DNA of 60,627 nt from Bacteroidales bacterium UBA1756 (GTDB lineage: Bacteria; Bacteroidota; Bacteroidia; Bacteroidales; WCHB1-69): the NCBI GenBank assembly GCA_002314795.1, contig DCHI01000054.1, forward strand, positions 1 to 60,627, given 5' to 3'. Positions 1 through 60,627 of this stretch are shown in pieces. The notes beneath the pieces were generated by a model. It saw only the letters and a program-made list of their open reading frames with translations, had not been told where the DNA came from and made no database searches. Position numbers and translations under genes: made by a program. Position 1 is the stretch's first letter. Every line of letters starts with the position of its first letter.

Positions 1-1
1 A

Positions 2-163
2 TTTCGAATCTGGGCAACAAGAGTTCTAAAAGATTATCTATTGAAAGGATACGTTATTTCTCAAAGGGTGGACAGAATTGAAAATCAAGTTTATACGTTG
101 ACACATCAGTTACAAACACTTCTCCAGATCGCCCTTCCACATTGCTCGCAAAAAAATCAATAG
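2..163 (+). CDS. 3' fragment of a RhuM-family (virulence/Fic-associated) protein, truncated by the window edge
   Basis: The open frame from nt 2 reads FRIWATRVLKDYLLKGYVISQRVDRIENQVYTL...KNQ and stops at TAG 161-163. The FR(I/Q)WAT-VLK-YL-KGY motif is what I recall from RhuM-family C-termini. This rests on memory only. Confidence 0.4.
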   Translation, partial: FRIWATRVLKDYLLKGYVISQRVDRIENQVYTLTHQLQTLLQIALPHCSQKNQ

Positions 164-247
164 AATGTAGAATGAAAATGAAATTCAACTATTTTGCAGG
201 CATCAGGATTTTCCAGTTTACTATTTACACCCTTATTTCAGGCAATT

Positions 248-3200
248 TTATAAAACCGTGATGGTACCGGTGCGTATGAACTCTGTTCCGTTGTAGTTGG
301 TGTATCTGATGCGGTAGGCATAAACGCAGTTGTTGAATACCTTTCCTTTGTAATCCCCATACCATTTGAAATGCTTGTCATTGCTTTCAAAGATAGCCTG
401 GCCCCATCGGTTATAGATGATAATTTCAAAGTCATTGATTTGTCGTTCAGAATACTGCGGGATATAGAAGTAGTCATTGATTCCATTCGGGTTAGTGGGG
501 GTGATGGTATTGGGCAGATACAGTTCGAACTCACATACGGGTATGAAGATTTGGTTGGTGGAGACACATCCTCCCTGACTGGCTGTGACAGAATAGGTTC
601 CGGAATGCAATACCGTGATTTGTTGGGTGATTTCCCCTGTGCTCCACGTGATGTTTGTCATATCGGTTTGTGCGAGCAGGTCGGCGGAGAAGTCGGCGCA
701 CGGGTCGTCGGTAAGCATAACAATCTGGAGGGAATTATCAATGCTGTGTACGGTCATCACCACGATGCTGTCCGCCCCGTTGGATGCGGGGAACACAACA
801 GACTGCGTGCCATCCTCAGTGAAGGTCATCGCATTCCATACAAACGGCAAGTCGTCGGAGCAAAGCGTGGTGTCGGCTTCTATAGTCACGTTAAACAGCA
901 CATTCAGGTGCAGGATGAGGGTGCTGTCGCAACCAGCGGCGGTGACGGAATGGTAGTAGTAGTCTCCAGGCTCGTTGTGAACGGTACCGTTGAAGATATA
1001 GGGTAGTTCGTTCTCAAGCACGGTGACATCCATATCCACATACACGTTGGGGGTGACTGTGAGCGAGAGTGTCAGGATGCTGTCGCAACCATATTCCGAT
1101 GTATAGGCGAATTCCACGGTGGAAGATTCCGGGGTGCCTTCCTCGAAGGTGTAGTTAAGGTAGGTATAGGGGAGATCGCTTTCGCAGATGGTGAGCGAGT
1201 CAGTGAGGTGGTAGGTCGGATGGATGGTGAGGTGCAGCGTGACAATGGAATCACAGCCATACATATCGGTCAGAATTTGGGTGTAGTCGCCAGACTCATC
1301 ATAGGTGTTCCCGTTCCATTCGTAACTGTCGCAGGCGATTTCTGTGATTTCGGTACTGTCTGTGAAATGTACAGCAACGGTCATCGTCACGGTGCTGTCG
1401 CAACCGCTGACAGATTGCAGCACAACGGTTTGTGTGCCTTCCTCAAGGAATGTCAATCCATTCCATATCATAGGCATATTGCTTTCGCATACAATGCTAT
1501 CCACGTTCACATTGTAGGTGGGTGGCACGGTCAGATTCATCACTACGGTGCTGTCTACACCATTGGAGGCGGTGAGCACCACATTCTGTGTGCTTGCTTC
1601 TGTAAAGGTGACTCCGTTCCACGTTATGGGCATCTCATTGTCGCAGACCGCGCTGTCGGCTTCGGTCGTCACATTATAGAGCACCGCTACATTCACGGTA
1701 AGGATGCTGTCGCAGCCGTTGGCATTTGTGAGGTGCTGGATGTATGTGCCTTCTTCGGTGTATGTTTCCCCGTTGACCGTCAGCGGCAGGTTGTTTTCAA
1801 TAACGGTGAAGTCTGATGTGCCGTAGGTGGTGGGGATGACGATCAATGTCATCACTATGGTGCTGTCCACGCCGTTGGCAGCTGTGAGTACAGCAGACTG
1901 CGTGCCCGCACCAGTGAAGGAGATGTCGTTCCAAACAAGAGGAAGTTGGCTTTCGCAGAGGGTGCTGTCAACTTCGTCCGTTACGTTGTAAAGCACGATT
2001 ACATTCACGGTAAGAATGCTGTCACAACCGTTGGCATTGGTGATATGTTGCGTGTATTGGCCTTCATTGGCAATGGCCTCGCCATTCAATGTCAGCGGTA
2101 GGTCGTTTTCAAGCACGGTGGTGTCTATTGTGCCGTAAGTGGTGGAAATTACATTCAATGTCATCACTACGGTGCTGTCCACACCCGTGGAGGCAGTGAG
2201 TACAGCATTTTGCGTGCCGGCTTCGGTGAAAGTGATTCCGTTCCACGTCAGGGGCATCTCATTGTCGCAGACCACGCTGTCGGCTTCGGTCGTCACATTA
2301 TAGAGCACCGTTACATTCACGGTCAGAATACTGTCGCAGCCATTGGCATTGGTGAGGTGCTGGGTGTACGTGCCTTCTTCGGTGTAAGTCTCCCCGTTGA
2401 CCGTCAGTGGCAGGTTGTTTTCAATAACGGTAAAGTCTGATGTGCCGTAGGTGGTGGGAATGACAGTGAGGGTCATCGCTATGGTGCTGTCTACGCCAGT
2501 GGAGGCGGTCAGTGTCGTACTTTGTGTTCCTGCCTCGGTGAAAGTCACTCCCTCCCAGACGACGGGCAGTTCGCTTTCGCAAACAGTGCTATCCACTTCG
2601 GTGGTGATGTTGTAGAGTATGGTCACGGTGATGGAGAGGATGCTGTCGCAGCCGTCGGCATTTAGCAGGTTCTGAGTGTATTGGCCTTCACCGGCAATGG
2701 CCTCGCCATTCAATGTCAGCGGTAGGTTGTTTTCAAGTACGGTGGTGTCTAATGTGCCGTAGGTGGTGGGAATCACATTCAATGTCATCACCACTGTGCT
2801 GTCCACTCCGTTGGCGGCAGTGAGTACAGCGTTTTGCGTGCCGGCTTCGGTGAAAGTCACCCCGTTCCAGATGAGGGGAAATTGGCTTTCGCAGATGGTG
2901 CTGTCGGCTTCAGCCGTTACGTTGTAAAGCACGGTTGCATTCACGGTAAGGATGCTGTCGCAGCCGTCGGCATTTAGTAGGTTTTGCGTGTATTGGCCTT
3001 CATTGGCAATGGTATCGCCATTCAGTGTCAGTGGCAGGTTGTTTTCAAGCACGATTGTGTCTAATGTGCCGTAGGTGGTGGGGATGACGGTCAAAGTCAT
3101 CACTATGGTGCTGTCCACGCCAGTGGAGGCGGTCAGTGTCGTACTTTGTGTTCCTGCCTCGGTGAAGGTTACACCATCCCAGACGACGGGCAGTTCGTTT

Positions 3201-6200
3201 TCGCAAACAGTGCTATCCACTTCGGTGGTGATGTTGTAGAGTATGGTCACGGTGATGGAGAGGATGCTGTCGCAGCCGTCGGCATTGGTCAGGTTTTGGG
3301 TGTAATTGCCTTCTGTCCAAATCGTGTCCCCGTTCAATATCAGCGGCAAGTCGTTTTCCAAAAAGGTGGTGTCCCACGTTCCATAGGTGGTGGAAATCAC
3401 GGCAAGGGTCATTGTAACGGTACTGTCACAGCCACTAACAGATTGCAGTACAGTGGTTTGTGTGCTTGCTTCGGTGAAGAATACTCCGTTCCACTCAAAG
3501 GGAAGTTGGCTCTCGCAGAGGGTGCTGTCGTCGCTAACACTATAGGTGGGCGGCACGGAGAGTGTCATCACTACGGTGCTGTCTACACCGGTGGAGGCAG
3601 TGAGTACAGCGTTTTGCGTGCCGGCTTCGGTGAAGGTCACGCCGTTCCAGATGAAGGGCAGCTCGTTGTCGCAGGCAACGCTGTCGGCTTCGGTCGTCAC
3701 ATTGTAGAACACGGTCACATTCACTGTCAGAATACTGTCGCACTCGTTAGCATTGACAAGATGTTGGGTGTAACTACCGGTTTCGATGTATTCTTCTCCG
3801 TTCACGGTCAAGGGTAGGTCATTTTCAATAACGGTGGTGTCTATTGTTCCGAAGGTGGTGTCTATCACCAGCACGGTCATTATGACGGTGCTGTCCACGT
3901 TGTTGGATGCCGTCAAGGTGATACTCTGCGTGCCGGCTTCGGTGAAGGTTACGCCGTTCCATACGTAGGGAATGGCGCTGCTACAGATGGTTATTTCCAC
4001 TTCGGTGGTTACATTGTTGAAAATGGTCACGTTGACGGAAAGAATGCTGTCGCATCCGTCAGCGTTGGTGAGGTGCTGGATGTACTCGCCTGATTCATAT
4101 AAAGTGTCTCCGTTCAGAATCAGCGGCAGGTCGTTTTCAAGCACGGTGGTGTCTATTGTGCCGTAAGTGGTGGGGATTGTGTGAAGGTTCATAGTCACAA
4201 TACTGTCAGTGGCATTGGAGGCTATGAGGGTGGCCACCTGAGTGCCCGCTTCGGTAAAGGTGACGTTGTTCCAGATGATGGGAAGTTCGCTTTCACAGAG
4301 GGTACTGTCCTGCGTTACCTCTGTATTATAAAGTACCGTCAGGTTGATGGTGAGCGTGCTGTCGCAGCCGTCGGTATTTAGCAGGTGCTGGGTGTAGGTG
4401 CCTGCACTGTTGTAGGCCGTTTCGTTAATTTCGTAGGGGAGAAGGTTTTCTATGATGGTCAGGGAGATTTCCCCATCAGTGAGCTCCAGAATATGCAAGG
4501 TCATAAAGACAACACTGTCGCAACCCCGTTCGGTTTGCAGTACGGCCTGTTGTGTTCCGGCATCTTCAAAAACGACCTCGTTCCATACAAAGGGGAGTTC
4601 ATTCCGACAGAGGGTACTGTCCACACGGCTTGTGTCGGAATAATGTACGGTAAGATGGATGGTTACCACACTGTCGCAGCCCTTCTGGTTAGTGAAATTT
4701 TGTGTATAGTCACCTGAATATATGTATGATGAATCATTCCATACCAATATATCGCATACGGTGGAGTCGATATCAATTTGGTGGGTTTCAAGGGTGAAGA
4801 TTGTTAGACTGACCACACTGTCGCATCCCATTTGTGAAAGGAGAGGTATATCGTAGCTGCCAGCTGAATCAAGCAAAGTGGCGTGATAGGAATAGGGAAA
4901 TTCGTTGTCACAGATGATGATCGTGTCGAAAGTGTGATAGATGGGGAGTCTCACGATGGCAAGGACGGTGGTGCTGTCGCATCCTCTCATAGTAACATCT
5001 TGATGGTAGAACAAGTCATTGGTGTCCGACACATTGTCTACCACGAAACCATATCCTTCGTAGTGACTTTCGTTGGCACAGATGGTGTCGACAATCTGGA
5101 TATAGCTGTAGTTTTGTGGATGAATTTCCATCTTCAAGGTGGTGTCTCCGCATCGGTTTTGGCCGGACACCTCTATGATGTATGATTCTGCATAGTTCTC
5201 GAACAGAAGGGTGATATGATAGTCGTCCGGTTGCTCCCAGATGGTGAGGCTGTCGGGTATAGACCAACTTATCCCCTGTAGTCCAGAAAGGGGGTCAAGG
5301 GTGTAGGTAAACATCTCTCCGAGACAGGGATACATTTCTCCTTCAATATCGGGGATGTTCTCCGTGTTCGGAGTGACGTGCAAGGTGAGATACACCATAC
5401 TGTCGCATAGACCTGACGGGGTGGGGATGACGAGAGTGTCCTCGATGATGCCAGGTTCCGCTGTGTGAATGTTGAAGCCATATCCGGTATAAAGGTTGTT
5501 CTCGCAGATGGTGTCGGAGATGTAACGATGGTTGTTCATCACTTCCAACTCCAAAATGTAGGTGCTGTCGCAGTAGTGGTTTTCCAGCGGCACGATGCGT
5601 GTGTGGGTGAAATGTCCCGCCTCGTCGGGCAGGATTTCAAAACCATATTCAACATATAAGACACCTTGGCAAACTGTGTCGTAATAGGTGGCGGTAAGTC
5701 CGTCGATAATGTTGACGCGTGTGTGAAGGTTGGTGCAGAAGACACTTTCTCCATTGGAGATAAAGAGCGTTGCCGTAACGGTGTAGTTGCCGCCAGTCTC
5801 GTAGGAGTGAGTTGCGGCAATGTCGTTGATAATGGATGTTGAGTCACCGAAATCCCACAAGACACTGTCGCAGACGTAATTGACTTCGACACGGAAGTCG
5901 ATGGGTTCGTATGGACAATAGAACTGATCAGCAGGGATGTCGGAATTCAACACATTGTTCACATATAGCTGTTCCCTTAGAGGAACTGCTTTTGAACCGG
6001 CGGCGTAACCGTAGGATTCGTGGTGCCCGAGTCCGTATACGTGAGCGATGAATCCCTCTTCACTGAATAGCCGGTGTGTGCCGGGAGTGATGATTTTTTT
6101 GACGAAAGCGAATTGCGGATTGCCTACCAATGATGTGAATTCGCCTCCTATCGGTGTGTTATCCAGCGTGATGTCATCAAGAGCGGAAAGAGGAACCACA

Positions 6201-9200
6201 ATGTTTACATAATGGCTGGAAATGCCAGGCGACTGGAAGGTGGCGAATGTCAAGTCGCTCATCTTCTGTTCAACGGGCGGAATCCATATCATTGACGGAT
6301 CGCTCATCTCCTGGCTGTTGCCTTGTACAGCACCAGCAATGTAGAGATAGACTCCGGCGGGGTTGGTGGTCTCCAAATAGCAGGAACCTTCGTTTCCCTG
6401 CAATTGGAATTCGTAGGTTTCTCCTGCTTGAATCGTGGAGAGCAGCACGTTATTTTTCTTAATCTCCGTGTTGTTGCGTAATGCGGTTACACGCACCACG
6501 TCAAAGTTCTGTCCTCTTGTGGTGGTGAGGGCAAATTCCCGTCCCCAGTATTTTACGCCGATGGCCTGTTCCACCAAGTGGTCTGTGTAGGAGTTTGTGG
6601 CGGGAACAAGGGCACAGACATTACCGTTGAAAACGGCTATCGGTTTATTATACAGCGATTTGATGACAGTTCCTGAAAGATCACCCATAGTACCTCCATA
6701 TTGCGAAAGCCCCAAATAGGTCTGTCCGCGCTGGAGGGTGACAGAGAAGGTCTGGCGGGCGCTATGTCCGTTTTGTAGTGCTTTTGACGGGGTGATTTCC
6801 ACCACGGTGTTGTCTTCCGTTGCCACAACGACAAACTCGGCATTCATCATCGGGATGTAGGTCTGTAATAGGTATTCATCTGCCAGTGCGTTGACGGGCA
6901 GAACGTCAGTGACATCAAAACTGTTGTTGTTGTAATTGGCGGCGTATACCGACACGCTATCGTTCGCTTCTACGAGGATGCCATAGTTGCCAGCGTTGTC
7001 TGCTTCGGGCGGGTATGCCTGTGCGGTGGGAATGGAGACGGTGGTCACGCTGTGGGCGCCCACGCTGAAAGGCACCTGCCATCCTGTGCGCGGGTTGCTC
7101 ACTGTGCCGGAGCAGGCACGCTCTGCCGAAATCTGCACGGTAAGTGTGGGCGTGCGGAAATGGTTCTTCAAATAACTGAACCAGAATGTTTTGCCAATGG
7201 ATGACGGCGTGCCTAAGGTGTCGGCTAAAGATATGGATGGAATGACGTGGATGGTGGCGGTGTCCACGCATTCGCCACCGTTGGAAGCCACCACGGTGTA
7301 GTTGGTGGAAATGAGCGGCATCACCTCCAACTCATTGGTGTCTTCGTTGGTGTGCGACCAGTAATAGTGCTGTGCCCCTGGAGTGGCTTGCAACAGAATG
7401 TAGTACCCTTGGCAGTTGTCTGCGGTCACTTCGGTGGCAGTGAGTGAGATGCTTACATTGTGGAACGAGTATTCATAGGCACCCTGGTCCACAATGTTGG
7501 CACAGGAGATGCGCGGATCTTCTTTCAAGTCAAGTTCCCAGCTCACATATTGGTTGTCGCCGGCATCGATGGCGGGCGAGTTCTCCATCAGTGAGTAGTC
7601 GCTGGTGATGTCCACAAACACATCGGGCGTGTCCTCCAACATATTGTGCGAACCCGTGGTGGTGCCGATGTAGTTCTGCGCGTGCCCAGGATTGTTGATA
7701 ATAATGTTATTATATAGGTATAGATGATGGAGGGTGTCAACTTCATGCACCGCGGCTAATTCCGTTGTGTCTTCATCCTCTACAAACTGCTCGTATGCAC
7801 CGATGTCGATGATTTCGGCCATTATGCGCGGATGTTCGGCAAGGTCAACATTCAAAGAATTGCAGGCATTTTCACCCGTGTTGATGGCAATGCTCCCAGG
7901 AAGTGGGAAGTAGTTGTAAATGTTATGGGTGAATATGGAGTCGTTATCCTCTAAAATATTGTTCGCGGGGGCATTGAGAACGTTGGTGTTAATGGCGAAA
8001 ATGCAGTTGTTGATGACGATGTTGTTGCACAAATTCAACTCCACAGATGCATTTCTCGAGACAATATAGAAGGTGTCGGTTTCCGGTATGTTCATTTTGA
8101 ATTCAAATGCACCCACATCAATGGTGTCGTCAATGATACGCTGTTCATTGGCAATGTCTTCCGCTAACGAGCAGCAGTCGTTGTTGCCGGCGTTTACGGC
8201 AGCTGACTGTATCCAGAGAGAGAAGTCGTAGTTGGGGTCTCGGAAGAGGTCAAGACTGTCGGAAACGATGTTGTATGCCGGTATCTCGTCAAGGTTTGTT
8301 AGGGCAGTGTGGGTAGGGTTGTTGACAATGATGTTGTTGCAAAGGATGAGATTTCCCTCCTCCATCTGGTGCAGCACGTATGTGGTCTGCAAGGTATCGT
8401 CCTCTTCTTCAACGTATTGTTCAAATGCACCGTAATCAATGATCTCCTGCGCGATTCGAGGATCGCCTTTCAAATCAATGTCCAGACTGTTGCAGCCATT
8501 TTCTCCCACGTTGATGGCAATGGATTCGGAGCGGGGAAGAAAGTTTTCCAAATTGTTGATGAAAAGGGAGTCGTTATCGGTGAAAAGGTTGGTGGTAGAA
8601 TCACCGCGGGGCGTGACATTGGAGGCGTAAATGCAGTTGTTGATGACGATGTTGTTGCACAGAATCAGGGTGTCACCCGGAATCTGGTTGACGATGATAT
8701 GGTTGTAGCCGTAATCGCTGCCGCTGCCGTCACCGCCGCCGCCACCACCGCCACCACCGATGTCGTTGTTTTGTACGGGAATCTCAAATGCACCGACTTC
8801 AATGGCCATACCCAGGATACGATCTACGGTGTCGATGTCGGTACTGAGGCCGTTGCAAGCATTGAGGCCGGCATCCACCGCTGGGGAACCATTGTAGGGC
8901 TTGAAATTGTAGTTGGGATCGCAAAAGAGTGACACGCTGTCCGACAGGATGTTATTGTTTGGTACATCCGCAATGTTTGTCATCGACTCGTGGACTGGAT
9001 TGTTGATGATGATGTTGTTGCAGAGAGAGAGTGCCCCGTGACTGACTTGATGCACTGCATAGTGCTGATAGGTGGATGTCGCATCCTCCACATACTGTTC
9101 GAATGCGCCGATGTCGATGCAGTTACCCATAATGCGGTCGTTGTCGGCAAGGTCTTTTGCCACGCTGTTGCAGCCGTCTGAACCGTGGTCTATTGCCTCC

Positions 9201-10066
9201 GACCCCTCCTGTGGCATAAAATTCTCCACGTTGTCTACAAACAGAGAATCGTTGTCGGTGAATATGTTGTTGGAACCTGTCGTGGTGACGTTGGTGTTGC
9301 TGGCATAAACGCTGTTGTTGATGTCGATGTTGTTGCAGAGGGTCAGGCTCACGCCGTTGTTGCGTGACACGATGTGAACGGGCTCTACGGTGAAAGTTTC
9401 GCTGTAGTGCTCGAATGCACCGAGGTCAATGATATTAGAGACAATTCGCTGTTTATCGCGTAAATCGGTGGGGAGCGGGTTGCAGTTGTTGCGGCCTGCA
9501 TTCACTGCAGGCGAGCTGGCATAGAGGGTGAAGTCATACAGGGCATCTCGGAAGACATCGGCATTGTCGGCAATGATGTTTTCCGCCGGTACATCATCTC
9601 TGTTGATAGGCGCAGTATGCAACGGGTTGTTGATAACAATGTTGTTGCATAGCGTGAGATTTCCGCTTGCCATCTGATGAATGGCGAACTGCCGCAGAAC
9701 TGTGGAAACCGGCGACTCGAACGCTCCCAGATCTACTATCCCGTTGACGATGCGGAGACTGTCGCCCAAGTCCACCGACCACGTTGCGGCAGAAGAGAGA
9801 CCCGCATCTATGGCAGGGGAGTGGAGGTTCAGCCGAAAGTCTTCTGTCTCATCCATAAAGATATCGTTGACGTTGTCAATGAGGTTGTAGGCTGGTGCAG
9901 TGACGTTGAGGTTGTTGCCGTTGTTGACAATGATGTTGTTGGTCAGACGAAGGTTTCCCCCGTTCTCAATGAAGAACGCGGAACCCGTCTGGGCGAGAAG
10001 GCGAGGTGCCATCGCTACAAGCAGGAATAGCAGCAGGATATATTTTGTTACTCTCGTCTTCATCAT
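248..10066 (-). CDS. Giant (3272 aa) cell-surface adhesin-like protein with T9SS type B (gliding-motility) C-terminal sorting domain
   Basis: Signal peptide MMKTRVTKYILLLFLLVAMAPRLLAQ. Eight ~110-aa beta-helix-type modules each end in D[ILV]GA[FY]E (choice-of-anchor-Q-like). A Gly8 linker follows, then an IgGFc-binding-N-like region (GKTFWFSYL ... DPSMIWIPP) and a PKD-like segment (WDFGDS...GNYTVTA). About 30 Cys-bracketed ~52-aa modules come next (count estimated from length/period). The last ~90 aa (LPNTITPTNPNGINDYF...IYNRWGQAIF...RTGTITVL) fit the type B CTD pattern. Confidence 0.9.
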   Translation of the reverse strand: MMKTRVTKYILLLFLLVAMAPRLLAQTGSAFFIENGGNLRLTNNIIVNNGNNLNVTAPAYNLIDNVNDIFMDETEDFRLNLHSPAIDAGLSSAATWSVDLGDSLRIVNGIVDLGAFESPVSTVLRQFAIHQMASGNLTLCNNIVINNPLHTAPINRDDVPAENIIADNADVFRDALYDFTLYASSPAVNAGRNNCNPLPTDLRDKQRIVSNIIDLGAFEHYSETFTVEPVHIVSRNNGVSLTLCNNIDINNSVYASNTNVTTTGSNNIFTDNDSLFVDNVENFMPQEGSEAIDHGSDGCNSVAKDLADNDRIMGNCIDIGAFEQYVEDATSTYQHYAVHQVSHGALSLCNNIIINNPVHESMTNIADVPNNNILSDSVSLFCDPNYNFKPYNGSPAVDAGLNACNGLSTDIDTVDRILGMAIEVGAFEIPVQNNDIGGGGGGGGGDGSGSDYGYNHIIVNQIPGDTLILCNNIVINNCIYASNVTPRGDSTTNLFTDNDSLFINNLENFLPRSESIAINVGENGCNSLDIDLKGDPRIAQEIIDYGAFEQYVEEEDDTLQTTYVLHQMEEGNLILCNNIIVNNPTHTALTNLDEIPAYNIVSDSLDLFRDPNYDFSLWIQSAAVNAGNNDCCSLAEDIANEQRIIDDTIDVGAFEFKMNIPETDTFYIVSRNASVELNLCNNIVINNCIFAINTNVLNAPANNILEDNDSIFTHNIYNYFPLPGSIAINTGENACNSLNVDLAEHPRIMAEIIDIGAYEQFVEDEDTTELAAVHEVDTLHHLYLYNNIIINNPGHAQNYIGTTTGSHNMLEDTPDVFVDITSDYSLMENSPAIDAGDNQYVSWELDLKEDPRISCANIVDQGAYEYSFHNVSISLTATEVTADNCQGYYILLQATPGAQHYYWSHTNEDTNELEVMPLISTNYTVVASNGGECVDTATIHVIPSISLADTLGTPSSIGKTFWFSYLKNHFRTPTLTVQISAERACSGTVSNPRTGWQVPFSVGAHSVTTVSIPTAQAYPPEADNAGNYGILVEANDSVSVYAANYNNNSFDVTDVLPVNALADEYLLQTYIPMMNAEFVVVATEDNTVVEITPSKALQNGHSARQTFSVTLQRGQTYLGLSQYGGTMGDLSGTVIKSLYNKPIAVFNGNVCALVPATNSYTDHLVEQAIGVKYWGREFALTTTRGQNFDVVRVTALRNNTEIKKNNVLLSTIQAGETYEFQLQGNEGSCYLETTNPAGVYLYIAGAVQGNSQEMSDPSMIWIPPVEQKMSDLTFATFQSPGISSHYVNIVVPLSALDDITLDNTPIGGEFTSLVGNPQFAFVKKIITPGTHRLFSEEGFIAHVYGLGHHESYGYAAGSKAVPLREQLYVNNVLNSDIPADQFYCPYEPIDFRVEVNYVCDSVLWDFGDSTSIINDIAATHSYETGGNYTVTATLFISNGESVFCTNLHTRVNIIDGLTATYYDTVCQGVLYVEYGFEILPDEAGHFTHTRIVPLENHYCDSTYILELEVMNNHRYISDTICENNLYTGYGFNIHTAEPGIIEDTLVIPTPSGLCDSMVYLTLHVTPNTENIPDIEGEMYPCLGEMFTYTLDPLSGLQGISWSIPDSLTIWEQPDDYHITLLFENYAESYIIEVSGQNRCGDTTLKMEIHPQNYSYIQIVDTICANESHYEGYGFVVDNVSDTNDLFYHQDVTMRGCDSTTVLAIVRLPIYHTFDTIIICDNEFPYSYHATLLDSAGSYDIPLLSQMGCDSVVSLTIFTLETHQIDIDSTVCDILVWNDSSYIYSGDYTQNFTNQKGCDSVVTIHLTVHYSDTSRVDSTLCRNELPFVWNEVVFEDAGTQQAVLQTERGCDSVVFMTLHILELTDGEISLTIIENLLPYEINETAYNSAGTYTQHLLNTDGCDSTLTINLTVLYNTEVTQDSTLCESELPIIWNNVTFTEAGTQVATLIASNATDSIVTMNLHTIPTTYGTIDTTVLENDLPLILNGDTLYESGEYIQHLTNADGCDSILSVNVTIFNNVTTEVEITICSSAIPYVWNGVTFTEAGTQSITLTASNNVDSTVIMTVLVIDTTFGTIDTTVIENDLPLTVNGEEYIETGSYTQHLVNANECDSILTVNVTVFYNVTTEADSVACDNELPFIWNGVTFTEAGTQNAVLTASTGVDSTVVMTLSVPPTYSVSDDSTLCESQLPFEWNGVFFTEASTQTTVLQSVSGCDSTVTMTLAVISTTYGTWDTTFLENDLPLILNGDTIWTEGNYTQNLTNADGCDSILSITVTILYNITTEVDSTVCENELPVVWDGVTFTEAGTQSTTLTASTGVDSTIVMTLTVIPTTYGTLDTIVLENNLPLTLNGDTIANEGQYTQNLLNADGCDSILTVNATVLYNVTAEADSTICESQFPLIWNGVTFTEAGTQNAVLTAANGVDSTVVMTLNVIPTTYGTLDTTVLENNLPLTLNGEAIAGEGQYTQNLLNADGCDSILSITVTILYNITTEVDSTVCESELPVVWEGVTFTEAGTQSTTLTASTGVDSTIAMTLTVIPTTYGTSDFTVIENNLPLTVNGETYTEEGTYTQHLTNANGCDSILTVNVTVLYNVTTEADSVVCDNEMPLTWNGITFTEAGTQNAVLTASTGVDSTVVMTLNVISTTYGTIDTTVLENDLPLTLNGEAIANEGQYTQHITNANGCDSILTVNVIVLYNVTDEVDSTLCESQLPLVWNDISFTGAGTQSAVLTAANGVDSTIVMTLIVIPTTYGTSDFTVIENNLPLTVNGETYTEEGTYIQHLTNANGCDSILTVNVAVLYNVTTEADSAVCDNEMPITWNGVTFTEASTQNVVLTASNGVDSTVVMNLTVPPTYNVNVDSIVCESNMPMIWNGLTFLEEGTQTVVLQSVSGCDSTVTMTVAVHFTDSTEITEIACDSYEWNGNTYDESGDYTQILTDMYGCDSIVTLHLTIHPTYHLTDSLTICESDLPYTYLNYTFEEGTPESSTVEFAYTSEYGCDSILTLSLTVTPNVYVDMDVTVLENELPYIFNGTVHNEPGDYYYHSVTAAGCDSTLILHLNVLFNVTIEADTTLCSDDLPFVWNAMTFTEDGTQSVVFPASNGADSIVVMTVHSIDNSLQIVMLTDDPCADFSADLLAQTDMTNITWSTGEITQQITVLHSGTYSVTASQGGCVSTNQIFIPVCEFELYLPNTITPTNPNGINDYFYIPQYSERQINDFEIIIYNRWGQAIFESNDKHFKWYGDYKGKVFNNCVYAYRIRYTNYNGTEFIRTGTITVL
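1500..4330. repeat. Coding tandem repeat array, 312-nt unit (two ~52-aa modules) with 624-nt higher-order periodicity
   Basis: The string cagtggaggcggtcagtgtcgtactttgtgttcctgcctcggtgaa occurs at 2498-2543 and again at 3122-3167, an offset of 624 nt. Flanking sequence of about 200 nt is >90% identical by eye. The protein shows alternating units DST.CE.ELP..WNGVTFTEAGTQ... and TTYGT.DTTV.EN.LPL.LNG.....G.YTQ.L.NA.GCDSIL, about 9 pairs. Confidence 0.85.
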
Positions 10067-11394
10067 TGATTTTTAACGCATCTTACGGAGCAGCCGTACT
10101 CCGCTGTATAATAACCGTATTCAAGGATGGATCCGTTATGGGTGATTCCACGATATACGCACAGACTGTTGGCATTATTGGCACGCGAGGTGGTCCAGAA
10201 GCGGCACTGCTGGTATAGCGCATTGAAGGCTCCGTTATAGTATCCTGATGGCGGTGCCGAGAAAAGTGACTGGTTGTTGGAAGCCACATTGTTGCCGACA
10301 GCGCAGGTCGGGGTGGCTGTCACCCAGAGAGAGTCCACGGCGAGGGTTTTGGACAGGTTGTCGGGGATGCTGCCGCAGGTGTTGGATGCGTCGTGTCGGA
10401 GGAACTCCGCCATCTCGTCAAACTCTGGGTTGGAAGGCAGGTGCCATCCGTCGGGACAGACGCCCTGCATTCCCGACGGGTTGTCGTCGGTGAAACTGTC
10501 GTGGGAGGCGCGGCGGGCCGCACGCAGGTTGTAGAGGAGCCCGAACTGCCGTGTCTCCGACGCCGCGCTGCCGGGGTTGTAGTAGTAAGCGGTGGCGGCT
10601 GATGCCGTTACACCCGCTGGTATTTCCGTGCCGTCGGCAAAGTGCGTTACGCGCAGGTTCTCCCGCATCCAGCACTGTGCCCCGATGACTACTGTGGCAT
10701 ATTCGTTGCCGTCATAGTCGGTCACGGTGCCGCAGCTCACTGCATAGTTCTGGGTGATGGTGTTGTTGACCGCCTCGCCGTTCATTCCCGCCACACCGTA
10801 ACCATTGTCAGCGCGGTTGTAGCAGACTACGCAGTTGATCAGCAAACCACTGTTCATATAGATGCCGCCTCCTTTGGCTGGTGTCCCGTTAGTGGGACTG
10901 AAGGCTATACAGCTGGTGATGACACAGTGGCTTACGGTGCCACCATTGAGCAGGATGCCGCCGCCCTTGTCGGAGGCGCGCCCGTTGAGTACCACGCATC
11001 CCTCCAAACTGCCACCACTGTTCACTGTGGCGACGCGGTGCAGGTGTTCGCCCGACAGGATAGTGCTGTGTGTGGCATCGCGCCAAGTGCTGTTGTCTCC
11101 TGGGTTGTGCTGTTGCGAGAGGTCGGTGCCGGTGCTGCCTGTGGCATAGCCGCCTGTGATATGCACCCCGTTCGGAATGGTCAATTCGGAGGGGAGTTCG
11201 TATTCTCCGGCCATCACACGGATGTTCGCGTTTCCGTTGGCCGTGGTGAGTGCCGCCGCGAGTGTCCTTTTGGCTGTTCCCCAAGAGATGCCGGCACCGC
11301 TGTCGTCCGCAGACGAGGCAGAGACAAAAATCTCCGTCTGTGCGGAAACCGCCAGCGAGCAGCAAATTAGTACCAAAAAAAACAAACGCCTCAT
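10063..11394 (-). CDS. Secreted beta-helix-head / FISUMP (Fib_succ_major, TIGR02145-like) domain protein, paralogue 3 of 3
   Basis: Signal peptide MRRLFFLVLICCSLAVSAQ. The head carries AGEYELPSELTIPNGVHITGGY and GGG-containing beta-helix turns. The FISUMP signature reads DYDGNEYATVVIGAQCWMRENL...GWHLPS..EF...SVRCVK. The stop overlaps the adhesin start (ATGA, 10063-10066). Confidence 0.85.
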   Translation of the reverse strand: MRRLFFLVLICCSLAVSAQTEIFVSASSADDSGAGISWGTAKRTLAAALTTANGNANIRVMAGEYELPSELTIPNGVHITGGYATGSTGTDLSQQHNPGDNSTWRDATHSTILSGEHLHRVATVNSGGSLEGCVVLNGRASDKGGGILLNGGTVSHCVITSCIAFSPTNGTPAKGGGIYMNSGLLINCVVCYNRADNGYGVAGMNGEAVNNTITQNYAVSCGTVTDYDGNEYATVVIGAQCWMRENLRVTHFADGTEIPAGVTASAATAYYYNPGSAASETRQFGLLYNLRAARRASHDSFTDDNPSGMQGVCPDGWHLPSNPEFDEMAEFLRHDASNTCGSIPDNLSKTLAVDSLWVTATPTCAVGNNVASNNQSLFSAPPSGYYNGAFNALYQQCRFWTTSRANNANSLCVYRGITHNGSILEYGYYTAEYGCSVRCVKNQ

Positions 11395-11410
11395 AACACC
11401 ATCAATTTGT

Positions 11411-13696
11411 TTAGTTTTTCACACAACGTACGGAGTAACCGTAGCCTTTTCCATCACTGGAACTTGTCAATGTCGTAGAGTTGAAATTAAGATGATAATA
11501 ATAGGCTGAAGAACTGTATTCTGTTGAAGTCCAGATGCAGGCATAGTTACTGGTGCCGCAGGGACTTGTATTACTATATGAGTAATTATATCCTGCGGGG
11601 ATTGCGTTGAAGCCAGTGGAATTGTTGTCGGTTGGGTTGTTGCCAATGTGGCAGTTCGTATTGCTATTGCTCCAATCGGTAGTGGCAGCTAATGATTTTC
11701 CTATGTTGTTGGCATCCCCATTACACCAATACTGGCTTTCTCCTGATAAATAGTTTTTCAGTTGTTCCCATTCTGCCGTGCTTGGTATATGCCAACCATC
11801 AGGACAAACGCCCTGAACACCGGAGGGGTTGGAGTTGCTGCTTGAAGCACCATTCATAGCCGCTGTCCAATTGTAGAACAACCCGTATGTTTCTATATCC
11901 ACATTGCTGTTTCTGTAATAGGAGGAACTGCTGTTGTTGTAATATATTCCGTTAGGAATTACAATTCCATTGGGAAAGTGGGTTGTTCGCAGGTTTTCCC
12001 TCATCCAGCATTGGTCGCCAATCTGCACGGTCCCGTATGTGTTACCGTCATAGTCGTTGATGGCAAGGTCGCCGCATCCGCCAGGGGTGAACGTGCGTTC
12101 TTCTCCGTAGATGGTCCCTCCGCTGTAGATGATATAGGCCCGCACATAGTAGGTAACACCAGGTGTGAGTCCAGTGAGAGCGGAGGTGAAAGAACCTTCT
12201 CCAAATCCATCGGTGGTATGGCTGTCGTTGATGGTGGGGTTATGATTGGCGCTCCAACATACACCGCGTGCAGTGATGTCGTTGCCGCCATCGGAGCTGG
12301 TGCCGCCACAGGAGGCCGTGGTAGAGGTGATGTCTGTTACACCAGCAGTGTGAACGATAGGTGTAATTGTGATTCCGAGCTGTTTCACGCAGCGCACGGA
12401 ACGCGCCCGGGATCTGTTGGCACTGGCGTCTCGGTTCAAATACGCATTGTCATAATTGATGTAGTATGCCACTGCATTTGCATCGGTTGATGTGGTCGTC
12501 CAAAAATTAGCACAGGCGAGTGAACTGAATCCACCGTCATAATAACCTGCCGGATAGGCGTTGAAAAGGGTTCTGTTGTTGGTGCTTTGGTTGCTTCCCA
12601 CATTGCAGCCGCTCGCGCCGGGCCATCCTGTTCGGGACGACAGGGATTTCGCAATTTGCAAATCATAGCCACTGCATCGGTATGATAGGATAGTGTTGAC
12701 AAAATCTTGCATTTCTACAAACTCTGCATCGCTGGGTACGTGCCACCCTGTGGGGCAGATGCCGGTTACACCGGAGGGGTTGGACTCGGAAGCGGGGGCT
12801 CCGTTCATAGCGGCCACCCAGTTGTACAGGTAACCGTACTGGTTGAGCTGTGAAGGGATGATGCCAGTGTAGTTGACATAGTAGAAGGGGGTAAAAAGAG
12901 AATTCTGTGTGCCTATTGCGATTTCCGTGCCGTTGTTGTAATGACGGCTTCGCATATTCTGCCGGGTCCAGCACTGCTGTCCGAGCACCACTGTGCCATA
13001 AACGTTGCCATCGTAGTCCACGGCTTTGCCGCAGTGAGTGGGCCAGTTGCGGGTGATGGTGTTGTTGATGAGTGTGCCGTTGCCGCCCGACACAGCGGGT
13101 CCCACATCGCCGCGGCATTCGGTGATGACGCAGTTGGTAATCAGACCGCCGTTGCGCACATACACGCCGCCGCCTTCTGCTGACAAGGTGTTATCGTCGA
13201 TGGCATCGCACTCCTTCACTACGCAGTAGCGCAGGGTGCCGCCGTCCAACAGCACACCGCCGCCCAAGGTGGTGGTGAAGCCGAGGCGCAGCACGCAGCC
13301 CTCCAAAAGGCCGCCCAACGTGGCGATGCGGTGCGTGCCGCTGCCGTTGATGATGGTGCAGATGCTGGCATTGGCCCATCGGCTGTTGAGGCCGGGCAGC
13401 TCGCGTTGGGTGGTGTCGGTGCCGGTGGCGGTGAGGCTGTAGCCGCCCATCACGGTCACCCCTGCCGGAATGGTCAACTCAGAGGTGATGTCGTAGTTGC
13501 CGGCCTTCACAAACACAAAGCCGTTGGCACCCGCTACGGTCAGTGCCGCCGCAATCGTTTTCTTGGCGGTACCCCAAGTAAGTCCGTCGCCGTTGTCATT
13601 GGCCGCCGCCGCATTCACAAACGCGTTGGTCTGCGCTTGTGCCCATATCATCCCTCCGCACAACGTTAACAAAAACAAAATAAAACGTCGTATCAT
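11411..13696 (-). CDS. Secreted beta-helix-head protein with two FISUMP domains separated by an Ig/FN3-like segment, paralogue 2 of 3
   Basis: Signal peptide MIRRFILFLLTLCGGMIWAQA. The head is homologous to the neighbouring paralogues. There are two copies of the DYDGN.YGTV.[LI]G.QCW.R.N[ML]...GWH[VI]PS...SVRCVK signature. Confidence 0.85.
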   Translation of the reverse strand: MIRRFILFLLTLCGGMIWAQAQTNAFVNAAAANDNGDGLTWGTAKKTIAAALTVAGANGFVFVKAGNYDITSELTIPAGVTVMGGYSLTATGTDTTQRELPGLNSRWANASICTIINGSGTHRIATLGGLLEGCVLRLGFTTTLGGGVLLDGGTLRYCVVKECDAIDDNTLSAEGGGVYVRNGGLITNCVITECRGDVGPAVSGGNGTLINNTITRNWPTHCGKAVDYDGNVYGTVVLGQQCWTRQNMRSRHYNNGTEIAIGTQNSLFTPFYYVNYTGIIPSQLNQYGYLYNWVAAMNGAPASESNPSGVTGICPTGWHVPSDAEFVEMQDFVNTILSYRCSGYDLQIAKSLSSRTGWPGASGCNVGSNQSTNNRTLFNAYPAGYYDGGFSSLACANFWTTTSTDANAVAYYINYDNAYLNRDASANRSRARSVRCVKQLGITITPIVHTAGVTDITSTTASCGGTSSDGGNDITARGVCWSANHNPTINDSHTTDGFGEGSFTSALTGLTPGVTYYVRAYIIYSGGTIYGEERTFTPGGCGDLAINDYDGNTYGTVQIGDQCWMRENLRTTHFPNGIVIPNGIYYNNSSSSYYRNSNVDIETYGLFYNWTAAMNGASSSNSNPSGVQGVCPDGWHIPSTAEWEQLKNYLSGESQYWCNGDANNIGKSLAATTDWSNSNTNCHIGNNPTDNNSTGFNAIPAGYNYSYSNTSPCGTSNYACIWTSTEYSSSAYYYHLNFNSTTLTSSSDGKGYGYSVRCVKN

Positions 13697-13697
13697 A

Positions 13698-13740
13698 AAT
13701 TTTCAATTTTCAATTTTCAATTTTCAACTCTCAACTTCCA
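13698..13740. repeat. Heptanucleotide tandem repeat filling the intergenic gap between two FISUMP genes
   Basis: The plus strand reads (ATTTTCA)x4, then ACTCTCA and ACTTCCA. On the coding strand this is TGGAAGT TGAGAGT (TGAAAAT)x4 ending 1 nt before the ATG at 13696. Confidence 0.85.
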
Positions 13741-13741
13741 G

Positions 13742-15112
13742 CTATTCGTCCAAAACGCAACGGACAGAATACCCAGAGCGTGTGTTCGAGTAATAATTAA
13801 TGCAGTCACCTAATGACAAGCTATTGCTATCATACCACAGGAAGTATACAACAATGTGTTCACTACTACATCTGGGAGAGCCTGTGGCACTAGAAAAACA
13901 AGCTCTTGCAGCCCCCTCGGAGTAGTTGTTATAGTTGTAAGTGTATAAACCGGCAGGCATCGCGTTGAATCCAGAGGCATTGTTGGTGGCTTGATTGTTG
14001 CCTGGTGCACAAGCGTTTGAGCTGTTTCTCCAACCTGTGCGTGAGGCAAGTGCTTTTGCAACGCTGCCAGACCCGGTACCACATCGGTAGTGGGGGATGG
14101 AATTGACAAAATCCGATAACTCTTGCCATTCGGCAGCGCTGGGGACGTGCCACCCGTTTGGGCACACACCTTGCACACCGGAAGGATTGGCATTCGTTTG
14201 TTCCGCCCCATTCATCAAAGCAGCCCAGTTGTAAAACAGTCCATATTGTACCACATCCAAGGAAGTATTGCGGTAGTAGTACGGAACGGTTGTGCTAGTA
14301 TTTGAACTGGATGCGATGGCTGTACCGTCGGCGTAGTGGGTGGTGCGGAGGTTCTCGCGCATCCAGCACTGCTCGCCGAGGCGCACTGTGTGATACACGT
14401 TGCCGTCGTAGTCGGTCACGGTGCCGCATTGGGTGGGCCAGTTGCGGGTGATGGTGTTGTTGATGAGACTGCCGTCCTCGCCCGACACCGCGGAGCCGTT
14501 GTCGCCTCGGCACTCGGTCACCACGCAGTTGATGAGGGTGCCGTTGTTGCGGATGTAGGCACCTCCGCCTTCAGCGGTGGTGTTGTCATCGGCAAGTGCA
14601 TCGCAGCCCATAATCACACAATAGCGAGCGGTGCCGCCGTCAATCAGCAAACCACCGCCCTTGGTGGTGGAGAGGCCGTCGCGCACCACACAGCCCTCAA
14701 GGGTACCTGCCACGGTGGCAATGCGGAAAGTATTGTTCCCCTTGACGATACTGCACCAGGTGTCGTCCTGCCAGTGGCTGTTCACACCGGGAAGGTGCCG
14801 CAGAGAGGTGTCCGTTCCAATTGACTCGGGCATAAAGCCGCCCATCACGGTCACGCCTGCCGGGATGTTCAACTCGTCGGTGAGGTTGTAGGTGCCGGCT
14901 TTCACAAAGACGGTGCCGTTGCTGCCCGCGAGCGTCAGCGCGGAGGCAAGGCTCTTTTTGGCAGTGCTCCAAGTGGTGCCGTCACCGTTGTCGTTGGTCA
15001 TCGAGGCGGAGACATAGACATTCGTCTGCGCCTGCGTAAATACACAAAATGCCATCAGCAATGGAATACAAACTATGTTTCTCATCCAGCTGCGGTATGA
15101 AAATGTTTTCAT
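13742..15112 (-). CDS. Secreted beta-helix-head / FISUMP domain protein, paralogue 1 of 3 (first gene of cluster)
   Basis: Signal peptide region ...IPLLMAFCVFTQAQT. The head carries AGTYNLTDELNIPAGVTVMGGF and NNTITRNWPTQCG. The FISUMP signature reads DYDGNVYHTVRLGEQCWMRENL...GWHVPS..EW...SVRCV. Confidence 0.85.
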   Translation of the reverse strand: MKTFSYRSWMRNIVCIPLLMAFCVFTQAQTNVYVSASMTNDNGDGTTWSTAKKSLASALTLAGSNGTVFVKAGTYNLTDELNIPAGVTVMGGFMPESIGTDTSLRHLPGVNSHWQDDTWCSIVKGNNTFRIATVAGTLEGCVVRDGLSTTKGGGLLIDGGTARYCVIMGCDALADDNTTAEGGGAYIRNNGTLINCVVTECRGDNGSAVSGEDGSLINNTITRNWPTQCGTVTDYDGNVYHTVRLGEQCWMRENLRTTHYADGTAIASSSNTSTTVPYYYRNTSLDVVQYGLFYNWAALMNGAEQTNANPSGVQGVCPNGWHVPSAAEWQELSDFVNSIPHYRCGTGSGSVAKALASRTGWRNSSNACAPGNNQATNNASGFNAMPAGLYTYNYNNYSEGAARACFSSATGSPRCSSEHIVVYFLWYDSNSLSLGDCINYYSNTRSGYSVRCVLDE

Positions 15113-15144
15113 TTTCTGAATTTATTTAACTAAAAATTTGGCAG

Positions 15145-15152
15145 CAAACATA
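15145..15152 (-). promoter_or_regulatory. Bacteroidetes -7 box (TATGTTTG) with TTTG 21 nt upstream; promoter of the FISUMP/adhesin cluster
   Basis: The reverse complement reads ...TTTTTTTGtcatatactaagattttttacTATGTTTGctgcc, about 33 nt upstream of the ATG at 15112. It matches the TTTG/TAnnTTTG sigma-ABfr consensus. Confidence 0.5.
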
Positions 15153-15719
15153 GTAAAAAATCTTAGTATATGACAAAAAAATGAAAATTTTATCTAATTT
15201 GTTATAATTCAGATAGTTATCAACAAATTTTGTTGGTAACTTTTTTGTTTATTTCTTTAAAAAGTGATTGATATTCAGTAATTTAGAAGCAAAAAACTAC
15301 CACATCTTTTTGCAAAACATTCTATCAGCCAGGAGCTTGTGGCAAAATTCATTTGTATTTCTTCCACCATATTTTCTATGTGAAGGTCAATATTGAGGCG
15401 ACACATCTATCTGATATTGAACGGATTGAGTAATTTTCACTGATTGTAATGATGGCCGTCGTCTGGTACTACAACATCGGCGAGTTCGTCCATCGCAACC
15501 TGAAGCCAATCCGAATTCTCTGATATGGGTAAAAGGCGAAAAGCATCTTCTGTTACGGGTTGGACATTCTCACCGAGTCCCTTGCGCAAAATCGGAACGA
15601 ACACCAACTACAATTCTTTGTTTTCCTGATAATCAATGCAAAACAGTTTGTACTAAGTACGGAGGTAATTGAACTGATTATGAGGGAAATAGCTGTATAG
15701 ATTCTTGTGAATCAATAAG

Positions 15720-16763
15720 TTAATGAAAATAAATCAGATGAATTACAACACGTTCATCTACTACATCAATCAAGCCGAAGGATGTGGAATCCACTTGAAA
15801 TTGCATTAGAAATCCATTGGAGGCGGGGTTGTCGCCCTGCGGCGCGTTGTGTCCGTAAAAGGGAATCCCAATGTTTTCCAAATCCATTATCTTTTGCAAA
15901 TGACCGTCGATGAGTGTGGTTACAGCACATTGGTTGTCAATGATTGTCAAAAAATAGAGTTGATTATGCACGCACCACATATTACGGAATATCGTGTCGT
16001 AGATGGGAGCTCCGTTGTCATCCCATTTTCCTTTAGTCTGATAGACGGTTTTCACATAATTGTCCCGTCGGGAAATTCGTTTGTCGCGACGAAAATTATA
16101 TCGCAGATAATCCTTGCACCACCTTCCTTGTTTCGGATTGTCTATGCAGAATATGGTATGATTATTTATAAAGTAATAGGAGCCATTGTTCCGTACAATG
16201 CGCGTCTCGCTCAATGGATAATAGTATTTTGTTTGAGAATGTCTGTTTTTAAACTCAATCAAGTATTCCTTATTCGCCAAATCAATTCCCCCGATGTCGT
16301 AGGATTCGTAAAATACCTTATAATCAGTATCTTCATAAATTAAATTTGAAATATGGCGTATGGCTTTCCACTTCCATTGAGCATAATCAAATTGATACGG
16401 TGTGTCGCCTTTTTCACGATAAGATTTTGCATACAGTTCGTTATTTTGAGTGAAAAAATCAAAATAAATATTGTCATCGGATTGTGGCGGATAAGGAATT
16501 TCGTGGATTGACTTTCCATCCAACGAAATAGACAAGAGAGTGTTTTTCAAGGCAGTAATGGAATCATTCTGCTCGATTTGGCAAAAACAACAGAAATAGT
16601 GGTCGTGACACTTGGCGGAATGTGTCATTATTAAATTGCAAGTAGTTGCAGTAGAATTAGTTATAGGAATATTAATTGTGTCTTTTATTATAGTGAAATG
16701 TTGTGCCTGAATAGGGTACAAATAAATACATAGTAGAATGACAAGAAATATGAATCGTTTCAT
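15720..16763 (-). CDS. Hypothetical secreted protein (347 aa), AT-rich gene
   Basis: The ORF was trimmed to the internal ATG at 16763, which gives the signal peptide MKRFIFLVILLCIYLYPIQAQ. The longer ORF-track start overlaps the upstream gene. I recognise no family. It is rich in Tyr/Asn/Asp and has a Cys cluster CHDHYFCCFC. Confidence 0.65.
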   Translation of the reverse strand: MKRFIFLVILLCIYLYPIQAQHFTIIKDTINIPITNSTATTCNLIMTHSAKCHDHYFCCFCQIEQNDSITALKNTLLSISLDGKSIHEIPYPPQSDDNIYFDFFTQNNELYAKSYREKGDTPYQFDYAQWKWKAIRHISNLIYEDTDYKVFYESYDIGGIDLANKEYLIEFKNRHSQTKYYYPLSETRIVRNNGSYYFINNHTIFCIDNPKQGRWCKDYLRYNFRRDKRISRRDNYVKTVYQTKGKWDDNGAPIYDTIFRNMWCVHNQLYFLTIIDNQCAVTTLIDGHLQKIMDLENIGIPFYGHNAPQGDNPASNGFLMQFQVDSTSFGLIDVVDERVVIHLIYFH

Positions 16764-16782
16764 TTTTGGCAAAGAACAGGAA

Positions 16783-17964
16783 TTAGTTTTTTTTCTTTTT
16801 CCCAAAAGAGACGAACTGGAAGCCGTAGCACCATTCCAAATAATCGACGGAGCCGGCGTGCGCCTTAACAGTGGCGCCAACGAAATGGTTGTAATTTTTT
16901 CCTAACAGAACGCGGAAACCCGCACGTTCGTAAAAGGGCGTGTAGAATGAGAACGCCTTGTTGAGGTAAACGGCCGCGCTGACGTGCAAGACAAAACGTC
17001 CGTACAAAACCTCAAATGAGGCGAAGGCGGCCTCGCTGAAATATTTCTTGGTCTGCCGCATCTCTTCCGGCAGGTGGCGACTCAGTTCGCCGCTGTAGTT
17101 GATGTCGATGCCAACGCCATAGCGGAACTTGGGATGGAACTGCCGCAAATAGCCCAATTGCAGCGTCGTCCCCAAATAGTATGGACCTGCGGCGCCATTG
17201 GTTACTTTCGCATCCTTTTTCGACTGGCGTGTTCCGGCCGTCACCATAAAGTAAAAACTGTTTTTCTTGACGAAGGCCGTGTCCCGATGTTTCCACGAAA
17301 AGCCGAGCGAGTCCTGTTTTCCCAAATAGCATTTCACACCAATGGCGCCCGACAAAGGATTGATCCCCATATTGGGGAGCTTCATCGCCGCATTCGACGA
17401 GTGTGAAAAGTTGGCCCGCAACGTCAGCGCGGTTTGAGGCGTCAGACGGCAGTCAACGCCCAAGGCAAGGTCGATGTGGGCATTGAGATGGTCCCCGATG
17501 AAACGGTTCCCCGGATTGGTGATTTCATTGTACGGATTTTGCCAATATGAAACACCCAAGCCGAATTGATAGTGGAATGTCCAACGTCGATTCCGGAAAA
17601 TGGTGCCGTTGTAGTAGGCGAAAACGGCCGCCGTGTTTCCGAACATAGTCGTATCGAAATGAGCGTAACGGAGTGCGAATCCGATTTCGGGATAGTTGAA
17701 CAGACGTTCCCATTCGTGTTTCCCGCGGGTCTGGTGGCCGAAACGAATTTCCGCGCCGTAGGTGGAAACGCCGGAAAGAAACGCCGTATTGGACGCATTG
17801 GGGATGACGCGCCCTACCCGAAATGCGGGCTCAATGTAACCATTGAGTTGCGCCTTCGCGTGAAACGGGACAAACGCGCATACAACCATCACCAAAAGAC
17901 AAAACTGTTTTTTGAAAATGGGTGGAAAAGAAGGGAGGTTAGTTGTTTTCAACATCACTGACAT
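16783..17964 (-). CDS. Acyloxyacyl hydrolase / lipid A 3-O-deacylase (PagL-like) outer-membrane protein
   Basis: Signal peptide ...LLVMVVCAFVPFHAKAQ. The sequence has beta-barrel-like alternation and the catalytic-type motif FSHSSNA (H-x-S-N), as in the PagL family. The start could be ATG 17964 or 17955. Confidence 0.6.
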   Translation of the reverse strand: MSVMLKTTNLPSFPPIFKKQFCLLVMVVCAFVPFHAKAQLNGYIEPAFRVGRVIPNASNTAFLSGVSTYGAEIRFGHQTRGKHEWERLFNYPEIGFALRYAHFDTTMFGNTAAVFAYYNGTIFRNRRWTFHYQFGLGVSYWQNPYNEITNPGNRFIGDHLNAHIDLALGVDCRLTPQTALTLRANFSHSSNAAMKLPNMGINPLSGAIGVKCYLGKQDSLGFSWKHRDTAFVKKNSFYFMVTAGTRQSKKDAKVTNGAAGPYYLGTTLQLGYLRQFHPKFRYGVGIDINYSGELSRHLPEEMRQTKKYFSEAAFASFEVLYGRFVLHVSAAVYLNKAFSFYTPFYERAGFRVLLGKNYNHFVGATVKAHAGSVDYLEWCYGFQFVSFGKKKKN

Positions 17965-18823
17965 ACTGATGGATTCTTTCGATAGCAAGGATGTTTCGGG
18001 GCGACAGAACGTCAATCCATCCGGACGGAATGGCATACACATTGCCTTTTCTGACGGCGGTGAGTTGGTCGTAGGGTGCCGTGTTACAGAAGCTTTCTTT
18101 GTCCTCTTCCCGGATGAAAATCAAGTCGGGGTCTTGTTCAAAAAGGTACTCGCGGCTCACGTTCCAGCTGTGGAGCGGTTCCCCGATGTTTCGTCCTCCG
18201 GCCATCGCGATTATGTCCTGGATGTACGAATTGCCGGGTGCCGTAAAGTCGCCGGTTTTCCCGAAGCCGACCACGTAATAGACACTTTTTCTTCCCGCCG
18301 AATCTGCATTGTGGAAAGATTTTAATTTCTGCCGGTACTCCGTTTCCAAACGGGCCGCCTCGTTTTCCCTGTTGAGAATCTTTCCCAAAATCTGAATAGT
18401 GGAAAAGAGGTCTGAAATATGGTTTTCCGCTTTGACGGAAAAGACGGGAATGCCGGCTCGTTCAATCTTTCCGACGTCCTCCTTGCTGACAACAGACGAA
18501 ATAATAACCAAATCGGGATGGAGTGCCAACAAACTTTCGACATTGATATTAATAAGTTTTCCGACCTTCGTGATCTTCGCTGTTTCGGGCGGATAGTCAC
18601 AAAAGTCGGAAATTCCTATCAGTTTTTCTTCGGCGCCCAACAGAAAAGTGATTTCTGTTACGGCAGATGAAAAGGAGATGATTCTCTTGGGTTCGTCCTG
18701 AAGGACGATGTTTCGTTGATAACAATCTTCGCCTTTAAAAAAGCATTCGGTTTTGTCCGAACCTTTTTGCTGACAAGCCGAAAAGATGGTCAGCACGAAA
18801 AGCAAGGCGAGACATTTTTTCAA
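17939..18823 (-). CDS. ABC transporter substrate-binding lipoprotein (Peripla_BP_2, BtuF/siderophore-binding type)
   Basis: Lipoprotein signal MKKCLALLFVLTIFSAC. Typical motifs are present: RIISFSSAVTEITFLLGAEEKLIG, LALHPDLVI and DPDLIF. Confidence 0.8.
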   Translation of the reverse strand: MKKCLALLFVLTIFSACQQKGSDKTECFFKGEDCYQRNIVLQDEPKRIISFSSAVTEITFLLGAEEKLIGISDFCDYPPETAKITKVGKLININVESLLALHPDLVIISSVVSKEDVGKIERAGIPVFSVKAENHISDLFSTIQILGKILNRENEAARLETEYRQKLKSFHNADSAGRKSVYYVVGFGKTGDFTAPGNSYIQDIIAMAGGRNIGEPLHSWNVSREYLFEQDPDLIFIREEDKESFCNTAPYDQLTAVRKGNVYAIPSGWIDVLSPRNILAIERIHQYVSDVENN

Positions 18824-18825
18824 GA

Positions 18826-19506
18826 TTAGTTGGCGGGATTAACTTCTAATAATTCAACTTCAAAAACCAAAGTGGAACCGGGTTTGATGCCTTGAGTTCC
18901 ACGATCGCCATAACCGAGGTCGGAAGGAATGTAGAGGATGTATTTGGAACCTTCGGACATCAGTTGGAGACCTTCCGTCCAACCTTTGATTACGCCGTTG
19001 AGCGGGAAGGTGATGGGTTCGCCGCGGTCGTAGGAAGAATCAAAAACGGTGCCATCAAGCAGGGTTCCTTTGTAGTGGACTTTCACTTTGTCGGTAGCCA
19101 AAGGTTTCTTGCCCGTACCGGCAGTTACCACTTTGTATTGAAGTCCGGAGGCGGTTTCTACCACATCCTTGTTTTCAGCTTTGTTTTTTGCCAAGAAAGC
19201 AACGCCAGCGGCCTTTTCATCTTGGAGGAGCTTGTCTTGGTGTGCGCGAGCTACTTTGTCCAAATATTCGAATGCGGCCTGCATCTGTTCCGGTGTGAAA
19301 TCACTCTTTTCAGCAACTCCGTCCTTGATTCCTTTCAAGAAAAGGTCATAATCGATTTCGAGTCCTAAGTTACGGAATTGGTCGCCACTGTTAACACCCA
19401 GTGCGTAGCTCATTTTTTGGTTGTCTGTCATTTCGGTTTGTGCTTTTAAATTGGCGTTGCAACCTATGATGGCGGCACACGCGATGATGAATAATTTTTT
19501 TGTCAT
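18826..19506 (-). CDS. FKBP-type peptidyl-prolyl cis-trans isomerase (FkpA/Mip-like, secreted)
   Basis: The C-terminal FKBP domain reads VKVHYKGTLLDGTVFDSSYDRGEPITFPLNGVIKGWTEGLQLM..GSKYILYIPSDLGYGDRG. There is an N-terminal signal peptide and a dimerisation-helix region. Confidence 0.9.
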   Translation of the reverse strand: MTKKLFIIACAAIIGCNANLKAQTEMTDNQKMSYALGVNSGDQFRNLGLEIDYDLFLKGIKDGVAEKSDFTPEQMQAAFEYLDKVARAHQDKLLQDEKAAGVAFLAKNKAENKDVVETASGLQYKVVTAGTGKKPLATDKVKVHYKGTLLDGTVFDSSYDRGEPITFPLNGVIKGWTEGLQLMSEGSKYILYIPSDLGYGDRGTQGIKPGSTLVFEVELLEVNPAN

Positions 19507-19539
19507 TTCTATGATTTTTTATTTTTCAAAAACGAGGCG

Positions 19540-19547
19540 CAAAAATA
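19540..19547 (-). promoter_or_regulatory. -7 box TATTTTTG upstream of the FKBP gene
   Basis: The reverse complement reads cgTATTTTTGcgcc, about 34 nt upstream of the ATG at 19506. Confidence 0.5.
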
Positions 19548-19716
19548 CGAATTTGTTTGTAAGGTACGGCAACATTTGTTCATTTTAATTGTATAACAAA
19601 AAGATGCGTAAAAAAATTTTATTTTTTTGTAACATTATGAAAAATTGTTCCGTATAACCCCAACGAACAACAAAAGGAAATAAATCCTTTACGTATCATT
19701 AAAGGTTAATGGTTAT

Positions 19717-19747
19717 CAACGGCGGAGGGGTCCGCCGTTGTTTTTTT
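19717..19747 (+). terminator. Intrinsic-terminator hairpin (10-bp perfect stem, GGGG loop, T7 tract on plus strand)
   Basis: The sequence is caacggcgga-gggg-tccgccgttg followed by ttttttt. The T-tract lies on the plus strand only, although every neighbouring gene is on the minus strand. It ends 4 nt from the lolA-like stop. Confidence 0.55.
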
Positions 19748-19750
19748 ATG

Positions 19751-20383
19751 TCATTCGTCAAATTCCGTGTCGGCAATAGTAACGTTCTTCTGTTGATTGG
19801 AAAACGTAATAGTGGTAACGTCCCCCTTTTTTTCTTTTAGAACAACCTTTTTGGCAATCAGCGTCGTTGGGTTTAGATAAACCTCCATTGAACTATACAA
19901 CTCGCTTATTTTCTTGTCTTTAGGTGTAAGTTTGGCCAACAATGTGCCATCTTTTCCAACATACAAAGCAACGGAGAAGTTTGTCTGTTTCGTCAATTCT
20001 TCGCCATTGACCGTATTCATAATCATCTTTCCCATATCGCCAATTATCTGGTTGCTGATTGCTCCTTTTTCATTTTTGAAAAAAGAACCTTTCTTATTCA
20101 GAATGATGGAAAAATTTTTCGGAGATGTGTAATTCCAACGAAGCAGCCCACCTTTTTTGTAAAGCATATTTCCCTTTGAAACAGCCGGATTGGTAAGCAA
20201 CTTTGATTTTTTTTCTTGTGCGAAATCCAATTTCAAAGTTTTGAGCTGTTCGGAATTCTTTTTTATTTTTTGAATGGTGGCTGTCTTTTCAGCTGAACTA
20301 AGTGCTTTGTACGTTGCGGTTTGCGAAAATACGGAAGCGGTGAAAAAGACGACGATTCCAATGAAATTGATGATGGTTCTCAT
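19751..20383 (-). CDS. LolA-like outer-membrane lipoprotein carrier family protein
   Basis: 210 aa with a signal peptide. The pattern L.F.Q.K.S.LL......G.........W.Y..P and the size are typical of Bacteroidetes LolA-like proteins. Confidence 0.65.
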   Translation of the reverse strand: MRTIINFIGIVVFFTASVFSQTATYKALSSAEKTATIQKIKKNSEQLKTLKLDFAQEKKSKLLTNPAVSKGNMLYKKGGLLRWNYTSPKNFSIILNKKGSFFKNEKGAISNQIIGDMGKMIMNTVNGEELTKQTNFSVALYVGKDGTLLAKLTPKDKKISELYSSMEVYLNPTTLIAKKVVLKEKKGDVTTITFSNQQKNVTIADTEFDE

Positions 20384-20516
20384 TGTTTAATATTTTATAT
20401 ATTTGGTAATGAGTATGATAGTAGTTATTTCAGAAGATATTCCCCACCTATTAGGAGGGGGTGGTAATATGAATGATTTTTTACAAAATTTTATTACATC
20501 ATTTTTTATAATGTGA

Positions 20517-21881
20517 TTATTCTGTGGCAAGTGCTAAAAATTCTTCGTCGGCGTGGAAGATTTCGGCAATGCGAAGGGCCTCTGCCGGAACCTCGTCAGA
20601 GTTGGTTTCAACTAACGAGTAGTCCATATATCGGTTAATGTTGTGTGGGGTGATGGTGTCCGACACCTCATCTACACGAAGTCCGTTCACACGAAGTCGG
20701 CGGCACTTTGCCTGAATCCCGCCATAATGCGTCGTCACGACGGACATAACACCATATTTTTGCATCATTTGGACGAACGCGTTCACGATGCGTTTGCCCT
20801 CGTCAGGGTTCGTCGTACGCGCCAACTCATCCACCAAGGCCAAAACCTTTCTCCCACTTTTCACGGTTGCTATGATGTCGTTGATGTTCAACACCTCCAC
20901 CGCGAAAGAAGATAGTCCGTGCTTTTCCGACTGCGTGTCGTCAATGATGCAGAAAATCACGTCCACGGGCACGATGGCAGCGGCTTCGGCGGGAACGTAA
21001 AAACCGAATTGAAAAAGGTACTGAGTCAGCGTTAACGATTTGAGAACTACAGTTTTGCCTGACATATTGGCACCGGTAATCAAGCAAGGACCGTTTTCCA
21101 ATTCAATGTCAACGGCTTGAAACGATTCGCCTCTGTTCTTCAACCGCGTTGCCACTTCAGGATGAAACAGTTGTTGAAACGTGCTTTTTTTGTCGGCTAT
21201 CGTTGGCTTGCAAAGGTTCCATTCCACGGCCATCTGTGCCTTTGCGTTCAGCAGATCCAAAAGCGCAATGCGAGTCAGGTTGTCTTGCAGATTTTTCCAA
21301 TATGGGTGCAACAATTCCGTCAGCTTCTGTCGGATGGAATCCTCCATTTGCAGAGCTTGAAAGTTCAGTTCGTCGCGGCGGGCAGCATCTTCGGTTTCTT
21401 GAATCCGTTTCCGCAGTGCGGCTAAATTTTCATCGTAAGCAGAATAGACATAGAAATGAGCGATGCGACTTCCTTCAGGATCAAGCAGTTGAATCACTTT
21501 TGACAAATCGTGCAGCGGAGCGCCTTCGTAGTGTGAATCTTGTAAAATGCCCAAAATATGTTGCGATGCGAGGGCGAATTTTTTCACCTCAAAAAGTTCG
21601 ATGTCGTCCAAAATATGAAGAAACCGAAGATTCAGAATGGTTTGACGGATGTCGTTGATTTCGTGGAAATCCATCACCAACGAGCGAACGGCGTCGGGGG
21701 ATTTTTTTTGAAAAGCGATGTGCTTTTCAATTTTGTCAAATTCCTCTTTCAGAAGATCGGGCTTTGAACAAAGCAACTGATGTTGCAGCAACGAACGTCC
21801 CAACGACGAGCAGATCTTCAAGTTTTCATAAACGTACTGAAGGCCGCTGACTTCCGAAATGTAATGTCTGAATTGTTTCAT
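20517..21881 (-). CDS. MutS-related protein (domain III/V ATPase only, no mismatch-binding domain)
   Basis: Walker A is ITGANMSGKTVVLKSLTL. Walker B and the MutS signature read VLALVDELARTTNPDEGKRI...VVTTHY. I used the ATG at 21881 (MKQFRHY) because the ORF-track start at 21902 is TTG. Confidence 0.75.
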   Translation of the reverse strand: MKQFRHYISEVSGLQYVYENLKICSSLGRSLLQHQLLCSKPDLLKEEFDKIEKHIAFQKKSPDAVRSLVMDFHEINDIRQTILNLRFLHILDDIELFEVKKFALASQHILGILQDSHYEGAPLHDLSKVIQLLDPEGSRIAHFYVYSAYDENLAALRKRIQETEDAARRDELNFQALQMEDSIRQKLTELLHPYWKNLQDNLTRIALLDLLNAKAQMAVEWNLCKPTIADKKSTFQQLFHPEVATRLKNRGESFQAVDIELENGPCLITGANMSGKTVVLKSLTLTQYLFQFGFYVPAEAAAIVPVDVIFCIIDDTQSEKHGLSSFAVEVLNINDIIATVKSGRKVLALVDELARTTNPDEGKRIVNAFVQMMQKYGVMSVVTTHYGGIQAKCRRLRVNGLRVDEVSDTITPHNINRYMDYSLVETNSDEVPAEALRIAEIFHADEEFLALATE

Positions 21882-21922
21882 CTTGATATAAAAAAGCGCC
21901 AAGAAAACTCGGCGCTAAAACG

Positions 21923-23863
21923 TTATTTTCTATTCTTTTGTTGTTTTGCCAACTGTTGTTGTTGCTTAGCCAATTCTTCCATCTTCATTTGCCATCTGGA
22001 TTTTTTGACGGGCTTGCTCATATTGTTCACTAATTTTTGACGGAGTTTGTTTTCGTTAATGAGAACGCGGAACAACCACATCTGGAAGAACGTGATGAGG
22101 TTCACCAACAAATAGTAATAGGTAAGTGCGGATGAGAAACTGTTGAACATTCCGAGGAACAGAATCGGCATAATGTACATCATAATTTTCATCGATTTCA
22201 TCTGTTGGTCATTGCCGGCCGACATCAATTTGTTGTTGAGCCACGTGTAAACGAGAGTGGCGATGGTCATCAGGAGGGTGAACAAACTGACGTGGTCGCC
22301 GTAGAAAGGAATGTTGAAACCGAAATCCAAGATGGAATCGTAGGTGGAAAGGTCTTCGGCCCAAAGGAATGGCTGCTGGCGCAATTCGTATGCGGATGGG
22401 AAGAAACGGAACATAGCGATAAGAATCGGCATTTGGAGGAGCATCGGCAGGCATCCGGCCATTGGGCTAACGCCCGCCTTCTTGTACAAGGTCATAGTGG
22501 CCTGCTGCTTTTTCATCATATCGTCCTGTTTGGGGTATTTGGCGTTAATCTCCTCGATTTCAGGTTTTAAAACGCGCATTTTTGCCGACGACATATACGT
22601 TTTGTAGGCGACGGGGAGCAGAACGATTTTGATGATGATGGTTAAAATCAGAATGATGATACCGTAGCTGATGCCGTATGCTTCCAACCAGTTGAAAATC
22701 GGGATGACGGCAACGCGGTTAATCCAATGGAGCAAGAAGAATCCCCAGCCGAGCGGAACCATCTTTTCAAGGTTCATTCCGTAAGGTTCCAAAAGTTTGT
22801 ATTGGTTGGGACCAAAATACAAGCCCATATCAAATTGACCTTCGTCCACGTTTTTCACGTCGAAAGCCAGTTCCGCATTCATATTTTTAATAAGGGGGCG
22901 ATGTTCTTCTTCCGGACGAACGACTTCCAGATGTCCTTTCTTGAAAGAGCCTTCCTTTGTCATCATAATGGAGGTGAAGAACTGTTGTTTGAAAGACACC
23001 CATTTCAGATTGGTCGTGAGGTCCTTCGTATCGGAAGCGCGTTCATCGAGGTTATCCACCTCGTTGAGGTTGTCCATATAATATAAGGTAGTGGCGTCGC
23101 GCTCGTAGTCGTAGTTTTTCTCCACATTGTTGATACTTGCGGACCAATCGATAGCAAATTCGCGTTTGTTTTTGTAAATGTATTTCGAAAGATTGACAAA
23201 ACGGATGGAATAGTCGAATTGGTAGTCGTTCGGACGGAACGTATAGAGGTATTCCAAATAGCTGGTGGTATCGATGGCACGGGCAGTAGCTCCGGAATCG
23301 GCGGGCAAGTAAGGGTAGAGGCGGAGTGACAAGGACTGTTCGCCGTCGCCCTGGACGTTCAGTGTGTCGGTTGAAGCGGCGAAGAAGAAGTCGCTGGTGC
23401 GGACGACGGTGTAGTCGGGGAGTTTGAACTCGAAGCCCATTTGAGAACTTTTCCCGTCAAACAGAACCAAGGACTCTTTGGGTTGGTCCTTGGGGGTATA
23501 GCGGTAAATTTTCGGAAATTCCACGCGATTTACGAAGCCGCCGATGCGAGAAAAGTGGTAGGTAGCCACGTTGGTGTTGACTACGTAGTCGGAAGTGATG
23601 GTAGAATCGACGTAGCCGAACACGCCATTTTCTTGAACCGGAGCAGCGACTTCTGCGGGAGTGGTTTTTATGGAATCGGCGGCAGTGCTATCGGCTTTTG
23701 CTTGGGCTGCCATTTCAACTTCTTTCTTTACTTTCTCCTGTTGCTCAGCTATTTGCTTGGCCTTTTCTGCATTTGCTTTCTTGGCTTTGTTCGTTGCATA
23801 AAAGCTGTAGCCCATCAATAAACCCATAATGAGCAACAGTCCGATAATTGTATTTTTGTCCAT
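21923..23863 (-). CDS. yidC: Membrane protein insertase YidC
   Basis: 646 aa with an N-terminal TM segment, a large periplasmic domain and a C-terminal 60-kDa IMP core (GWGFFLLHWI...GCLPMLLQMPILIAMF...). It ends in a basic tail. Confidence 0.95.
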   Translation of the reverse strand: MDKNTIIGLLLIMGLLMGYSFYATNKAKKANAEKAKQIAEQQEKVKKEVEMAAQAKADSTAADSIKTTPAEVAAPVQENGVFGYVDSTITSDYVVNTNVATYHFSRIGGFVNRVEFPKIYRYTPKDQPKESLVLFDGKSSQMGFEFKLPDYTVVRTSDFFFAASTDTLNVQGDGEQSLSLRLYPYLPADSGATARAIDTTSYLEYLYTFRPNDYQFDYSIRFVNLSKYIYKNKREFAIDWSASINNVEKNYDYERDATTLYYMDNLNEVDNLDERASDTKDLTTNLKWVSFKQQFFTSIMMTKEGSFKKGHLEVVRPEEEHRPLIKNMNAELAFDVKNVDEGQFDMGLYFGPNQYKLLEPYGMNLEKMVPLGWGFFLLHWINRVAVIPIFNWLEAYGISYGIIILILTIIIKIVLLPVAYKTYMSSAKMRVLKPEIEEINAKYPKQDDMMKKQQATMTLYKKAGVSPMAGCLPMLLQMPILIAMFRFFPSAYELRQQPFLWAEDLSTYDSILDFGFNIPFYGDHVSLFTLLMTIATLVYTWLNNKLMSAGNDQQMKSMKIMMYIMPILFLGMFNSFSSALTYYYLLVNLITFFQMWLFRVLINENKLRQKLVNNMSKPVKKSRWQMKMEELAKQQQQLAKQQKNRK

Positions 23864-23889
23864 CTATACAGTATTTGAAAATTAGCCGG

Positions 23890-23897
23890 CAAAGATA
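23890..23897 (-). promoter_or_regulatory. -7 box TATCTTTG upstream of yidC
   Basis: The reverse complement reads cgTATCTTTGccggc, about 27 nt upstream of the ATG at 23863. Confidence 0.5.
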
Positions 23898-23963
23898 CGA
23901 CGAAAGTTTGAAACAAAAGAAAAAAATATTTTTCAGAAATGTTGTATGGAAGGAAAAAAGTTG

Positions 23964-23971
23964 TATTTTTG
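23964..23971 (+). promoter_or_regulatory. -7 box TATTTTTG upstream of tRNA-Leu
   Basis: The sequence is ttgTATTTTTGccgc, 19 nt before the tRNA 5' end. Confidence 0.5.
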
Positions 23972-23989
23972 CCGCCTCAAAAAACCGAT

Positions 23990-24073
23990 GCCCAGGTGGC
24001 GGAATAGGTAGACGCGTCGGTCTCAAAAACCGATGAGGTAACACTCGTGCCGGTTCGATCCCGGCCCCGGGTA
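23990..24073 (+). tRNA. tRNA-Leu (anticodon CAA)
   Basis: Hand fold: acceptor GCCCAGG/CCCGGGT (one G-U, one A-C mismatch), anticodon stem TCGGT/ACCGA, loop CTCAAAA, long variable arm, T-arm GCCGG-TTCGATC-CCGGC. CCA is not encoded. Confidence 0.8.
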
Positions 24074-24074
24074 C

Positions 24075-24111
24075 AAAAGCGGAGGAATCACCAGATTCGT
24101 CCGCTTTTTTT
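24075..24111 (+). terminator. Intrinsic terminator after tRNA-Leu
   Basis: Stem aaaagcgga / tccgctttt followed by a T-run. Confidence 0.65.
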
Positions 24112-24159
24112 ATTCTCAGCAACAAGGTTTTGCACTTGAGCCGTTTCAATTTGAAAGTG

Positions 24160-24167
24160 TATCTTTG
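24160..24167 (+). promoter_or_regulatory. -7 box TATCTTTG upstream of the YfcC-family gene
   Basis: The sequence is gtgTATCTTTGccgc, 25 nt before the ATG at 24192. Confidence 0.5.
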
Positions 24168-24191
24168 CCGCTTCATTTAATTTGAAATTTT

Positions 24192-25793
24192 ATGGCTTCC
24201 AAATTTAAGATTCCGCACACCTTTACAATCGTTTTTTCAATTGTAATTGCTTGTGCATTATTAACTTGGATAATTCCAGGAGGCGAGTTCGCCCGCGAAT
24301 CCGTTATGGTTGATGGAACGGCCAAGGAGGTCGTCGCCGCAGATTCCTACCATTCTGTTGACCACGTGCCGCAGACGTGGCAGGTTTTCACCGCTTTTCA
24401 CGACGGTTTTAAGAAAAGTGCAAACATCATCGTTTTTATTTTAATGATTGGTGGCGGCTTTTGGATTCTCAACACGACGAACGCGGTCAATGTGGGCATC
24501 TATTCATTTTTGAATTTCACGAAACGTCTCCAGAAAAGAAAGTTCTTTCAAAAAATAGGCGTGAACAATTTGGTGATTGTTCTTATTATGCTTCTATTCA
24601 GTTCGTTCGGAGCCATTTTTGGAATGAGCGAGGAGACACTCGCTTTCGTGGTCATCTTCGTTCCGTTAGCTATTTCAATGGGCTACGACTCGGTGACGGG
24701 GCTGCTGATGTGTTACGTGGCCGCCCACGTCGGTTTTGCCGGCGCACTGTTCAATCCCTTTACCATCGGAATCGCCCAGGGACTTTCAGGATTGCAACCG
24801 TTCTCGGGTTTGGAGTACCGCTTTTTCTGTTGGATATTATTGACAATCATTGTAATAGCTTTCACTCTCGTTTACGCTGCTCGTGTGAAAAAAAATCCGC
24901 AACGTTCGTTTATGTATGAGGAGGATGCCTATTGGCGCCAGTCGTCAGCACAATCTACCGACCAACAAGCTTGCAAATCTATCGCAACCACGTGGGTGGT
25001 TTATGGCCTGATTTCTGCACTCTTGGTCTTTGTCGCAATCACTTTCCCAAAAACAGAAATTTCCTTGGGCGGCTCCACCCGTTCGCTCATCCTTTTTCCT
25101 ATTATTGCATTGATTTACATTGCGTTGGGATTTTTTGCCACGAAACGTTCCATCCACGATTCCATCCTTCTCATTTTGTTCCTCACGATTGTCGTGTTGG
25201 TAGTGGGCGTTTTGGGCTACGGCTGGTACGTCGGTGAAATTGCTGGCTTGTTTTTAGCAATGGGACTGGCGTCCGGTTTTGCTTTTGGCACGCGCTTCGA
25301 CCAGATTGTCCGCCAGTTTTTAGAGGGTTGCAAGGATATAATGACGGCGGCGTTGGTCGTCGGAATGGCGAGCGGCATCGTCATCATTCTTCAAGAAGGA
25401 AAAGTGATGGATACTATGTTGTATGCGGCTTCGCAATGCGTGGCAGGAAGTGGCAAAGTGAGCGCTGTCGGTGGTATGTACGCCATTCAGAATCTGCTGA
25501 ATCTGATTATTCCGTCTGGTTCGGCGAAGGCCGCACTTACCATTCCAATGATGGCCGAATTTTCTGATTTGGTGGGAATTTCACGACAGGTGAACGTTCT
25601 CGCGTTCCAATTCGGAGATGGTTTTACGAATATGATTACGCCGACATCGGGAGTGCTTGTCGGCGCACTCGGCATTGCACGAATCCCTTACGCGAAATGG
25701 GCCAAGTTCATTTTCCCCTTCATCTTAGTCCTGATTGTTGTAGGATTTTTATTACTTTTGCCGACCATTTTTTTCACCTTTAATGGCTTTTGA
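24192..25793 (+). CDS. YfcC-family (DcuC-like C4-dicarboxylate anaerobic carrier superfamily) membrane transporter
   Basis: 533 aa and polytopic. The N-terminus FKIPHTFTIVFSIVIACALLTWIIPGGEF is characteristic of YfcC. Confidence 0.8.
   Translation: MASKFKIPHTFTIVFSIVIACALLTWIIPGGEFARESVMVDGTAKEVVAADSYHSVDHVPQTWQVFTAFHDGFKKSANIIVFILMIGGGFWILNTTNAVNVGIYSFLNFTKRLQKRKFFQKIGVNNLVIVLIMLLFSSFGAIFGMSEETLAFVVIFVPLAISMGYDSVTGLLMCYVAAHVGFAGALFNPFTIGIAQGLSGLQPFSGLEYRFFCWILLTIIVIAFTLVYAARVKKNPQRSFMYEEDAYWRQSSAQSTDQQACKSIATTWVVYGLISALLVFVAITFPKTEISLGGSTRSLILFPIIALIYIALGFFATKRSIHDSILLILFLTIVVLVVGVLGYGWYVGEIAGLFLAMGLASGFAFGTRFDQIVRQFLEGCKDIMTAALVVGMASGIVIILQEGKVMDTMLYAASQCVAGSGKVSAVGGMYAIQNLLNLIIPSGSAKAALTIPMMAEFSDLVGISRQVNVLAFQFGDGFTNMITPTSGVLVGALGIARIPYAKWAKFIFPFILVLIVVGFLLLLPTIFFTFNGF
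25753..25760 (+). promoter_or_regulatory. Internal -7 box TACTTTTG inside the YfcC 3' end, upstream of the next gene
   Basis: The sequence is atTACTTTTGccg, 33 nt before the ATG at 25793. Confidence 0.35.
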
Positions 25794-26686
25794 TGATGTT
25801 CAATAAGTTTTTTAAAATTGCTATTGTCACTTTTTTTATAACACTTTGTTATTCTGCAAATTCGCAAAATGATAACTACTATTTTTATCACGATTATGAA
25901 GCGTGGGAAGGTGGTATTTATATGGGAGTCAACTCTTTTTATGGCGATGTGAATGACAATACGAACAAGATTTTTCCCGCAACTCCTTTCCAAAAATCTT
26001 TCTATAAGGATCGTAATTTCGTGGTTGGCGGTTATTTTGGAAAAAGAATGACTCCGTTCTGGACGCTGTCGTTGGATTTTAATTTTGGAAAAGTTGCCGG
26101 CCGTGACAAGTACAACAACCTCGCTTTTAGCACCTCGTGGAACACGCAGGTGGTGTTGTCCAATACGTTGGACATTCTTTCTATGTGTAATTTGGATACA
26201 AAATGGTCCGTTTACCCAAAAATCGGAGTCGGAGTGTATGCGTTTCGTTCCCAACTCCGTAACACATTGACAGGTAATACGGAAGCGGTTTATCCAAATG
26301 TCTTTATTGCCGAAGACGGAACCATCAAAGCCGCGGGCTATCGCTGTTCCGTCGCTATGCCACTGATGTTGGGCGCAGGTTTCCGTCCGCTTCCCGAACT
26401 TCGGGTCTTTTTGGAAACCGGTGTCACGTGGGTTTTCAATGACTTTTTGGATTGTACGCCGAGTTCTTCACGCAAGTTTGAAGGCGTTTGGAACACGGTC
26501 ATCGGGGTAAGTTACCAATTTAATTTTACACCGCATCGTGGAGCCAATCCGCGTAATGCAACGGCAAACGAAGCATTGAAAGACGATGGCGTCACGAAAA
26601 AGTACAAAAAGCAGCGCTACAAATCCAACTTGGGTAATGGCGGTCACCCGCGTTACAGCAAGTCCAGCGCGATGAAAAAGCATTAA
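25793..26686 (+). CDS. Outer-membrane beta-barrel protein (porin-superfamily-like), basic C-terminal tail
   Basis: Signal peptide MMFNKFFKIAIVTFFITLCYSANSQ. The sequence shows alternating aromatic/hydrophobic beta-strand patterns. The ATG overlaps the YfcC stop (TGATG). Confidence 0.55.
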   Translation: MMFNKFFKIAIVTFFITLCYSANSQNDNYYFYHDYEAWEGGIYMGVNSFYGDVNDNTNKIFPATPFQKSFYKDRNFVVGGYFGKRMTPFWTLSLDFNFGKVAGRDKYNNLAFSTSWNTQVVLSNTLDILSMCNLDTKWSVYPKIGVGVYAFRSQLRNTLTGNTEAVYPNVFIAEDGTIKAAGYRCSVAMPLMLGAGFRPLPELRVFLETGVTWVFNDFLDCTPSSSRKFEGVWNTVIGVSYQFNFTPHRGANPRNATANEALKDDGVTKKYKKQRYKSNLGNGGHPRYSKSSAMKKH

Positions 26687-26693
26687 TACAAAG

Positions 26694-26724
26694 AAGGAGG
26701 CACCTTGACTGCCTCCTTTTTTAT
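26694..26724. terminator. Hairpin terminator between convergent genes
   Basis: Stem aaggaggca / tgcctcctt followed by tttt on the plus strand. Confidence 0.6.
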
Positions 26725-26738
26725 TTGAATCATTGATT

Positions 26739-28085
26739 TTAAATCCCTTCCACTACGAGTTGGGCATTCTCGAATTTCACGACGCGAACGGGCGCCCCCG
26801 TTTCCACCACTCCCGAAATGGAGACGGCATCGTAAAAATCCCCATCAATCTCAACTTTTCCTGCCGGACGCATAAATGTGGTGGCAATTCCTTCTTTTCC
26901 AACGAGTTCCGTCAAATGTGAATCAACGGAAGTGAAACCTTCTGTTTCGTCCAAAGCCGTATCCAAGGCCAATGTACCATAACGGGTTTTCATTGTAAAA
27001 ACTTTTTTCCCTAACCAGAGAGAAATGAAAAAGCCGATAATCAAGGCCGTAATCACATTGAAAAAGTTGCTGATCAAGGCGCCTTTCGGAGCAAAATGAA
27101 AATCAAAGCCAATATTGAAAATCATTGCCAGCACTAAAGATGCCACCATCAGCACGATTCCGCTAATGCCGCAAACGCCAAAGCCGGGGACAACGAATAT
27201 TTCCAAAATGAGCAAGGCAAGTCCCGCTATAAACAGTAGAATTTCCCAATGTGCGGCCAACCCTTGCAGGTAATGTGGCGCAAAAAACAGCAGCGCTCCA
27301 ATAAGTGCAATGATGATGGGAAGTCCTAAGCCGGGCGCCTGAAGTTCAAAGTATATGCCGCCCACCATCATCATAATGAGAATCCCACTGACAACGGGGC
27401 TGACCAAGAAATTGATGAATCGTTCTATCCAGTTGAGTTCCTGCTCCGTGACGGAGTAATTGGTGATTCCGGCCGCTTGAAGTGCCTCATCGCGAGTGGA
27501 AACTTCACCTTCGCAATAACCGTTCTTAATGGCTTCTTTTGTGGTGAAAGTCAGTACTTTGCCTGTGTCGGAAATGCCTTCAACGTAGGTGTCTGGATCC
27601 ACCATCGCTTCCGCAATCATAGGGTTCCGTCCGTTCTTTTCTGCCGTGGAACGCATCAGTGATCGCATATACGATTGGTACTTGTCCGGCATAATTTCGC
27701 CCGATTGGTTCACGACGGACGCCGCTCCAATGGATGCCCCCGGTGACATATAGATGCTGTCGCAGGCAATGGAAATGAGCGCTCCGGCCGAAGCAGCATT
27801 ATTGTTGATGAACACGAACACCGGCACCGGTGCGTCCAACAACAACGTCCGAATCTTGTCCGCTGCATCCAACTCGCCACCGAACGTGTTGATTTCTAAT
27901 AATATGTAATCGTATTTTTTTTCACTCTTTGAAATCTGGTCTAAAGCCAACTGCACTTTGCGGAGTGCCGGCTTGGCGATTTCTTCGTTGATTTGAAAAT
28001 AGTAAACGTTTTTTTGTGCTTGGGTAGATAAAACTCCAAAAAATAGGAGAAAGGTGAATAGAATGCAGGGGAGAAATCGTTTCAT
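26739..28085 (-). CDS. NfeD-family membrane-bound ClpP-class serine protease
   Basis: The ClpP-like N-domain reads LLEINTFGGELDAADKI...NNNAASAGALISIACDSIYMSPGASIGAA. It is followed by multi-TM helices and a C-terminal NfeD OB-fold (AGKVEIDGDFYDAVS..G..E.GAPVRVV). The start was trimmed to the ATG at 28085 (MKRFLPCILF) because a -7 box occupies 28104-28111. Confidence 0.85.
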   Translation of the reverse strand: MKRFLPCILFTFLLFFGVLSTQAQKNVYYFQINEEIAKPALRKVQLALDQISKSEKKYDYILLEINTFGGELDAADKIRTLLLDAPVPVFVFINNNAASAGALISIACDSIYMSPGASIGAASVVNQSGEIMPDKYQSYMRSLMRSTAEKNGRNPMIAEAMVDPDTYVEGISDTGKVLTFTTKEAIKNGYCEGEVSTRDEALQAAGITNYSVTEQELNWIERFINFLVSPVVSGILIMMMVGGIYFELQAPGLGLPIIIALIGALLFFAPHYLQGLAAHWEILLFIAGLALLILEIFVVPGFGVCGISGIVLMVASLVLAMIFNIGFDFHFAPKGALISNFFNVITALIIGFFISLWLGKKVFTMKTRYGTLALDTALDETEGFTSVDSHLTELVGKEGIATTFMRPAGKVEIDGDFYDAVSISGVVETGAPVRVVKFENAQLVVEGI

Positions 28086-28103
28086 ATTATAGATTTTAGG
28101 CCG

Positions 28104-28111
28104 CAAAAGTA
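28104..28111 (-). promoter_or_regulatory. -7 box TACTTTTG upstream of nfeD-like gene
   Basis: The reverse complement reads gcgTACTTTTGcggcc, 19 nt upstream of the ATG at 28085. Confidence 0.5.
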
Positions 28112-28206
28112 CGCTAAAATTTATGAAAAAAGATTATCAGTCAGACAAATACAAGAAAAATTAAAAAAGTTATCAACAATACTTGTATTTCGCTTTCTCG
28201 CCATAG

Positions 28207-28214
28207 TATATTTG
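28207..28214 (+). promoter_or_regulatory. -7 box TATATTTG upstream of 28235 gene
   Basis: The sequence is agTATATTTGcgg, 21 nt before the ATG at 28235. This argues against the GTG start at 28217 given in the ORF track. Confidence 0.45.
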
Positions 28215-28234
28215 CGGTGTTAAAATTAACCCAA

Positions 28235-29044
28235 ATGTATTTAAACAGGATTCTTTTTATAATGTTATTATTGTTTGATTTTCAATTTGTTATATCAAAC
28301 AATCTCGATACATTAAAGCCATCCTCTAACGATATAAATTATTCGTTAAATAGTCATTGGCGACTGTCTCTTTTGCGTGACGACGCGGCGGCCTCCGTAT
28401 TTTTGGAACGGTCGGTCTTGCGTGCTTCTTTTGAAAATCGTTATTTCATTAAAGAGCTGATGAATGAAGAATTGGATGCGGTGTTTCGTTTTCAACAGAA
28501 TGCTTTCTTATTGAGTGTAAATCACTTGGGATGTTCTCGTTATGGTGAAATGTCGCTTTCTGCCGGGTACGCTCGTGGCTTCGGAAAACATATCGCCATC
28601 GGCTTACGCGCATACTATCTGTTTTCGCACGCGATGGAATACCCGTCGGTACACTCTTTTACGTTTGATGCGTCCATATACGCTCACATTGGGAAGAGTT
28701 TCGGCTTGGGATTCTCGGTCTATAATCCTGCGCGCCTCCGTTATGGTGTGACGGGAACGGTCTGTTTGCCTGTTCGACTACATTTTGACTTTGATTATTT
28801 GGTGGGCAGAAACGTACTCCTTTTTACCAAAATGGATTTGGAATTGAAGACCTGCGTGACTGCGACGTTGGGTTCGAGGTTCCGACTGCGAAATTTGTTT
28901 TTAACGTGTTGGGCCTCTTTCCCAAACGCAGCAGGCTGCATCCAGGTCGATTTGGCTTGCCGACGTTTTCTGTTGGGGGTGGAATGCACCTACTCCTATC
29001 CTCTCGGATTTGTACCCCGCGCCTCCGTTTGTGTTGCATTGTAA
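28235..29044 (+). CDS. Hypothetical protein, probable outer-membrane beta-barrel partner of the downstream HhH protein
   Basis: It has an N-terminal hydrophobic signal-like segment (MYLNRILFIMLLLFDFQFVIS), beta-strand alternation and a C-terminal aromatic-rich end. A 9-nt gap separates it from the next gene. Confidence 0.5.
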   Translation: MYLNRILFIMLLLFDFQFVISNNLDTLKPSSNDINYSLNSHWRLSLLRDDAAASVFLERSVLRASFENRYFIKELMNEELDAVFRFQQNAFLLSVNHLGCSRYGEMSLSAGYARGFGKHIAIGLRAYYLFSHAMEYPSVHSFTFDASIYAHIGKSFGLGFSVYNPARLRYGVTGTVCLPVRLHFDFDYLVGRNVLLFTKMDLELKTCVTATLGSRFRLRNLFLTCWASFPNAAGCIQVDLACRRFLLGVECTYSYPLGFVPRASVCVAL

Positions 29045-29053
29045 AATTACGAT

Positions 29054-31108
29054 ATGAAGAAACTTCTCCTGCTATTTCTGACAATTTTGGTTTCATTTTC
29101 CGCTAAGGCACAAGTGGATAGCGTGGCTTCTTCTTTCGAAGGTGTTGTCTTTGAAACCGTTGAGGAGCGCATTGCGGAGGTAGAGGAATCTGCCGATCTT
29201 TCCGATGACTTAGAGTCCTTGCTTCAGTGGCAGGGAAAACGAGTCAATTTGAACGAACTTTCGGCCGAAGTGGCGTATGTCCTCTTGAAACTTTCTGATT
29301 ATCAATATTATCAACTTCAACTTTATATTGAAACGTATGGAGAATTAGTGACTATTTATGAATTGGCTGCGGTAGAAGGTTTTTCGAGAGAGGATGTGGA
29401 ACGTTTGATGAACTGCGTTGAGGTTCGTCCTTCGCGACGGGCGCGCGGGCGGTTTGCAGACTTTTTTCGGAAGTCACAAAGTACGTTGTTGTTCCGTTAC
29501 GGACAGGTGCTTGAAAAACAGGCCGGTTATCGGAACGATGCAGCGAACGGGTACTTGGGTTCGCCGCAACAACTGACCTTCAAGTACTCCTTTCAGTCGG
29601 GAGAACATTTTTCGATGGCGCTGGCCGGTGAAAAAGACGCTGGTGAAGAATTTTTTAAAGGTAGCCAAAAACAGGGCTTTGACCACTACTCGTTTTTTCT
29701 TAATGTGAAAAATATTGGTGTTTTAAAAAGCTGCGTGATAGGTGATTATATGGTTAGCTTTGGGCAAGGGTTGGTAATGGGCGGACGAATGATGGGCAGT
29801 AGGGGCGGCGGAGCGGCGCAAGTCCGCCGTTTCCCGTCACTGCTTCGCGGCACCGCCTCGATGAACGAAAGTCGAAATTTTCGCGGAGTCGCCGCCGTTA
29901 TCGGCAATGCACAATACGTCGGTACAATCTTTTACGGTCACCGGTTCTATGATGCAAAAATTGCCGTTGACTCGTGCGGAGACGAATTTCTCAACGGCAA
30001 CTTGACCACTACGGGCTACCATCGAACCGATTCGGAAATAGCAGCTAAAAACACCGTTCGTGACAGAACTTATGGCGCTCATTTTCAATTGAAAAGAAGA
30101 ATTTTTGAGATAGGTGTTACCGCTGTGCGAACCCAATATTTGAGGAATCTTCCCCCTTCGGACGAGCGAGTGGATGTGTATTGTGGCTCTCCTGTTGTTA
30201 ATTTAGGGACGGACTACAAAGTCATCTTACGGCAGACGGTGCTGTTTGGTGAAATTGGTGTTAGTGTTGTTGAGAAAACGCCGGCGTTTGCCATTTTGCA
30301 GGGTGGCTTGTTCAAACCCGACCCGCGGAGCACGCTTTCTGCGGTGTTCCGTTACTACGATCGTTCGTACGAAGCGCCAAATGCTTCAGCATTTGGCGCG
30401 GGCAGCTCGTGTAGCAACGAGTGGGGCTTGTATGTCGCCGCCGATTATGTGACTGGCCGCCGCTCTTCTTTGTCTCTTTTTGCCGACTTCTACCGTTTCC
30501 CGTGGCTTCGATACAAGGCGGATAAGCCCAGCGGTGGTTTTGACATCGGTGCAAAGTTCAATGTCTCCCTCACCAAAAATTTAACTGCTTCTTTCAAATA
30601 CCAGTATTCTATGATTGAACAAAACTACCGGCTGACGGATTATTATCAGTCTGTCCCCACCATTCAGAAACATCGGTTCCGCTGCGTGGTTAGTGCGACT
30701 CCCATCTCGTGGCTGACACTGAAAACGCACGCTGAAACGGTGGTGAACTCCATTTCTGAAAGTCAGATTCTGAGAAACGGATTCCTGCTATTTCAAGATG
30801 TGGCTTTCAAATTTGAAAAATGGAATCTCGGACTTACCGGACGATTTGCTCTTTTCCAAATGGATTCGTATGATGAACGTATCTATGCGTATGAGAATGA
30901 CTTGTATCAAACCTTTACCATCAACAGTTATTATGGGAAAGGGGTAAGATATTATATCGTAGTGAGTTACGGATATGCTTTTTTCGATTTGCAACTCAAG
31001 TTCTCTCAAACCTACTACGATGATCGCTCAGTCATTAGCTCCGGGTTGTCACAAATTGACGGACGAACCAAAAGCGAACTTCGCTTACAGATGCTATTTC
31101 ATTTTTAA
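29054..31108 (+). CDS. Helix-hairpin-helix domain-containing large outer-membrane-like protein
   Basis: Signal peptide MKKLLLLFLTILVSFSAKAQ. The ComEA-like HhH region reads NLNELSAEVAYVLLKLSDYQYYQLQLYIETYGELVTIYELAAVEGFSREDVERL. A long beta-rich C-terminal region ends in F. Confidence 0.65.
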   Translation: MKKLLLLFLTILVSFSAKAQVDSVASSFEGVVFETVEERIAEVEESADLSDDLESLLQWQGKRVNLNELSAEVAYVLLKLSDYQYYQLQLYIETYGELVTIYELAAVEGFSREDVERLMNCVEVRPSRRARGRFADFFRKSQSTLLFRYGQVLEKQAGYRNDAANGYLGSPQQLTFKYSFQSGEHFSMALAGEKDAGEEFFKGSQKQGFDHYSFFLNVKNIGVLKSCVIGDYMVSFGQGLVMGGRMMGSRGGGAAQVRRFPSLLRGTASMNESRNFRGVAAVIGNAQYVGTIFYGHRFYDAKIAVDSCGDEFLNGNLTTTGYHRTDSEIAAKNTVRDRTYGAHFQLKRRIFEIGVTAVRTQYLRNLPPSDERVDVYCGSPVVNLGTDYKVILRQTVLFGEIGVSVVEKTPAFAILQGGLFKPDPRSTLSAVFRYYDRSYEAPNASAFGAGSSCSNEWGLYVAADYVTGRRSSLSLFADFYRFPWLRYKADKPSGGFDIGAKFNVSLTKNLTASFKYQYSMIEQNYRLTDYYQSVPTIQKHRFRCVVSATPISWLTLKTHAETVVNSISESQILRNGFLLFQDVAFKFEKWNLGLTGRFALFQMDSYDERIYAYENDLYQTFTINSYYGKGVRYYIVVSYGYAFFDLQLKFSQTYYDDRSVISSGLSQIDGRTKSELRLQMLFHF

Positions 31109-31177
31109 ATAATCACAACAATTATCGCAAACCGTCCCCTCCAACTTCATAACTTCCAACTCCCTGCCTCATTCTTC

Positions 31178-31274
<97 letters not shown>

Positions 31275-31286
31275 AAAACCAACGTT

Positions 31287-31592
31287 ATGCTATCGGTAAA
31301 AACAAGACTTATGACAGATGTCCCGCTGTCGTCACTTTTAGACGATTTTTTAAAAGAGAATAAGATGGAAGCTGCTTTCGACGAACATACGGCAGCTGCT
31401 CGTTTCAGTGAACTTCTCTCTGAAACGATGCGTCCTCATATCCAAAAAGTATGGGCAGAGCGGGGACAATTGTTTGTGAAATGCGATAGTGCAGTCGTCA
31501 AATTTGAGTTGTTGAACCGTCGTTCAGAATGGCTTCAGCAGCTGAATGCCGGTTTTGCAGAAACGGTAATCAAAGAAATTGTCGTTTTATAA
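31287..31592 (+). CDS. DUF721 domain-containing protein
   Basis: 101 aa. The pattern L..LL..FLKE......F...........L.......H.......G.L.V...S..V..EL.......L...N........I..I matches what I recall of DUF721 small proteins. Confidence 0.6.
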   Translation: MLSVKTRLMTDVPLSSLLDDFLKENKMEAAFDEHTAAARFSELLSETMRPHIQKVWAERGQLFVKCDSAVVKFELLNRRSEWLQQLNAGFAETVIKEIVVL

Positions 31593-31596
31593 AAAA

Positions 31597-31618
31597 AGAG
31601 GTTCCAGACGGAACCTCT
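31597..31618 (-). terminator. Hairpin terminator (T-tract on minus strand, serves pyrG; possibly bidirectional)
   Basis: The stem is agaggttcc-agac-ggaacctct. The minus strand reads the hairpin followed by ttttttt. Confidence 0.65.
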
Positions 31619-31624
31619 TCGTGA

Positions 31625-33223
31625 TTATTTCTTTAAACTGGCTTTTACAAACTGATAGAAAAGCGGGTGGGGACGGTTCGGACGGGACTTGAATTCCGGA
31701 TGGAACTGGCACGCCACGAACCACGGATGGTTGGGAAGCTCTATCATTTCCACGATGCTTTCATTGGGCGAAGTGCCACAAATCACCATTCCGGCTTTTG
31801 TCATAGCATCACGGAACTCGTTGTTGAACTCGTAACGATGACGATGGCGTTCGAAAATTTCTTCTTGTCCGTAAGCTTCGTATGCCTTGGTCCCCTTCAC
31901 TAATTTGCACGGGTATTTTCCTAAACGGAGGGAGCCACCGAGAATGCTGTACTCATTTTGTCCCGGAAGGAAGTCGATGATGGGATACGGCGTATTGGCA
32001 TCGATTTCACGACTGTTTGCTCCTTCCATACCACAGACGTGGCGAGCGAACTCGATGAGAGCGATCTGCATTCCGAGGCAGAGTCCTAAATAGGGGATGT
32101 TGTTTTCACGGGCGTAGCGAGCCGCGTTGATTTTTCCCTCAATACCACGCGAACCGAAACCGCCAGGTATAAGAATGCCATCGGCTTCGCGAAGCATCAT
32201 ACCGGCACTTTTTTCTGTAAGTTCTTCGGAATCAATCCACATAATGTCCATCTTCGCGTGATTGTAAATGGCGGCGTGCTTCAGTGCTTCCACCACACTC
32301 AAATAGGCATCTTGTAATTCTATGTATTTGCCCACCAATGCGATATGGACGGTTTTGTCAACGATTTTGCTTTTGGCAACCATATCTTGCCATTCGCTGA
32401 GATCCTTTTCGTTGCATTGCAATTTCAACCGTTTGATAACCTGTTCTGCCAGTCCTTCTTCTTCCAAAGCCAACGGAATTTCATAAAGAGACGGCATATC
32501 TAAGTTCTCGATGACGTTCTCATATTTCACATTGCAGAAAAGTGACAATTTTTCTTTGATGTCTTTTCCCAAGGCGCGGTCACAGCGGCACACCAAAATG
32601 TCGGGTTGGATGCCGAGACCGAGCAGTTCCTTCACACTGTGCTGGGCGGGTTTGGTTTTCAACTCGTTGCTGGGAGTGATGGACGGAACCAAAGCCACGT
32701 GAATGTACATACAGTTGGCGGGGCCTTCTTCAACGGCGAATTGGCGAATGGCTTCCAAGAAGGGGAGACTTTCATAGTCACCAACCGTACCGCCGATTTC
32801 CACGATGGCCACGTCCGCGTTGTTCGTGGTTGCATTCAAACGGATTTTCTCCTTAATCATATTGGTGATGTGGGGAATCATTTGAATGGTGGAGCCAGCA
32901 TAAACACCGTTTCGCTCGTTATTGATGACGGTGTAATACACTTTCCCAGCGGTGACGTTGCAATGTTTGTTCAGATTTTCGTCAATAAAACGTTCGTAAT
33001 GGCCAATATCAAGGTCGGTTTCACCGCCATCTTCCGTTACATAAACCTCTCCGTGCTGGTAGGGATTCATCGTTCCCGGATCTACATTCAAATAGGGGTC
33101 CAACTTCTGCATTGTAACCCTTAATCCTCTGTATTTCAATAATCTACCTAATGATGCAGCAGTAATTCCCTTTCCTAATCCGGAAACAACTCCGCCTAAT
33201 ACAAATACATATTTTGTTGCCAT
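31625..33223 (-). CDS. pyrG: CTP synthase
   Basis: 532 aa. The N-terminus is [27 protein letters not shown]. The GATase domain carries GLCLGMQ and HRHRYE. Confidence 0.97.
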
Positions 33224-33248
33224 AATCTGATTTTGAAAAAAGACGGGT

Positions 33249-33256
33249 GCAAAAAT
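33249..33256 (-). promoter_or_regulatory. -7 box TATTTTTG upstream of pyrG
   Basis: The reverse complement reads acgTATTTTTGcaccc, 26 nt upstream of the ATG at 33223. Confidence 0.5.
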
Positions 33257-33291
33257 ACGTTAATTTTGTGGAACTTACGCATTTTGAGGAC

Positions 33292-33323
33292 AAAAAAAAG
33301 GGAGACCGTCAAAGTCTCCCTTT
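33292..33323 (-). terminator. Intrinsic terminator downstream of the 33344-34144 gene
   Basis: The minus strand reads aaagggagac-tttgacg-gtctccc followed by tttttttt. Confidence 0.7.
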
Positions 33324-33343
33324 CGTCTTATTCAAAAGAAAAA

Positions 33344-34144
33344 TTATTTTTTGATGAACTTTTGAGTAGCGGTACCGTTTTCACCGTTCAAACGAACGAA
33401 GTAAACGCCATTGTCCAAATTGCTAACGTTGACTTGCATATTGTCAACAACGCTTGCACTGTAAACAACTTGACCCAAAACGTTAACGATTTGGATGTTG
33501 TCATAACCAGCTGCTTCAACGTTCAAAACGGTAGTAGCGGGATTCGGGAAAATGTTTACGTTAGCTGCAGCATTTTCAGCGATTGCGGTAGTAGGTTCTG
33601 CATTGATTTGAATGTCATCCAACATAATTTGAGCACCATCTTGACCAAGGTAGCTGAATCTGAATTTAACATTAGATTGACCTGCTACATTAGAAATGTC
33701 AGGAGTTGCTTGGAAATACTCGAAGTTTTCATATTCGCCAATGGTTTGGCTGTCCCAGATATCAGAGTAACTAGCACCACCATCTGTACTTACAGCGACA
33801 ACAAGATGATAGTTCGGGTTAGGATCAACGCCCCAGTAATAAGAGAGTGAACACCAAAAAGAAAGCGTAGGATTTGTCATATTGGTGAAGTCGAAAGTAG
33901 GGCTGATTAATTTTTCATCTTGAACATTGAGGTCCTCATCATAGGTGCAATTAGCAAAGGATGATCCAGTATGTGCTGATCCATCAGTTTGATCTGTGCC
34001 AATTCCCCAGGTATAGGAGCTGCTTGATTGAACTTCCCACTGGCCGAAACCATTTTCAAAACCTTCTTCGTAAGGGAAAGAAGCTTGTGCATTTAATGCA
34101 ACAACGGCAAAGCAAATTGCCAAAAGGGATAAAACTTTTCTCAT
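33344..34144 (-). CDS. T9SS type A sorting domain-containing secreted protein (choice-of-anchor-J/MAM-like N-domain)
   Basis: It has a signal peptide. The N-domain begins FPYEEGFENGFGQWEV. The C-terminal ~75 aa (NVNIFPNPATTVLNVEAAGYDNIQIVNVLGQVVYS...LDNGVYFVRLNGENGTATQKFIKK) fit the Por-secretion CTD pattern. Confidence 0.8.
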   Translation of the reverse strand: MRKVLSLLAICFAVVALNAQASFPYEEGFENGFGQWEVQSSSSYTWGIGTDQTDGSAHTGSSFANCTYDEDLNVQDEKLISPTFDFTNMTNPTLSFWCSLSYYWGVDPNPNYHLVVAVSTDGGASYSDIWDSQTIGEYENFEYFQATPDISNVAGQSNVKFRFSYLGQDGAQIMLDDIQINAEPTTAIAENAAANVNIFPNPATTVLNVEAAGYDNIQIVNVLGQVVYSASVVDNMQVNVSNLDNGVYFVRLNGENGTATQKFIKK

Positions 34145-34181
34145 AATGTTTTAATTTAAGTGAATAAATAAATTGAGCGGC

Positions 34182-34189
34182 AAAAATAC
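34182..34189 (-). promoter_or_regulatory. -7 box TATTTTTG upstream of the T9SS-CTD gene
   Basis: The reverse complement reads gcgTATTTTTGccgc, 38 nt upstream of the ATG at 34144. Confidence 0.5.
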
Positions 34190-34229
34190 GCCTTTTTTCA
34201 AATATTGTGCATAATTGAAAATTTTTTTT

Positions 34230-34943
34230 TTACGATAAAATTTCTGCTAAAATAGGTACGGAATCAATATGATAAATCTGTTCGTTATGTTTGATGTAAT
34301 AACGTAAAAGTCCGTATAACAATTCGTTGCGAATCTGTTTGGGCGGAAATTCCTCCATCCTTCGTCCGTTCATCAGGTCAAAAAGATAAGTGGATGCCTC
34401 TTTCGTCAAGTAGTCCGGGTACTCAAAATATTCATTTACGAAGCACGCTTCTTCGATAGAAAAGTGGCAGTTTTGTTCAGAAAAGTTGTCTTTTGGGAAA
34501 AAACCGAGAATTTTGGAGAGGTCAACCAAAAAACGAAGATGAACATCTGTCAATTGGGTCTTTTCGTCATCCAAAGCTATCAACGACTGTTCGATAAAGT
34601 CATAAACGGCTTCGTCCGGCTGATAGTCCATCAATAATTTGTAAATCAATTCATTATAAAAAATAAAAATCGTTCTACGGACCATATCGAACGGTATGAG
34701 CGAGTAGGGTTGGTACAACGAAATTTCACGCAAATACTTCAATCCGTCACGGTGGTCGTCAAATGTCACCTCCACCAAAGACAGATTTTCCAATAAAGCC
34801 AGCACGCCCTTTCCCCTTTTCCCGAACGCCCCCTTCACCATAAACCCTTGAACACCAGCCTCCCGCGTGAACATCTTCACGACCACGCTCGTTTCCGAGT
34901 ATTTCGTTTTGTTCAGTACAATGGCCTTTGTTTTGATGTCCAT
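34230..34943 (-). CDS. recO: DNA repair protein RecO
   Basis: 237 aa. The N-terminal OB-fold pattern is TKAIVLNKTKYSETSVVVKMFTREAGVQGFMVKG. Length and helical C-domain are typical. Confidence 0.8.
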   Translation of the reverse strand: MDIKTKAIVLNKTKYSETSVVVKMFTREAGVQGFMVKGAFGKRGKGVLALLENLSLVEVTFDDHRDGLKYLREISLYQPYSLIPFDMVRRTIFIFYNELIYKLLMDYQPDEAVYDFIEQSLIALDDEKTQLTDVHLRFLVDLSKILGFFPKDNFSEQNCHFSIEEACFVNEYFEYPDYLTKEASTYLFDLMNGRRMEEFPPKQIRNELLYGLLRYYIKHNEQIYHIDSVPILAEILS

Positions 34944-34950
34944 CCGTAAA

Positions 34951-35054
34951 TGCAGAGACGCGATTTATCGCGTCTCTTTATATATTATGATTTATCGCGT
35001 CTCTTTATATATATTTATCGCGTCTCTTTATAATGTGTTATGATTTATCGCGTT
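34951..35054. repeat. Three and a half spaced direct repeats of ~20 nt (ATTTATCGCGTCTCTTTATA); the first is embedded in an 11-bp perfect palindrome
   Basis: The palindrome is agagacgcgat-tt-atcgcgtctct (34953-34976). Repeat copies start at 34963, 34990 and 35012, with a partial copy at 35043. The array lies between the rlmI-like stop and the recO start. Confidence 0.85.
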
Positions 35055-35078
35055 GCCGTTTATTTTGTGCCGCAGTTC

Positions 35079-36266
35079 CTACCCTTCAATATGAATGAGG
35101 AGCCCTTTCAGGTAGCTGCCTTCGGGATGGAAGATGTCAACGGGGTGGTCGGTGGCGGCCTCCAAATGTTTGATGACGCGGACGCGCTTGCCTTCCATAG
35201 CGGCAGCCGAGAAGACAATGGTTTGAAAATCTTCCTTGGAAATGGCCTGCGAACACGAAAAAGTGAAAAGGAAGCCGCCTTTGCGAACCTTCTGCATCGC
35301 CTTCCGGTTCAGGTTGCGGTACCCTTTGATTCCCTGTTCCTTCACTTTATGATGCTTGGCAAAGGCGGGCGGGTCGAGCACAATCACGTCGTAACTTTCA
35401 TCGGGAACGTGTTCGAAAAAGTCGAAAACATTTTCTGCAAACGAGCAATGCCGTTGCAGGTAACTGTCGCCCAATTCGGCAATGTTCATTTCTGTAAAGT
35501 CGATGGCTTTCTTGGAAATATCCACGGAATCAACGTGTTGGGCACCGCCGGCGAGCGCGTAGGCAGAAAATCCGCCGGTGTAGCAAAACAGGTTGAGAAC
35601 TTTCCGGTTGGCGGAATAGCTGCGAACCAAGTTGCGGCTGTCGCGCTGGTCGATGAAAAAACCGGTTTTTTGTCCGCGGATGATGTCGATATGGAACGGA
35701 ACGCCATTTTCTTTTACGATAACGTCATCAAAAGAACCGTAGAGTAATTCGTCAACAGGTTGAAAACCACGAATTTCCGGAAGTGTGGCCACACTTTTGT
35801 CATAGATGGAGCGTACGCGGTCGCCAAAAATATCTTTCAAAATAGTGACAAACGTGTCACGAAGACGGTACATTCCGTACGAATGAAATTGCAGCACGAT
35901 GTTCCCGTCGAACCAGTCCACGATAAGTCCGGGCATAAAGTCACCTTCGCCGTTAATCAGGCGGAAAACGTTGGTTTCTGGATTGTTTAAAAGTCCGATT
36001 TCTTTACGTAGGTCCGCTGCATTTTCAAACTTTTTCCTCCAAAAATTCTCATCAGGATTTACTTTTTCAAAACTGAAAATCTTGATACAGGTGGAGCTGT
36101 TGTGATAATGACCGGTTGCCATATATTGTCCGGCAGCGTCGTAAACCTCCACGACGTCGCCGTCGGCGATGCCGTCATCTTGTCGGAGGATGGCTCCTGA
36201 AAAAACCCAGGGGTGAAAGCGTTGCAAGGACTTTTCCTTGCCGCGTTGCAAAGTTACTTTTTTCAT
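35079..36266 (-). CDS. Class I SAM-dependent rRNA (cytosine-C5) methyltransferase, RlmI-like (PUA + MTase)
   Basis: The N-terminus is RGKEKSLQRFHPWVFSGAI. The MTase motif reads VLNLFCYTGGFSAYA..GGA..V.SVD.S and VIVLDPPAFAK. Confidence 0.85.
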   Translation of the reverse strand: MKKVTLQRGKEKSLQRFHPWVFSGAILRQDDGIADGDVVEVYDAAGQYMATGHYHNSSTCIKIFSFEKVNPDENFWRKKFENAADLRKEIGLLNNPETNVFRLINGEGDFMPGLIVDWFDGNIVLQFHSYGMYRLRDTFVTILKDIFGDRVRSIYDKSVATLPEIRGFQPVDELLYGSFDDVIVKENGVPFHIDIIRGQKTGFFIDQRDSRNLVRSYSANRKVLNLFCYTGGFSAYALAGGAQHVDSVDISKKAIDFTEMNIAELGDSYLQRHCSFAENVFDFFEHVPDESYDVIVLDPPAFAKHHKVKEQGIKGYRNLNRKAMQKVRKGGFLFTFSCSQAISKEDFQTIVFSAAAMEGKRVRVIKHLEAATDHPVDIFHPEGSYLKGLLIHIEG

Positions 36267-37327
36267 TATTCGTCGTCTTCTACGTATTCTTTGTGTTTAG
36301 CATAATTGCGCCATTTGTCCAAAACCTCCGCAAAATCGGCGGGCATTTCAGAATCAAACAGCATATATTTTCCGGTGACGGGGTGTGTGAACCCGAGCGA
36401 CTTGGCGTGCAGTGCCTGACGCGGCATCGCCTTGAAACAGTTGGTTATGAACTGTTTATATTTGGAAAAAGTAGTTCCTTTGATGATTTGGTCGCCTCCG
36501 TACGCCTCGTCATTGAAAAGCGGGTGCCCGATGTGTTTCATATGGACACGAATCTGATGCGTGCGTCCGGTTTCCAACTGGCACTCAATGAGAGTGACAT
36601 AGCCGAAGCGTTCGATGACGCGATAGTGTGTAACGGCGTGCTTGCCCGCATCACCTTCCGGAAAAACCGTCATTACCAAACGGTTACGTGGATCGCGACC
36701 CACATTTCCCACAATGGTGCCTTCGTCTTCCTTGAAATCGCCCCAAACCAGTGCTCGATATTTCCTGTCGATACTGTGATCGAAGAAATTGGCCGCCAAC
36801 TTAATTTGGGCGATTTCGGATTTCGCCACGACCAAAATGCCGGAGGTGTTTTTGTCGATTCGGTGCAGTAGAAGCGGTTTCAACTCATTACCTTCCTTAT
36901 CTTTCTGATTCAAGAAACGGAAGGTGAGAGCGTTGACCAACGTTCCCTCGTAATTTCCGAAAGCGGGATGAACCACCATACCGGCGGGTTTGTTGACGAT
37001 GATGAGGTCGTCGTCTTCGTACGGAACATCCAACGGAATATCTTCGGGTTTGATTTCAAAGTCGCGGGGCGGGTGCGGCAGCAGAATGGTGATGACATCG
37101 TTGGGGTGAACGCGGTAGTTCGACTTTTCGGGCTTCCCGTTCACCAAAATGCACTCCGCTTTCGCCGCCTGTTGGATGCGGTTTCGCGACGTGTTGGCCA
37201 TCAGGTTCGTCAGATAGCGGTCCATTCGGATTAATTCCGTCCCAGGGTCCGCAACAAATCGAAAATGTTCGTAAAGTTCGTCTTTCTCTTCTGCTTGTTC
37301 TTCAATGATTTCGTCTTCTTTTTTCAT
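36266..37327 (-). CDS. rluD: RluA-family 23S rRNA pseudouridine synthase (RluD-like, S4 domain + catalytic domain)
   Basis: The S4 region is RMDRYL...SRNRIQ. The catalytic motif is HRIDKNTSGILVVAK, and GRTHQIRVH is present. The start was trimmed to the ATG at 37327 (MKKEDEII) because a -7 box lies at 37355-37362. Confidence 0.9.
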   Translation of the reverse strand: MKKEDEIIEEQAEEKDELYEHFRFVADPGTELIRMDRYLTNLMANTSRNRIQQAAKAECILVNGKPEKSNYRVHPNDVITILLPHPPRDFEIKPEDIPLDVPYEDDDLIIVNKPAGMVVHPAFGNYEGTLVNALTFRFLNQKDKEGNELKPLLLHRIDKNTSGILVVAKSEIAQIKLAANFFDHSIDRKYRALVWGDFKEDEGTIVGNVGRDPRNRLVMTVFPEGDAGKHAVTHYRVIERFGYVTLIECQLETGRTHQIRVHMKHIGHPLFNDEAYGGDQIIKGTTFSKYKQFITNCFKAMPRQALHAKSLGFTHPVTGKYMLFDSEMPADFAEVLDKWRNYAKHKEYVEDDE

Positions 37328-37354
37328 ACTATTTGGCAAAATCGTTTTGGGCCG

Positions 37355-37362
37355 CAAAAATA
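37355..37362 (-). promoter_or_regulatory. -7 box TATTTTTG upstream of rluD
   Basis: The reverse complement reads ctcgTATTTTTGcggccc, 28 nt upstream of the ATG at 37327. Confidence 0.5.
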
Positions 37363-37460
37363 CGAGAAACAACTTTATAAACCTTACAAACTTTATGAAC
37401 TTTACAAACTTAAATAAATTTTAAAAGAAAAAAATCCATTCATTATTAAAGAAATAATTG

Positions 37461-37468
37461 TATTTTTG
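37461..37468 (+). promoter_or_regulatory. -7 box TATTTTTG upstream of 37523 gene
   Basis: The sequence is ttgTATTTTTGcacgc, 55 nt before the ATG. Confidence 0.45.
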
Positions 37469-37522
37469 CACGCTTTTGTGTAAAAGCTTTAATAAGGATA
37501 ATCAATTTAAAACCAATATCTT

Positions 37523-39337
37523 ATGAGAAGAAATTTTAAAGTTATTTTGTTTGCGGGCTTTGTCGGTCTGCTTTTATGGGGCTGTGGTCTTGGGAAAATG
37601 GTTCCCCGCTATCCCGAAGTAAGCATCAAATTGGATAACGAAAACCTTGAAAATAAAGGCGGTCAGGTCGCTTATCAAGTCAAAGGTACCATTCCTCCGA
37701 AGTATATGAAGAAGAAAGCCACGATGACCGTGACTCCTACCATTGATTATAATGGACAGAAGATTGCCTTGACGCCCATTGAACTTCAAGGGCAGAAAGC
37801 CAAAGCCAAAGGAACCGTCATCAATTACAAAAATGGTGGCAACTTCTCTGGAAGCGGCTCCTTCGAATTCAAAGAAGGTTACGAACAAGCGAACCTCGTC
37901 GCTGCAACGGTTGCCAATAAAAAGAAAGCTACCCACACCTTTGACGACGTCGTTCTTTGCGAAGGCATCTGCAACTCCGCCGCTTTGATGGACATCAACC
38001 CGACGTTGGCTGAAAAAGCAGGAAACGGTACTTGCCTCCTTTATGGCGAACACGGCTACAAAGCTGAACTCATCACCAACACCGCCGTTCTTTATTTCGC
38101 ACTCAACAAATCAGACCTCAATATGAACCTCCAGCTCAACAAGAGCGATGCTGCTAAGAAGGCCGTTGCTGATTTCGCAGCATTTATGAGAGAAGGTCGC
38201 AAAATCAACAAAATCGTCATCACGGGTTGGGCTTCTCCAGAAGGCGAAGAATCTTTGAACCAAGGTCTTTCCGAAAAACGTGCCGAACAAGGCAAGAAAT
38301 GGTTTGAAAAAGAATTTGACAAATACCTCCGCGAATACGCCAAGGAAAACAAAATCAAATACAAAGATTTGCAAAAACCGGAAATCGTTTTCGACGTTAC
38401 TTCCCCCGGTGAAGACTGGACCGGCTTCGAAAGAGACCTCCAAGCTTCTAACATCGCTGAAAAGAACCAAATTCTCAATGTCGTTCGTTCACAACCTAAC
38501 GGCGCTTTGAAGGAAGAAAAGATTCGTAATATGACCGATATCTATCCGACCATCGCTGACATCATCCTTCCTCCGCTCCGCCGCGTCGAAATTTCTATGG
38601 TTTGCCCCAAGAATCTCTTCACCGATGCTCAAATTGCCGAACTCATCAACACCAATCCCGATACGCTTTCTTTGAATGAAAAGTTGTATGCCGCTTATAT
38701 GGAAAAAGATTTGGCAAAGAAAGAGACCATTTACAAAGCAATTGCTGAAAAAGAAGAAAGCGACTGGCGTGCTTACAACAATGCCGCTATTCTTGAAATC
38801 AACAACTATGTAGAAAATGGTGACAAAGCCACTCTTAATGCCGCAATGAAGAATTTGGACAAGGCCGCCGCTATTTCTCCAAGCAACGGAATCATTTTGA
38901 ACAACCAAGCTATCGGTCTTTTCCTCCAGGGTGACACGGACGCTGCTATGCAAAAATTTGCTGAAGCACAAAAAGCAACTACCAACCCGATTTCTCAGGA
39001 TTACAACCTTGCAATGAACCAAATCAAAGCCGGTAACTACGAAGCTGCTGCCAAGGCAATGAACAACAAGACTTGTGATTACAATATGGCTCTCGTTCAG
39101 TTGTTGCAAAAGAACTACACTGCCGCTCAAAGTACGTTGGATTGTGTTGCACAAAAAGATGCCAAGACTTACTACCTCGCTGCTGTTTTGGCTGCAAGAA
39201 CCAAAAACGAAGCCAACGTCTATTCCAACCTTGAACAAGCTGTGAAATTGGATGCTTCTTACAAGGCAAAAGCAAAGAAAGACGCTGAGTTCAAGAAATA
39301 TAAGAAACAGTCTAAATTCCAAGAAATTGTAAAATAA
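37523..39337 (+). CDS. Lipoprotein with OmpA-like peptidoglycan-association motif and C-terminal TPR-like repeats
   Basis: Lipobox LLLWGC. The motif GWASPEGEESLNQGLSEKRAEQGKKW resembles the OmpA_C signature. The C-terminal half has repeated A..YN.A......G....A......A helix pairs. Confidence 0.5.
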   Translation: MRRNFKVILFAGFVGLLLWGCGLGKMVPRYPEVSIKLDNENLENKGGQVAYQVKGTIPPKYMKKKATMTVTPTIDYNGQKIALTPIELQGQKAKAKGTVINYKNGGNFSGSGSFEFKEGYEQANLVAATVANKKKATHTFDDVVLCEGICNSAALMDINPTLAEKAGNGTCLLYGEHGYKAELITNTAVLYFALNKSDLNMNLQLNKSDAAKKAVADFAAFMREGRKINKIVITGWASPEGEESLNQGLSEKRAEQGKKWFEKEFDKYLREYAKENKIKYKDLQKPEIVFDVTSPGEDWTGFERDLQASNIAEKNQILNVVRSQPNGALKEEKIRNMTDIYPTIADIILPPLRRVEISMVCPKNLFTDAQIAELINTNPDTLSLNEKLYAAYMEKDLAKKETIYKAIAEKEESDWRAYNNAAILEINNYVENGDKATLNAAMKNLDKAAAISPSNGIILNNQAIGLFLQGDTDAAMQKFAEAQKATTNPISQDYNLAMNQIKAGNYEAAAKAMNNKTCDYNMALVQLLQKNYTAAQSTLDCVAQKDAKTYYLAAVLAARTKNEANVYSNLEQAVKLDASYKAKAKKDAEFKKYKKQSKFQEIVK

Positions 39338-39360
39338 TTTCAGATTTTCTTATACAAAAA

Positions 39361-39390
39361 AAGGCATTTTCAAAAGAAATGCCTTTTTTT
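39361..39390 (+). terminator. Intrinsic terminator after 37523-39337 gene
   Basis: Stem aaggcattt / aaatgcctt followed by a T-run. Confidence 0.7.
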
Positions 39391-39420
39391 GTTCCATATC
39401 ACCAATCCGATTATTAGTTG

Positions 39421-39428
39421 TACTTTTG
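39421..39428 (+). promoter_or_regulatory. -7 box TACTTTTG upstream of 39447 gene
   Basis: The sequence is tgTACTTTTGcagcc, 19 nt before the ATG at 39447. The ORF-track TTG start at 39426 lies inside this box. Confidence 0.5.
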
Positions 39429-39446
39429 CAGCCGTTTTTATTGAAT

Positions 39447-40229
39447 ATGAAAAAGATACTTTTTGCTTTTACGTTTGTTTCATTTGCGATTTTTTCCGCA
39501 TATTCTGCACCAACCTACCACGTTGTCAGTGACCCTCTTTTAACCAATCAGCCTTCCGATCCGGGAAAACCGCCGCGTCAAAATTCAGCAGACAATGCTG
39601 GAAAAAGAGTCTCCATCGGTATCTCCTTCGGACTCGGTCCCGATTGGTTGTACTCTAAAACAGACTCGATAGAAAACAATGGAACCGTGCTCAATCTCAA
39701 ATACGGAGTTCCTATCGATATCAATTTCACCACGAAAAACAACTACTATTTTACGACTGGTCTTTTCTTCAACCATTCGGGATGCCAACTGAATTTTGTG
39801 AATACGTTGGATGATGGATTGCTGGTGCCGACGAAGCGCAAATATAGTGCCATCTACCTGGCTATCCCTACCGGTATTAAACTGAAAACGCCCAGTATGT
39901 CGAATTTCGTGATTGCTGCACAATTCGGACTTTCACACGCTATCCGCTTATCGGCAAAACGAATCGACAAATGTGAGGTGAACGACGAAAAATACACATC
40001 CAGAAAAACGGCCTGTACAGAGGAAACGGCGCTTTTCCGCGAGTCCGGTTTCATCGGCGCAGGGCTGGAATACATCATCAAAGATGATTTCCGCTGCTTC
40101 TTTTATGCCACTTATTCGCACGCTTTTACCAATTTCTTTAATCCGGATAAAAGTCATCTGGTTAGCAAAGAAATCAAGGACAAAGGGAATATTGGTAGTG
40201 TGGAATTTACTTTAGGTGTCTGTTTCTAA
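39447..40229 (+). CDS. Outer-membrane beta-barrel protein (PorT/OmpW-like porin family)
   Basis: Signal peptide MKKILFAFTFVSFAIFSAYS. It has beta-strand alternation and a terminal F (EFTLGVCF). Confidence 0.55.
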   Translation: MKKILFAFTFVSFAIFSAYSAPTYHVVSDPLLTNQPSDPGKPPRQNSADNAGKRVSIGISFGLGPDWLYSKTDSIENNGTVLNLKYGVPIDINFTTKNNYYFTTGLFFNHSGCQLNFVNTLDDGLLVPTKRKYSAIYLAIPTGIKLKTPSMSNFVIAAQFGLSHAIRLSAKRIDKCEVNDEKYTSRKTACTEETALFRESGFIGAGLEYIIKDDFRCFFYATYSHAFTNFFNPDKSHLVSKEIKDKGNIGSVEFTLGVCF

Positions 40230-40239
40230 ATCTTAAAAG

Positions 40240-40851
40240 ATGAAAATAATCTGCATCGGACGGAATTATCTTCCTCATATTCAAGAATTAGGGCACGAAG
40301 TTCCGACCGAACCGACTTTTTTCTTAAAACCAGACTCCTCCGTCATTACACGAAACCGTCCCTTTTTCCTTCCTGATTTTTCCAATCAGATGGAACACGA
40401 AGTGGAACTTTTGGTCCGTATCAATAAAGTGGGAAAATGCATTCAGGAACGTTTTGCCCACACCTATTATGATGAAATCGGCCTCGGAATTGACTTTACC
40501 GCTCGTGACTTGCAGAAAACTTGCATTGAAAAGGGAAATCCGTGGGAAATTGCCAAGGCGTTCGACGGTTCGGCAATCGTTAGTCAATTCATTGATAAAA
40601 AAGAATTTGCGGATTTAAACAACCTCAATTTTCACTTGGATGTCAACGGCAAAACGGTTCAGTCCGGAAATAGTGGCGAGATGATTTTCTCCATTGACCG
40701 AATCATTTCGTACGTGTCACAGTTTTTTACGTTGAAAACCGGCGATATCCTTTTCACGGGCACCCCGAAAGGTGTCGGCAAAGTTGCTATCAACGACCGA
40801 TTGGAAGGCTACTTGGAAGGACGTAAAATACTGAATTTCAGAATAAAATAA
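40240..40851 (+). CDS. Fumarylacetoacetate hydrolase (FAH) family protein
   Basis: 203 aa beginning MKIICIGRNY..H. The sequence includes P.FFLKP, E.EL and GD....GTP.GVG. Confidence 0.85.
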   Translation: MKIICIGRNYLPHIQELGHEVPTEPTFFLKPDSSVITRNRPFFLPDFSNQMEHEVELLVRINKVGKCIQERFAHTYYDEIGLGIDFTARDLQKTCIEKGNPWEIAKAFDGSAIVSQFIDKKEFADLNNLNFHLDVNGKTVQSGNSGEMIFSIDRIISYVSQFFTLKTGDILFTGTPKGVGKVAINDRLEGYLEGRKILNFRIK

Positions 40852-40969
40852 GATTCTTAAAAAAACTTTTTTCAAATTTTTGTTCCGTAATGAAACATAA
40901 CATTTCACTACGGTTGCTTTTGTATGAGGTTTCGGATGGGAATCGCTCTCTAAAAAATTAGGAAAAGTG

Positions 40970-40977
40970 TATTTTTG
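40970..40977 (+). promoter_or_regulatory. -7 box TATTTTTG upstream of the AAA/DUF4143 gene
   Basis: The sequence is gtgTATTTTTGccgc, 35 nt before the ATG at 41012. Confidence 0.5.
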
Positions 40978-41011
40978 CCGCTCGAAATTATTAGGAAAAG
41001 TGTAATAAAAG

Positions 41012-42372
41012 ATGCTTTATAGAAAGATTACCAGCAAAATAGAAAGTTACCTGAAGTCAAATAGCAATAAGATGTTGGTGGTAGATGGCGCAAGGCAAAT
41101 CGGGAAGTCTTTTATCATTCGCCATATTGGTTCGCAAATGTTTGCCAATTACATTGAAATCAATATGGAATTGGACAAACAGAAGGACCGCCTGTTTGCA
41201 AATGTACATTCGGTGGAAGATTTTATGTTAGTATTGAGCTCCATTGCTGGAAGCAAGATGAAATCAAAAGAGGACACACTCGTGTTTATCGATGAAATTC
41301 AAGTGTATGACCAATTGCTGACGTTGGCAAAATTTCTTATGCAAGACGGGAGGTTTACCTACATCGCGAGTGGTCTCAGCTGGGAATCGCCCTTCGGACG
41401 ACGCAAAGTATTCCGCTTGGAAGTATCCAAATTGAACGTATGTATCCTCTTGATTTTGAAGAATTTATTATTGCAAATAATGTCGGGAGCTTGGCCATTG
41501 AGGCAATGCGGAATTGTTTTGCCCAACGGTTGCCACTTGAGGATGCTATACATAACCGAATGATGGATCTTTTCCGAAAATATCTTCTCGTAGGTGGAAT
41601 GCCCGACGCTGTCAATACATTTATAGCAGAACACAATCTTGTTTCTGTTAGAAAAGTCCATAGCGATATTCGAAACTTGTATAAGCAAGATGCCGCAAAA
41701 TACGAAAAGAACTTTGATCGGAAACTGCTCATCCAACGTATTTACGACCTTATTCCTTCTAATCTTGAGAATAAGAAAAAACGCGTCGTCGCTAAAAATA
41801 TTGAGGATAAAAAAGGACAACGAATGTCTAATTATAGTGCTGAATTTGAATATCTTATCAGTTCTGGAATCGCACTTGACGTGTTGGCGGTCAGTAATCC
41901 CGTTTATCCTTTGTCCGAAAGTAGTACGAAAAATTTACTGAAGTTGTACATCAATGACATCGGTCTGTTAACAAGCATTCTTTATCGTAATAATATAGCC
42001 CCCATTATGCAGAATGAGTGCAGCGTAAATTTGGGTTCCGTTTACGAAAATGTTGTCGCACAAGAGTTGAAAGCGCACGGATTTGCTCTTCATTACTACG
42101 ACAATAAGAAGCACGGTGAGGTAGATTATCTTGTGGATGATGCCGACGCGACTTCTATTCTTCCTATTGAAGTAAAGTCAGGAAAGGATTATTGGGTTCA
42201 TAGTGCGTTAGATGGTTTCATCAATAATCCAGAATATAAAATTCCTCAAGGAATCGTATTTAGTAACGAACCTCGTGTTTTTCAAAAGAACGGAATCGTT
42301 TATTTCCCGATTTATTACGTAATGTTCTTGCTTCCAAGCAAAAATGATAGAGCCGACTTCATTGAGATATAG
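41012..42372 (+). pseudogene. AAA+ ATPase (AAA_14 + DUF4143 family) interrupted by a 1-nt frameshift near 41373-41380
   Basis: ORF 41012-41563 (Walker A DGARQIGKS, Walker B LVFIDEIQ) and ORF 41440-42372 are in different frames. Reading the second frame back to 41380 gives LGIALRTTQSIPLGSIQIERMYPLDFEEF, which continues the family pattern directly after ...FTYIASG. Confidence 0.7.
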
Positions 42373-42400
42373 ACGGGATGAAAGAAATCGAAAAAAAACG

Positions 42401-42408
42401 TACCTTTG
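42401..42408 (+). promoter_or_regulatory. -7 box TACCTTTG upstream of the nucleoside permease gene (109-nt leader)
   Basis: The sequence is cgTACCTTTGccagc. The leader contains the CTTTAYAAA repeat array. Confidence 0.4.
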
Positions 42409-42516
42409 CCAGCTATTTTCAACTCGGACAATAAAAATACTAATTTCTTGTAACTTACTAAAAATCATAACTTTACAAACCTTATAACATTACAAACTTT
42501 ATAAACCATAATAGAA

Positions 42517-43797
42517 ATGAAATTAAAAATCAGATTGATTGTGATGAACTTCCTGCAGTATGCCGTGTGGGGAGCTTACTTGACTTGTATGGGCAAGTAC
42601 TTGGGTAAATGTGGATTGGGTACGAACATCGGTATGTTTTATGCTATGCAGGGAATCGTTTCTCTGTTTATGCCCGCCTTGATGGGAATCGTTGCTGACC
42701 GTTGGATTCCCGCACAAAAGACCTTGGGACTTTGCCATATTTTGGCCGGTGGCGCTATGGTTGCCGCCTGCTTCTACGGCCTTGCGACACCCACTCCGAG
42801 TTATGCTATTCTTTTCAGCATTTATTCCGTGAGCGTTGCTTTCTATATGCCGACGATTGCTTTGTCTAATTCCGTGGCTTACAGTGCATTGGAAAAAGGT
42901 GGATTGGATACCGTCAAGGATTTCCCTCCCATCCGTGTCTTTGGAACCATCGGGTTCATCTGCGCTATGTGGGCCGTCGATTTGGTACATATTTCAGATA
43001 CTCCATACCAGTTTCTGTTGAGCGGCGTTTTGGGCTTGATTCTCGGTGTTTATTGCTTCACCTTGCCGAAATGCGATATCAACAAGTCTCAGGAAAAGAA
43101 ATCATTTGTTGAAGCCCTTGGTTTACAGGCATTTTCATTATTCAAACAGAAGAAGATGGCTATCTTTTTCATCTTCTCGATGATGTTGGGCGCGGCGCTG
43201 CAAATCACCAATGGTTTTGCAACTCCGTTCATCTCCTCCTTTGCTGCTGACCCGGAATTAGCTGATACTTTTGGTGTAAAATATTCCGTCATCATCTATT
43301 CCATTTCGCAAATTGCTGAAACGCTTTGCATCTTGTTGATTCCTTTCTTCTTGAAAAGATTTGGTATCAAGAAGGTTATGCTGATGGCGATGATTGCGTG
43401 GTTCTTCCGTTTCGGCCTCTTCGGAATCGGCAATACCGGCTCTATGGTTTGGGCCATCATCCTTTCTATGATTGTTTATGGATTCGCATTCGACTTCTAT
43501 AACATTTCCGGTTCCTTGTTCGTCAATCAGGAGACTGACCCGAGCATTCGTTCTTCCGCACAAGGTCTTTTTATGTTGATGACCAATGGGTTAGGCGCAA
43601 CGATTGGTACGTTGGCTGCTCAGGCAGTTGTCAATCATTTCTGTGCGTGGAACGAAAACGGACTTTTGGTAGGCATTGAAGGTACGGGTGGCTGGCCAAC
43701 GGTTTGGTACATTTTTGCTGGCTACGCGCTCGTCGTCGCTATCCTGTTCGCCATCTGTTTCAAATACAAACACGACCCGAACAAGATTTATAAATAA
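42517..43797 (+). CDS. Nucleoside:H+ symporter family MFS permease (NupG/XapB-like)
   Basis: 426 aa with 12 predicted TM segments. The N-terminus LKIRLIVMNFLQYAVWGAYLT is typical of Nuc_H_symport proteins. Confidence 0.8.
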   Translation: MKLKIRLIVMNFLQYAVWGAYLTCMGKYLGKCGLGTNIGMFYAMQGIVSLFMPALMGIVADRWIPAQKTLGLCHILAGGAMVAACFYGLATPTPSYAILFSIYSVSVAFYMPTIALSNSVAYSALEKGGLDTVKDFPPIRVFGTIGFICAMWAVDLVHISDTPYQFLLSGVLGLILGVYCFTLPKCDINKSQEKKSFVEALGLQAFSLFKQKKMAIFFIFSMMLGAALQITNGFATPFISSFAADPELADTFGVKYSVIIYSISQIAETLCILLIPFFLKRFGIKKVMLMAMIAWFFRFGLFGIGNTGSMVWAIILSMIVYGFAFDFYNISGSLFVNQETDPSIRSSAQGLFMLMTNGLGATIGTLAAQAVVNHFCAWNENGLLVGIEGTGGWPTVWYIFAGYALVVAILFAICFKYKHDPNKIYK

Positions 43798-43824
43798 AGA
43801 TGGGAAATCGGCAATATTTATTCT

Positions 43825-44499
43825 ATGGCAATAAATCCCGTCATTGAAGAAAGTTGGAAACGCGAGCTGGCTGACCAGTTCGCGTCTCCTTATTTTGAGC
43901 AGTTGAAAACTTTTTTGATTGCTGAAAAGCAGCAGTTTCCAGTTTATCCTCCTGGAAATCTGATTTTCAATGCTTTCAATCTCACGCCTTTCGATGAAGT
44001 GAAGGTGGTGATTATCGGCCAGGATCCGTATCACGAGCCGGGGCAAGCGCACGGACTCTGTTTTTCGGTTCAGCCGGGAACGAAATTTCCGCCCTCGTTG
44101 ATGAACATTTTTCAGGAACTGCAAAGCGACCTCGGCATCCCCACGCCGCAGAACGGCAATTTGGAAAACTGGGCCCGCCAGGGAGTGCTTCTGCTGAACG
44201 CCACGCTGACGGTTCGGGCTCATCAGGCGGGCTCGCACCAGCGCCGCGGCTGGGAAACATTTACGGACGCCGCGATTTCCTCCCTTTCCGCCAAACGAAG
44301 TGGCATCGTCTTTTTGCTGTGGGGCTCGTATGCACAACAAAAAATCCAGCTGATTGATGCAAGCAAGCATTTCATTCTGACGGCGCCACACCCGTCGCCG
44401 CTTTCAGCGTTCCGCGGCTTTTTCGGCTGCCGCCACTTCTCTCAAACCAACGAACTTTTGGCGCGCTCCGGCCAAACTCCAATCGACTGGCGTTTGTAA
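43825..44499 (+). CDS. ung: Uracil-DNA glycosylase (family 1)
   Basis: Motifs VVIIGQDPYH, GVLLLN and HPSPLS are present. Confidence 0.95.
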   Translation: MAINPVIEESWKRELADQFASPYFEQLKTFLIAEKQQFPVYPPGNLIFNAFNLTPFDEVKVVIIGQDPYHEPGQAHGLCFSVQPGTKFPPSLMNIFQELQSDLGIPTPQNGNLENWARQGVLLLNATLTVRAHQAGSHQRRGWETFTDAAISSLSAKRSGIVFLLWGSYAQQKIQLIDASKHFILTAPHPSPLSAFRGFFGCRHFSQTNELLARSGQTPIDWRL

Positions 44500-44525
44500 G
44501 TTCATTCCCTTTTAATAAAAAAATG

Positions 44526-44533
44526 TATCTTTG
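44526..44533 (+). promoter_or_regulatory. -7 box TATCTTTG upstream of the 44566 ATPase gene
   Basis: The sequence is atgTATCTTTGccg, 33 nt before the ATG. Confidence 0.5.
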
Positions 44534-44565
44534 CCGAAAAATTTCGTAACGAAAAATTTCGTAAT

Positions 44566-45633
44566 ATGAAAAACCCTTTTAAATTTGGCACAATCGTTGA
44601 AGACGAATTCTTTACAGATCGGGTGGAAGAAGTCGCCTACATAAAGCAATTTATTGAAAGCGAAAACCATTTGGTGCTAATCAGTCCCCGAAGATTCGGT
44701 AAAAGCAGCGTCGTTAAAAAAGCCCTCAGGGAATCGTTGCGGCAAAGTATTACGCTCAACCTTCAGAATGTGACATCGGAGGCCGATTTGGCTGCCAAGC
44801 TCCTTCGAGAGATTTATAAAATACATCCTTTTGAACGTGTCAGACAATTTGTGATGCGTTTTCGTGTCATTCCGACACTCACTACCAATCCAATTACCGG
44901 CGCAATTGATTTATCGTTTCAGCCTACCGAAAATCCTAACGTTCTCCTTGAAGATGTAATGGAACTGATGGATGGCATCTCTTCTCCTGACAATCGGCTC
45001 GTTGTCGTTTTGGATGAATTTCAAGAAATTATCAGTCTGTCATCCAATTTAGATAAACAATTACGAGCAATGATGCAGTCTCAGAAAAACATCAATTACA
45101 TCTTGTTGGGAAGTCAAGAAACGATGATGACCGATATTTTTGAGAAAAAGAAATCCCCTTTTTATCATTTTGGTCAACTAATGAGATTGAAGCCCATACC
45201 GCGCACTGATTTTAAAAATTATATATCCACTCGATTGCAGAATTGCATAAAGAACGAGGTGGACACGATTACAAATCAAATCCTGGATTTTACTCACTGC
45301 CATCCGTATTATACGCAACAGTTGGCTGCTCAAATTTGGCAGATTTGTATGCTTCAGCCCGCATCGGACGATATTTTCTTTACTGCCATTCAGCAGATTG
45401 TAGAAATTCACGACCTTGATTATGAAAGACTTTGGGTCAATTTCAACAAAACGGATAAAAGTATTCTGATTAAGTTGGCTAAGAATTTACCGATTCAAGG
45501 ATACGAACATAAAACGAGCACGACTTATAGTGCCTTGAAAAGACTACAAAAGGCGGGGTTCGTTATTTACACGACAAAATTTGAAATAGAAGATCCTTTT
45601 TTCTGTAATTGGATTTGTAAAGAAATAGATTGA
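44566..45633 (+). CDS. ATP-binding protein (archaeal-ATPase/AAA-like, PF01637-type)
   Basis: The N-terminus is NPFKFGTIVEDEFFTDR. Walker A is LISPRRFGKSS and Walker B is VVVLDEFQEI. The C-terminal half is helical. Confidence 0.7.
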   Translation: MKNPFKFGTIVEDEFFTDRVEEVAYIKQFIESENHLVLISPRRFGKSSVVKKALRESLRQSITLNLQNVTSEADLAAKLLREIYKIHPFERVRQFVMRFRVIPTLTTNPITGAIDLSFQPTENPNVLLEDVMELMDGISSPDNRLVVVLDEFQEIISLSSNLDKQLRAMMQSQKNINYILLGSQETMMTDIFEKKKSPFYHFGQLMRLKPIPRTDFKNYISTRLQNCIKNEVDTITNQILDFTHCHPYYTQQLAAQIWQICMLQPASDDIFFTAIQQIVEIHDLDYERLWVNFNKTDKSILIKLAKNLPIQGYEHKTSTTYSALKRLQKAGFVIYTTKFEIEDPFFCNWICKEID

Positions 45634-45650
45634 TTTTCAACTTTTTATAA

Positions 45651-46331
45651 ATGAAAAACATACTGGCATTTCTTGACGCGCTGATGCGAAACAATGACCG
45701 CGAATGGTTTCAGACGCATAAATCGGAGTATGTGGCCGCTCAAGCCCATTTCAACGATTTTGCCCAAAAGTTGATTGCGGAAGTGGGAAAATTTGACGAT
45801 TCCGTGAAAGATTTGACGGTCGCAGACTGCACGTACCGTATTTACAAGGATATGCGTTTTTCAAAGTACAAGATTCCGTACAAGACGCATATGGGTGCTT
45901 ATCTTTGTCCTCACGGAAAAAAATCCGGCTATGCAGGTTATTATTTCCATCTGGAACCGGTTGATTCAGAGGATTATTCGTTCGGAAATTTGTTGGCCGC
46001 CGGTTTGTACAACCCGACTCCTTCCTTGGCAATTGCCATCCGCAACCGCATTTTCAACGAGCCCAACGCATTCGAAAATGCACTCAAGGCGGCGGAACAT
46101 TACCATTGGGACGACAATGACCGTTTGAAAAAAGTGCCGAATGGCTTTCCGCAGGATGCCGTCCACGCGGAATTTCTAAAACTTAAAACTTTTACCATTG
46201 CTGCTCCGCTCCCCGATGAAATCGTTCTTGGACCTGAAAATAAACTCTTGGAATATGTCGTTTCTATCTTTCGCGAAGCCAAACCCTGCAACGATTTCAT
46301 CAATCAAGTGATTGAGTCCGGTTGCTGGTAG
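45651..46331 (+). CDS. DUF2461 (TIGR02453) family protein
   Basis: The N-terminus L..L..NN.REWF..HK.EY and the motif RIYKDMRFSK.K.PYKTH are typical of this family. Confidence 0.8.
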   Translation: MKNILAFLDALMRNNDREWFQTHKSEYVAAQAHFNDFAQKLIAEVGKFDDSVKDLTVADCTYRIYKDMRFSKYKIPYKTHMGAYLCPHGKKSGYAGYYFHLEPVDSEDYSFGNLLAAGLYNPTPSLAIAIRNRIFNEPNAFENALKAAEHYHWDDNDRLKKVPNGFPQDAVHAEFLKLKTFTIAAPLPDEIVLGPENKLLEYVVSIFREAKPCNDFINQVIESGCW

Positions 46332-46353
46332 AACTCTCCTTTTCTAAAAAAAT

Positions 46354-47889
46354 ATGGGAATTATTGCACGACAAAGCATTAAAGGAACTATTGCCAACTA
46401 CATTGGTGTGGCAATCGGATTTGTTACAACATTTTTTGTCCTCACTGCGTATCTGACGCCGGAGGAGGTCGGCTTGACGCGCGTGTTGGTAGATGCCGCC
46501 ACACTGTTCTGCTCGCTTTCATTGTTAGGAACCACCTCGTCAACCATACGGTTTTATCCGCTTTTTAAAGATGAAAGTAGAAATCTGCAAGGACTTTATT
46601 TCTGGACTTTAATCATTCCGTTTGTCGGTTTTTTATTGTTTCTTGCTGCTTTTTTTATTTTTAAAGGATTGATAATAAGCACGTTTACAGATAAATCACC
46701 GCTATTTGTAAACTATGTCTATTATACGTTGCCGGTTGCATTTTTCATTCTGTATATGACGGTTTTCGAGACGAACGCCACGTTATTGTCACGCGTTGCC
46801 GTTCCTCGTTTCATCCGAGAGGTTTTTATCCGTTTGGGGTTGTTGGCCGGCTATTTGCTGTTTGGTTTTGATGTTATTGATTTGGATGGGCTGGTTATCG
46901 TTCTTTGTGCCACATACGGTTTGGGAGCGTTGTTCAATCTCTGCTATTTGCTGTTTTCGCAGAAAATCTCGTTTAAACCAGACTTTAAAAACATCACGCC
47001 GGCACTTCGGCGCGATTTCCTTTTATACACACTGTTTCTGCTTACTTCCGCCATTGTGAGCAGCGTTCTTCCCACGTTGAGCAGTTTCTTCATCAGTGCC
47101 AAATTGGGGCTGACTTTTACAGGCATTTACGCCATTGCCAACTACATTGCGGCGGTGGTTGAGATTCCGTCCCGTTCGTTGAATGCGTTAGTGCAGCCGC
47201 AGGTGGCGGTTGCCTTGCGAGCCACACCGCCCGATGTACAGACCGCCACTCGGTTGTACCAGAAAGTTTCCTTGAACCAACTTATTGTCGGTATGGTCAT
47301 CCTGATTCTGATTTGGATCAACATTGACCTGTTTTTCGCCTTGCTTCCCAATGGACAAGAGTATGCTTTAGGAAAATGGGTGGTACTGATTTTAGCATTA
47401 ACCAAGTTGTTTTCTTCGGCGGTTACTGTTGGCGGCTCCTCGTTAAGTTACACCCGTTTTTACTATACGTCCTTGTTCTTCACTTTGTTTTATACGGTGG
47501 CGTCCATCTTCTTGAACACGTACCTTATTCCAATTTATGGAATCGAAGGAGGTGCCTTGGCTACGTTGATTTCGTGTGTGGTGTATAATGCGGCATTGTT
47601 GCTTTACGTTTGGATACGCGTGCGGACGACCCCGTTTTCCAAACGACAGATTTGGGTTCTCGTTATCGGATTTATTATGTTGGCAATCAATTATTTGCTG
47701 GTTCTTTTATCCAACGTCTGTTGTTCCGAACCTTCCACCATAGTTGAGATTGTGATTGCCATCATTCGCACGGGCGTTGTAGCAATTGCGGGACTTTTAC
47801 TTTTCTATTATGGAAAAGTTTCGGAGGATTTCAACTCCTTGATATTAAAAGTATGGAGTAAGCGCCCCGGTTGTAAATTCGCCAAATAG
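46354..47889 (+). CDS. Polysaccharide biosynthesis / oligosaccharide flippase (Wzx/MOP-superfamily) protein
   Basis: 511 aa and polytopic. The N-terminus is MGIIARQSIKGTIANYIGVAIGF. Confidence 0.7.
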   Translation: MGIIARQSIKGTIANYIGVAIGFVTTFFVLTAYLTPEEVGLTRVLVDAATLFCSLSLLGTTSSTIRFYPLFKDESRNLQGLYFWTLIIPFVGFLLFLAAFFIFKGLIISTFTDKSPLFVNYVYYTLPVAFFILYMTVFETNATLLSRVAVPRFIREVFIRLGLLAGYLLFGFDVIDLDGLVIVLCATYGLGALFNLCYLLFSQKISFKPDFKNITPALRRDFLLYTLFLLTSAIVSSVLPTLSSFFISAKLGLTFTGIYAIANYIAAVVEIPSRSLNALVQPQVAVALRATPPDVQTATRLYQKVSLNQLIVGMVILILIWINIDLFFALLPNGQEYALGKWVVLILALTKLFSSAVTVGGSSLSYTRFYYTSLFFTLFYTVASIFLNTYLIPIYGIEGGALATLISCVVYNAALLLYVWIRVRTTPFSKRQIWVLVIGFIMLAINYLLVLLSNVCCSEPSTIVEIVIAIIRTGVVAIAGLLLFYYGKVSEDFNSLILKVWSKRPGCKFAK

Positions 47890-47990
47890 CGGATAATATT
47901 TGCAAATTTCACTTCGCAGAAGAAATAATTTTATTGCAAGTTGCTGATTTGTAATAATGTAATTGATGTTGACGAAGCAAATAATTTTTG

Positions 47991-47998
47991 TACTTTTG
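47991..47998 (+). promoter_or_regulatory. -7 box TACTTTTG upstream of tRNA-Ser
   Basis: The sequence is ttgTACTTTTGcgcc, 7 nt before the tRNA 5' end. Confidence 0.55.
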
Positions 47999-48004
47999 CG
48001 CCTT

Positions 48005-48091
48005 GGAAAGTTGCCAGAGAGGTCGATCGGGGCAGACTCGAAATCTGTTGAACCCTTCGGGGTTCCGGGGGTTCGAATCCCTCACTTTCCG
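48005..48091 (+). tRNA. tRNA-Ser (anticodon CGA)
   Basis: Hand fold: acceptor GGAAAGT/ACTTTCC, anticodon stem GCAGA/TCTGT, loop CTCGAAA, long variable hairpin (GAACCC-TTCG-GGGTTC), T-arm GGGGG-TTCGAAT-CCCTC, discriminator G. Confidence 0.85.
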
Positions 48092-48097
48092 CAAGGC

Positions 48098-48125
48098 AAA
48101 AGCAGCGTGAAAACGCTGCTTTTTT
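48098..48125 (+). terminator. Intrinsic terminator after tRNA-Ser
   Basis: Stem aaaagcagcg-tgaaaa-cgctgctttt followed by a T-run. Confidence 0.7.
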
Positions 48126-48216
48126 CGTAGGCGAAATGTCGTCGCCAGCTCGCTGGCGAAAGACGGAGCGCCTACGAAAAAAGCCACTGCAAAGCAGTGG
48201 CTTTTGCCTTGCAAGG
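48120..48216. repeat. Two further terminator-like hairpins plus an enclosing inverted repeat (nested palindromes) at the island junction
   Basis: The arms ttttttcgtaggcg (48120-48133) and cgcctacgaaaaaa (48169-48182) enclose the inner stem cgccag/ctggcg. A third hairpin pairs aaaagccactgc (48179-48190) with gcagtggctttt (48194-48205). An outer inverted repeat pairs caaggcaaaag (48092-48102) with cttttgccttg (48201-48211). Confidence 0.7.
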
Positions 48217-49301
48217 GAGCCCGCGGCGGCGCGTGCGCCGTCAAGCCCCAAGTCTTGGAAGATGGGAAGCAGCTTGTCGAAGCCGCCCGCCCCGGAGAAG
48301 CCCGCGAGCACCTTCTTCAGTGCCTCGTTCATGTCGTTCTCAATCAGGTTTGTGAACTGCTCAAGTTCCATTCCCGCGACTTGGGCGAACTCGGCGGGTT
48401 TGGAGATGACCTTCTGTATCAGCTTTTGGAAGGCGGTGGCCGACATCTCCACTTTCTGCATATCTTGGTCAAGGGCGGATGCGAAACCGAGGATCTGGTC
48501 GGCGGCGAGTCCGGCTTGTACGGCGATGCCGCCCAAACGCCCTGTGAAGTTGACCACGTACTGCTCGTTGGCGGTGCTGGTCTTGCCCAGTTCGTTGACG
48601 GCGGAGCCCAAAGACAGAAGCTGCTCTTTGAGGTTCTTGTCTTTGAGCATATCGGTGGACTTTTTGTAAACGTCCACCATCTTGCCGATGGCAAGTGTGG
48701 CATCGTCACCGAGAACGTCTCCCATTGAGACGTTGATGACGTCTGCCGCCTCCACGAACTGCTGGACGAGTTCCTCCGTGTTGATGCCGAGCTTTCCGGC
48801 GATGTAGGCGAGGTTGTTGAGCTGTTCGCGTGAAGTCCGGGTGTCCATCTTCTTGAAACTCTCGTTGAGCTCCTCCACCTGCTCGTGCGTGAAGCCGGTG
48901 GTCTTCATCACGTCGGAGTAGATGTCGTCCAAGGCGGCGAGGTCTGTAGCCACCTGTTTGAGGGTGGACGTGATGTTGTCAAGAGAGGACAGGATTTGTG
49001 TGAGACCGCCGACACCTGTGCCGAACTGCATCACCTTGTCGTACATCTCCTGCCAGCCGGATTTCACCGTGCCGATTTGCCTTGCGTGCTCGTTGAGGAC
49101 TTCGCGCAGTTCGCGAATCTTCTTGGCGTGTGCGATGTACTCGTCGGAACCGATGACCATTCGGTTCTGCTCATTCACAAGGCGGTTCATTTCCGCCCGT
49201 ATCTGCTTGACGGAGGCTTCGACCTCCTTGCCGTTGATGTAGATGGTGACTCTTCGTGTGCTGCTCTTTTCCATAAGCTGATGTTTTGGCAAAGTTGGCA
49301 C
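48213..49301 (-). pseudogene. 5' fragment (~360 codons) of a phage tail tape-measure protein gene (TP901-family-like core), 3'-truncated at the tRNA-Ser flank
   Basis: It has a coiled-coil N-terminus and TMP-type core (LNNLAYIAGKLGINTEELVQQFVEAADVINVSMGDVLGDDATLAIGKMV...GRLGGIAVQAGLAADQILGFASAL...FQDLGLDGARAA). The remaining ~95 codons of ORF 47931-49301 are antisense to the hairpins and the tRNA (AESEGFEPPEP is the antisense T-arm), so they are not real coding sequence. Confidence 0.65.
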
Positions 49302-49372
49302 AAGTGTCCGTCACGTTATGGGACGAAGAAAGGGAAGCGTGAACTATACCAGTGCTTTCCCATTAACATATA

Positions 49373-50140
49373 CTATTTTTTTTTCACAAGAATCAATTCT
49401 CCGAATATCAACCTTTTATTGTCCTCATAGCCACAAATTTGATTGTATTCATTGGATGAATATATAGGGATTTTTATGGTATCAGGAAAAATTCCTTTCA
49501 AATTCTGTTCATTACAATCAAATAATTCATTTTCGTAATAAGGTGCACTAAAAATTAATTCAGGCCATATGCCACAGGGTGCATCCCAATAAAAGCAAAC
49601 CCAGTAATCATCATTAGATTTGATAATATTAGAAAAATCATTCAAACACTTCAATGAATCAACAAAATTTATACTGGCATCAATTCCATTGTTTGTTTTT
49701 TTACCGAAATTAAGTGTATCATTGTTTGAACTTATGATGCGTGAAATACCAATTGTAGTTTTAGAAGGGTTATACACTCCGATTAATTGTTGAGCCTTTA
49801 TAGTCTTACTGTTTTTATAAAAGAGACATTTTTTCCCCAGTGTATCAGGCCAATCATACCAATGCCACCATTCAATATATACTTCATTAAAACTTAATTT
49901 CATTTGGAAAATACTGTCCTTGTATTCAAATGGGAGAGCTTCGTAATAACATACAAAAACTCCTTTGCTCTTTGATTCGTCTGATGAATGGGTATGCCAC
50001 CATTTGGCAGTGCCTTTTTGTAATTCAAGCTTTCTGTTAATCGTGTCAAGAATTTGGTCGCGCTCCTTGAATATGTATGCAATGCCAGCAAATGCCGTTA
50101 CTATAACAAAAGTTATTCCTAATCGTTTTATTTTTACCAT
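49373..50140 (-). CDS. Putative cognate immunity protein of the RHS toxin tip (membrane-anchored, 255 aa)
   Basis: The ATG overlaps the RHS stop (ccATGgTAA, 50134-50140). The N-terminal TM helix is LGITFVIVTAFAGIAYIF. The gene is very AT-rich (17/60 G+C in line 49441-49500). I recognise no family; the assignment rests on position only. Confidence 0.55.
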   Translation of the reverse strand: MVKIKRLGITFVIVTAFAGIAYIFKERDQILDTINRKLELQKGTAKWWHTHSSDESKSKGVFVCYYEALPFEYKDSIFQMKLSFNEVYIEWWHWYDWPDTLGKKCLFYKNSKTIKAQQLIGVYNPSKTTIGISRIISSNNDTLNFGKKTNNGIDASINFVDSLKCLNDFSNIIKSNDDYWVCFYWDAPCGIWPELIFSAPYYENELFDCNEQNLKGIFPDTIKIPIYSSNEYNQICGYEDNKRLIFGELILVKKK

Positions 50141-53100
50141 GGTTTTGATGGTTTGATTGTCTTTCCTTGTGGATTTGCTTTCTTAATCTCATTGTAGATA
50201 GTTATAGGAATCGCTGTATTGGACATATGTTTAACAAACATATATACAGGGTCTGATTGTACAACAATTTGTCCTAATTTAGTAAACTGTGGTTCTTGAC
50301 TATCTGATTTTGTTTTGACATTAGCACTATTTAATGCGGACACAACTGCTTGAATACAATTGTTAGAAGTGAAATGGTATTGTTCTCCTAACTTCTGTTT
50401 CATCTGATTTCTAATCATATCATCTTGTTTTGCAGTAGTTGGCAACACATATGCTTCTGTATAATAAGTACCACCTTCCCCATCATGATTTACTGTATTT
50501 TCTTGGTGACTATTTAGAAATTCTTTGACGGAGCCCCAACCTTTATTATCTTTTCCCGCATATCCTATATCATCGCCAGTTCCTGAACTTGAACCTGACG
50601 AGCTTTTGTCATCACCATTCTTTGAATACAGGTACCATCTATTGTCTTTGCCTTGAATAAGTAATGCAGCATGTCCCATTCCTCCGACGCTATTTCCTGC
50701 TAATAGTACAGCACAACTATCCCCTGATGGATCAATTACTCTCACCGGATTGTTCGCACAATACACATATGGACTTAGCGACGGATATTTGTCACTCATC
50801 GGATCCACCGAGAGCCAAATGGAGAGGTTGCTGTTGTAATAGCGGGAACCGAAGTACGAGAAGCCTGTCTCTTCGTCACGTTCTTTGCCAGAGAAGGTGT
50901 AGCGGGATTGGTAGTCTCCGCCAGTAATGCGCTGCGTGATGAAAGGCCCACCCCAAGCATTGTATTGGAAGTGTTCGTAGCCGTGCCCTGCAGTATCAGT
51001 CACCCACGATGCACTACCCAAATGGTCGCTATGTTGCCAATAGGTGGTGTGACGGCTGCTCCAATGGGCGGGAAGTGTGCGGAAGTTATAGAATTGTCCC
51101 GGAGGTATGCTGTCAGGGGTATAGAAATCCACAACTGCCTGTTTTGCAACAAGAGCCGCATTTGACGTGGCGTGGCTGTTGAGTCCAGTGATATTTCCAT
51201 CACCTATACGGCTTGCAAAACGTTCGTTTTCAACAAAGTAATGCTTTGTATAGCCATTGGGGGTAACTACCATATAGGGGGATGCATATAACACGGGGTT
51301 TTGGTAGTACGGAATCTTCATGTAAAAAGAACCATTCACCAGCATAAATATCCGTTCGCCGTAGTTTTTATAGTACCTTTCCCCTGAAGCATCGTAAAAA
51401 TAGCAGGAGCCAAGTGCGGGTTTGGTGACCCCTTTCAGCCTATTCTCCTCGTCCCATTGGAAATAGATGTTGTTGCCTTGCTGGGTCATATTTCCATTGG
51501 CATCCCATTTGTAGGTAACACCGTTCATGAAATTTCCCACCTCAGACAGGGTGTGAGGCTGGGTCGTTGAATTATACGAGTATATTGACTGAGAAATACC
51601 TGGCAAACCTGTCCCGACTTGGGTGGTGGAGGTTCTAATTAAAATGCGTCCGTCCGAAGTATAACTGGTTGACAAAACATTGCTTCGGTCTATGGAGCTG
51701 ACTCTCCCTGTTGTCAAACGGTACAAGCTATCGTATGTATAGGTATAAGTGTATTGTCCTCCGAGGGATGATACGGCGTTGGCCGCATTGTGGATATTGG
51801 TAATATTCCCCACCCCGTCGTAGGTGTACCCGATGTCCTGTAAGAGTGTGTCCCCCACATTCCACAGACGCAGGGTTTTCAGTCGTTGCAGGGTGTCGTA
51901 TGTGTATTGTGTGCGTGTGCCGTTCCCATACCACTGTCCAGATTTCAGTTCAAACTCGTTGTAAGTTGTGTGGTTGATGTAATAGTAGGTGTAGGTGGTG
52001 GATGGTATCGGATCTGGAATGATGGGGCCTACAATGCCACCGCCCCCTATGCCGCCTTTCGGCGATATCCCAGATACAAGCTTCGTCCCATAGACGGTGT
52101 CCAACATTCCACCCGTATTATACCTGTAATGCACCACTTCTCCGTCGGGATAGGTGATGGTCTGCACACGATTCCAGCTGTCGTAAACAAAACTCGTTTT
52201 GAACGAATAGCGGTAGGTTTCGTTGGGCAGCACGAAAGTGCGGTGCTCTTCCGTCACCTCGCCCAATTTTCCGTACTTGTACGCACGGAAGCCGGAAGCG
52301 TCTTCCAATAATGCGATTCTTCCGCGCTGGTTGTTGCCCGCGGTGCTATCGCCGTAAGTGTACCGCACATTGTTCTGCGGATTAATGGGATAGATGATGG
52401 AGTCCAGACGGTTGTAGCTGTAATAGTAATTGACGGTCTTGTTTGCATTGGCCAGCACCTGTGTGGTATGCTTGACCATATTCCCTGCGCCGTCATATAG
52501 ATAGGTGTCCGTACCCGCATCAGGATGCACGCGCTGAACCATTCTCCCAAGCATATCGTAGGTGTAGGTGGTGGAGTATCCGCACGGGTCGGTACTTTGC
52601 AGCAACTGCCCCAGCGGGTCATATATGAAGGTGGTTACGGCACCGTGCGGAGCGATGGCCTTCACCTGCTGTTTCCTTGTCCCTGTCAGAGTGGAAACGG
52701 CAATGCCGTTGGGGTCAGTGGTGGTCGTGCTGAAATATGTCCTGCCGCTGTGTGTGCCGAAGCCGTATGAAGTCCTTGTGCTGTCCAGAGTGGGCAGTAC
52801 CACCTTCAATGGGCGGTCGAGGACATCGTAAGTGGTGGATGTGAGGGTGTACGGGACATAATTCGGGTTATAGCCCATATTCTCAAGCGGTTCAACTACC
52901 GGATGGTACTGCGCAACGGTACGACCGAAGCAGTCATACACCACCTTGCCGCTCACAATATGTTTTGGGATGTCCTCCACCTCGGCGTCCTTCTTGGTCT
53001 GGAGCAGCCGCCCCAGCCCGTCACAATAAATGATGGTCTGTATGAGGTCAGTGTCGTGCTGTATGTCGTAGTGTGAGGTGACGGCGTATGAATAGGTCGG

Positions 53101-56100
53101 AGCAGGAGTATTATTTCCGTAGCCTCTTGGATGGTACTCCATTTGGATAGTATATGGGACGGACGCACCTTCGTTGGGACCTTTCAAGCGTACCAGTCTT
53201 CCAGCGGCATCATACCCGTAGCTCATAGTGTTGCCGTTCAAGTCGGTAGTGGTAAGCGGTTTCCCGAAATGAGGATGGTAGGTGGCCGTGGAGGTGTAGC
53301 CGAGCGCATTGTGGACGGTCACGGGGTAGGTGTGCAGTTGTGTATCGTAAGTGTATCGGGTCCACATCCTGTCTGAAAGGGATTCGTAGGGGAGGCTCAT
53401 CCGCTCCACATTCCCGTACATGTCATAGTTATACTCAAACAGCTCGTAGCTGCTATTGTCGGAATAGCGCCGCAGGGAGGTCATGTCCCCGTATGTGTCG
53501 TATGTGCTTGAACGATGCTGCAGGGTTGCGCCGTGATAGTCCTTTACAACAATGTCTGTGGGAAGTGCAATCATATTCCGTTCCATCCCTGCCGCATACT
53601 GGATGTCGGCCACGAAGTATTCGTCCCTGTGCGAGGTGTCACCCCAGTTGATGTAACGGATGACGTTCCGGCGGCTGTCGTATTGTCGGGTAATTGCCGT
53701 GGTGATTTGTGGAGACTCCTGCCCTTCGTAGTAGTTCCTGAACTCAGCCTCAAACCCCGGGTATACCACGGAGGGGCAGTCGGCATCACCGACAGTGTCG
53801 CCTGTCACCATGTCAACCATGGTGGCGAAATAGAACGTCTCAACATATTTGTTCCCAGCAGCATCATACACGCAGTCGTATGTTTTCTTGCCCCTCTTGT
53901 TGAAGTGGCGGTTGTCGAAGCATTCCGCCGTGTATCTGTACACGGAGCCGTCGGGATTGTGCTGCCATGTGGTCACGGAGTCGTAGCCGTAACTGATGCG
54001 CTCGTAGCGGTTGTAGTACGGGTTGTGGTAGGAGAATGTCGTGCGGGCTGTATCGCCGCCAGCATGACTGAGGGAATCACTCACCACCGTTTCCGCAAGG
54101 TTCCACTGCCTTTGGGGGCTGTTGAAGGAGGCGGCGGAAAGTTCATAGTCAAGCTCCACCGTGCTCCCCGTGAAATTGGTGACCTTTTTCAGCAGGTTGG
54201 TCTTGCCCGAACGGTTGTACCAGACCTTCATCACATTCTCAGAGGGCGACATGACATAATCAGGACAGCCGTCACCATTGACATCCACAATCTGAACTCT
54301 GTCCTTGCTGAAAGAGCGGTTGACCGGGGAGGTCTGAACGCCTATGAAGAACTTGAAGGAGCCGAGAAAGGTGAAACCTGCCGTGACACCAATGTTAGCA
54401 GACTCGCTGTAGGAGGTGCTGTGGGAAATGAAATTGATTCCCGGTATGAATACACCCTGTGACCACTGACCGTTGCCGAGGTTGTATCTTACGTTAATGC
54501 CGGAACCTGTCTCTTCCACATAGTCAGGGAGTCCGTCACTGTTGAAATCGCAGAGCATTCCTGTGGTGTTGTTCTCCGAGTTGTTCACACCCAGTCCGCC
54601 GCTGATGCTGGCCTGTGCGATGTTGACAGCCCCGCCCAGTGTCATTCCCGAATTGTCACTTTCCCCGCTACGGATGCCAGGCAGGCGCCAATCCTCAAAA
54701 GGCAGGAAGCCATAGCCGACATTCAGTGCGGCCCTGCCTGCCGAATTGAGCTTGTCGGGAAGGCCGTCACCATTAATGTCCATGAAGGTGTAGGAGGTCT
54801 GGTCTGTGCCGCCGCCGTGACTGGCTCCGATACTGCCCTGCCCGTCAAAACTTATTTTCGCGCTCTTCTGGTTGTTGGACGACTGGCGCGTGGGCAGTGA
54901 GTAGCTTGCCCCGAAAGTACTTCCCTCTGACGAGGTGACGGAGGACGAGATTTTCTGCACATTGGCGTCAAGTGTCTGAACATCTCCGATTCCGCCCCAC
55001 GGGGTGCTGTACTGGACGTATGCCTCACCGACGAAGTCAGGATAACGGTCGCCGTTCAAGTCCATATAATCCGTCAGGATGGTGTTCTCTCCGTTGGATT
55101 CGGACAGCCCCACTGAGATGGGAACAATGGGGATGTCGAGTGAGAGGGAGTAGTTGCCCAGCTTGGAGCGGTTCTGCTTGCGGATGGTCTTCACCATGCC
55201 GTAAGTCGGGTCCGGCTGGGGAATCGGAGAATCATAGTCCTCCATATCGGCGGTCTCCTCCACCGTGGCATATTGGGGAAGGCGGGTGTTGGAGATGGTG
55301 GTGCGGTCGATGAACGTGATGTTGCCGTATCCATTCCAAGACTGGTGCCGGCAGTCGGGGAGCATCTCCACCCAGCAGGTGTTGGAGGCCAGCGGATTGA
55401 ACATATTATTGGCGCTGAATGAGTTCTCAAGATCATCCTGTGAGGTTGAGGCGTCTATAGAGGGGGTCTCATATATGGAGGCTGAATCTGTGACAGCAGT
55501 GGACTGCAGGTGGTCCGCATTGAGCAGCTCTATATGTATGGGTTCTGTGACGGGATAATCGTGGTTGTTGTAGGCGAACTGCCCCCATCCCCTGTACAAG
55601 GGGCCGAAGAGGATGTGTGCGATGGAGTCCACAGCCGTGTGCCTATAGTTGTCAATGGTGAGGTTCACGGAGGGGTAAACCGTCAGCGTGTCGCTGATGG
55701 GGTCAGTGATGGTGGTCCCAACAGGGTGGTAAATGTATGAGAACTCCACCTTTGGGGCAATTTCGATTTCCCCGTAGCTCACGCTGTCAGGGATGACTGC
55801 AATGAAGTGCATTTCGCAGGCCGAATCCACTGCAAGCCCTGAAAACAATTGCACACTATGATGCGGTCCCGGAAGAAGGAAGACCGTGTCCCCAAGAACA
55901 TTACGGTTGCTGTCAAGACAGAACAAAAGCACCGTGTCGCTGACATTACCGATACTCACATCGGCTGTCGCGGTCGCTGTGCCGTATGTGTGTGTCTTGT
56001 AGTAGTCCTTTCCGCAAACAAAGAAGTCCTCCTTCGAGTCGTAGATGTCCCCCCTCATACCGTACCTGTCACGGGCGGTGTCCGTATCGTAGATGATGCG

Positions 56101-58950
56101 CTGGTGCCACAGGGAGCGGTCAAAGGAGCGGTTCCCGCGCGACTGCTGGCGGAAGAACAGGATGTCGCCCTCCTGAAGCGCCAGCCTGAGGGAGATGCTG
56201 TCCTTGGTATAGACACTGTCGGGGACGGTCATGTCATACAGCTCCGCCGTATCGGCTGAATGGATCCTGTAAGACAGGGCGTGGTTTCCCCTGTTCCTCT
56301 GGATGGTGTATCTCACACCGTTGGCGTATTGGGACTGCCGCCTGTTGGCGCTGGTGTCCTCTATCAGCTGGAAGACGGACTGCAGTGTGGCCTCACCCGA
56401 CCTCGGGACAATCCATACCCTGACCGCGTCAAGATCTGGGTCAAGGATTTCCGGCTCGCAGCGGATGACCTTCCTGTAAAGGTAAAGCACAGAATGGGGC
56501 TCATCATAGTGATAATCGTACTCTCCAGTGTTGAGAAGGCTGTCATAGTAAGCGAAGTCAGGAGAATCGTCCTTCAGGTTACGGATGATGGTGTCAAGTA
56601 CCCAGTCAATCCCGCAGGCGATGCTGTCGCTCACCTCGCCGTCGAAGATGATGCCGCCGCAGGGCGTGGTGGAGTTCACCGTCACGCTCTCGGGATTTAC
56701 GTCTCCCGAATTTTCTGCCCGTATGGTGTAAAACGGCTTGAACTTGACAGAATCGCCGTTTTCCGTAACATTGAACAGCACGCCTGACTCTGTTATCAGG
56801 TCGGGAAGCCCGTCCGCATTGACATCGGCGAAATACACGCTGGTTGTGGAGGTCGTGGTAGGCCAAGAACCGCTCAACGAACATCCTGCCGAGGCCTGAA
56901 GTCCCCAAGTGATGGTGCGGCTGCTTTCCTTCAGAAAATCAGTAACACCGTCTATACGTTGTTTGGGACCATATGAGAAGTGTCCGTTGCTGCCGGGTAT
57001 CTGCCTGCAAAAGAACATTGTATCCTTGTTTTTGAAAACCTTGTCTGCGAGGCCGTCCCCGTCAAGGTCAATCAGGGTGAGCGCCCCTTCGGATTCGGAC
57101 TGGCTGTAGTCGAAATTCCCGCCCACTGAAATGGTGGAGAGGGCGACATTCCCGCCAAGGCCAACCCCCACGTTCCCGCCGAGGCTCCAGCTCCTGCCTT
57201 TGGTCGCGCCCAGTGCGGTGGCTTTCCCTTCATTATCATTGAACGCACTGGCAATGAAATTCGAGTGCACACCATCATCCTGCAAATGTATTTCCGTCAT
57301 AGGGGCGAACAGAGAATCCTGTTCGGGGGCGTCGAAGTAGTCGAAGTGGGTCAGAGTCCCGTTCCAGCCGTCGCTGCCTGTCAGTTCTGATATGGGATCG
57401 CCGCAACTGTAGCCTGTCTTCAGGTCTCCGTCCACCCTGACCACATCCGTCAGACGGGTCTTGTAGTTGCTCTGATAGCCGTTCTCATATCCGAAATAGT
57501 AGCTTCTGATGGTATCAGTCTCATAGGTGATGTGGACACTGCAAAGGGTTGAGGCGGTGACTTGCTTGAAGCCGTATTGCGCGTTGATGCTGATGTCAGG
57601 ACGCCCCTCATATCTTTCAAATAAAATCTTGTACTTCCCCGAATCAGTATCAAAATTGGTGTAACGGATTTCTTTCAAGTATATCTGTCTTCCATAGTTC
57701 GATGAGTTGGAAGGCATTCCCGTCCCGATCTCTACCTTATAGTTGTACAGCACTGTGTTCTTGTGCGGGTCGCTTATTTCCGTCAGAGCCCAGTAGGCAA
57801 TGTTACCCGAATTGTCACGCAGCACACTGTTGTTGTCAACACCCTCGCCGTTATGGCTTTTGCCATAATAGTAGGTGATGCCGTTGCGGTCAACTGCCTC
57901 CCACCAGTAGTTCTGCGGTGTGGAGCCGTGTCGGATGATGCTGTCAAAAGCCTCGTCCGTTCTCGGATAAAAGCGGGTGTCGGAGGTTCGTTGCCGCCAT
58001 TGGTTTGTCCTGTGCGGCATGGGAAGATGGTTGCCCGCCGCGTCCTTCTCAACGAGCTGTTCCCCTCCATACACGTACACTTCACTTTCTTTCTGGTAGT
58101 CGTATCTCGGCACGCCCCAGCGGGTCTCCACGGTGATGGAGGGGACGGAGATGTCCCAACCCACACCAAGCCAGCCGTTGCCGCCGCCGCTGCTGTAGGT
58201 CAGGGCGAGGTTGGGCTGCATTCCCTGCCGCCCCGCCGGAATCTCCAGCTGGTAGCTCAGGTTGGCGGTGCCGCTGTTGTTGGCAGTCGGCGCCTGTATC
58301 AGCTGCAAGCCCTCCAGCGGGTTGGCCGCTTCCAGCTCCTTGATGCTGGTCGGCGTGAAGGCCGATGTTTCCGGCATCTCAGGCGTCTTGATGACGGCGT
58401 TGATGAAGTCGGTGAAATGGTTCACCTTGGAATAGACCAGCGCATCCGCTGTGCACACGGAGTCACGTTCGATGGCCATCCACCGCCCGCTGCGCACGTC
58501 GTAGTAGTAGGTCACGATGTCGTCGGGTGTGAACCCTGCGGGCAGCAGTGTGGAGTCGTAGGGCAGCACGATGGAGATGTCTCCGTTGAACACCATCCCG
58601 TCGGGCAGCATGCGGTAGCCCGCCGCGTAGTCGGTCACGTTCACCATACCCTGGTCAAGCGGCGGGAGCGTTGCCGCCGTTAGCTCGGTCACGGAAAGCT
58701 CCGCTGGGAACGGGCGTGTGCCCTCGTCCCCCATAAGCCGCACTTTTCCGATAGTGTAGCTGAAGGCGGGCGTGAGGCTGACGGGCAGGGAGGTGTCCCC
58801 CACAGACTTAGGGGTGGGGGTGATGGTGGGTCTGGTCTCGTCAGGACACAGGCCGCCCGTCACAGGCGCGACGCTGTAGCCGCTTGCGAATGAGTATGTG
58901 CCGCCTGAAGTGTGGGAGGCGGGCTGGTAGGTGGCAATGGCTGCAGCCAA
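50134..58950 (-). CDS. SpvB/TcaC-N + FG-GAP beta-propeller + RHS/YD-repeat shell + RHS core + C-terminal toxin (TcB-TcC-like fusion, 2938+ aa)
   Basis: The SpvB motif is LSYQLEIPAGRQGMQPNLALTYSSGGGNGWLGVGWDISVPSITVETRWGVPRY (about 58099-58260). Six FG-GAP-type calcium motifs are present: DLDGDGLADKV, DVNADGLPDLI, DLNGDRYPDFV, DINGDGLPDKL, DFNSDGLPDYV and DVNGDGCPDYV. There are many YD repeats (YTYDMLGRMVQ, YLYDGAGNMV, YGYDAAGRLV). The RHS core is GSRYYNSNLSIWLSVDP...NNPVRVIDPSGD. The true start probably lies upstream of the TTG at 58950 (see findings). Confidence 0.9.
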   Translation of the reverse strand: MAAAIATYQPASHTSGGTYSFASGYSVAPVTGGLCPDETRPTITPTPKSVGDTSLPVSLTPAFSYTIGKVRLMGDEGTRPFPAELSVTELTAATLPPLDQGMVNVTDYAAGYRMLPDGMVFNGDISIVLPYDSTLLPAGFTPDDIVTYYYDVRSGRWMAIERDSVCTADALVYSKVNHFTDFINAVIKTPEMPETSAFTPTSIKELEAANPLEGLQLIQAPTANNSGTANLSYQLEIPAGRQGMQPNLALTYSSGGGNGWLGVGWDISVPSITVETRWGVPRYDYQKESEVYVYGGEQLVEKDAAGNHLPMPHRTNQWRQRTSDTRFYPRTDEAFDSIIRHGSTPQNYWWEAVDRNGITYYYGKSHNGEGVDNNSVLRDNSGNIAYWALTEISDPHKNTVLYNYKVEIGTGMPSNSSNYGRQIYLKEIRYTNFDTDSGKYKILFERYEGRPDISINAQYGFKQVTASTLCSVHITYETDTIRSYYFGYENGYQSNYKTRLTDVVRVDGDLKTGYSCGDPISELTGSDGWNGTLTHFDYFDAPEQDSLFAPMTEIHLQDDGVHSNFIASAFNDNEGKATALGATKGRSWSLGGNVGVGLGGNVALSTISVGGNFDYSQSESEGALTLIDLDGDGLADKVFKNKDTMFFCRQIPGSNGHFSYGPKQRIDGVTDFLKESSRTITWGLQASAGCSLSGSWPTTTSTTSVYFADVNADGLPDLITESGVLFNVTENGDSVKFKPFYTIRAENSGDVNPESVTVNSTTPCGGIIFDGEVSDSIACGIDWVLDTIIRNLKDDSPDFAYYDSLLNTGEYDYHYDEPHSVLYLYRKVIRCEPEILDPDLDAVRVWIVPRSGEATLQSVFQLIEDTSANRRQSQYANGVRYTIQRNRGNHALSYRIHSADTAELYDMTVPDSVYTKDSISLRLALQEGDILFFRQQSRGNRSFDRSLWHQRIIYDTDTARDRYGMRGDIYDSKEDFFVCGKDYYKTHTYGTATATADVSIGNVSDTVLLFCLDSNRNVLGDTVFLLPGPHHSVQLFSGLAVDSACEMHFIAVIPDSVSYGEIEIAPKVEFSYIYHPVGTTITDPISDTLTVYPSVNLTIDNYRHTAVDSIAHILFGPLYRGWGQFAYNNHDYPVTEPIHIELLNADHLQSTAVTDSASIYETPSIDASTSQDDLENSFSANNMFNPLASNTCWVEMLPDCRHQSWNGYGNITFIDRTTISNTRLPQYATVEETADMEDYDSPIPQPDPTYGMVKTIRKQNRSKLGNYSLSLDIPIVPISVGLSESNGENTILTDYMDLNGDRYPDFVGEAYVQYSTPWGGIGDVQTLDANVQKISSSVTSSEGSTFGASYSLPTRQSSNNQKSAKISFDGQGSIGASHGGGTDQTSYTFMDINGDGLPDKLNSAGRAALNVGYGFLPFEDWRLPGIRSGESDNSGMTLGGAVNIAQASISGGLGVNNSENNTTGMLCDFNSDGLPDYVEETGSGINVRYNLGNGQWSQGVFIPGINFISHSTSYSESANIGVTAGFTFLGSFKFFIGVQTSPVNRSFSKDRVQIVDVNGDGCPDYVMSPSENVMKVWYNRSGKTNLLKKVTNFTGSTVELDYELSAASFNSPQRQWNLAETVVSDSLSHAGGDTARTTFSYHNPYYNRYERISYGYDSVTTWQHNPDGSVYRYTAECFDNRHFNKRGKKTYDCVYDAAGNKYVETFYFATMVDMVTGDTVGDADCPSVVYPGFEAEFRNYYEGQESPQITTAITRQYDSRRNVIRYINWGDTSHRDEYFVADIQYAAGMERNMIALPTDIVVKDYHGATLQHRSSTYDTYGDMTSLRRYSDNSSYELFEYNYDMYGNVERMSLPYESLSDRMWTRYTYDTQLHTYPVTVHNALGYTSTATYHPHFGKPLTTTDLNGNTMSYGYDAAGRLVRLKGPNEGASVPYTIQMEYHPRGYGNNTPAPTYSYAVTSHYDIQHDTDLIQTIIYCDGLGRLLQTKKDAEVEDIPKHIVSGKVVYDCFGRTVAQYHPVVEPLENMGYNPNYVPYTLTSTTYDVLDRPLKVVLPTLDSTRTSYGFGTHSGRTYFSTTTTDPNGIAVSTLTGTRKQQVKAIAPHGAVTTFIYDPLGQLLQSTDPCGYSTTYTYDMLGRMVQRVHPDAGTDTYLYDGAGNMVKHTTQVLANANKTVNYYYSYNRLDSIIYPINPQNNVRYTYGDSTAGNNQRGRIALLEDASGFRAYKYGKLGEVTEEHRTFVLPNETYRYSFKTSFVYDSWNRVQTITYPDGEVVHYRYNTGGMLDTVYGTKLVSGISPKGGIGGGGIVGPIIPDPIPSTTYTYYYINHTTYNEFELKSGQWYGNGTRTQYTYDTLQRLKTLRLWNVGDTLLQDIGYTYDGVGNITNIHNAANAVSSLGGQYTYTYTYDSLYRLTTGRVSSIDRSNVLSTSYTSDGRILIRTSTTQVGTGLPGISQSIYSYNSTTQPHTLSEVGNFMNGVTYKWDANGNMTQQGNNIYFQWDEENRLKGVTKPALGSCYFYDASGERYYKNYGERIFMLVNGSFYMKIPYYQNPVLYASPYMVVTPNGYTKHYFVENERFASRIGDGNITGLNSHATSNAALVAKQAVVDFYTPDSIPPGQFYNFRTLPAHWSSRHTTYWQHSDHLGSASWVTDTAGHGYEHFQYNAWGGPFITQRITGGDYQSRYTFSGKERDEETGFSYFGSRYYNSNLSIWLSVDPMSDKYPSLSPYVYCANNPVRVIDPSGDSCAVLLAGNSVGGMGHAALLIQGKDNRWYLYSKNGDDKSSSGSSSGTGDDIGYAGKDNKGWGSVKEFLNSHQENTVNHDGEGGTYYTEAYVLPTTAKQDDMIRNQMKQKLGEQYHFTSNNCIQAVVSALNSANVKTKSDSQEPQFTKLGQIVVQSDPVYMFVKHMSNTAIPITIYNEIKKANPQGKTIKPSKPW
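50137..50718 (-). other. C-terminal polymorphic toxin domain (194 aa) of the RHS protein, downstream of the DPSGD core boundary
   Basis: The core ends ...YVYCANNPVRVIDPSGD (DPSGD = 50719-50733). The tail begins SCAVLLAGNSVGGMGHAALLIQ. G+C drops here: 20/60 in line 50281-50340 versus 32/60 in line 50881-50940. Confidence 0.75.
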
Positions 58951-59043
58951 GAAAACGCCGACTGCAAGGAGCGTGAGAAAGTGAAAGTTTTTTATGGTGT
59001 TATGGTTTTAGTTGATTGAATGTGAATCACATATTAATGAAAT

Positions 59044-60564
59044 TTACTGTACAAGCATTTTGACGAAGTTGCGTTCCGCATTGCTGACAATCTCAATGAG
59101 GTACTGCCCCTTCGCGGTGAGCGTCCCCTCGATGCGGTGCATGGTGTCGCCGCCCCGCTGGTAGGTGCGCACCGTCCTGCCGTCGGCGGTATAGACGTGT
59201 ACGGTGAGCGGTGTGGCTTCTGGGTACTGCGCCTCCAGCACGAAATGTCCGCTGTTGGGGTTCGGGTAGAGGGCGTATTGCCCGTTGGAACCGTTGCCAG
59301 CCGCACCGTTGTCCCCGCCGTTCTCCGACACTGCGCCACGCTCCCCGATCTGTGAGAAATCAAGGATGTCAAGTGCGGCAAAGCAGAAACGGTCGCAGCC
59401 GCTGCCGTCCGTGTCCCAGTAGATGTCGCTGAAGGTGAGCGTTCTGTCGGCAGTGTCAATCTCTGCCGGAGTGAAAATCTCCAGGTCAGAGTAGCGGTAC
59501 TCGCCCGAGCCGCTGCGGTCAACCAGCAGGGCATAGCGGTGCAGGCTGTCAGCCCACTGCGAGGCGATAACTCTCATAGTGAAAGGCTTTTGTGGGATGC
59601 CCGTCCCCGTCACCTTGGCGACCCCGTCACCGTAGCGGTTCAGGGTCTGGTCGTCCTCCAAGTAGAGTTCCGATGCGGTGCTGAAGGCGGATTCTGCGCT
59701 GCCCACCATCAGGAACTCCCTGTCGGCAAGGGTGCTGCCGTGCAGAATATTGTCCGCCGCGATGCTGTCAAGACCGATGGTAAGCAGCCCGTCGGCGGTG
59801 CGGCTCTGCCGCTGGTGGAGCCCGAAGCGGTCGTCACGGCCGATGCCGATGACGCTTCCCGAGAACTGCCCTAAAGAGTCGAGCGGCCACGTCACCGTGC
59901 CGTCAGACGAGAGGTAGGAGGTCTCACGCAGCGTGACCCCGTACTTCACGGCCAGATAGCTGCACCACTGGTAGAGGGCGGTGTCGGAGAACTCTTCACC
60001 GCAGGGCAGCACGACCAGCTCCGCCACCATCCCGGTGAAAGCGGAGGAGTCGGTGGCACCAACCATGCCGCTGCAATGAAGCGTGTCGGCCATCCTGCGC
60101 CTGCGCCACAGCTGCGTGAGGCTGTTGACGACGGTGCAGCGGCTGTTCTCGTCACCATACAATATTGTGCTGTTGCTGTTCACGATCCGTCGCGTGGTCA
60201 GGGCGAGGGTGTGGGCGCTGTCGGCTTGGAACGACCACAGCGGCATTTCCTCGCGCATCGCCGTGTCGGCCTGATAGGCGATGATGACGCTGTTCGCCTC
60301 CTCAGTCACCTCAAGTGGAGGGACGGAGAGCGCGGTGCCGTCGAAGCGGAAGGCGGGGTTGAAGTTCAGCAGCGTGTCGGCACTTTTGACCGAGTCGGTG
60401 GTGAAGGCGGCGTCATAGCCGTTGCCGGAGATGTCACGCCACACTGGGGTGTCGGTTCCTGTGCTGTCGGCACGGAGCCAGATGACGGGTTGGGAGACTT
60501 GCGCCACGGAGACAGCGCAGTACAAAAATGAAAATACGAATAAGGCAATGATTTTTTGTTTCAT
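59044..60564 (-). CDS. Secreted LamG/concanavalin-like domain protein with T9SS type A C-terminal sorting domain
   Basis: Signal peptide MKQKIIALFVFSFLYCAVSVAQ. The LamG-like start is VIWLRADS...WRDISGNGYDA...NFNPAFRFDG. The C-terminus YALYPNPNSGHFVLEAQYPEATPLTVHVYTADGRTV...GQYLIEIVSNAERNFVKMLVQ fits the Por CTD pattern. Confidence 0.75.
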   Translation of the reverse strand: MKQKIIALFVFSFLYCAVSVAQVSQPVIWLRADSTGTDTPVWRDISGNGYDAAFTTDSVKSADTLLNFNPAFRFDGTALSVPPLEVTEEANSVIIAYQADTAMREEMPLWSFQADSAHTLALTTRRIVNSNSTILYGDENSRCTVVNSLTQLWRRRRMADTLHCSGMVGATDSSAFTGMVAELVVLPCGEEFSDTALYQWCSYLAVKYGVTLRETSYLSSDGTVTWPLDSLGQFSGSVIGIGRDDRFGLHQRQSRTADGLLTIGLDSIAADNILHGSTLADREFLMVGSAESAFSTASELYLEDDQTLNRYGDGVAKVTGTGIPQKPFTMRVIASQWADSLHRYALLVDRSGSGEYRYSDLEIFTPAEIDTADRTLTFSDIYWDTDGSGCDRFCFAALDILDFSQIGERGAVSENGGDNGAAGNGSNGQYALYPNPNSGHFVLEAQYPEATPLTVHVYTADGRTVRTYQRGGDTMHRIEGTLTAKGQYLIEIVSNAERNFVKMLVQ

Positions 60565-60597
60565 AGCGTTTGGGATTTAGGGTTAAAAATTTCGCTG

Positions 60598-60605
60598 CAA
60601 ATTTA
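60598..60605 (-). promoter_or_regulatory. -7 box TAAATTTG upstream of the LamG-T9SS / RHS / immunity operon
   Basis: The reverse complement reads aatTAAATTTGcagcg, 34 nt upstream of the ATG at 60564. Confidence 0.45.
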
Positions 60606-60627
60606 ATTATTCAAGTTTCGCAAGCTC

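Follow-up and report, generated by a model that had tools for sequence, protein, structure and literature searches.

A class of polymorphic toxins combining a signal peptide, an SpvB domain, an integrin-like propeller, and RHS repeats was described as the 'TcdB/TcaC-type' and reported in Bacteroidetes, Proteobacteria, Actinobacteria, and Chloroflexi (Zhang, de Souza, Anantharaman, Iyer and Aravind, 2012, PMC3482391); that description concerns domain architecture alone, with no outer-membrane route or partner gene. In the bee-gut genus Apibacter, SpvB/TcdB Rhs genes adjoin T9SS type A sorting-domain genes, and both an association with the T9SS and a role in interbacterial antagonism were proposed for them (Steele and Moran, 2021, PMC8125069). 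The genes of the Bacteroidota-specific TANFOR polymorphic toxins, which have a signal peptide but no CTD because their C-terminus is the toxin, also neighbor those of CTD-bearing T9SS cargo, and their export by the T9SS was hypothesized rather than shown (Jana, Salomon and Bosis, 2020, PMC7073777). In the literature searched, the exit of TcA-less Rhs cocoons and the part of the T9SS in warfare figure only as hypotheses (PMC8125069; PMC7073777; 2026 preprint, 10.64898/2026.03.23.713742). The locus presented here touches both questions, namely by which route Sec-exported, TcA-less Rhs cocoons get out of a diderm cell and to their target, and whether the T9SS joins bacterial warfare.

The locus lies near one end of a 60.6-kb stretch of DNA ending at position 60627 (hereinafter the window). 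ORF calling recovered the three minus-strand genes of the original prediction: one for a 506-aa protein with a T9SS CTD (59044–60564), one for a giant of 2938 aa counted from a TTG (50134–58950), and a third for a 255-aa protein (49373–50140) that overlaps the giant's stop by 7 nt (CCATGGTAA); all coordinates below are likewise those of minus-strand features. They are best explained as a three-gene bacterial-warfare module on a rumen-type Bacteroidales chromosome, comprising a T9SS-sorted helper, an Rhs cocoon toxin, and an immunity gene. The promoter box noticed earlier is present 34 nt 5′ of the ATG of the 506-aa gene (TAAATTTG, 60598–60605) and fits the Bacteroidota −7 consensus TAnnTTTG, but such boxes are motif matches only, with 54 found in the window against 40 expected, and a sigma-70 promoter scan is uninformative for Bacteroidota. 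Between the 506-aa gene and the giant, the motif scan found no box of this kind, and no terminator-like site was found on the minus strand between the three genes. A second box, again a motif match only, lies inside the tip-coding region (50235–50242), ~95 nt 5′ of the immunity start, and is possibly the immunity gene's own promoter. Directly downstream of the module are a truncated tape-measure ORF (a prophage remnant) and a tRNA-Ser. Two further CTD proteins encoded in the window are indirect evidence that the organism uses the T9SS; as the original prediction had it, no TcA or T6SS family is in view, the window's 34 largest ORFs containing none. The view beyond 60627 is blocked because the independent contigs reaching that end stop 7–76 nt past it (9, 7, and 76 nt in L001, L002, and L003, which have an identical 506-aa gene), and the sequence that L003 adds is AT-rich and non-coding only.

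By its sequence, we assign the giant to the TcdB/TcaC-type Rhs polymorphic toxins, a published class (PMC3482391) omitted from the delivery routes previously listed for such cocoons. It has their signal peptide, SpvB, integrin-like propeller, RHS, and variable C-terminal toxin, with a candidate immunity gene directly downstream. The SpvB domain (aa 225–440; 57631–58278; PF03534, E=6e-31) matches the TcdB2, YenB, and SpvB structures with E-values down to 5e-25. It is followed by an FG-GAP β-propeller (aa ~600–1575; 54226–57153; motif scan) with six D-x-[DN]-x-D-G-x-x-D motifs at aa 628, 709, 1297, 1391, 1468, and 1556. An insertion of ~550 aa (aa ~731–1280; 55111–56760) splits the propeller between motifs 2 and 3 and evolves faster than any other part of the conserved body (median identity 28%; detectable in 26 of 57 loci). 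Next come a TcdB_toxin_midN domain (aa 1538–1682; 53905–54339; E=3e-15), the RHS/YD-repeat shell (aa 1683–2662; 50965–53904; RHS_repeat and TIGR01643, with DUF6443 at 1953–2042), and the RHS repeat-associated core (aa 2663–2743; 50719–50964; TIGR03696) ending in DPSGD (aa 2740–2744), the expected C-terminal autoproteolysis site. The elements of the TcB-TcC architecture named originally (SpvB, the six FG-GAP motifs, the YD/RHS shell, the RHS core with DPSGD, and the tip) are all in place; midN was found as well, but TcdB_toxin_midC was not detected at E≤0.01. The NCBIfam scan matched TIGR03696, TIGR01643, and the SpvB model and nothing else. These features establish the giant as a predicted TcB-TcC-like cocoon; it bears a Sec-type signal peptide and a variable tip, the latter inherited together with a candidate immunity gene.

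With the BC cocoons of Tc toxins (TcdB2-TccC3, YenB-YenC; PDB 4O9X, 6H6E, 4IGL) the giant has in common SpvB, the FG-GAP propeller, TcdB_midN, the RHS shell, and an aspartyl-protease core predicted to cut the tip free inside the cocoon, whereas it differs in its Sec signal peptide, an extra ZU5-like N-domain, the propeller insertion, the undetected midC, the presence of an immunity gene, and the lack of a TcA in the window. Rhs effectors of the T6SS (RhsA, Tse15, TseI) similarly have an RHS cocoon, an encapsulated tip released by autoproteolysis, and an adjacent immunity gene; the giant departs from them in having no PAAR, VgrG, or clade domain and no T6SS neighborhood in the window, and its signal peptide implies a periplasmic intermediate. 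TANFOR toxins are distinguished by a TANFOR delivery domain in place of SpvB/RHS and by SprB-repeat proteins as neighbors, and the TANFOR domain (TIGR02542) had no match in the NCBIfam scan of the giant.

The signal-peptide-like N-terminus of the giant (IKNFHFLTLLAVGVFLAAAIA; 58933–58995) begins at an in-frame ATA (58993–58995), common to three independent assemblies, where close relatives have ATG (MKSFHIFTLLAAGLFLAAAIA); the first canonical start, a TTG (58948–58950), falls within the hydrophobic core. The gap to the 506-aa gene was earlier given as 48–90 nt because the signal peptide starts at this ATA, and since ATG has become ATA in this strain, expression may be reduced or lost. Essentially all homologous giants have an N-terminus of the signal-peptide or lipoprotein type, and none of the 120 listed homologs bears the CTD (PF18962). 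Two parts of the giant were missing from the original prediction: the propeller insertion and a conserved N-domain (aa ~85–185; 58396–58698) ending in an HFTDFIN motif (HFT at 58411–58419) whose H, F, D, and N are invariant in the alignment. The latter is probably a ZU5-type autoproteolytic domain. ZU5 was placed at the equivalent position in SpvB-RHS toxins, where it is frequent but not obligatory (PMC3482391); in our searches Pfam ZU5 was the top match for only one of 12 N-domain members (E=0.075), and the N-domain profile had no match among PDB sequences. Pfam searches at E≤10, which took in the tip, its immunity candidate, and the 506-aa protein as well, returned nothing for the giant's first 240 aa or for the insertion.

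The 506-aa protein, first read as LamG-like, has no match to a Laminin_G family even at E≤10; its precomputed Pfam assignment is PF26628 (DUF8202), a family that we found mentioned in no paper. A signal peptide (aa 1–21, cleavage ..SVA|QVSQ, read from the sequence) precedes two β-sandwich domains (aa ~28–190 and ~225–400; AF2 model, pLDDT 85.9), a G/N-rich linker, and a T9SS type A CTD (aa 429–506; 59047–59280). The last, already proposed, is borne out by matches to Por_Secre_tail/TIGR04183 (aa 432–505; 30.1 bits against a cut-off of 23) and PF18962 (28.1 bits against 27), and by superposition of the modeled CTD on the T9SS CTD of NucA (8glk_D, TMt 0.80). Having both a Sec signal peptide and a C-terminal type A sorting domain, the protein is established as a predicted T9SS type A cargo of the DUF8202 family. 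A fold search with the N-terminal domains yielded only diffuse similarity to jelly-roll/ConA-like lectins (TM 0.2–0.3). Within the module, DUF8202 ranks among the regions that diverge fastest (median identity 28%), and the domain also occurs inside unrelated, huge multi-domain proteins of surface type.

The 194-aa toxin tip (50137–50718; 36% GC) displays conserved C, H, SKNGDD, and NNC motifs and belongs to no Pfam family, the only hits at E≤10 being weak ones to RTE1 and Lnb_N; comparison with PDB sequences gave nothing useful, and a Foldseek search with its model gave no significant match (E>0.25). The make-up of the Foldseek top list, in conjunction with the H...NNC motifs, suggests that the tip is probably a papain-like enzyme with His preceding Cys. 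The 255-aa immunity candidate (32% GC) has an N-terminal membrane anchor (KIKR-LGITFVIVTAFAGIAYIF-KERD). In an orphan array, a homolog of the tip (56% identity) precedes a 257-aa homolog of the 255-aa gene (49% identity, E=1e-81), the two again overlapping by 7 nt; this supports the view that tip and 255-aa gene behave as one cassette, the latter being the candidate cognate immunity gene proposed earlier. Tips differ among the giant homologs, and orphan tip arrays are present; these arrays and the adjacent immunity cassette point to bacterial targets, the immunity gene indicating a bacterial rather than an insect one.

The original prediction had staked itself on synteny between giant homologs and a CTD protein, and this is what we found. 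A DUF8202 gene lies directly upstream on the same strand in 57 of the 61 Bacteroidota giants with enough upstream DNA (median gap 40 nt; mostly 1–130 nt), in the reverse search a giant comes next after 46 of 47 standalone DUF8202 genes, and the alignment runs through to the CTD end in 59 of 60 DUF8202 proteins. The two genes stay next to each other at identities anywhere from 93% to ~24% (the pairing being still present at 26–29%) across at least six Bacteroidota orders and in both search directions; e.g., in a Chryseobacterium locus (Weeksellaceae, L171) the giant's neighbor combines DUF8202 with a CTD. The exceptions are four Bacteroidota giants without a nearby partner (L019, L031, L032, L044) and one DUF8202 gene without a giant (L093); some loci also have other CTD proteins upstream, such as an S8 peptidase with a CTD. 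DUF8202 was found in none of 12 relatives from other phyla. At the DUF8202 position, two proteobacterial loci have, upstream on the same strand, genes for a PilN-like protein, a secretin, and a pseudopilin (a T2SS-like cluster), one of them (L071) additionally an MshE-type ATPase, and three loci (two Geobacteraceae-type genomes and one metagenome contig) have a conserved gene for a ~460-aa lipoprotein. The raw ORF lists of the actinobacterial loci showed no conserved same-strand upstream gene. Both the proteobacterial ~600-aa N-terminal extensions and the ~460-aa lipoproteins were considered as disguised DUF8202 versions and rejected, hhalign and hmmsearch being negative. The idea of an rhs/T9SS-gene pairing is not new, having been published for Apibacter, where an SpvB/TcdB-type rhs gene likewise stands beside a T9SS type A sorting-domain gene (PMC8125069). 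That report is confined to one genus, leaves the neighbor family unnamed, and offers no mechanism or test; we add phylum-wide counts, the identity of the neighbor as DUF8202, the mosaic structure described below, and the alternatives outside Bacteroidota. What is new is that the DUF8202–giant pairing is near-obligate in Bacteroidota and absent from the 12 relatives in other phyla, DUF8202 being a previously undescribed, specific, and conserved partner family.

Also new is the mosaic structure of the module. The DUF8202 protein and the giant's first ~285 aa are 88–100% identical to those of L004 and of the closest locus, L026 from a yak-rumen Bacteroidales MAG, and have a GC content of 61–62%; the remainder of the giant is 20–60% identical and has 51–55% GC, and the tip and immunity gene fall to 32–36% GC. 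The partner gene and the 5′ end of the giant form one conserved GC-rich block, with the cocoon, tip, and immunity gene swapped. Mere DNA adjacency could explain this co-conservation.

From these associations, we infer that the partner is a T9SS-dependent adaptor for export or display; the original prediction had put it forward as a putative surface anchor or receptor-binding protein. We give about even chances to a broad reading in which the locus is an antibacterial TcdB/TcaC-type Rhs module adapted to the Bacteroidota envelope, with DUF8202 supplying the T9SS signal in trans; the giant cannot carry a CTD itself because its own C-terminus is the toxin. Both proteins would be exported by Sec, and once in the periplasm the cocoon would fold about its own tip and release it inside by a cut at DPSGD. 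The ZU5-like N-domain would cut at HF|T and so detach the cocoon from the signal or lipid that anchors it. DUF8202 would bind the giant, most likely through the N-terminal ~285 aa of the latter, and its CTD would act as the in-trans signal for T9SS passage across the outer membrane, cell-surface attachment, or both. On contact with a competitor, the tip, as a Cys/His papain-like enzyme, would reach the target periplasm, and sister cells would be shielded by the membrane-anchored, periplasm-facing immunity protein. A narrower version, possible though doubtful in our estimate, has DUF8202 as the trans-acting carrier of the sorting signal, which in the periplasm binds the N-terminal region of the CTD-less ~320-kDa cocoon and either takes it through the T9SS or hands it over. 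Going by the dimensions of SprA and of Tc cocoons, a folded cocoon of this size may not fit through the T9SS translocon, and such 'piggyback' export is therefore physically uncertain. If correct, the giant would be the first 'hitch-hiking' T9SS substrate, and its path would be the first outer-membrane route defined for Rhs cocoons that are Sec-exported and lack a TcA. In some Proteobacteria this toxin family would have recruited a dedicated secretin system of the T2SS-like kind, and in Geobacteraceae-type genomes a lipoprotein as its partner. The partner is nearly always beside the toxin in the one T9SS-bearing phylum, with secretion genes in its place in the two proteobacterial loci.

DUF8202 could instead be a target-recognition subunit only, i.e., a lectin-like, T9SS-displayed protein that binds competitor glycans and replaces receptor binding by TcA, with the giant exiting through vesicles, lysis, or another exporter. 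This reading, which we hold to be unlikely, would accommodate the lectin-like similarity of the two N-terminal domains, the rapid divergence expected of a receptor binder, and the occurrence of the domain in large surface-type proteins; however, it leaves unexplained both the absence of DUF8202 from relatives in other phyla, where targeting would be needed too, and the secretion genes at its position in two of them, and DUF8202 is co-conserved with the export-proximal N-terminus of the giant, not with the variable insertion. That the two genes are co-transcribed but functionally independent, their products (a T9SS cargo and a Sec-exported Rhs toxin) not binding each other, is highly improbable: other CTD proteins do occur upstream in some loci, but an adjacency so long kept, at such divergence, would be hard to maintain without a functional link. 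Hardly any weight falls on a canonical anti-eukaryotic Tc BC subunit with its TcA elsewhere, or a T6SS Rhs effector with VgrG/PAAR elsewhere. SpvB, the propeller, TcdB_midN, and the RHS core are indeed common to TcdB2-TccC3 and YenB, and the genome outside the window is unseen, yet beyond the lack of such families in the window no TcA or T6SS family turns up repeatedly in the 121 ORFs upstream of the giant in 34 homologous loci, the immunity cassette and orphan tip arrays speak for bacterial targets, and the Sec signal peptide is unlike Tc B/C subunits and would make the giant periplasmic, which is incompatible with cytoplasmic loading on a T6SS.

The copy in the window might be a decaying or silent allele of which only the immunity gene is useful. 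The ATA in place of ATG in three assemblies, the prophage remnant and tRNA-Ser directly downstream, and the TAnnTTTG box ahead of the immunity gene are consistent with such a state; nevertheless, we regard it as distinctly unlikely, as bacteria can, though rarely, start translation at ATA (table 11) and an 8.8-kb frame uninterrupted by any stop or frameshift speaks for selection that is recent or still acting. Rumen and gut Bacteroidales commonly carry the module, which may therefore shape competition in those communities. Its near-obligate pairing makes the role of the partner open to a simple genetic test in culturable carriers, which include members of Flavobacterium, Chryseobacterium, Tenacibaculum, Niastella, Runella, and Pontibacter.

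On its minus strand, positions 49373-60605 hold three closely packed ORFs coding for a 506-aa protein (59044-60564; hereinafter the partner), a 2938-aa SpvB/RHS protein counted from a TTG codon (50134-58950; hereinafter the giant), and a 255-aa immunity candidate (49373-50140), the last overlapping the stop codon of the giant by 7 nt (CCATGGTAA). ORF calling thus confirmed, with corrections, the three-gene arrangement of the original prediction. The predicted Bacteroidetes-type promoter box is likewise present as the minus-strand motif TAAATTTG (60598-60605), which matches the Bacteroidota consensus TAnnTTTG 34 nt before the first ATG and is the sole such box in the intergenic stretch upstream of the partner gene, though this short motif is abundant (54 matches in the window versus 40 expected). 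Motif and terminator scans found neither a minus-strand TAnnTTTG box nor a terminator-like site between the three genes, making their co-transcription plausible. A further minus-strand box (50235-50242) within the region coding for the tip, i.e., the C-terminal 194 aa of the giant, lies ~95 nt ahead of the start of the immunity gene and could allow its toxin-independent expression.

Searches with Pfam and NCBIfam profiles bore out the architecture earlier proposed for the giant: an SpvB domain (aa 225-440), six FG-GAP motifs (also recovered by motif search), RHS/YD repeats, and an RHS-associated core (TIGR03696; aa 2663-2743) that ends in DPSGD and is followed by the variable tip. They additionally recovered TcdB_toxin_midN (aa 1538-1682) and DUF6443 domains, with no match to TcdB_toxin_midC. 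In the PDB, the SpvB part is matched by the solved TcdB2-TccC3, YenB, and SpvB chains, and the RHS shell by T6SS Rhs and teneurin-like chains. The earlier description lacked three features, namely an ATA start with a signal peptide, an N-terminal domain, and a split propeller. The frame of the giant is open upstream of the TTG as far as an ATA codon at 58993-58995, and translation from this codon would give a typical signal peptide (IKNFHFLTLLAVGVFLAAAIA); in the closest relatives, the codon at this position is ATG (MKSFHIFTLLAAGLFLAAAIA...). As the ATA is identical across three independent assemblies, it is not a sequencing error; either it would initiate translation or the allele in the window would have lost its start. 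A domain spanning residues ~85-185 is shared by every relative, those from other phyla included, and ends in an invariant HFTDFIN motif. A ZU5 autopeptidase was previously placed at exactly this N-terminal position in SpvB-RHS toxins (Zhang et al., 2012; PMC3482391), and Pfam ZU5 is the top match for this domain, but in only one of 12 members (E-value 0.075); hence, it is a probable ZU5-type self-cleaving domain. Many giants in the homologous loci compared with the window (L015, L020, L024, L038, L076, and L087) start with lipoprotein-type signal peptides (..L-x-x-C) in place of plain ones; an N-terminal anchor followed by this domain may be a general "tether then release" device. The FG-GAP motifs cluster at aa 628 and 709 and again at aa 1297, 1391, 1468, and 1556, on either side of a ~550-aa insertion in the propeller, which is conserved in the family, yet is the fastest-evolving part of the body of the giant.

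The partner combines a signal peptide (..SVA/QVSQ) with a type A T9SS C-terminal sorting domain (CTD) that scores above the curated cut-offs of Pfam and NCBIfam. While this upholds the predicted CTD, the LamG-like assignment made alongside it was not borne out: Laminin_G profiles in Pfam gave no match even at E≤10, and precomputed annotation places the protein in PF26628 (DUF8202), a name absent from the literature searched. An AlphaFold2 model (30 homologues; pLDDT 85.9) displays two β-sandwich domains, a disordered G/N-rich linker, and the CTD, which superposes on the NucA CTD of the T9SS translocon complex (8glk_D; TMt 0.80 against the PDB). The N-terminal domains have only diffuse PDB matches to jelly-roll and ConA-like lectin modules, such as the trans-sialidase lectin domain, a PilC lectin module, an arabinanase CBM, and NTNH; thus, "lectin-like jelly roll" is a fair description of the modeled fold. 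DUF8202 domains, often in multiple copies and without the CTD part, are also found inside proteins of 2000 to >5000 aa (L146, L148, L151, L155, L164, and others) that do not adjoin Rhs giants, which points to a wider use of the domain than as the partner in this module.

Only 63 nt of the window lie upstream of the partner gene, and three independent contigs with an identical gene end 9-76 nt past the same point; consequently, the content beyond 60627 is approachable via homologous loci only. We scanned an alignment of the first 1300 aa of the giant over one genome per species, kept 80 loci out of at least 387 confirmed relatives (at least 599 pattern matches), and searched their six-frame ORFs with a DUF8202 profile. 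Among the matches listed, a DUF8202 gene lies directly upstream of the giant on the same strand in 57 of 61 Bacteroidota loci whose upstream DNA is long enough (exceptions: L019, L031, L032, and L044), with a median gap of 40 nt in the paired loci, and in none of the 12 loci from other phyla (Electrothrix, Geotalea, Geobacteraceae, Parabeggiatoa, Rhodobacteraceae, an alphaproteobacterium, Marinobacter, two Streptomyces, Nonomuraea, Micromonosporaceae, and Rubrobacter). The pairing is therefore near-obligate in one phylum only, where it extends across Bacteroidales, Marinilabiliales, Flavobacteriales, Cytophagales, Chitinophagales, Sphingobacteriales, and Saprospiraceae. Its tractable carriers include Flavobacterium terrigena/terrisoli, Chryseobacterium sp. 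P1-3, Niastella yeongjuensis, and Runella defluvii. On metagenome contigs with at least 900 nt downstream, a giant follows 46 of 47 standalone DUF8202 genes, and nearly all complete standalone versions (59/60) align through to the end of the CTD; in 12 more metagenome loci, the domain lacks the CTD part and is embedded in unrelated proteins of 800 to >5000 aa. The same pairing was seen in single look-ups at identities of 85%, 29%, and 26%, and likewise in Chryseobacterium. Synteny with a CTD protein thus holds across Bacteroidota, and, as had been proposed, the sorting signal belongs to the neighbor and not to the giant (a CTD on none of the 120 giant homologues listed).

Outside Bacteroidota, the position of the partner is occupied differently. 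In Rhodobacteraceae (L054:810-7785) and Marinobacter (L071:167-7569), a T2SS/MSHA-like gene set lies upstream of the giant on the same strand, coding for a PilN-like protein, a 750-aa secretin with TPR repeats, and a pseudopilin with an N-methylation motif; the Marinobacter set is headed by an MshE-type ATPase, the equivalent position in the Rhodobacteraceae locus being its edge, outside the scan. These sets point to a secretin route dedicated to this family of toxins. In Geotalea (L049:6763-8154), Geobacteraceae (L075:6712-8097), and a metagenome contig (L170:8583-9962), the gene directly upstream codes for a ~460-aa lipoprotein (59-75% identical to one another) without a Pfam family, and proteobacterial giants share a ~600-aa N-terminal extension; neither shows a detectable relationship to DUF8202. 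By inspection of raw ORF lists, actinobacterial loci have no conserved same-strand upstream gene, and monoderm loci have nothing obvious at the partner position. The accessory upstream of the giant accordingly varies by lineage, being a T9SS-sorted protein in Bacteroidota and a secretin system or a lipoprotein in some diderm Proteobacteria. This variation is the strongest argument, albeit an indirect one, that the partner would serve outer-membrane passage or display.

Comparison with the two closest loci among the matches listed (L026, from a yak-rumen MAG, and L004) revealed a three-block mosaic. The partner and the first ~285 aa of the giant (58095-60564) are 88-100% identical to their counterparts; identity falls abruptly to 20-60% in the rest of the cocoon (50965-58095), and the tips (with the immunity gene, 49373-50718) are unrelated. 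The GC content follows the same blocks, at 61-62%, 51-55%, and 32-36%, respectively, against 44% in the chromosome around the module. Hence, nearly the whole cocoon, and not the tip alone, seems to be exchangeable on a constant unit of the partner and the N-terminus of the giant. This fits the original proposal that the partner binds the N-terminal region of the giant; simple physical linkage of neighboring DNA would give the same picture of co-conservation.

The 26 homologues of the tip are all short orphan ORFs for Rhs C-termini, none of them in a Pfam family, and the conserved residues are C7, H21, S-K-N-G-D-D, and N-N-C126 in tip numbering (the three single residues being C2746, H2760, and C2865 of the giant). 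Its AlphaFold2 model is of moderate quality (pLDDT 70) and has no significant match in the PDB; the top of the list is mostly papain-like cysteine enzymes (3kw0, TM 0.38; RavD, NTAQ1, Josephin, and Cif; none significant), from which we only tentatively consider it a His-then-Cys papain-like enzyme. An orphan array elsewhere contains a 56%-identical tip and, downstream of it with the same 7-nt overlap, the gene for a 257-aa protein of 49% identity (E-value 1e-81), indicating that tip and immunity gene travel as a cassette. The predicted overlap and the pairing of toxin and putative immunity gene stood up, and the antibacterial use deduced from them would be in keeping with both. The immunity protein has one N-terminal membrane-spanning segment, and its predicted periplasm-facing orientation suggests the periplasm of Gram-negative targets as the site of toxin action.

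Taken as a mechanism, the DUF8202 protein and the giant would bind each other, the module would depend on T9SS, the giant would be cleaved at HF/T (aa 179/180), and the toxin would act in the periplasm of competing bacteria. Our best reading, to which we give about even odds, is that the partner is an export or display adaptor for the giant. The main physical objection is that the folded cocoon is large relative to the T9SS pore, and the main rival has DUF8202 as a displayed lectin for target recognition only, with the lectin-type fold matches on its side and the lineage-specific accessories favoring a role in passage or display. Delivery by a T6SS, or by a TcA encoded far away, is unlikely: the SpvB and RHS parts do resemble Tc-toxin and T6SS Rhs chains, but the signal peptide of the giant argues against both, neither family turned up among the 34 largest ORFs of the window, and, consistent with the original prediction, none occurs twice in a census of 121 ORFs located upstream in 34 paired loci, where phage integrases (6) and further Por_Secre_tail proteins (5) are commonest and Peptidase_S8 is found in 2.

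The giant fits the "TcdB/TcaC-type" polymorphic toxins, a class assigned on architecture only (PMC3482391), with the TANFOR toxins as a parallel (PMC7073777). In "Ca. Ornithobacterium hominis", an rhs gene of >9 kb was reported to have displaced tips along with SpvB and TcdB signatures (PMC6421346), and in Apibacter most rhs genes have SpvB/TcdB N-termini and adjoin genes with T9SS type A sorting domains, being probably T9SS-associated (Steele and Moran, 2021; PMC8125069); a 2026 preprint still cites that association as a hypothesis (10.64898/2026.03.23.713742). Thus, the idea of a T9SS-exported partner for a Sec-exported RHS cocoon is sound and partly supported, with pairing and mosaic agreeing with it and with binding and T9SS dependence being conjectural steps, but not new. 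New here are the assignment of the partner to a family, the statistics across the phylum, and the alternatives outside Bacteroidota, along with the insertion in the propeller, the ZU5-like domain, and the mosaic. The module is common and its class recognizable to a specialist; the pairing with a partner makes the mechanism directly testable.

Phage-type integrases recur upstream of homologous modules (6/34 loci). In Chryseobacterium (L171:3764-7992), the gene just ahead of the DUF8202 gene codes for an S8 peptidase with a CTD, and L061, L074, L038, and L068 have another large same-strand gene there, that of L038 being a weak match to the CTD segment of the DUF8202 profile. Immediately past the immunity gene, on its downstream side, lies a truncated phage tape-measure-like ORF (47931-49301, minus strand; PhageMin_Tail, E-value 2e-13; 56% GC) that runs into a tRNA-Ser(cga) (48005-48092, plus strand), together resembling what is left of a prophage or island at a tRNA. 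Elsewhere the window carries ordinary chromosomal genes of Bacteroidota (YidC, CTP synthase, RecO, LolA, FKBP, a nucleoside transporter, and others) along with two more T9SS cargo genes. One codes for a 3272-aa protein with IgGFc_binding, PKD, and CHU_C type B T9SS domains, and the other for a 266-aa MAM-domain protein (33344-34144, minus strand) with a strong type A CTD (E-value 4e-15). The 3272-aa protein and, upstream of it, three paralogous Fib_succ_major-domain genes (443, 761, and 456 aa) make up a minus-strand block (248-15112) with 52% GC, higher than the chromosomal background. An AAA_14/DUF4143 ATPase (41012-42372, plus strand) is split between two overlapping ORFs (183 and 310 aa), probably by a frameshift.
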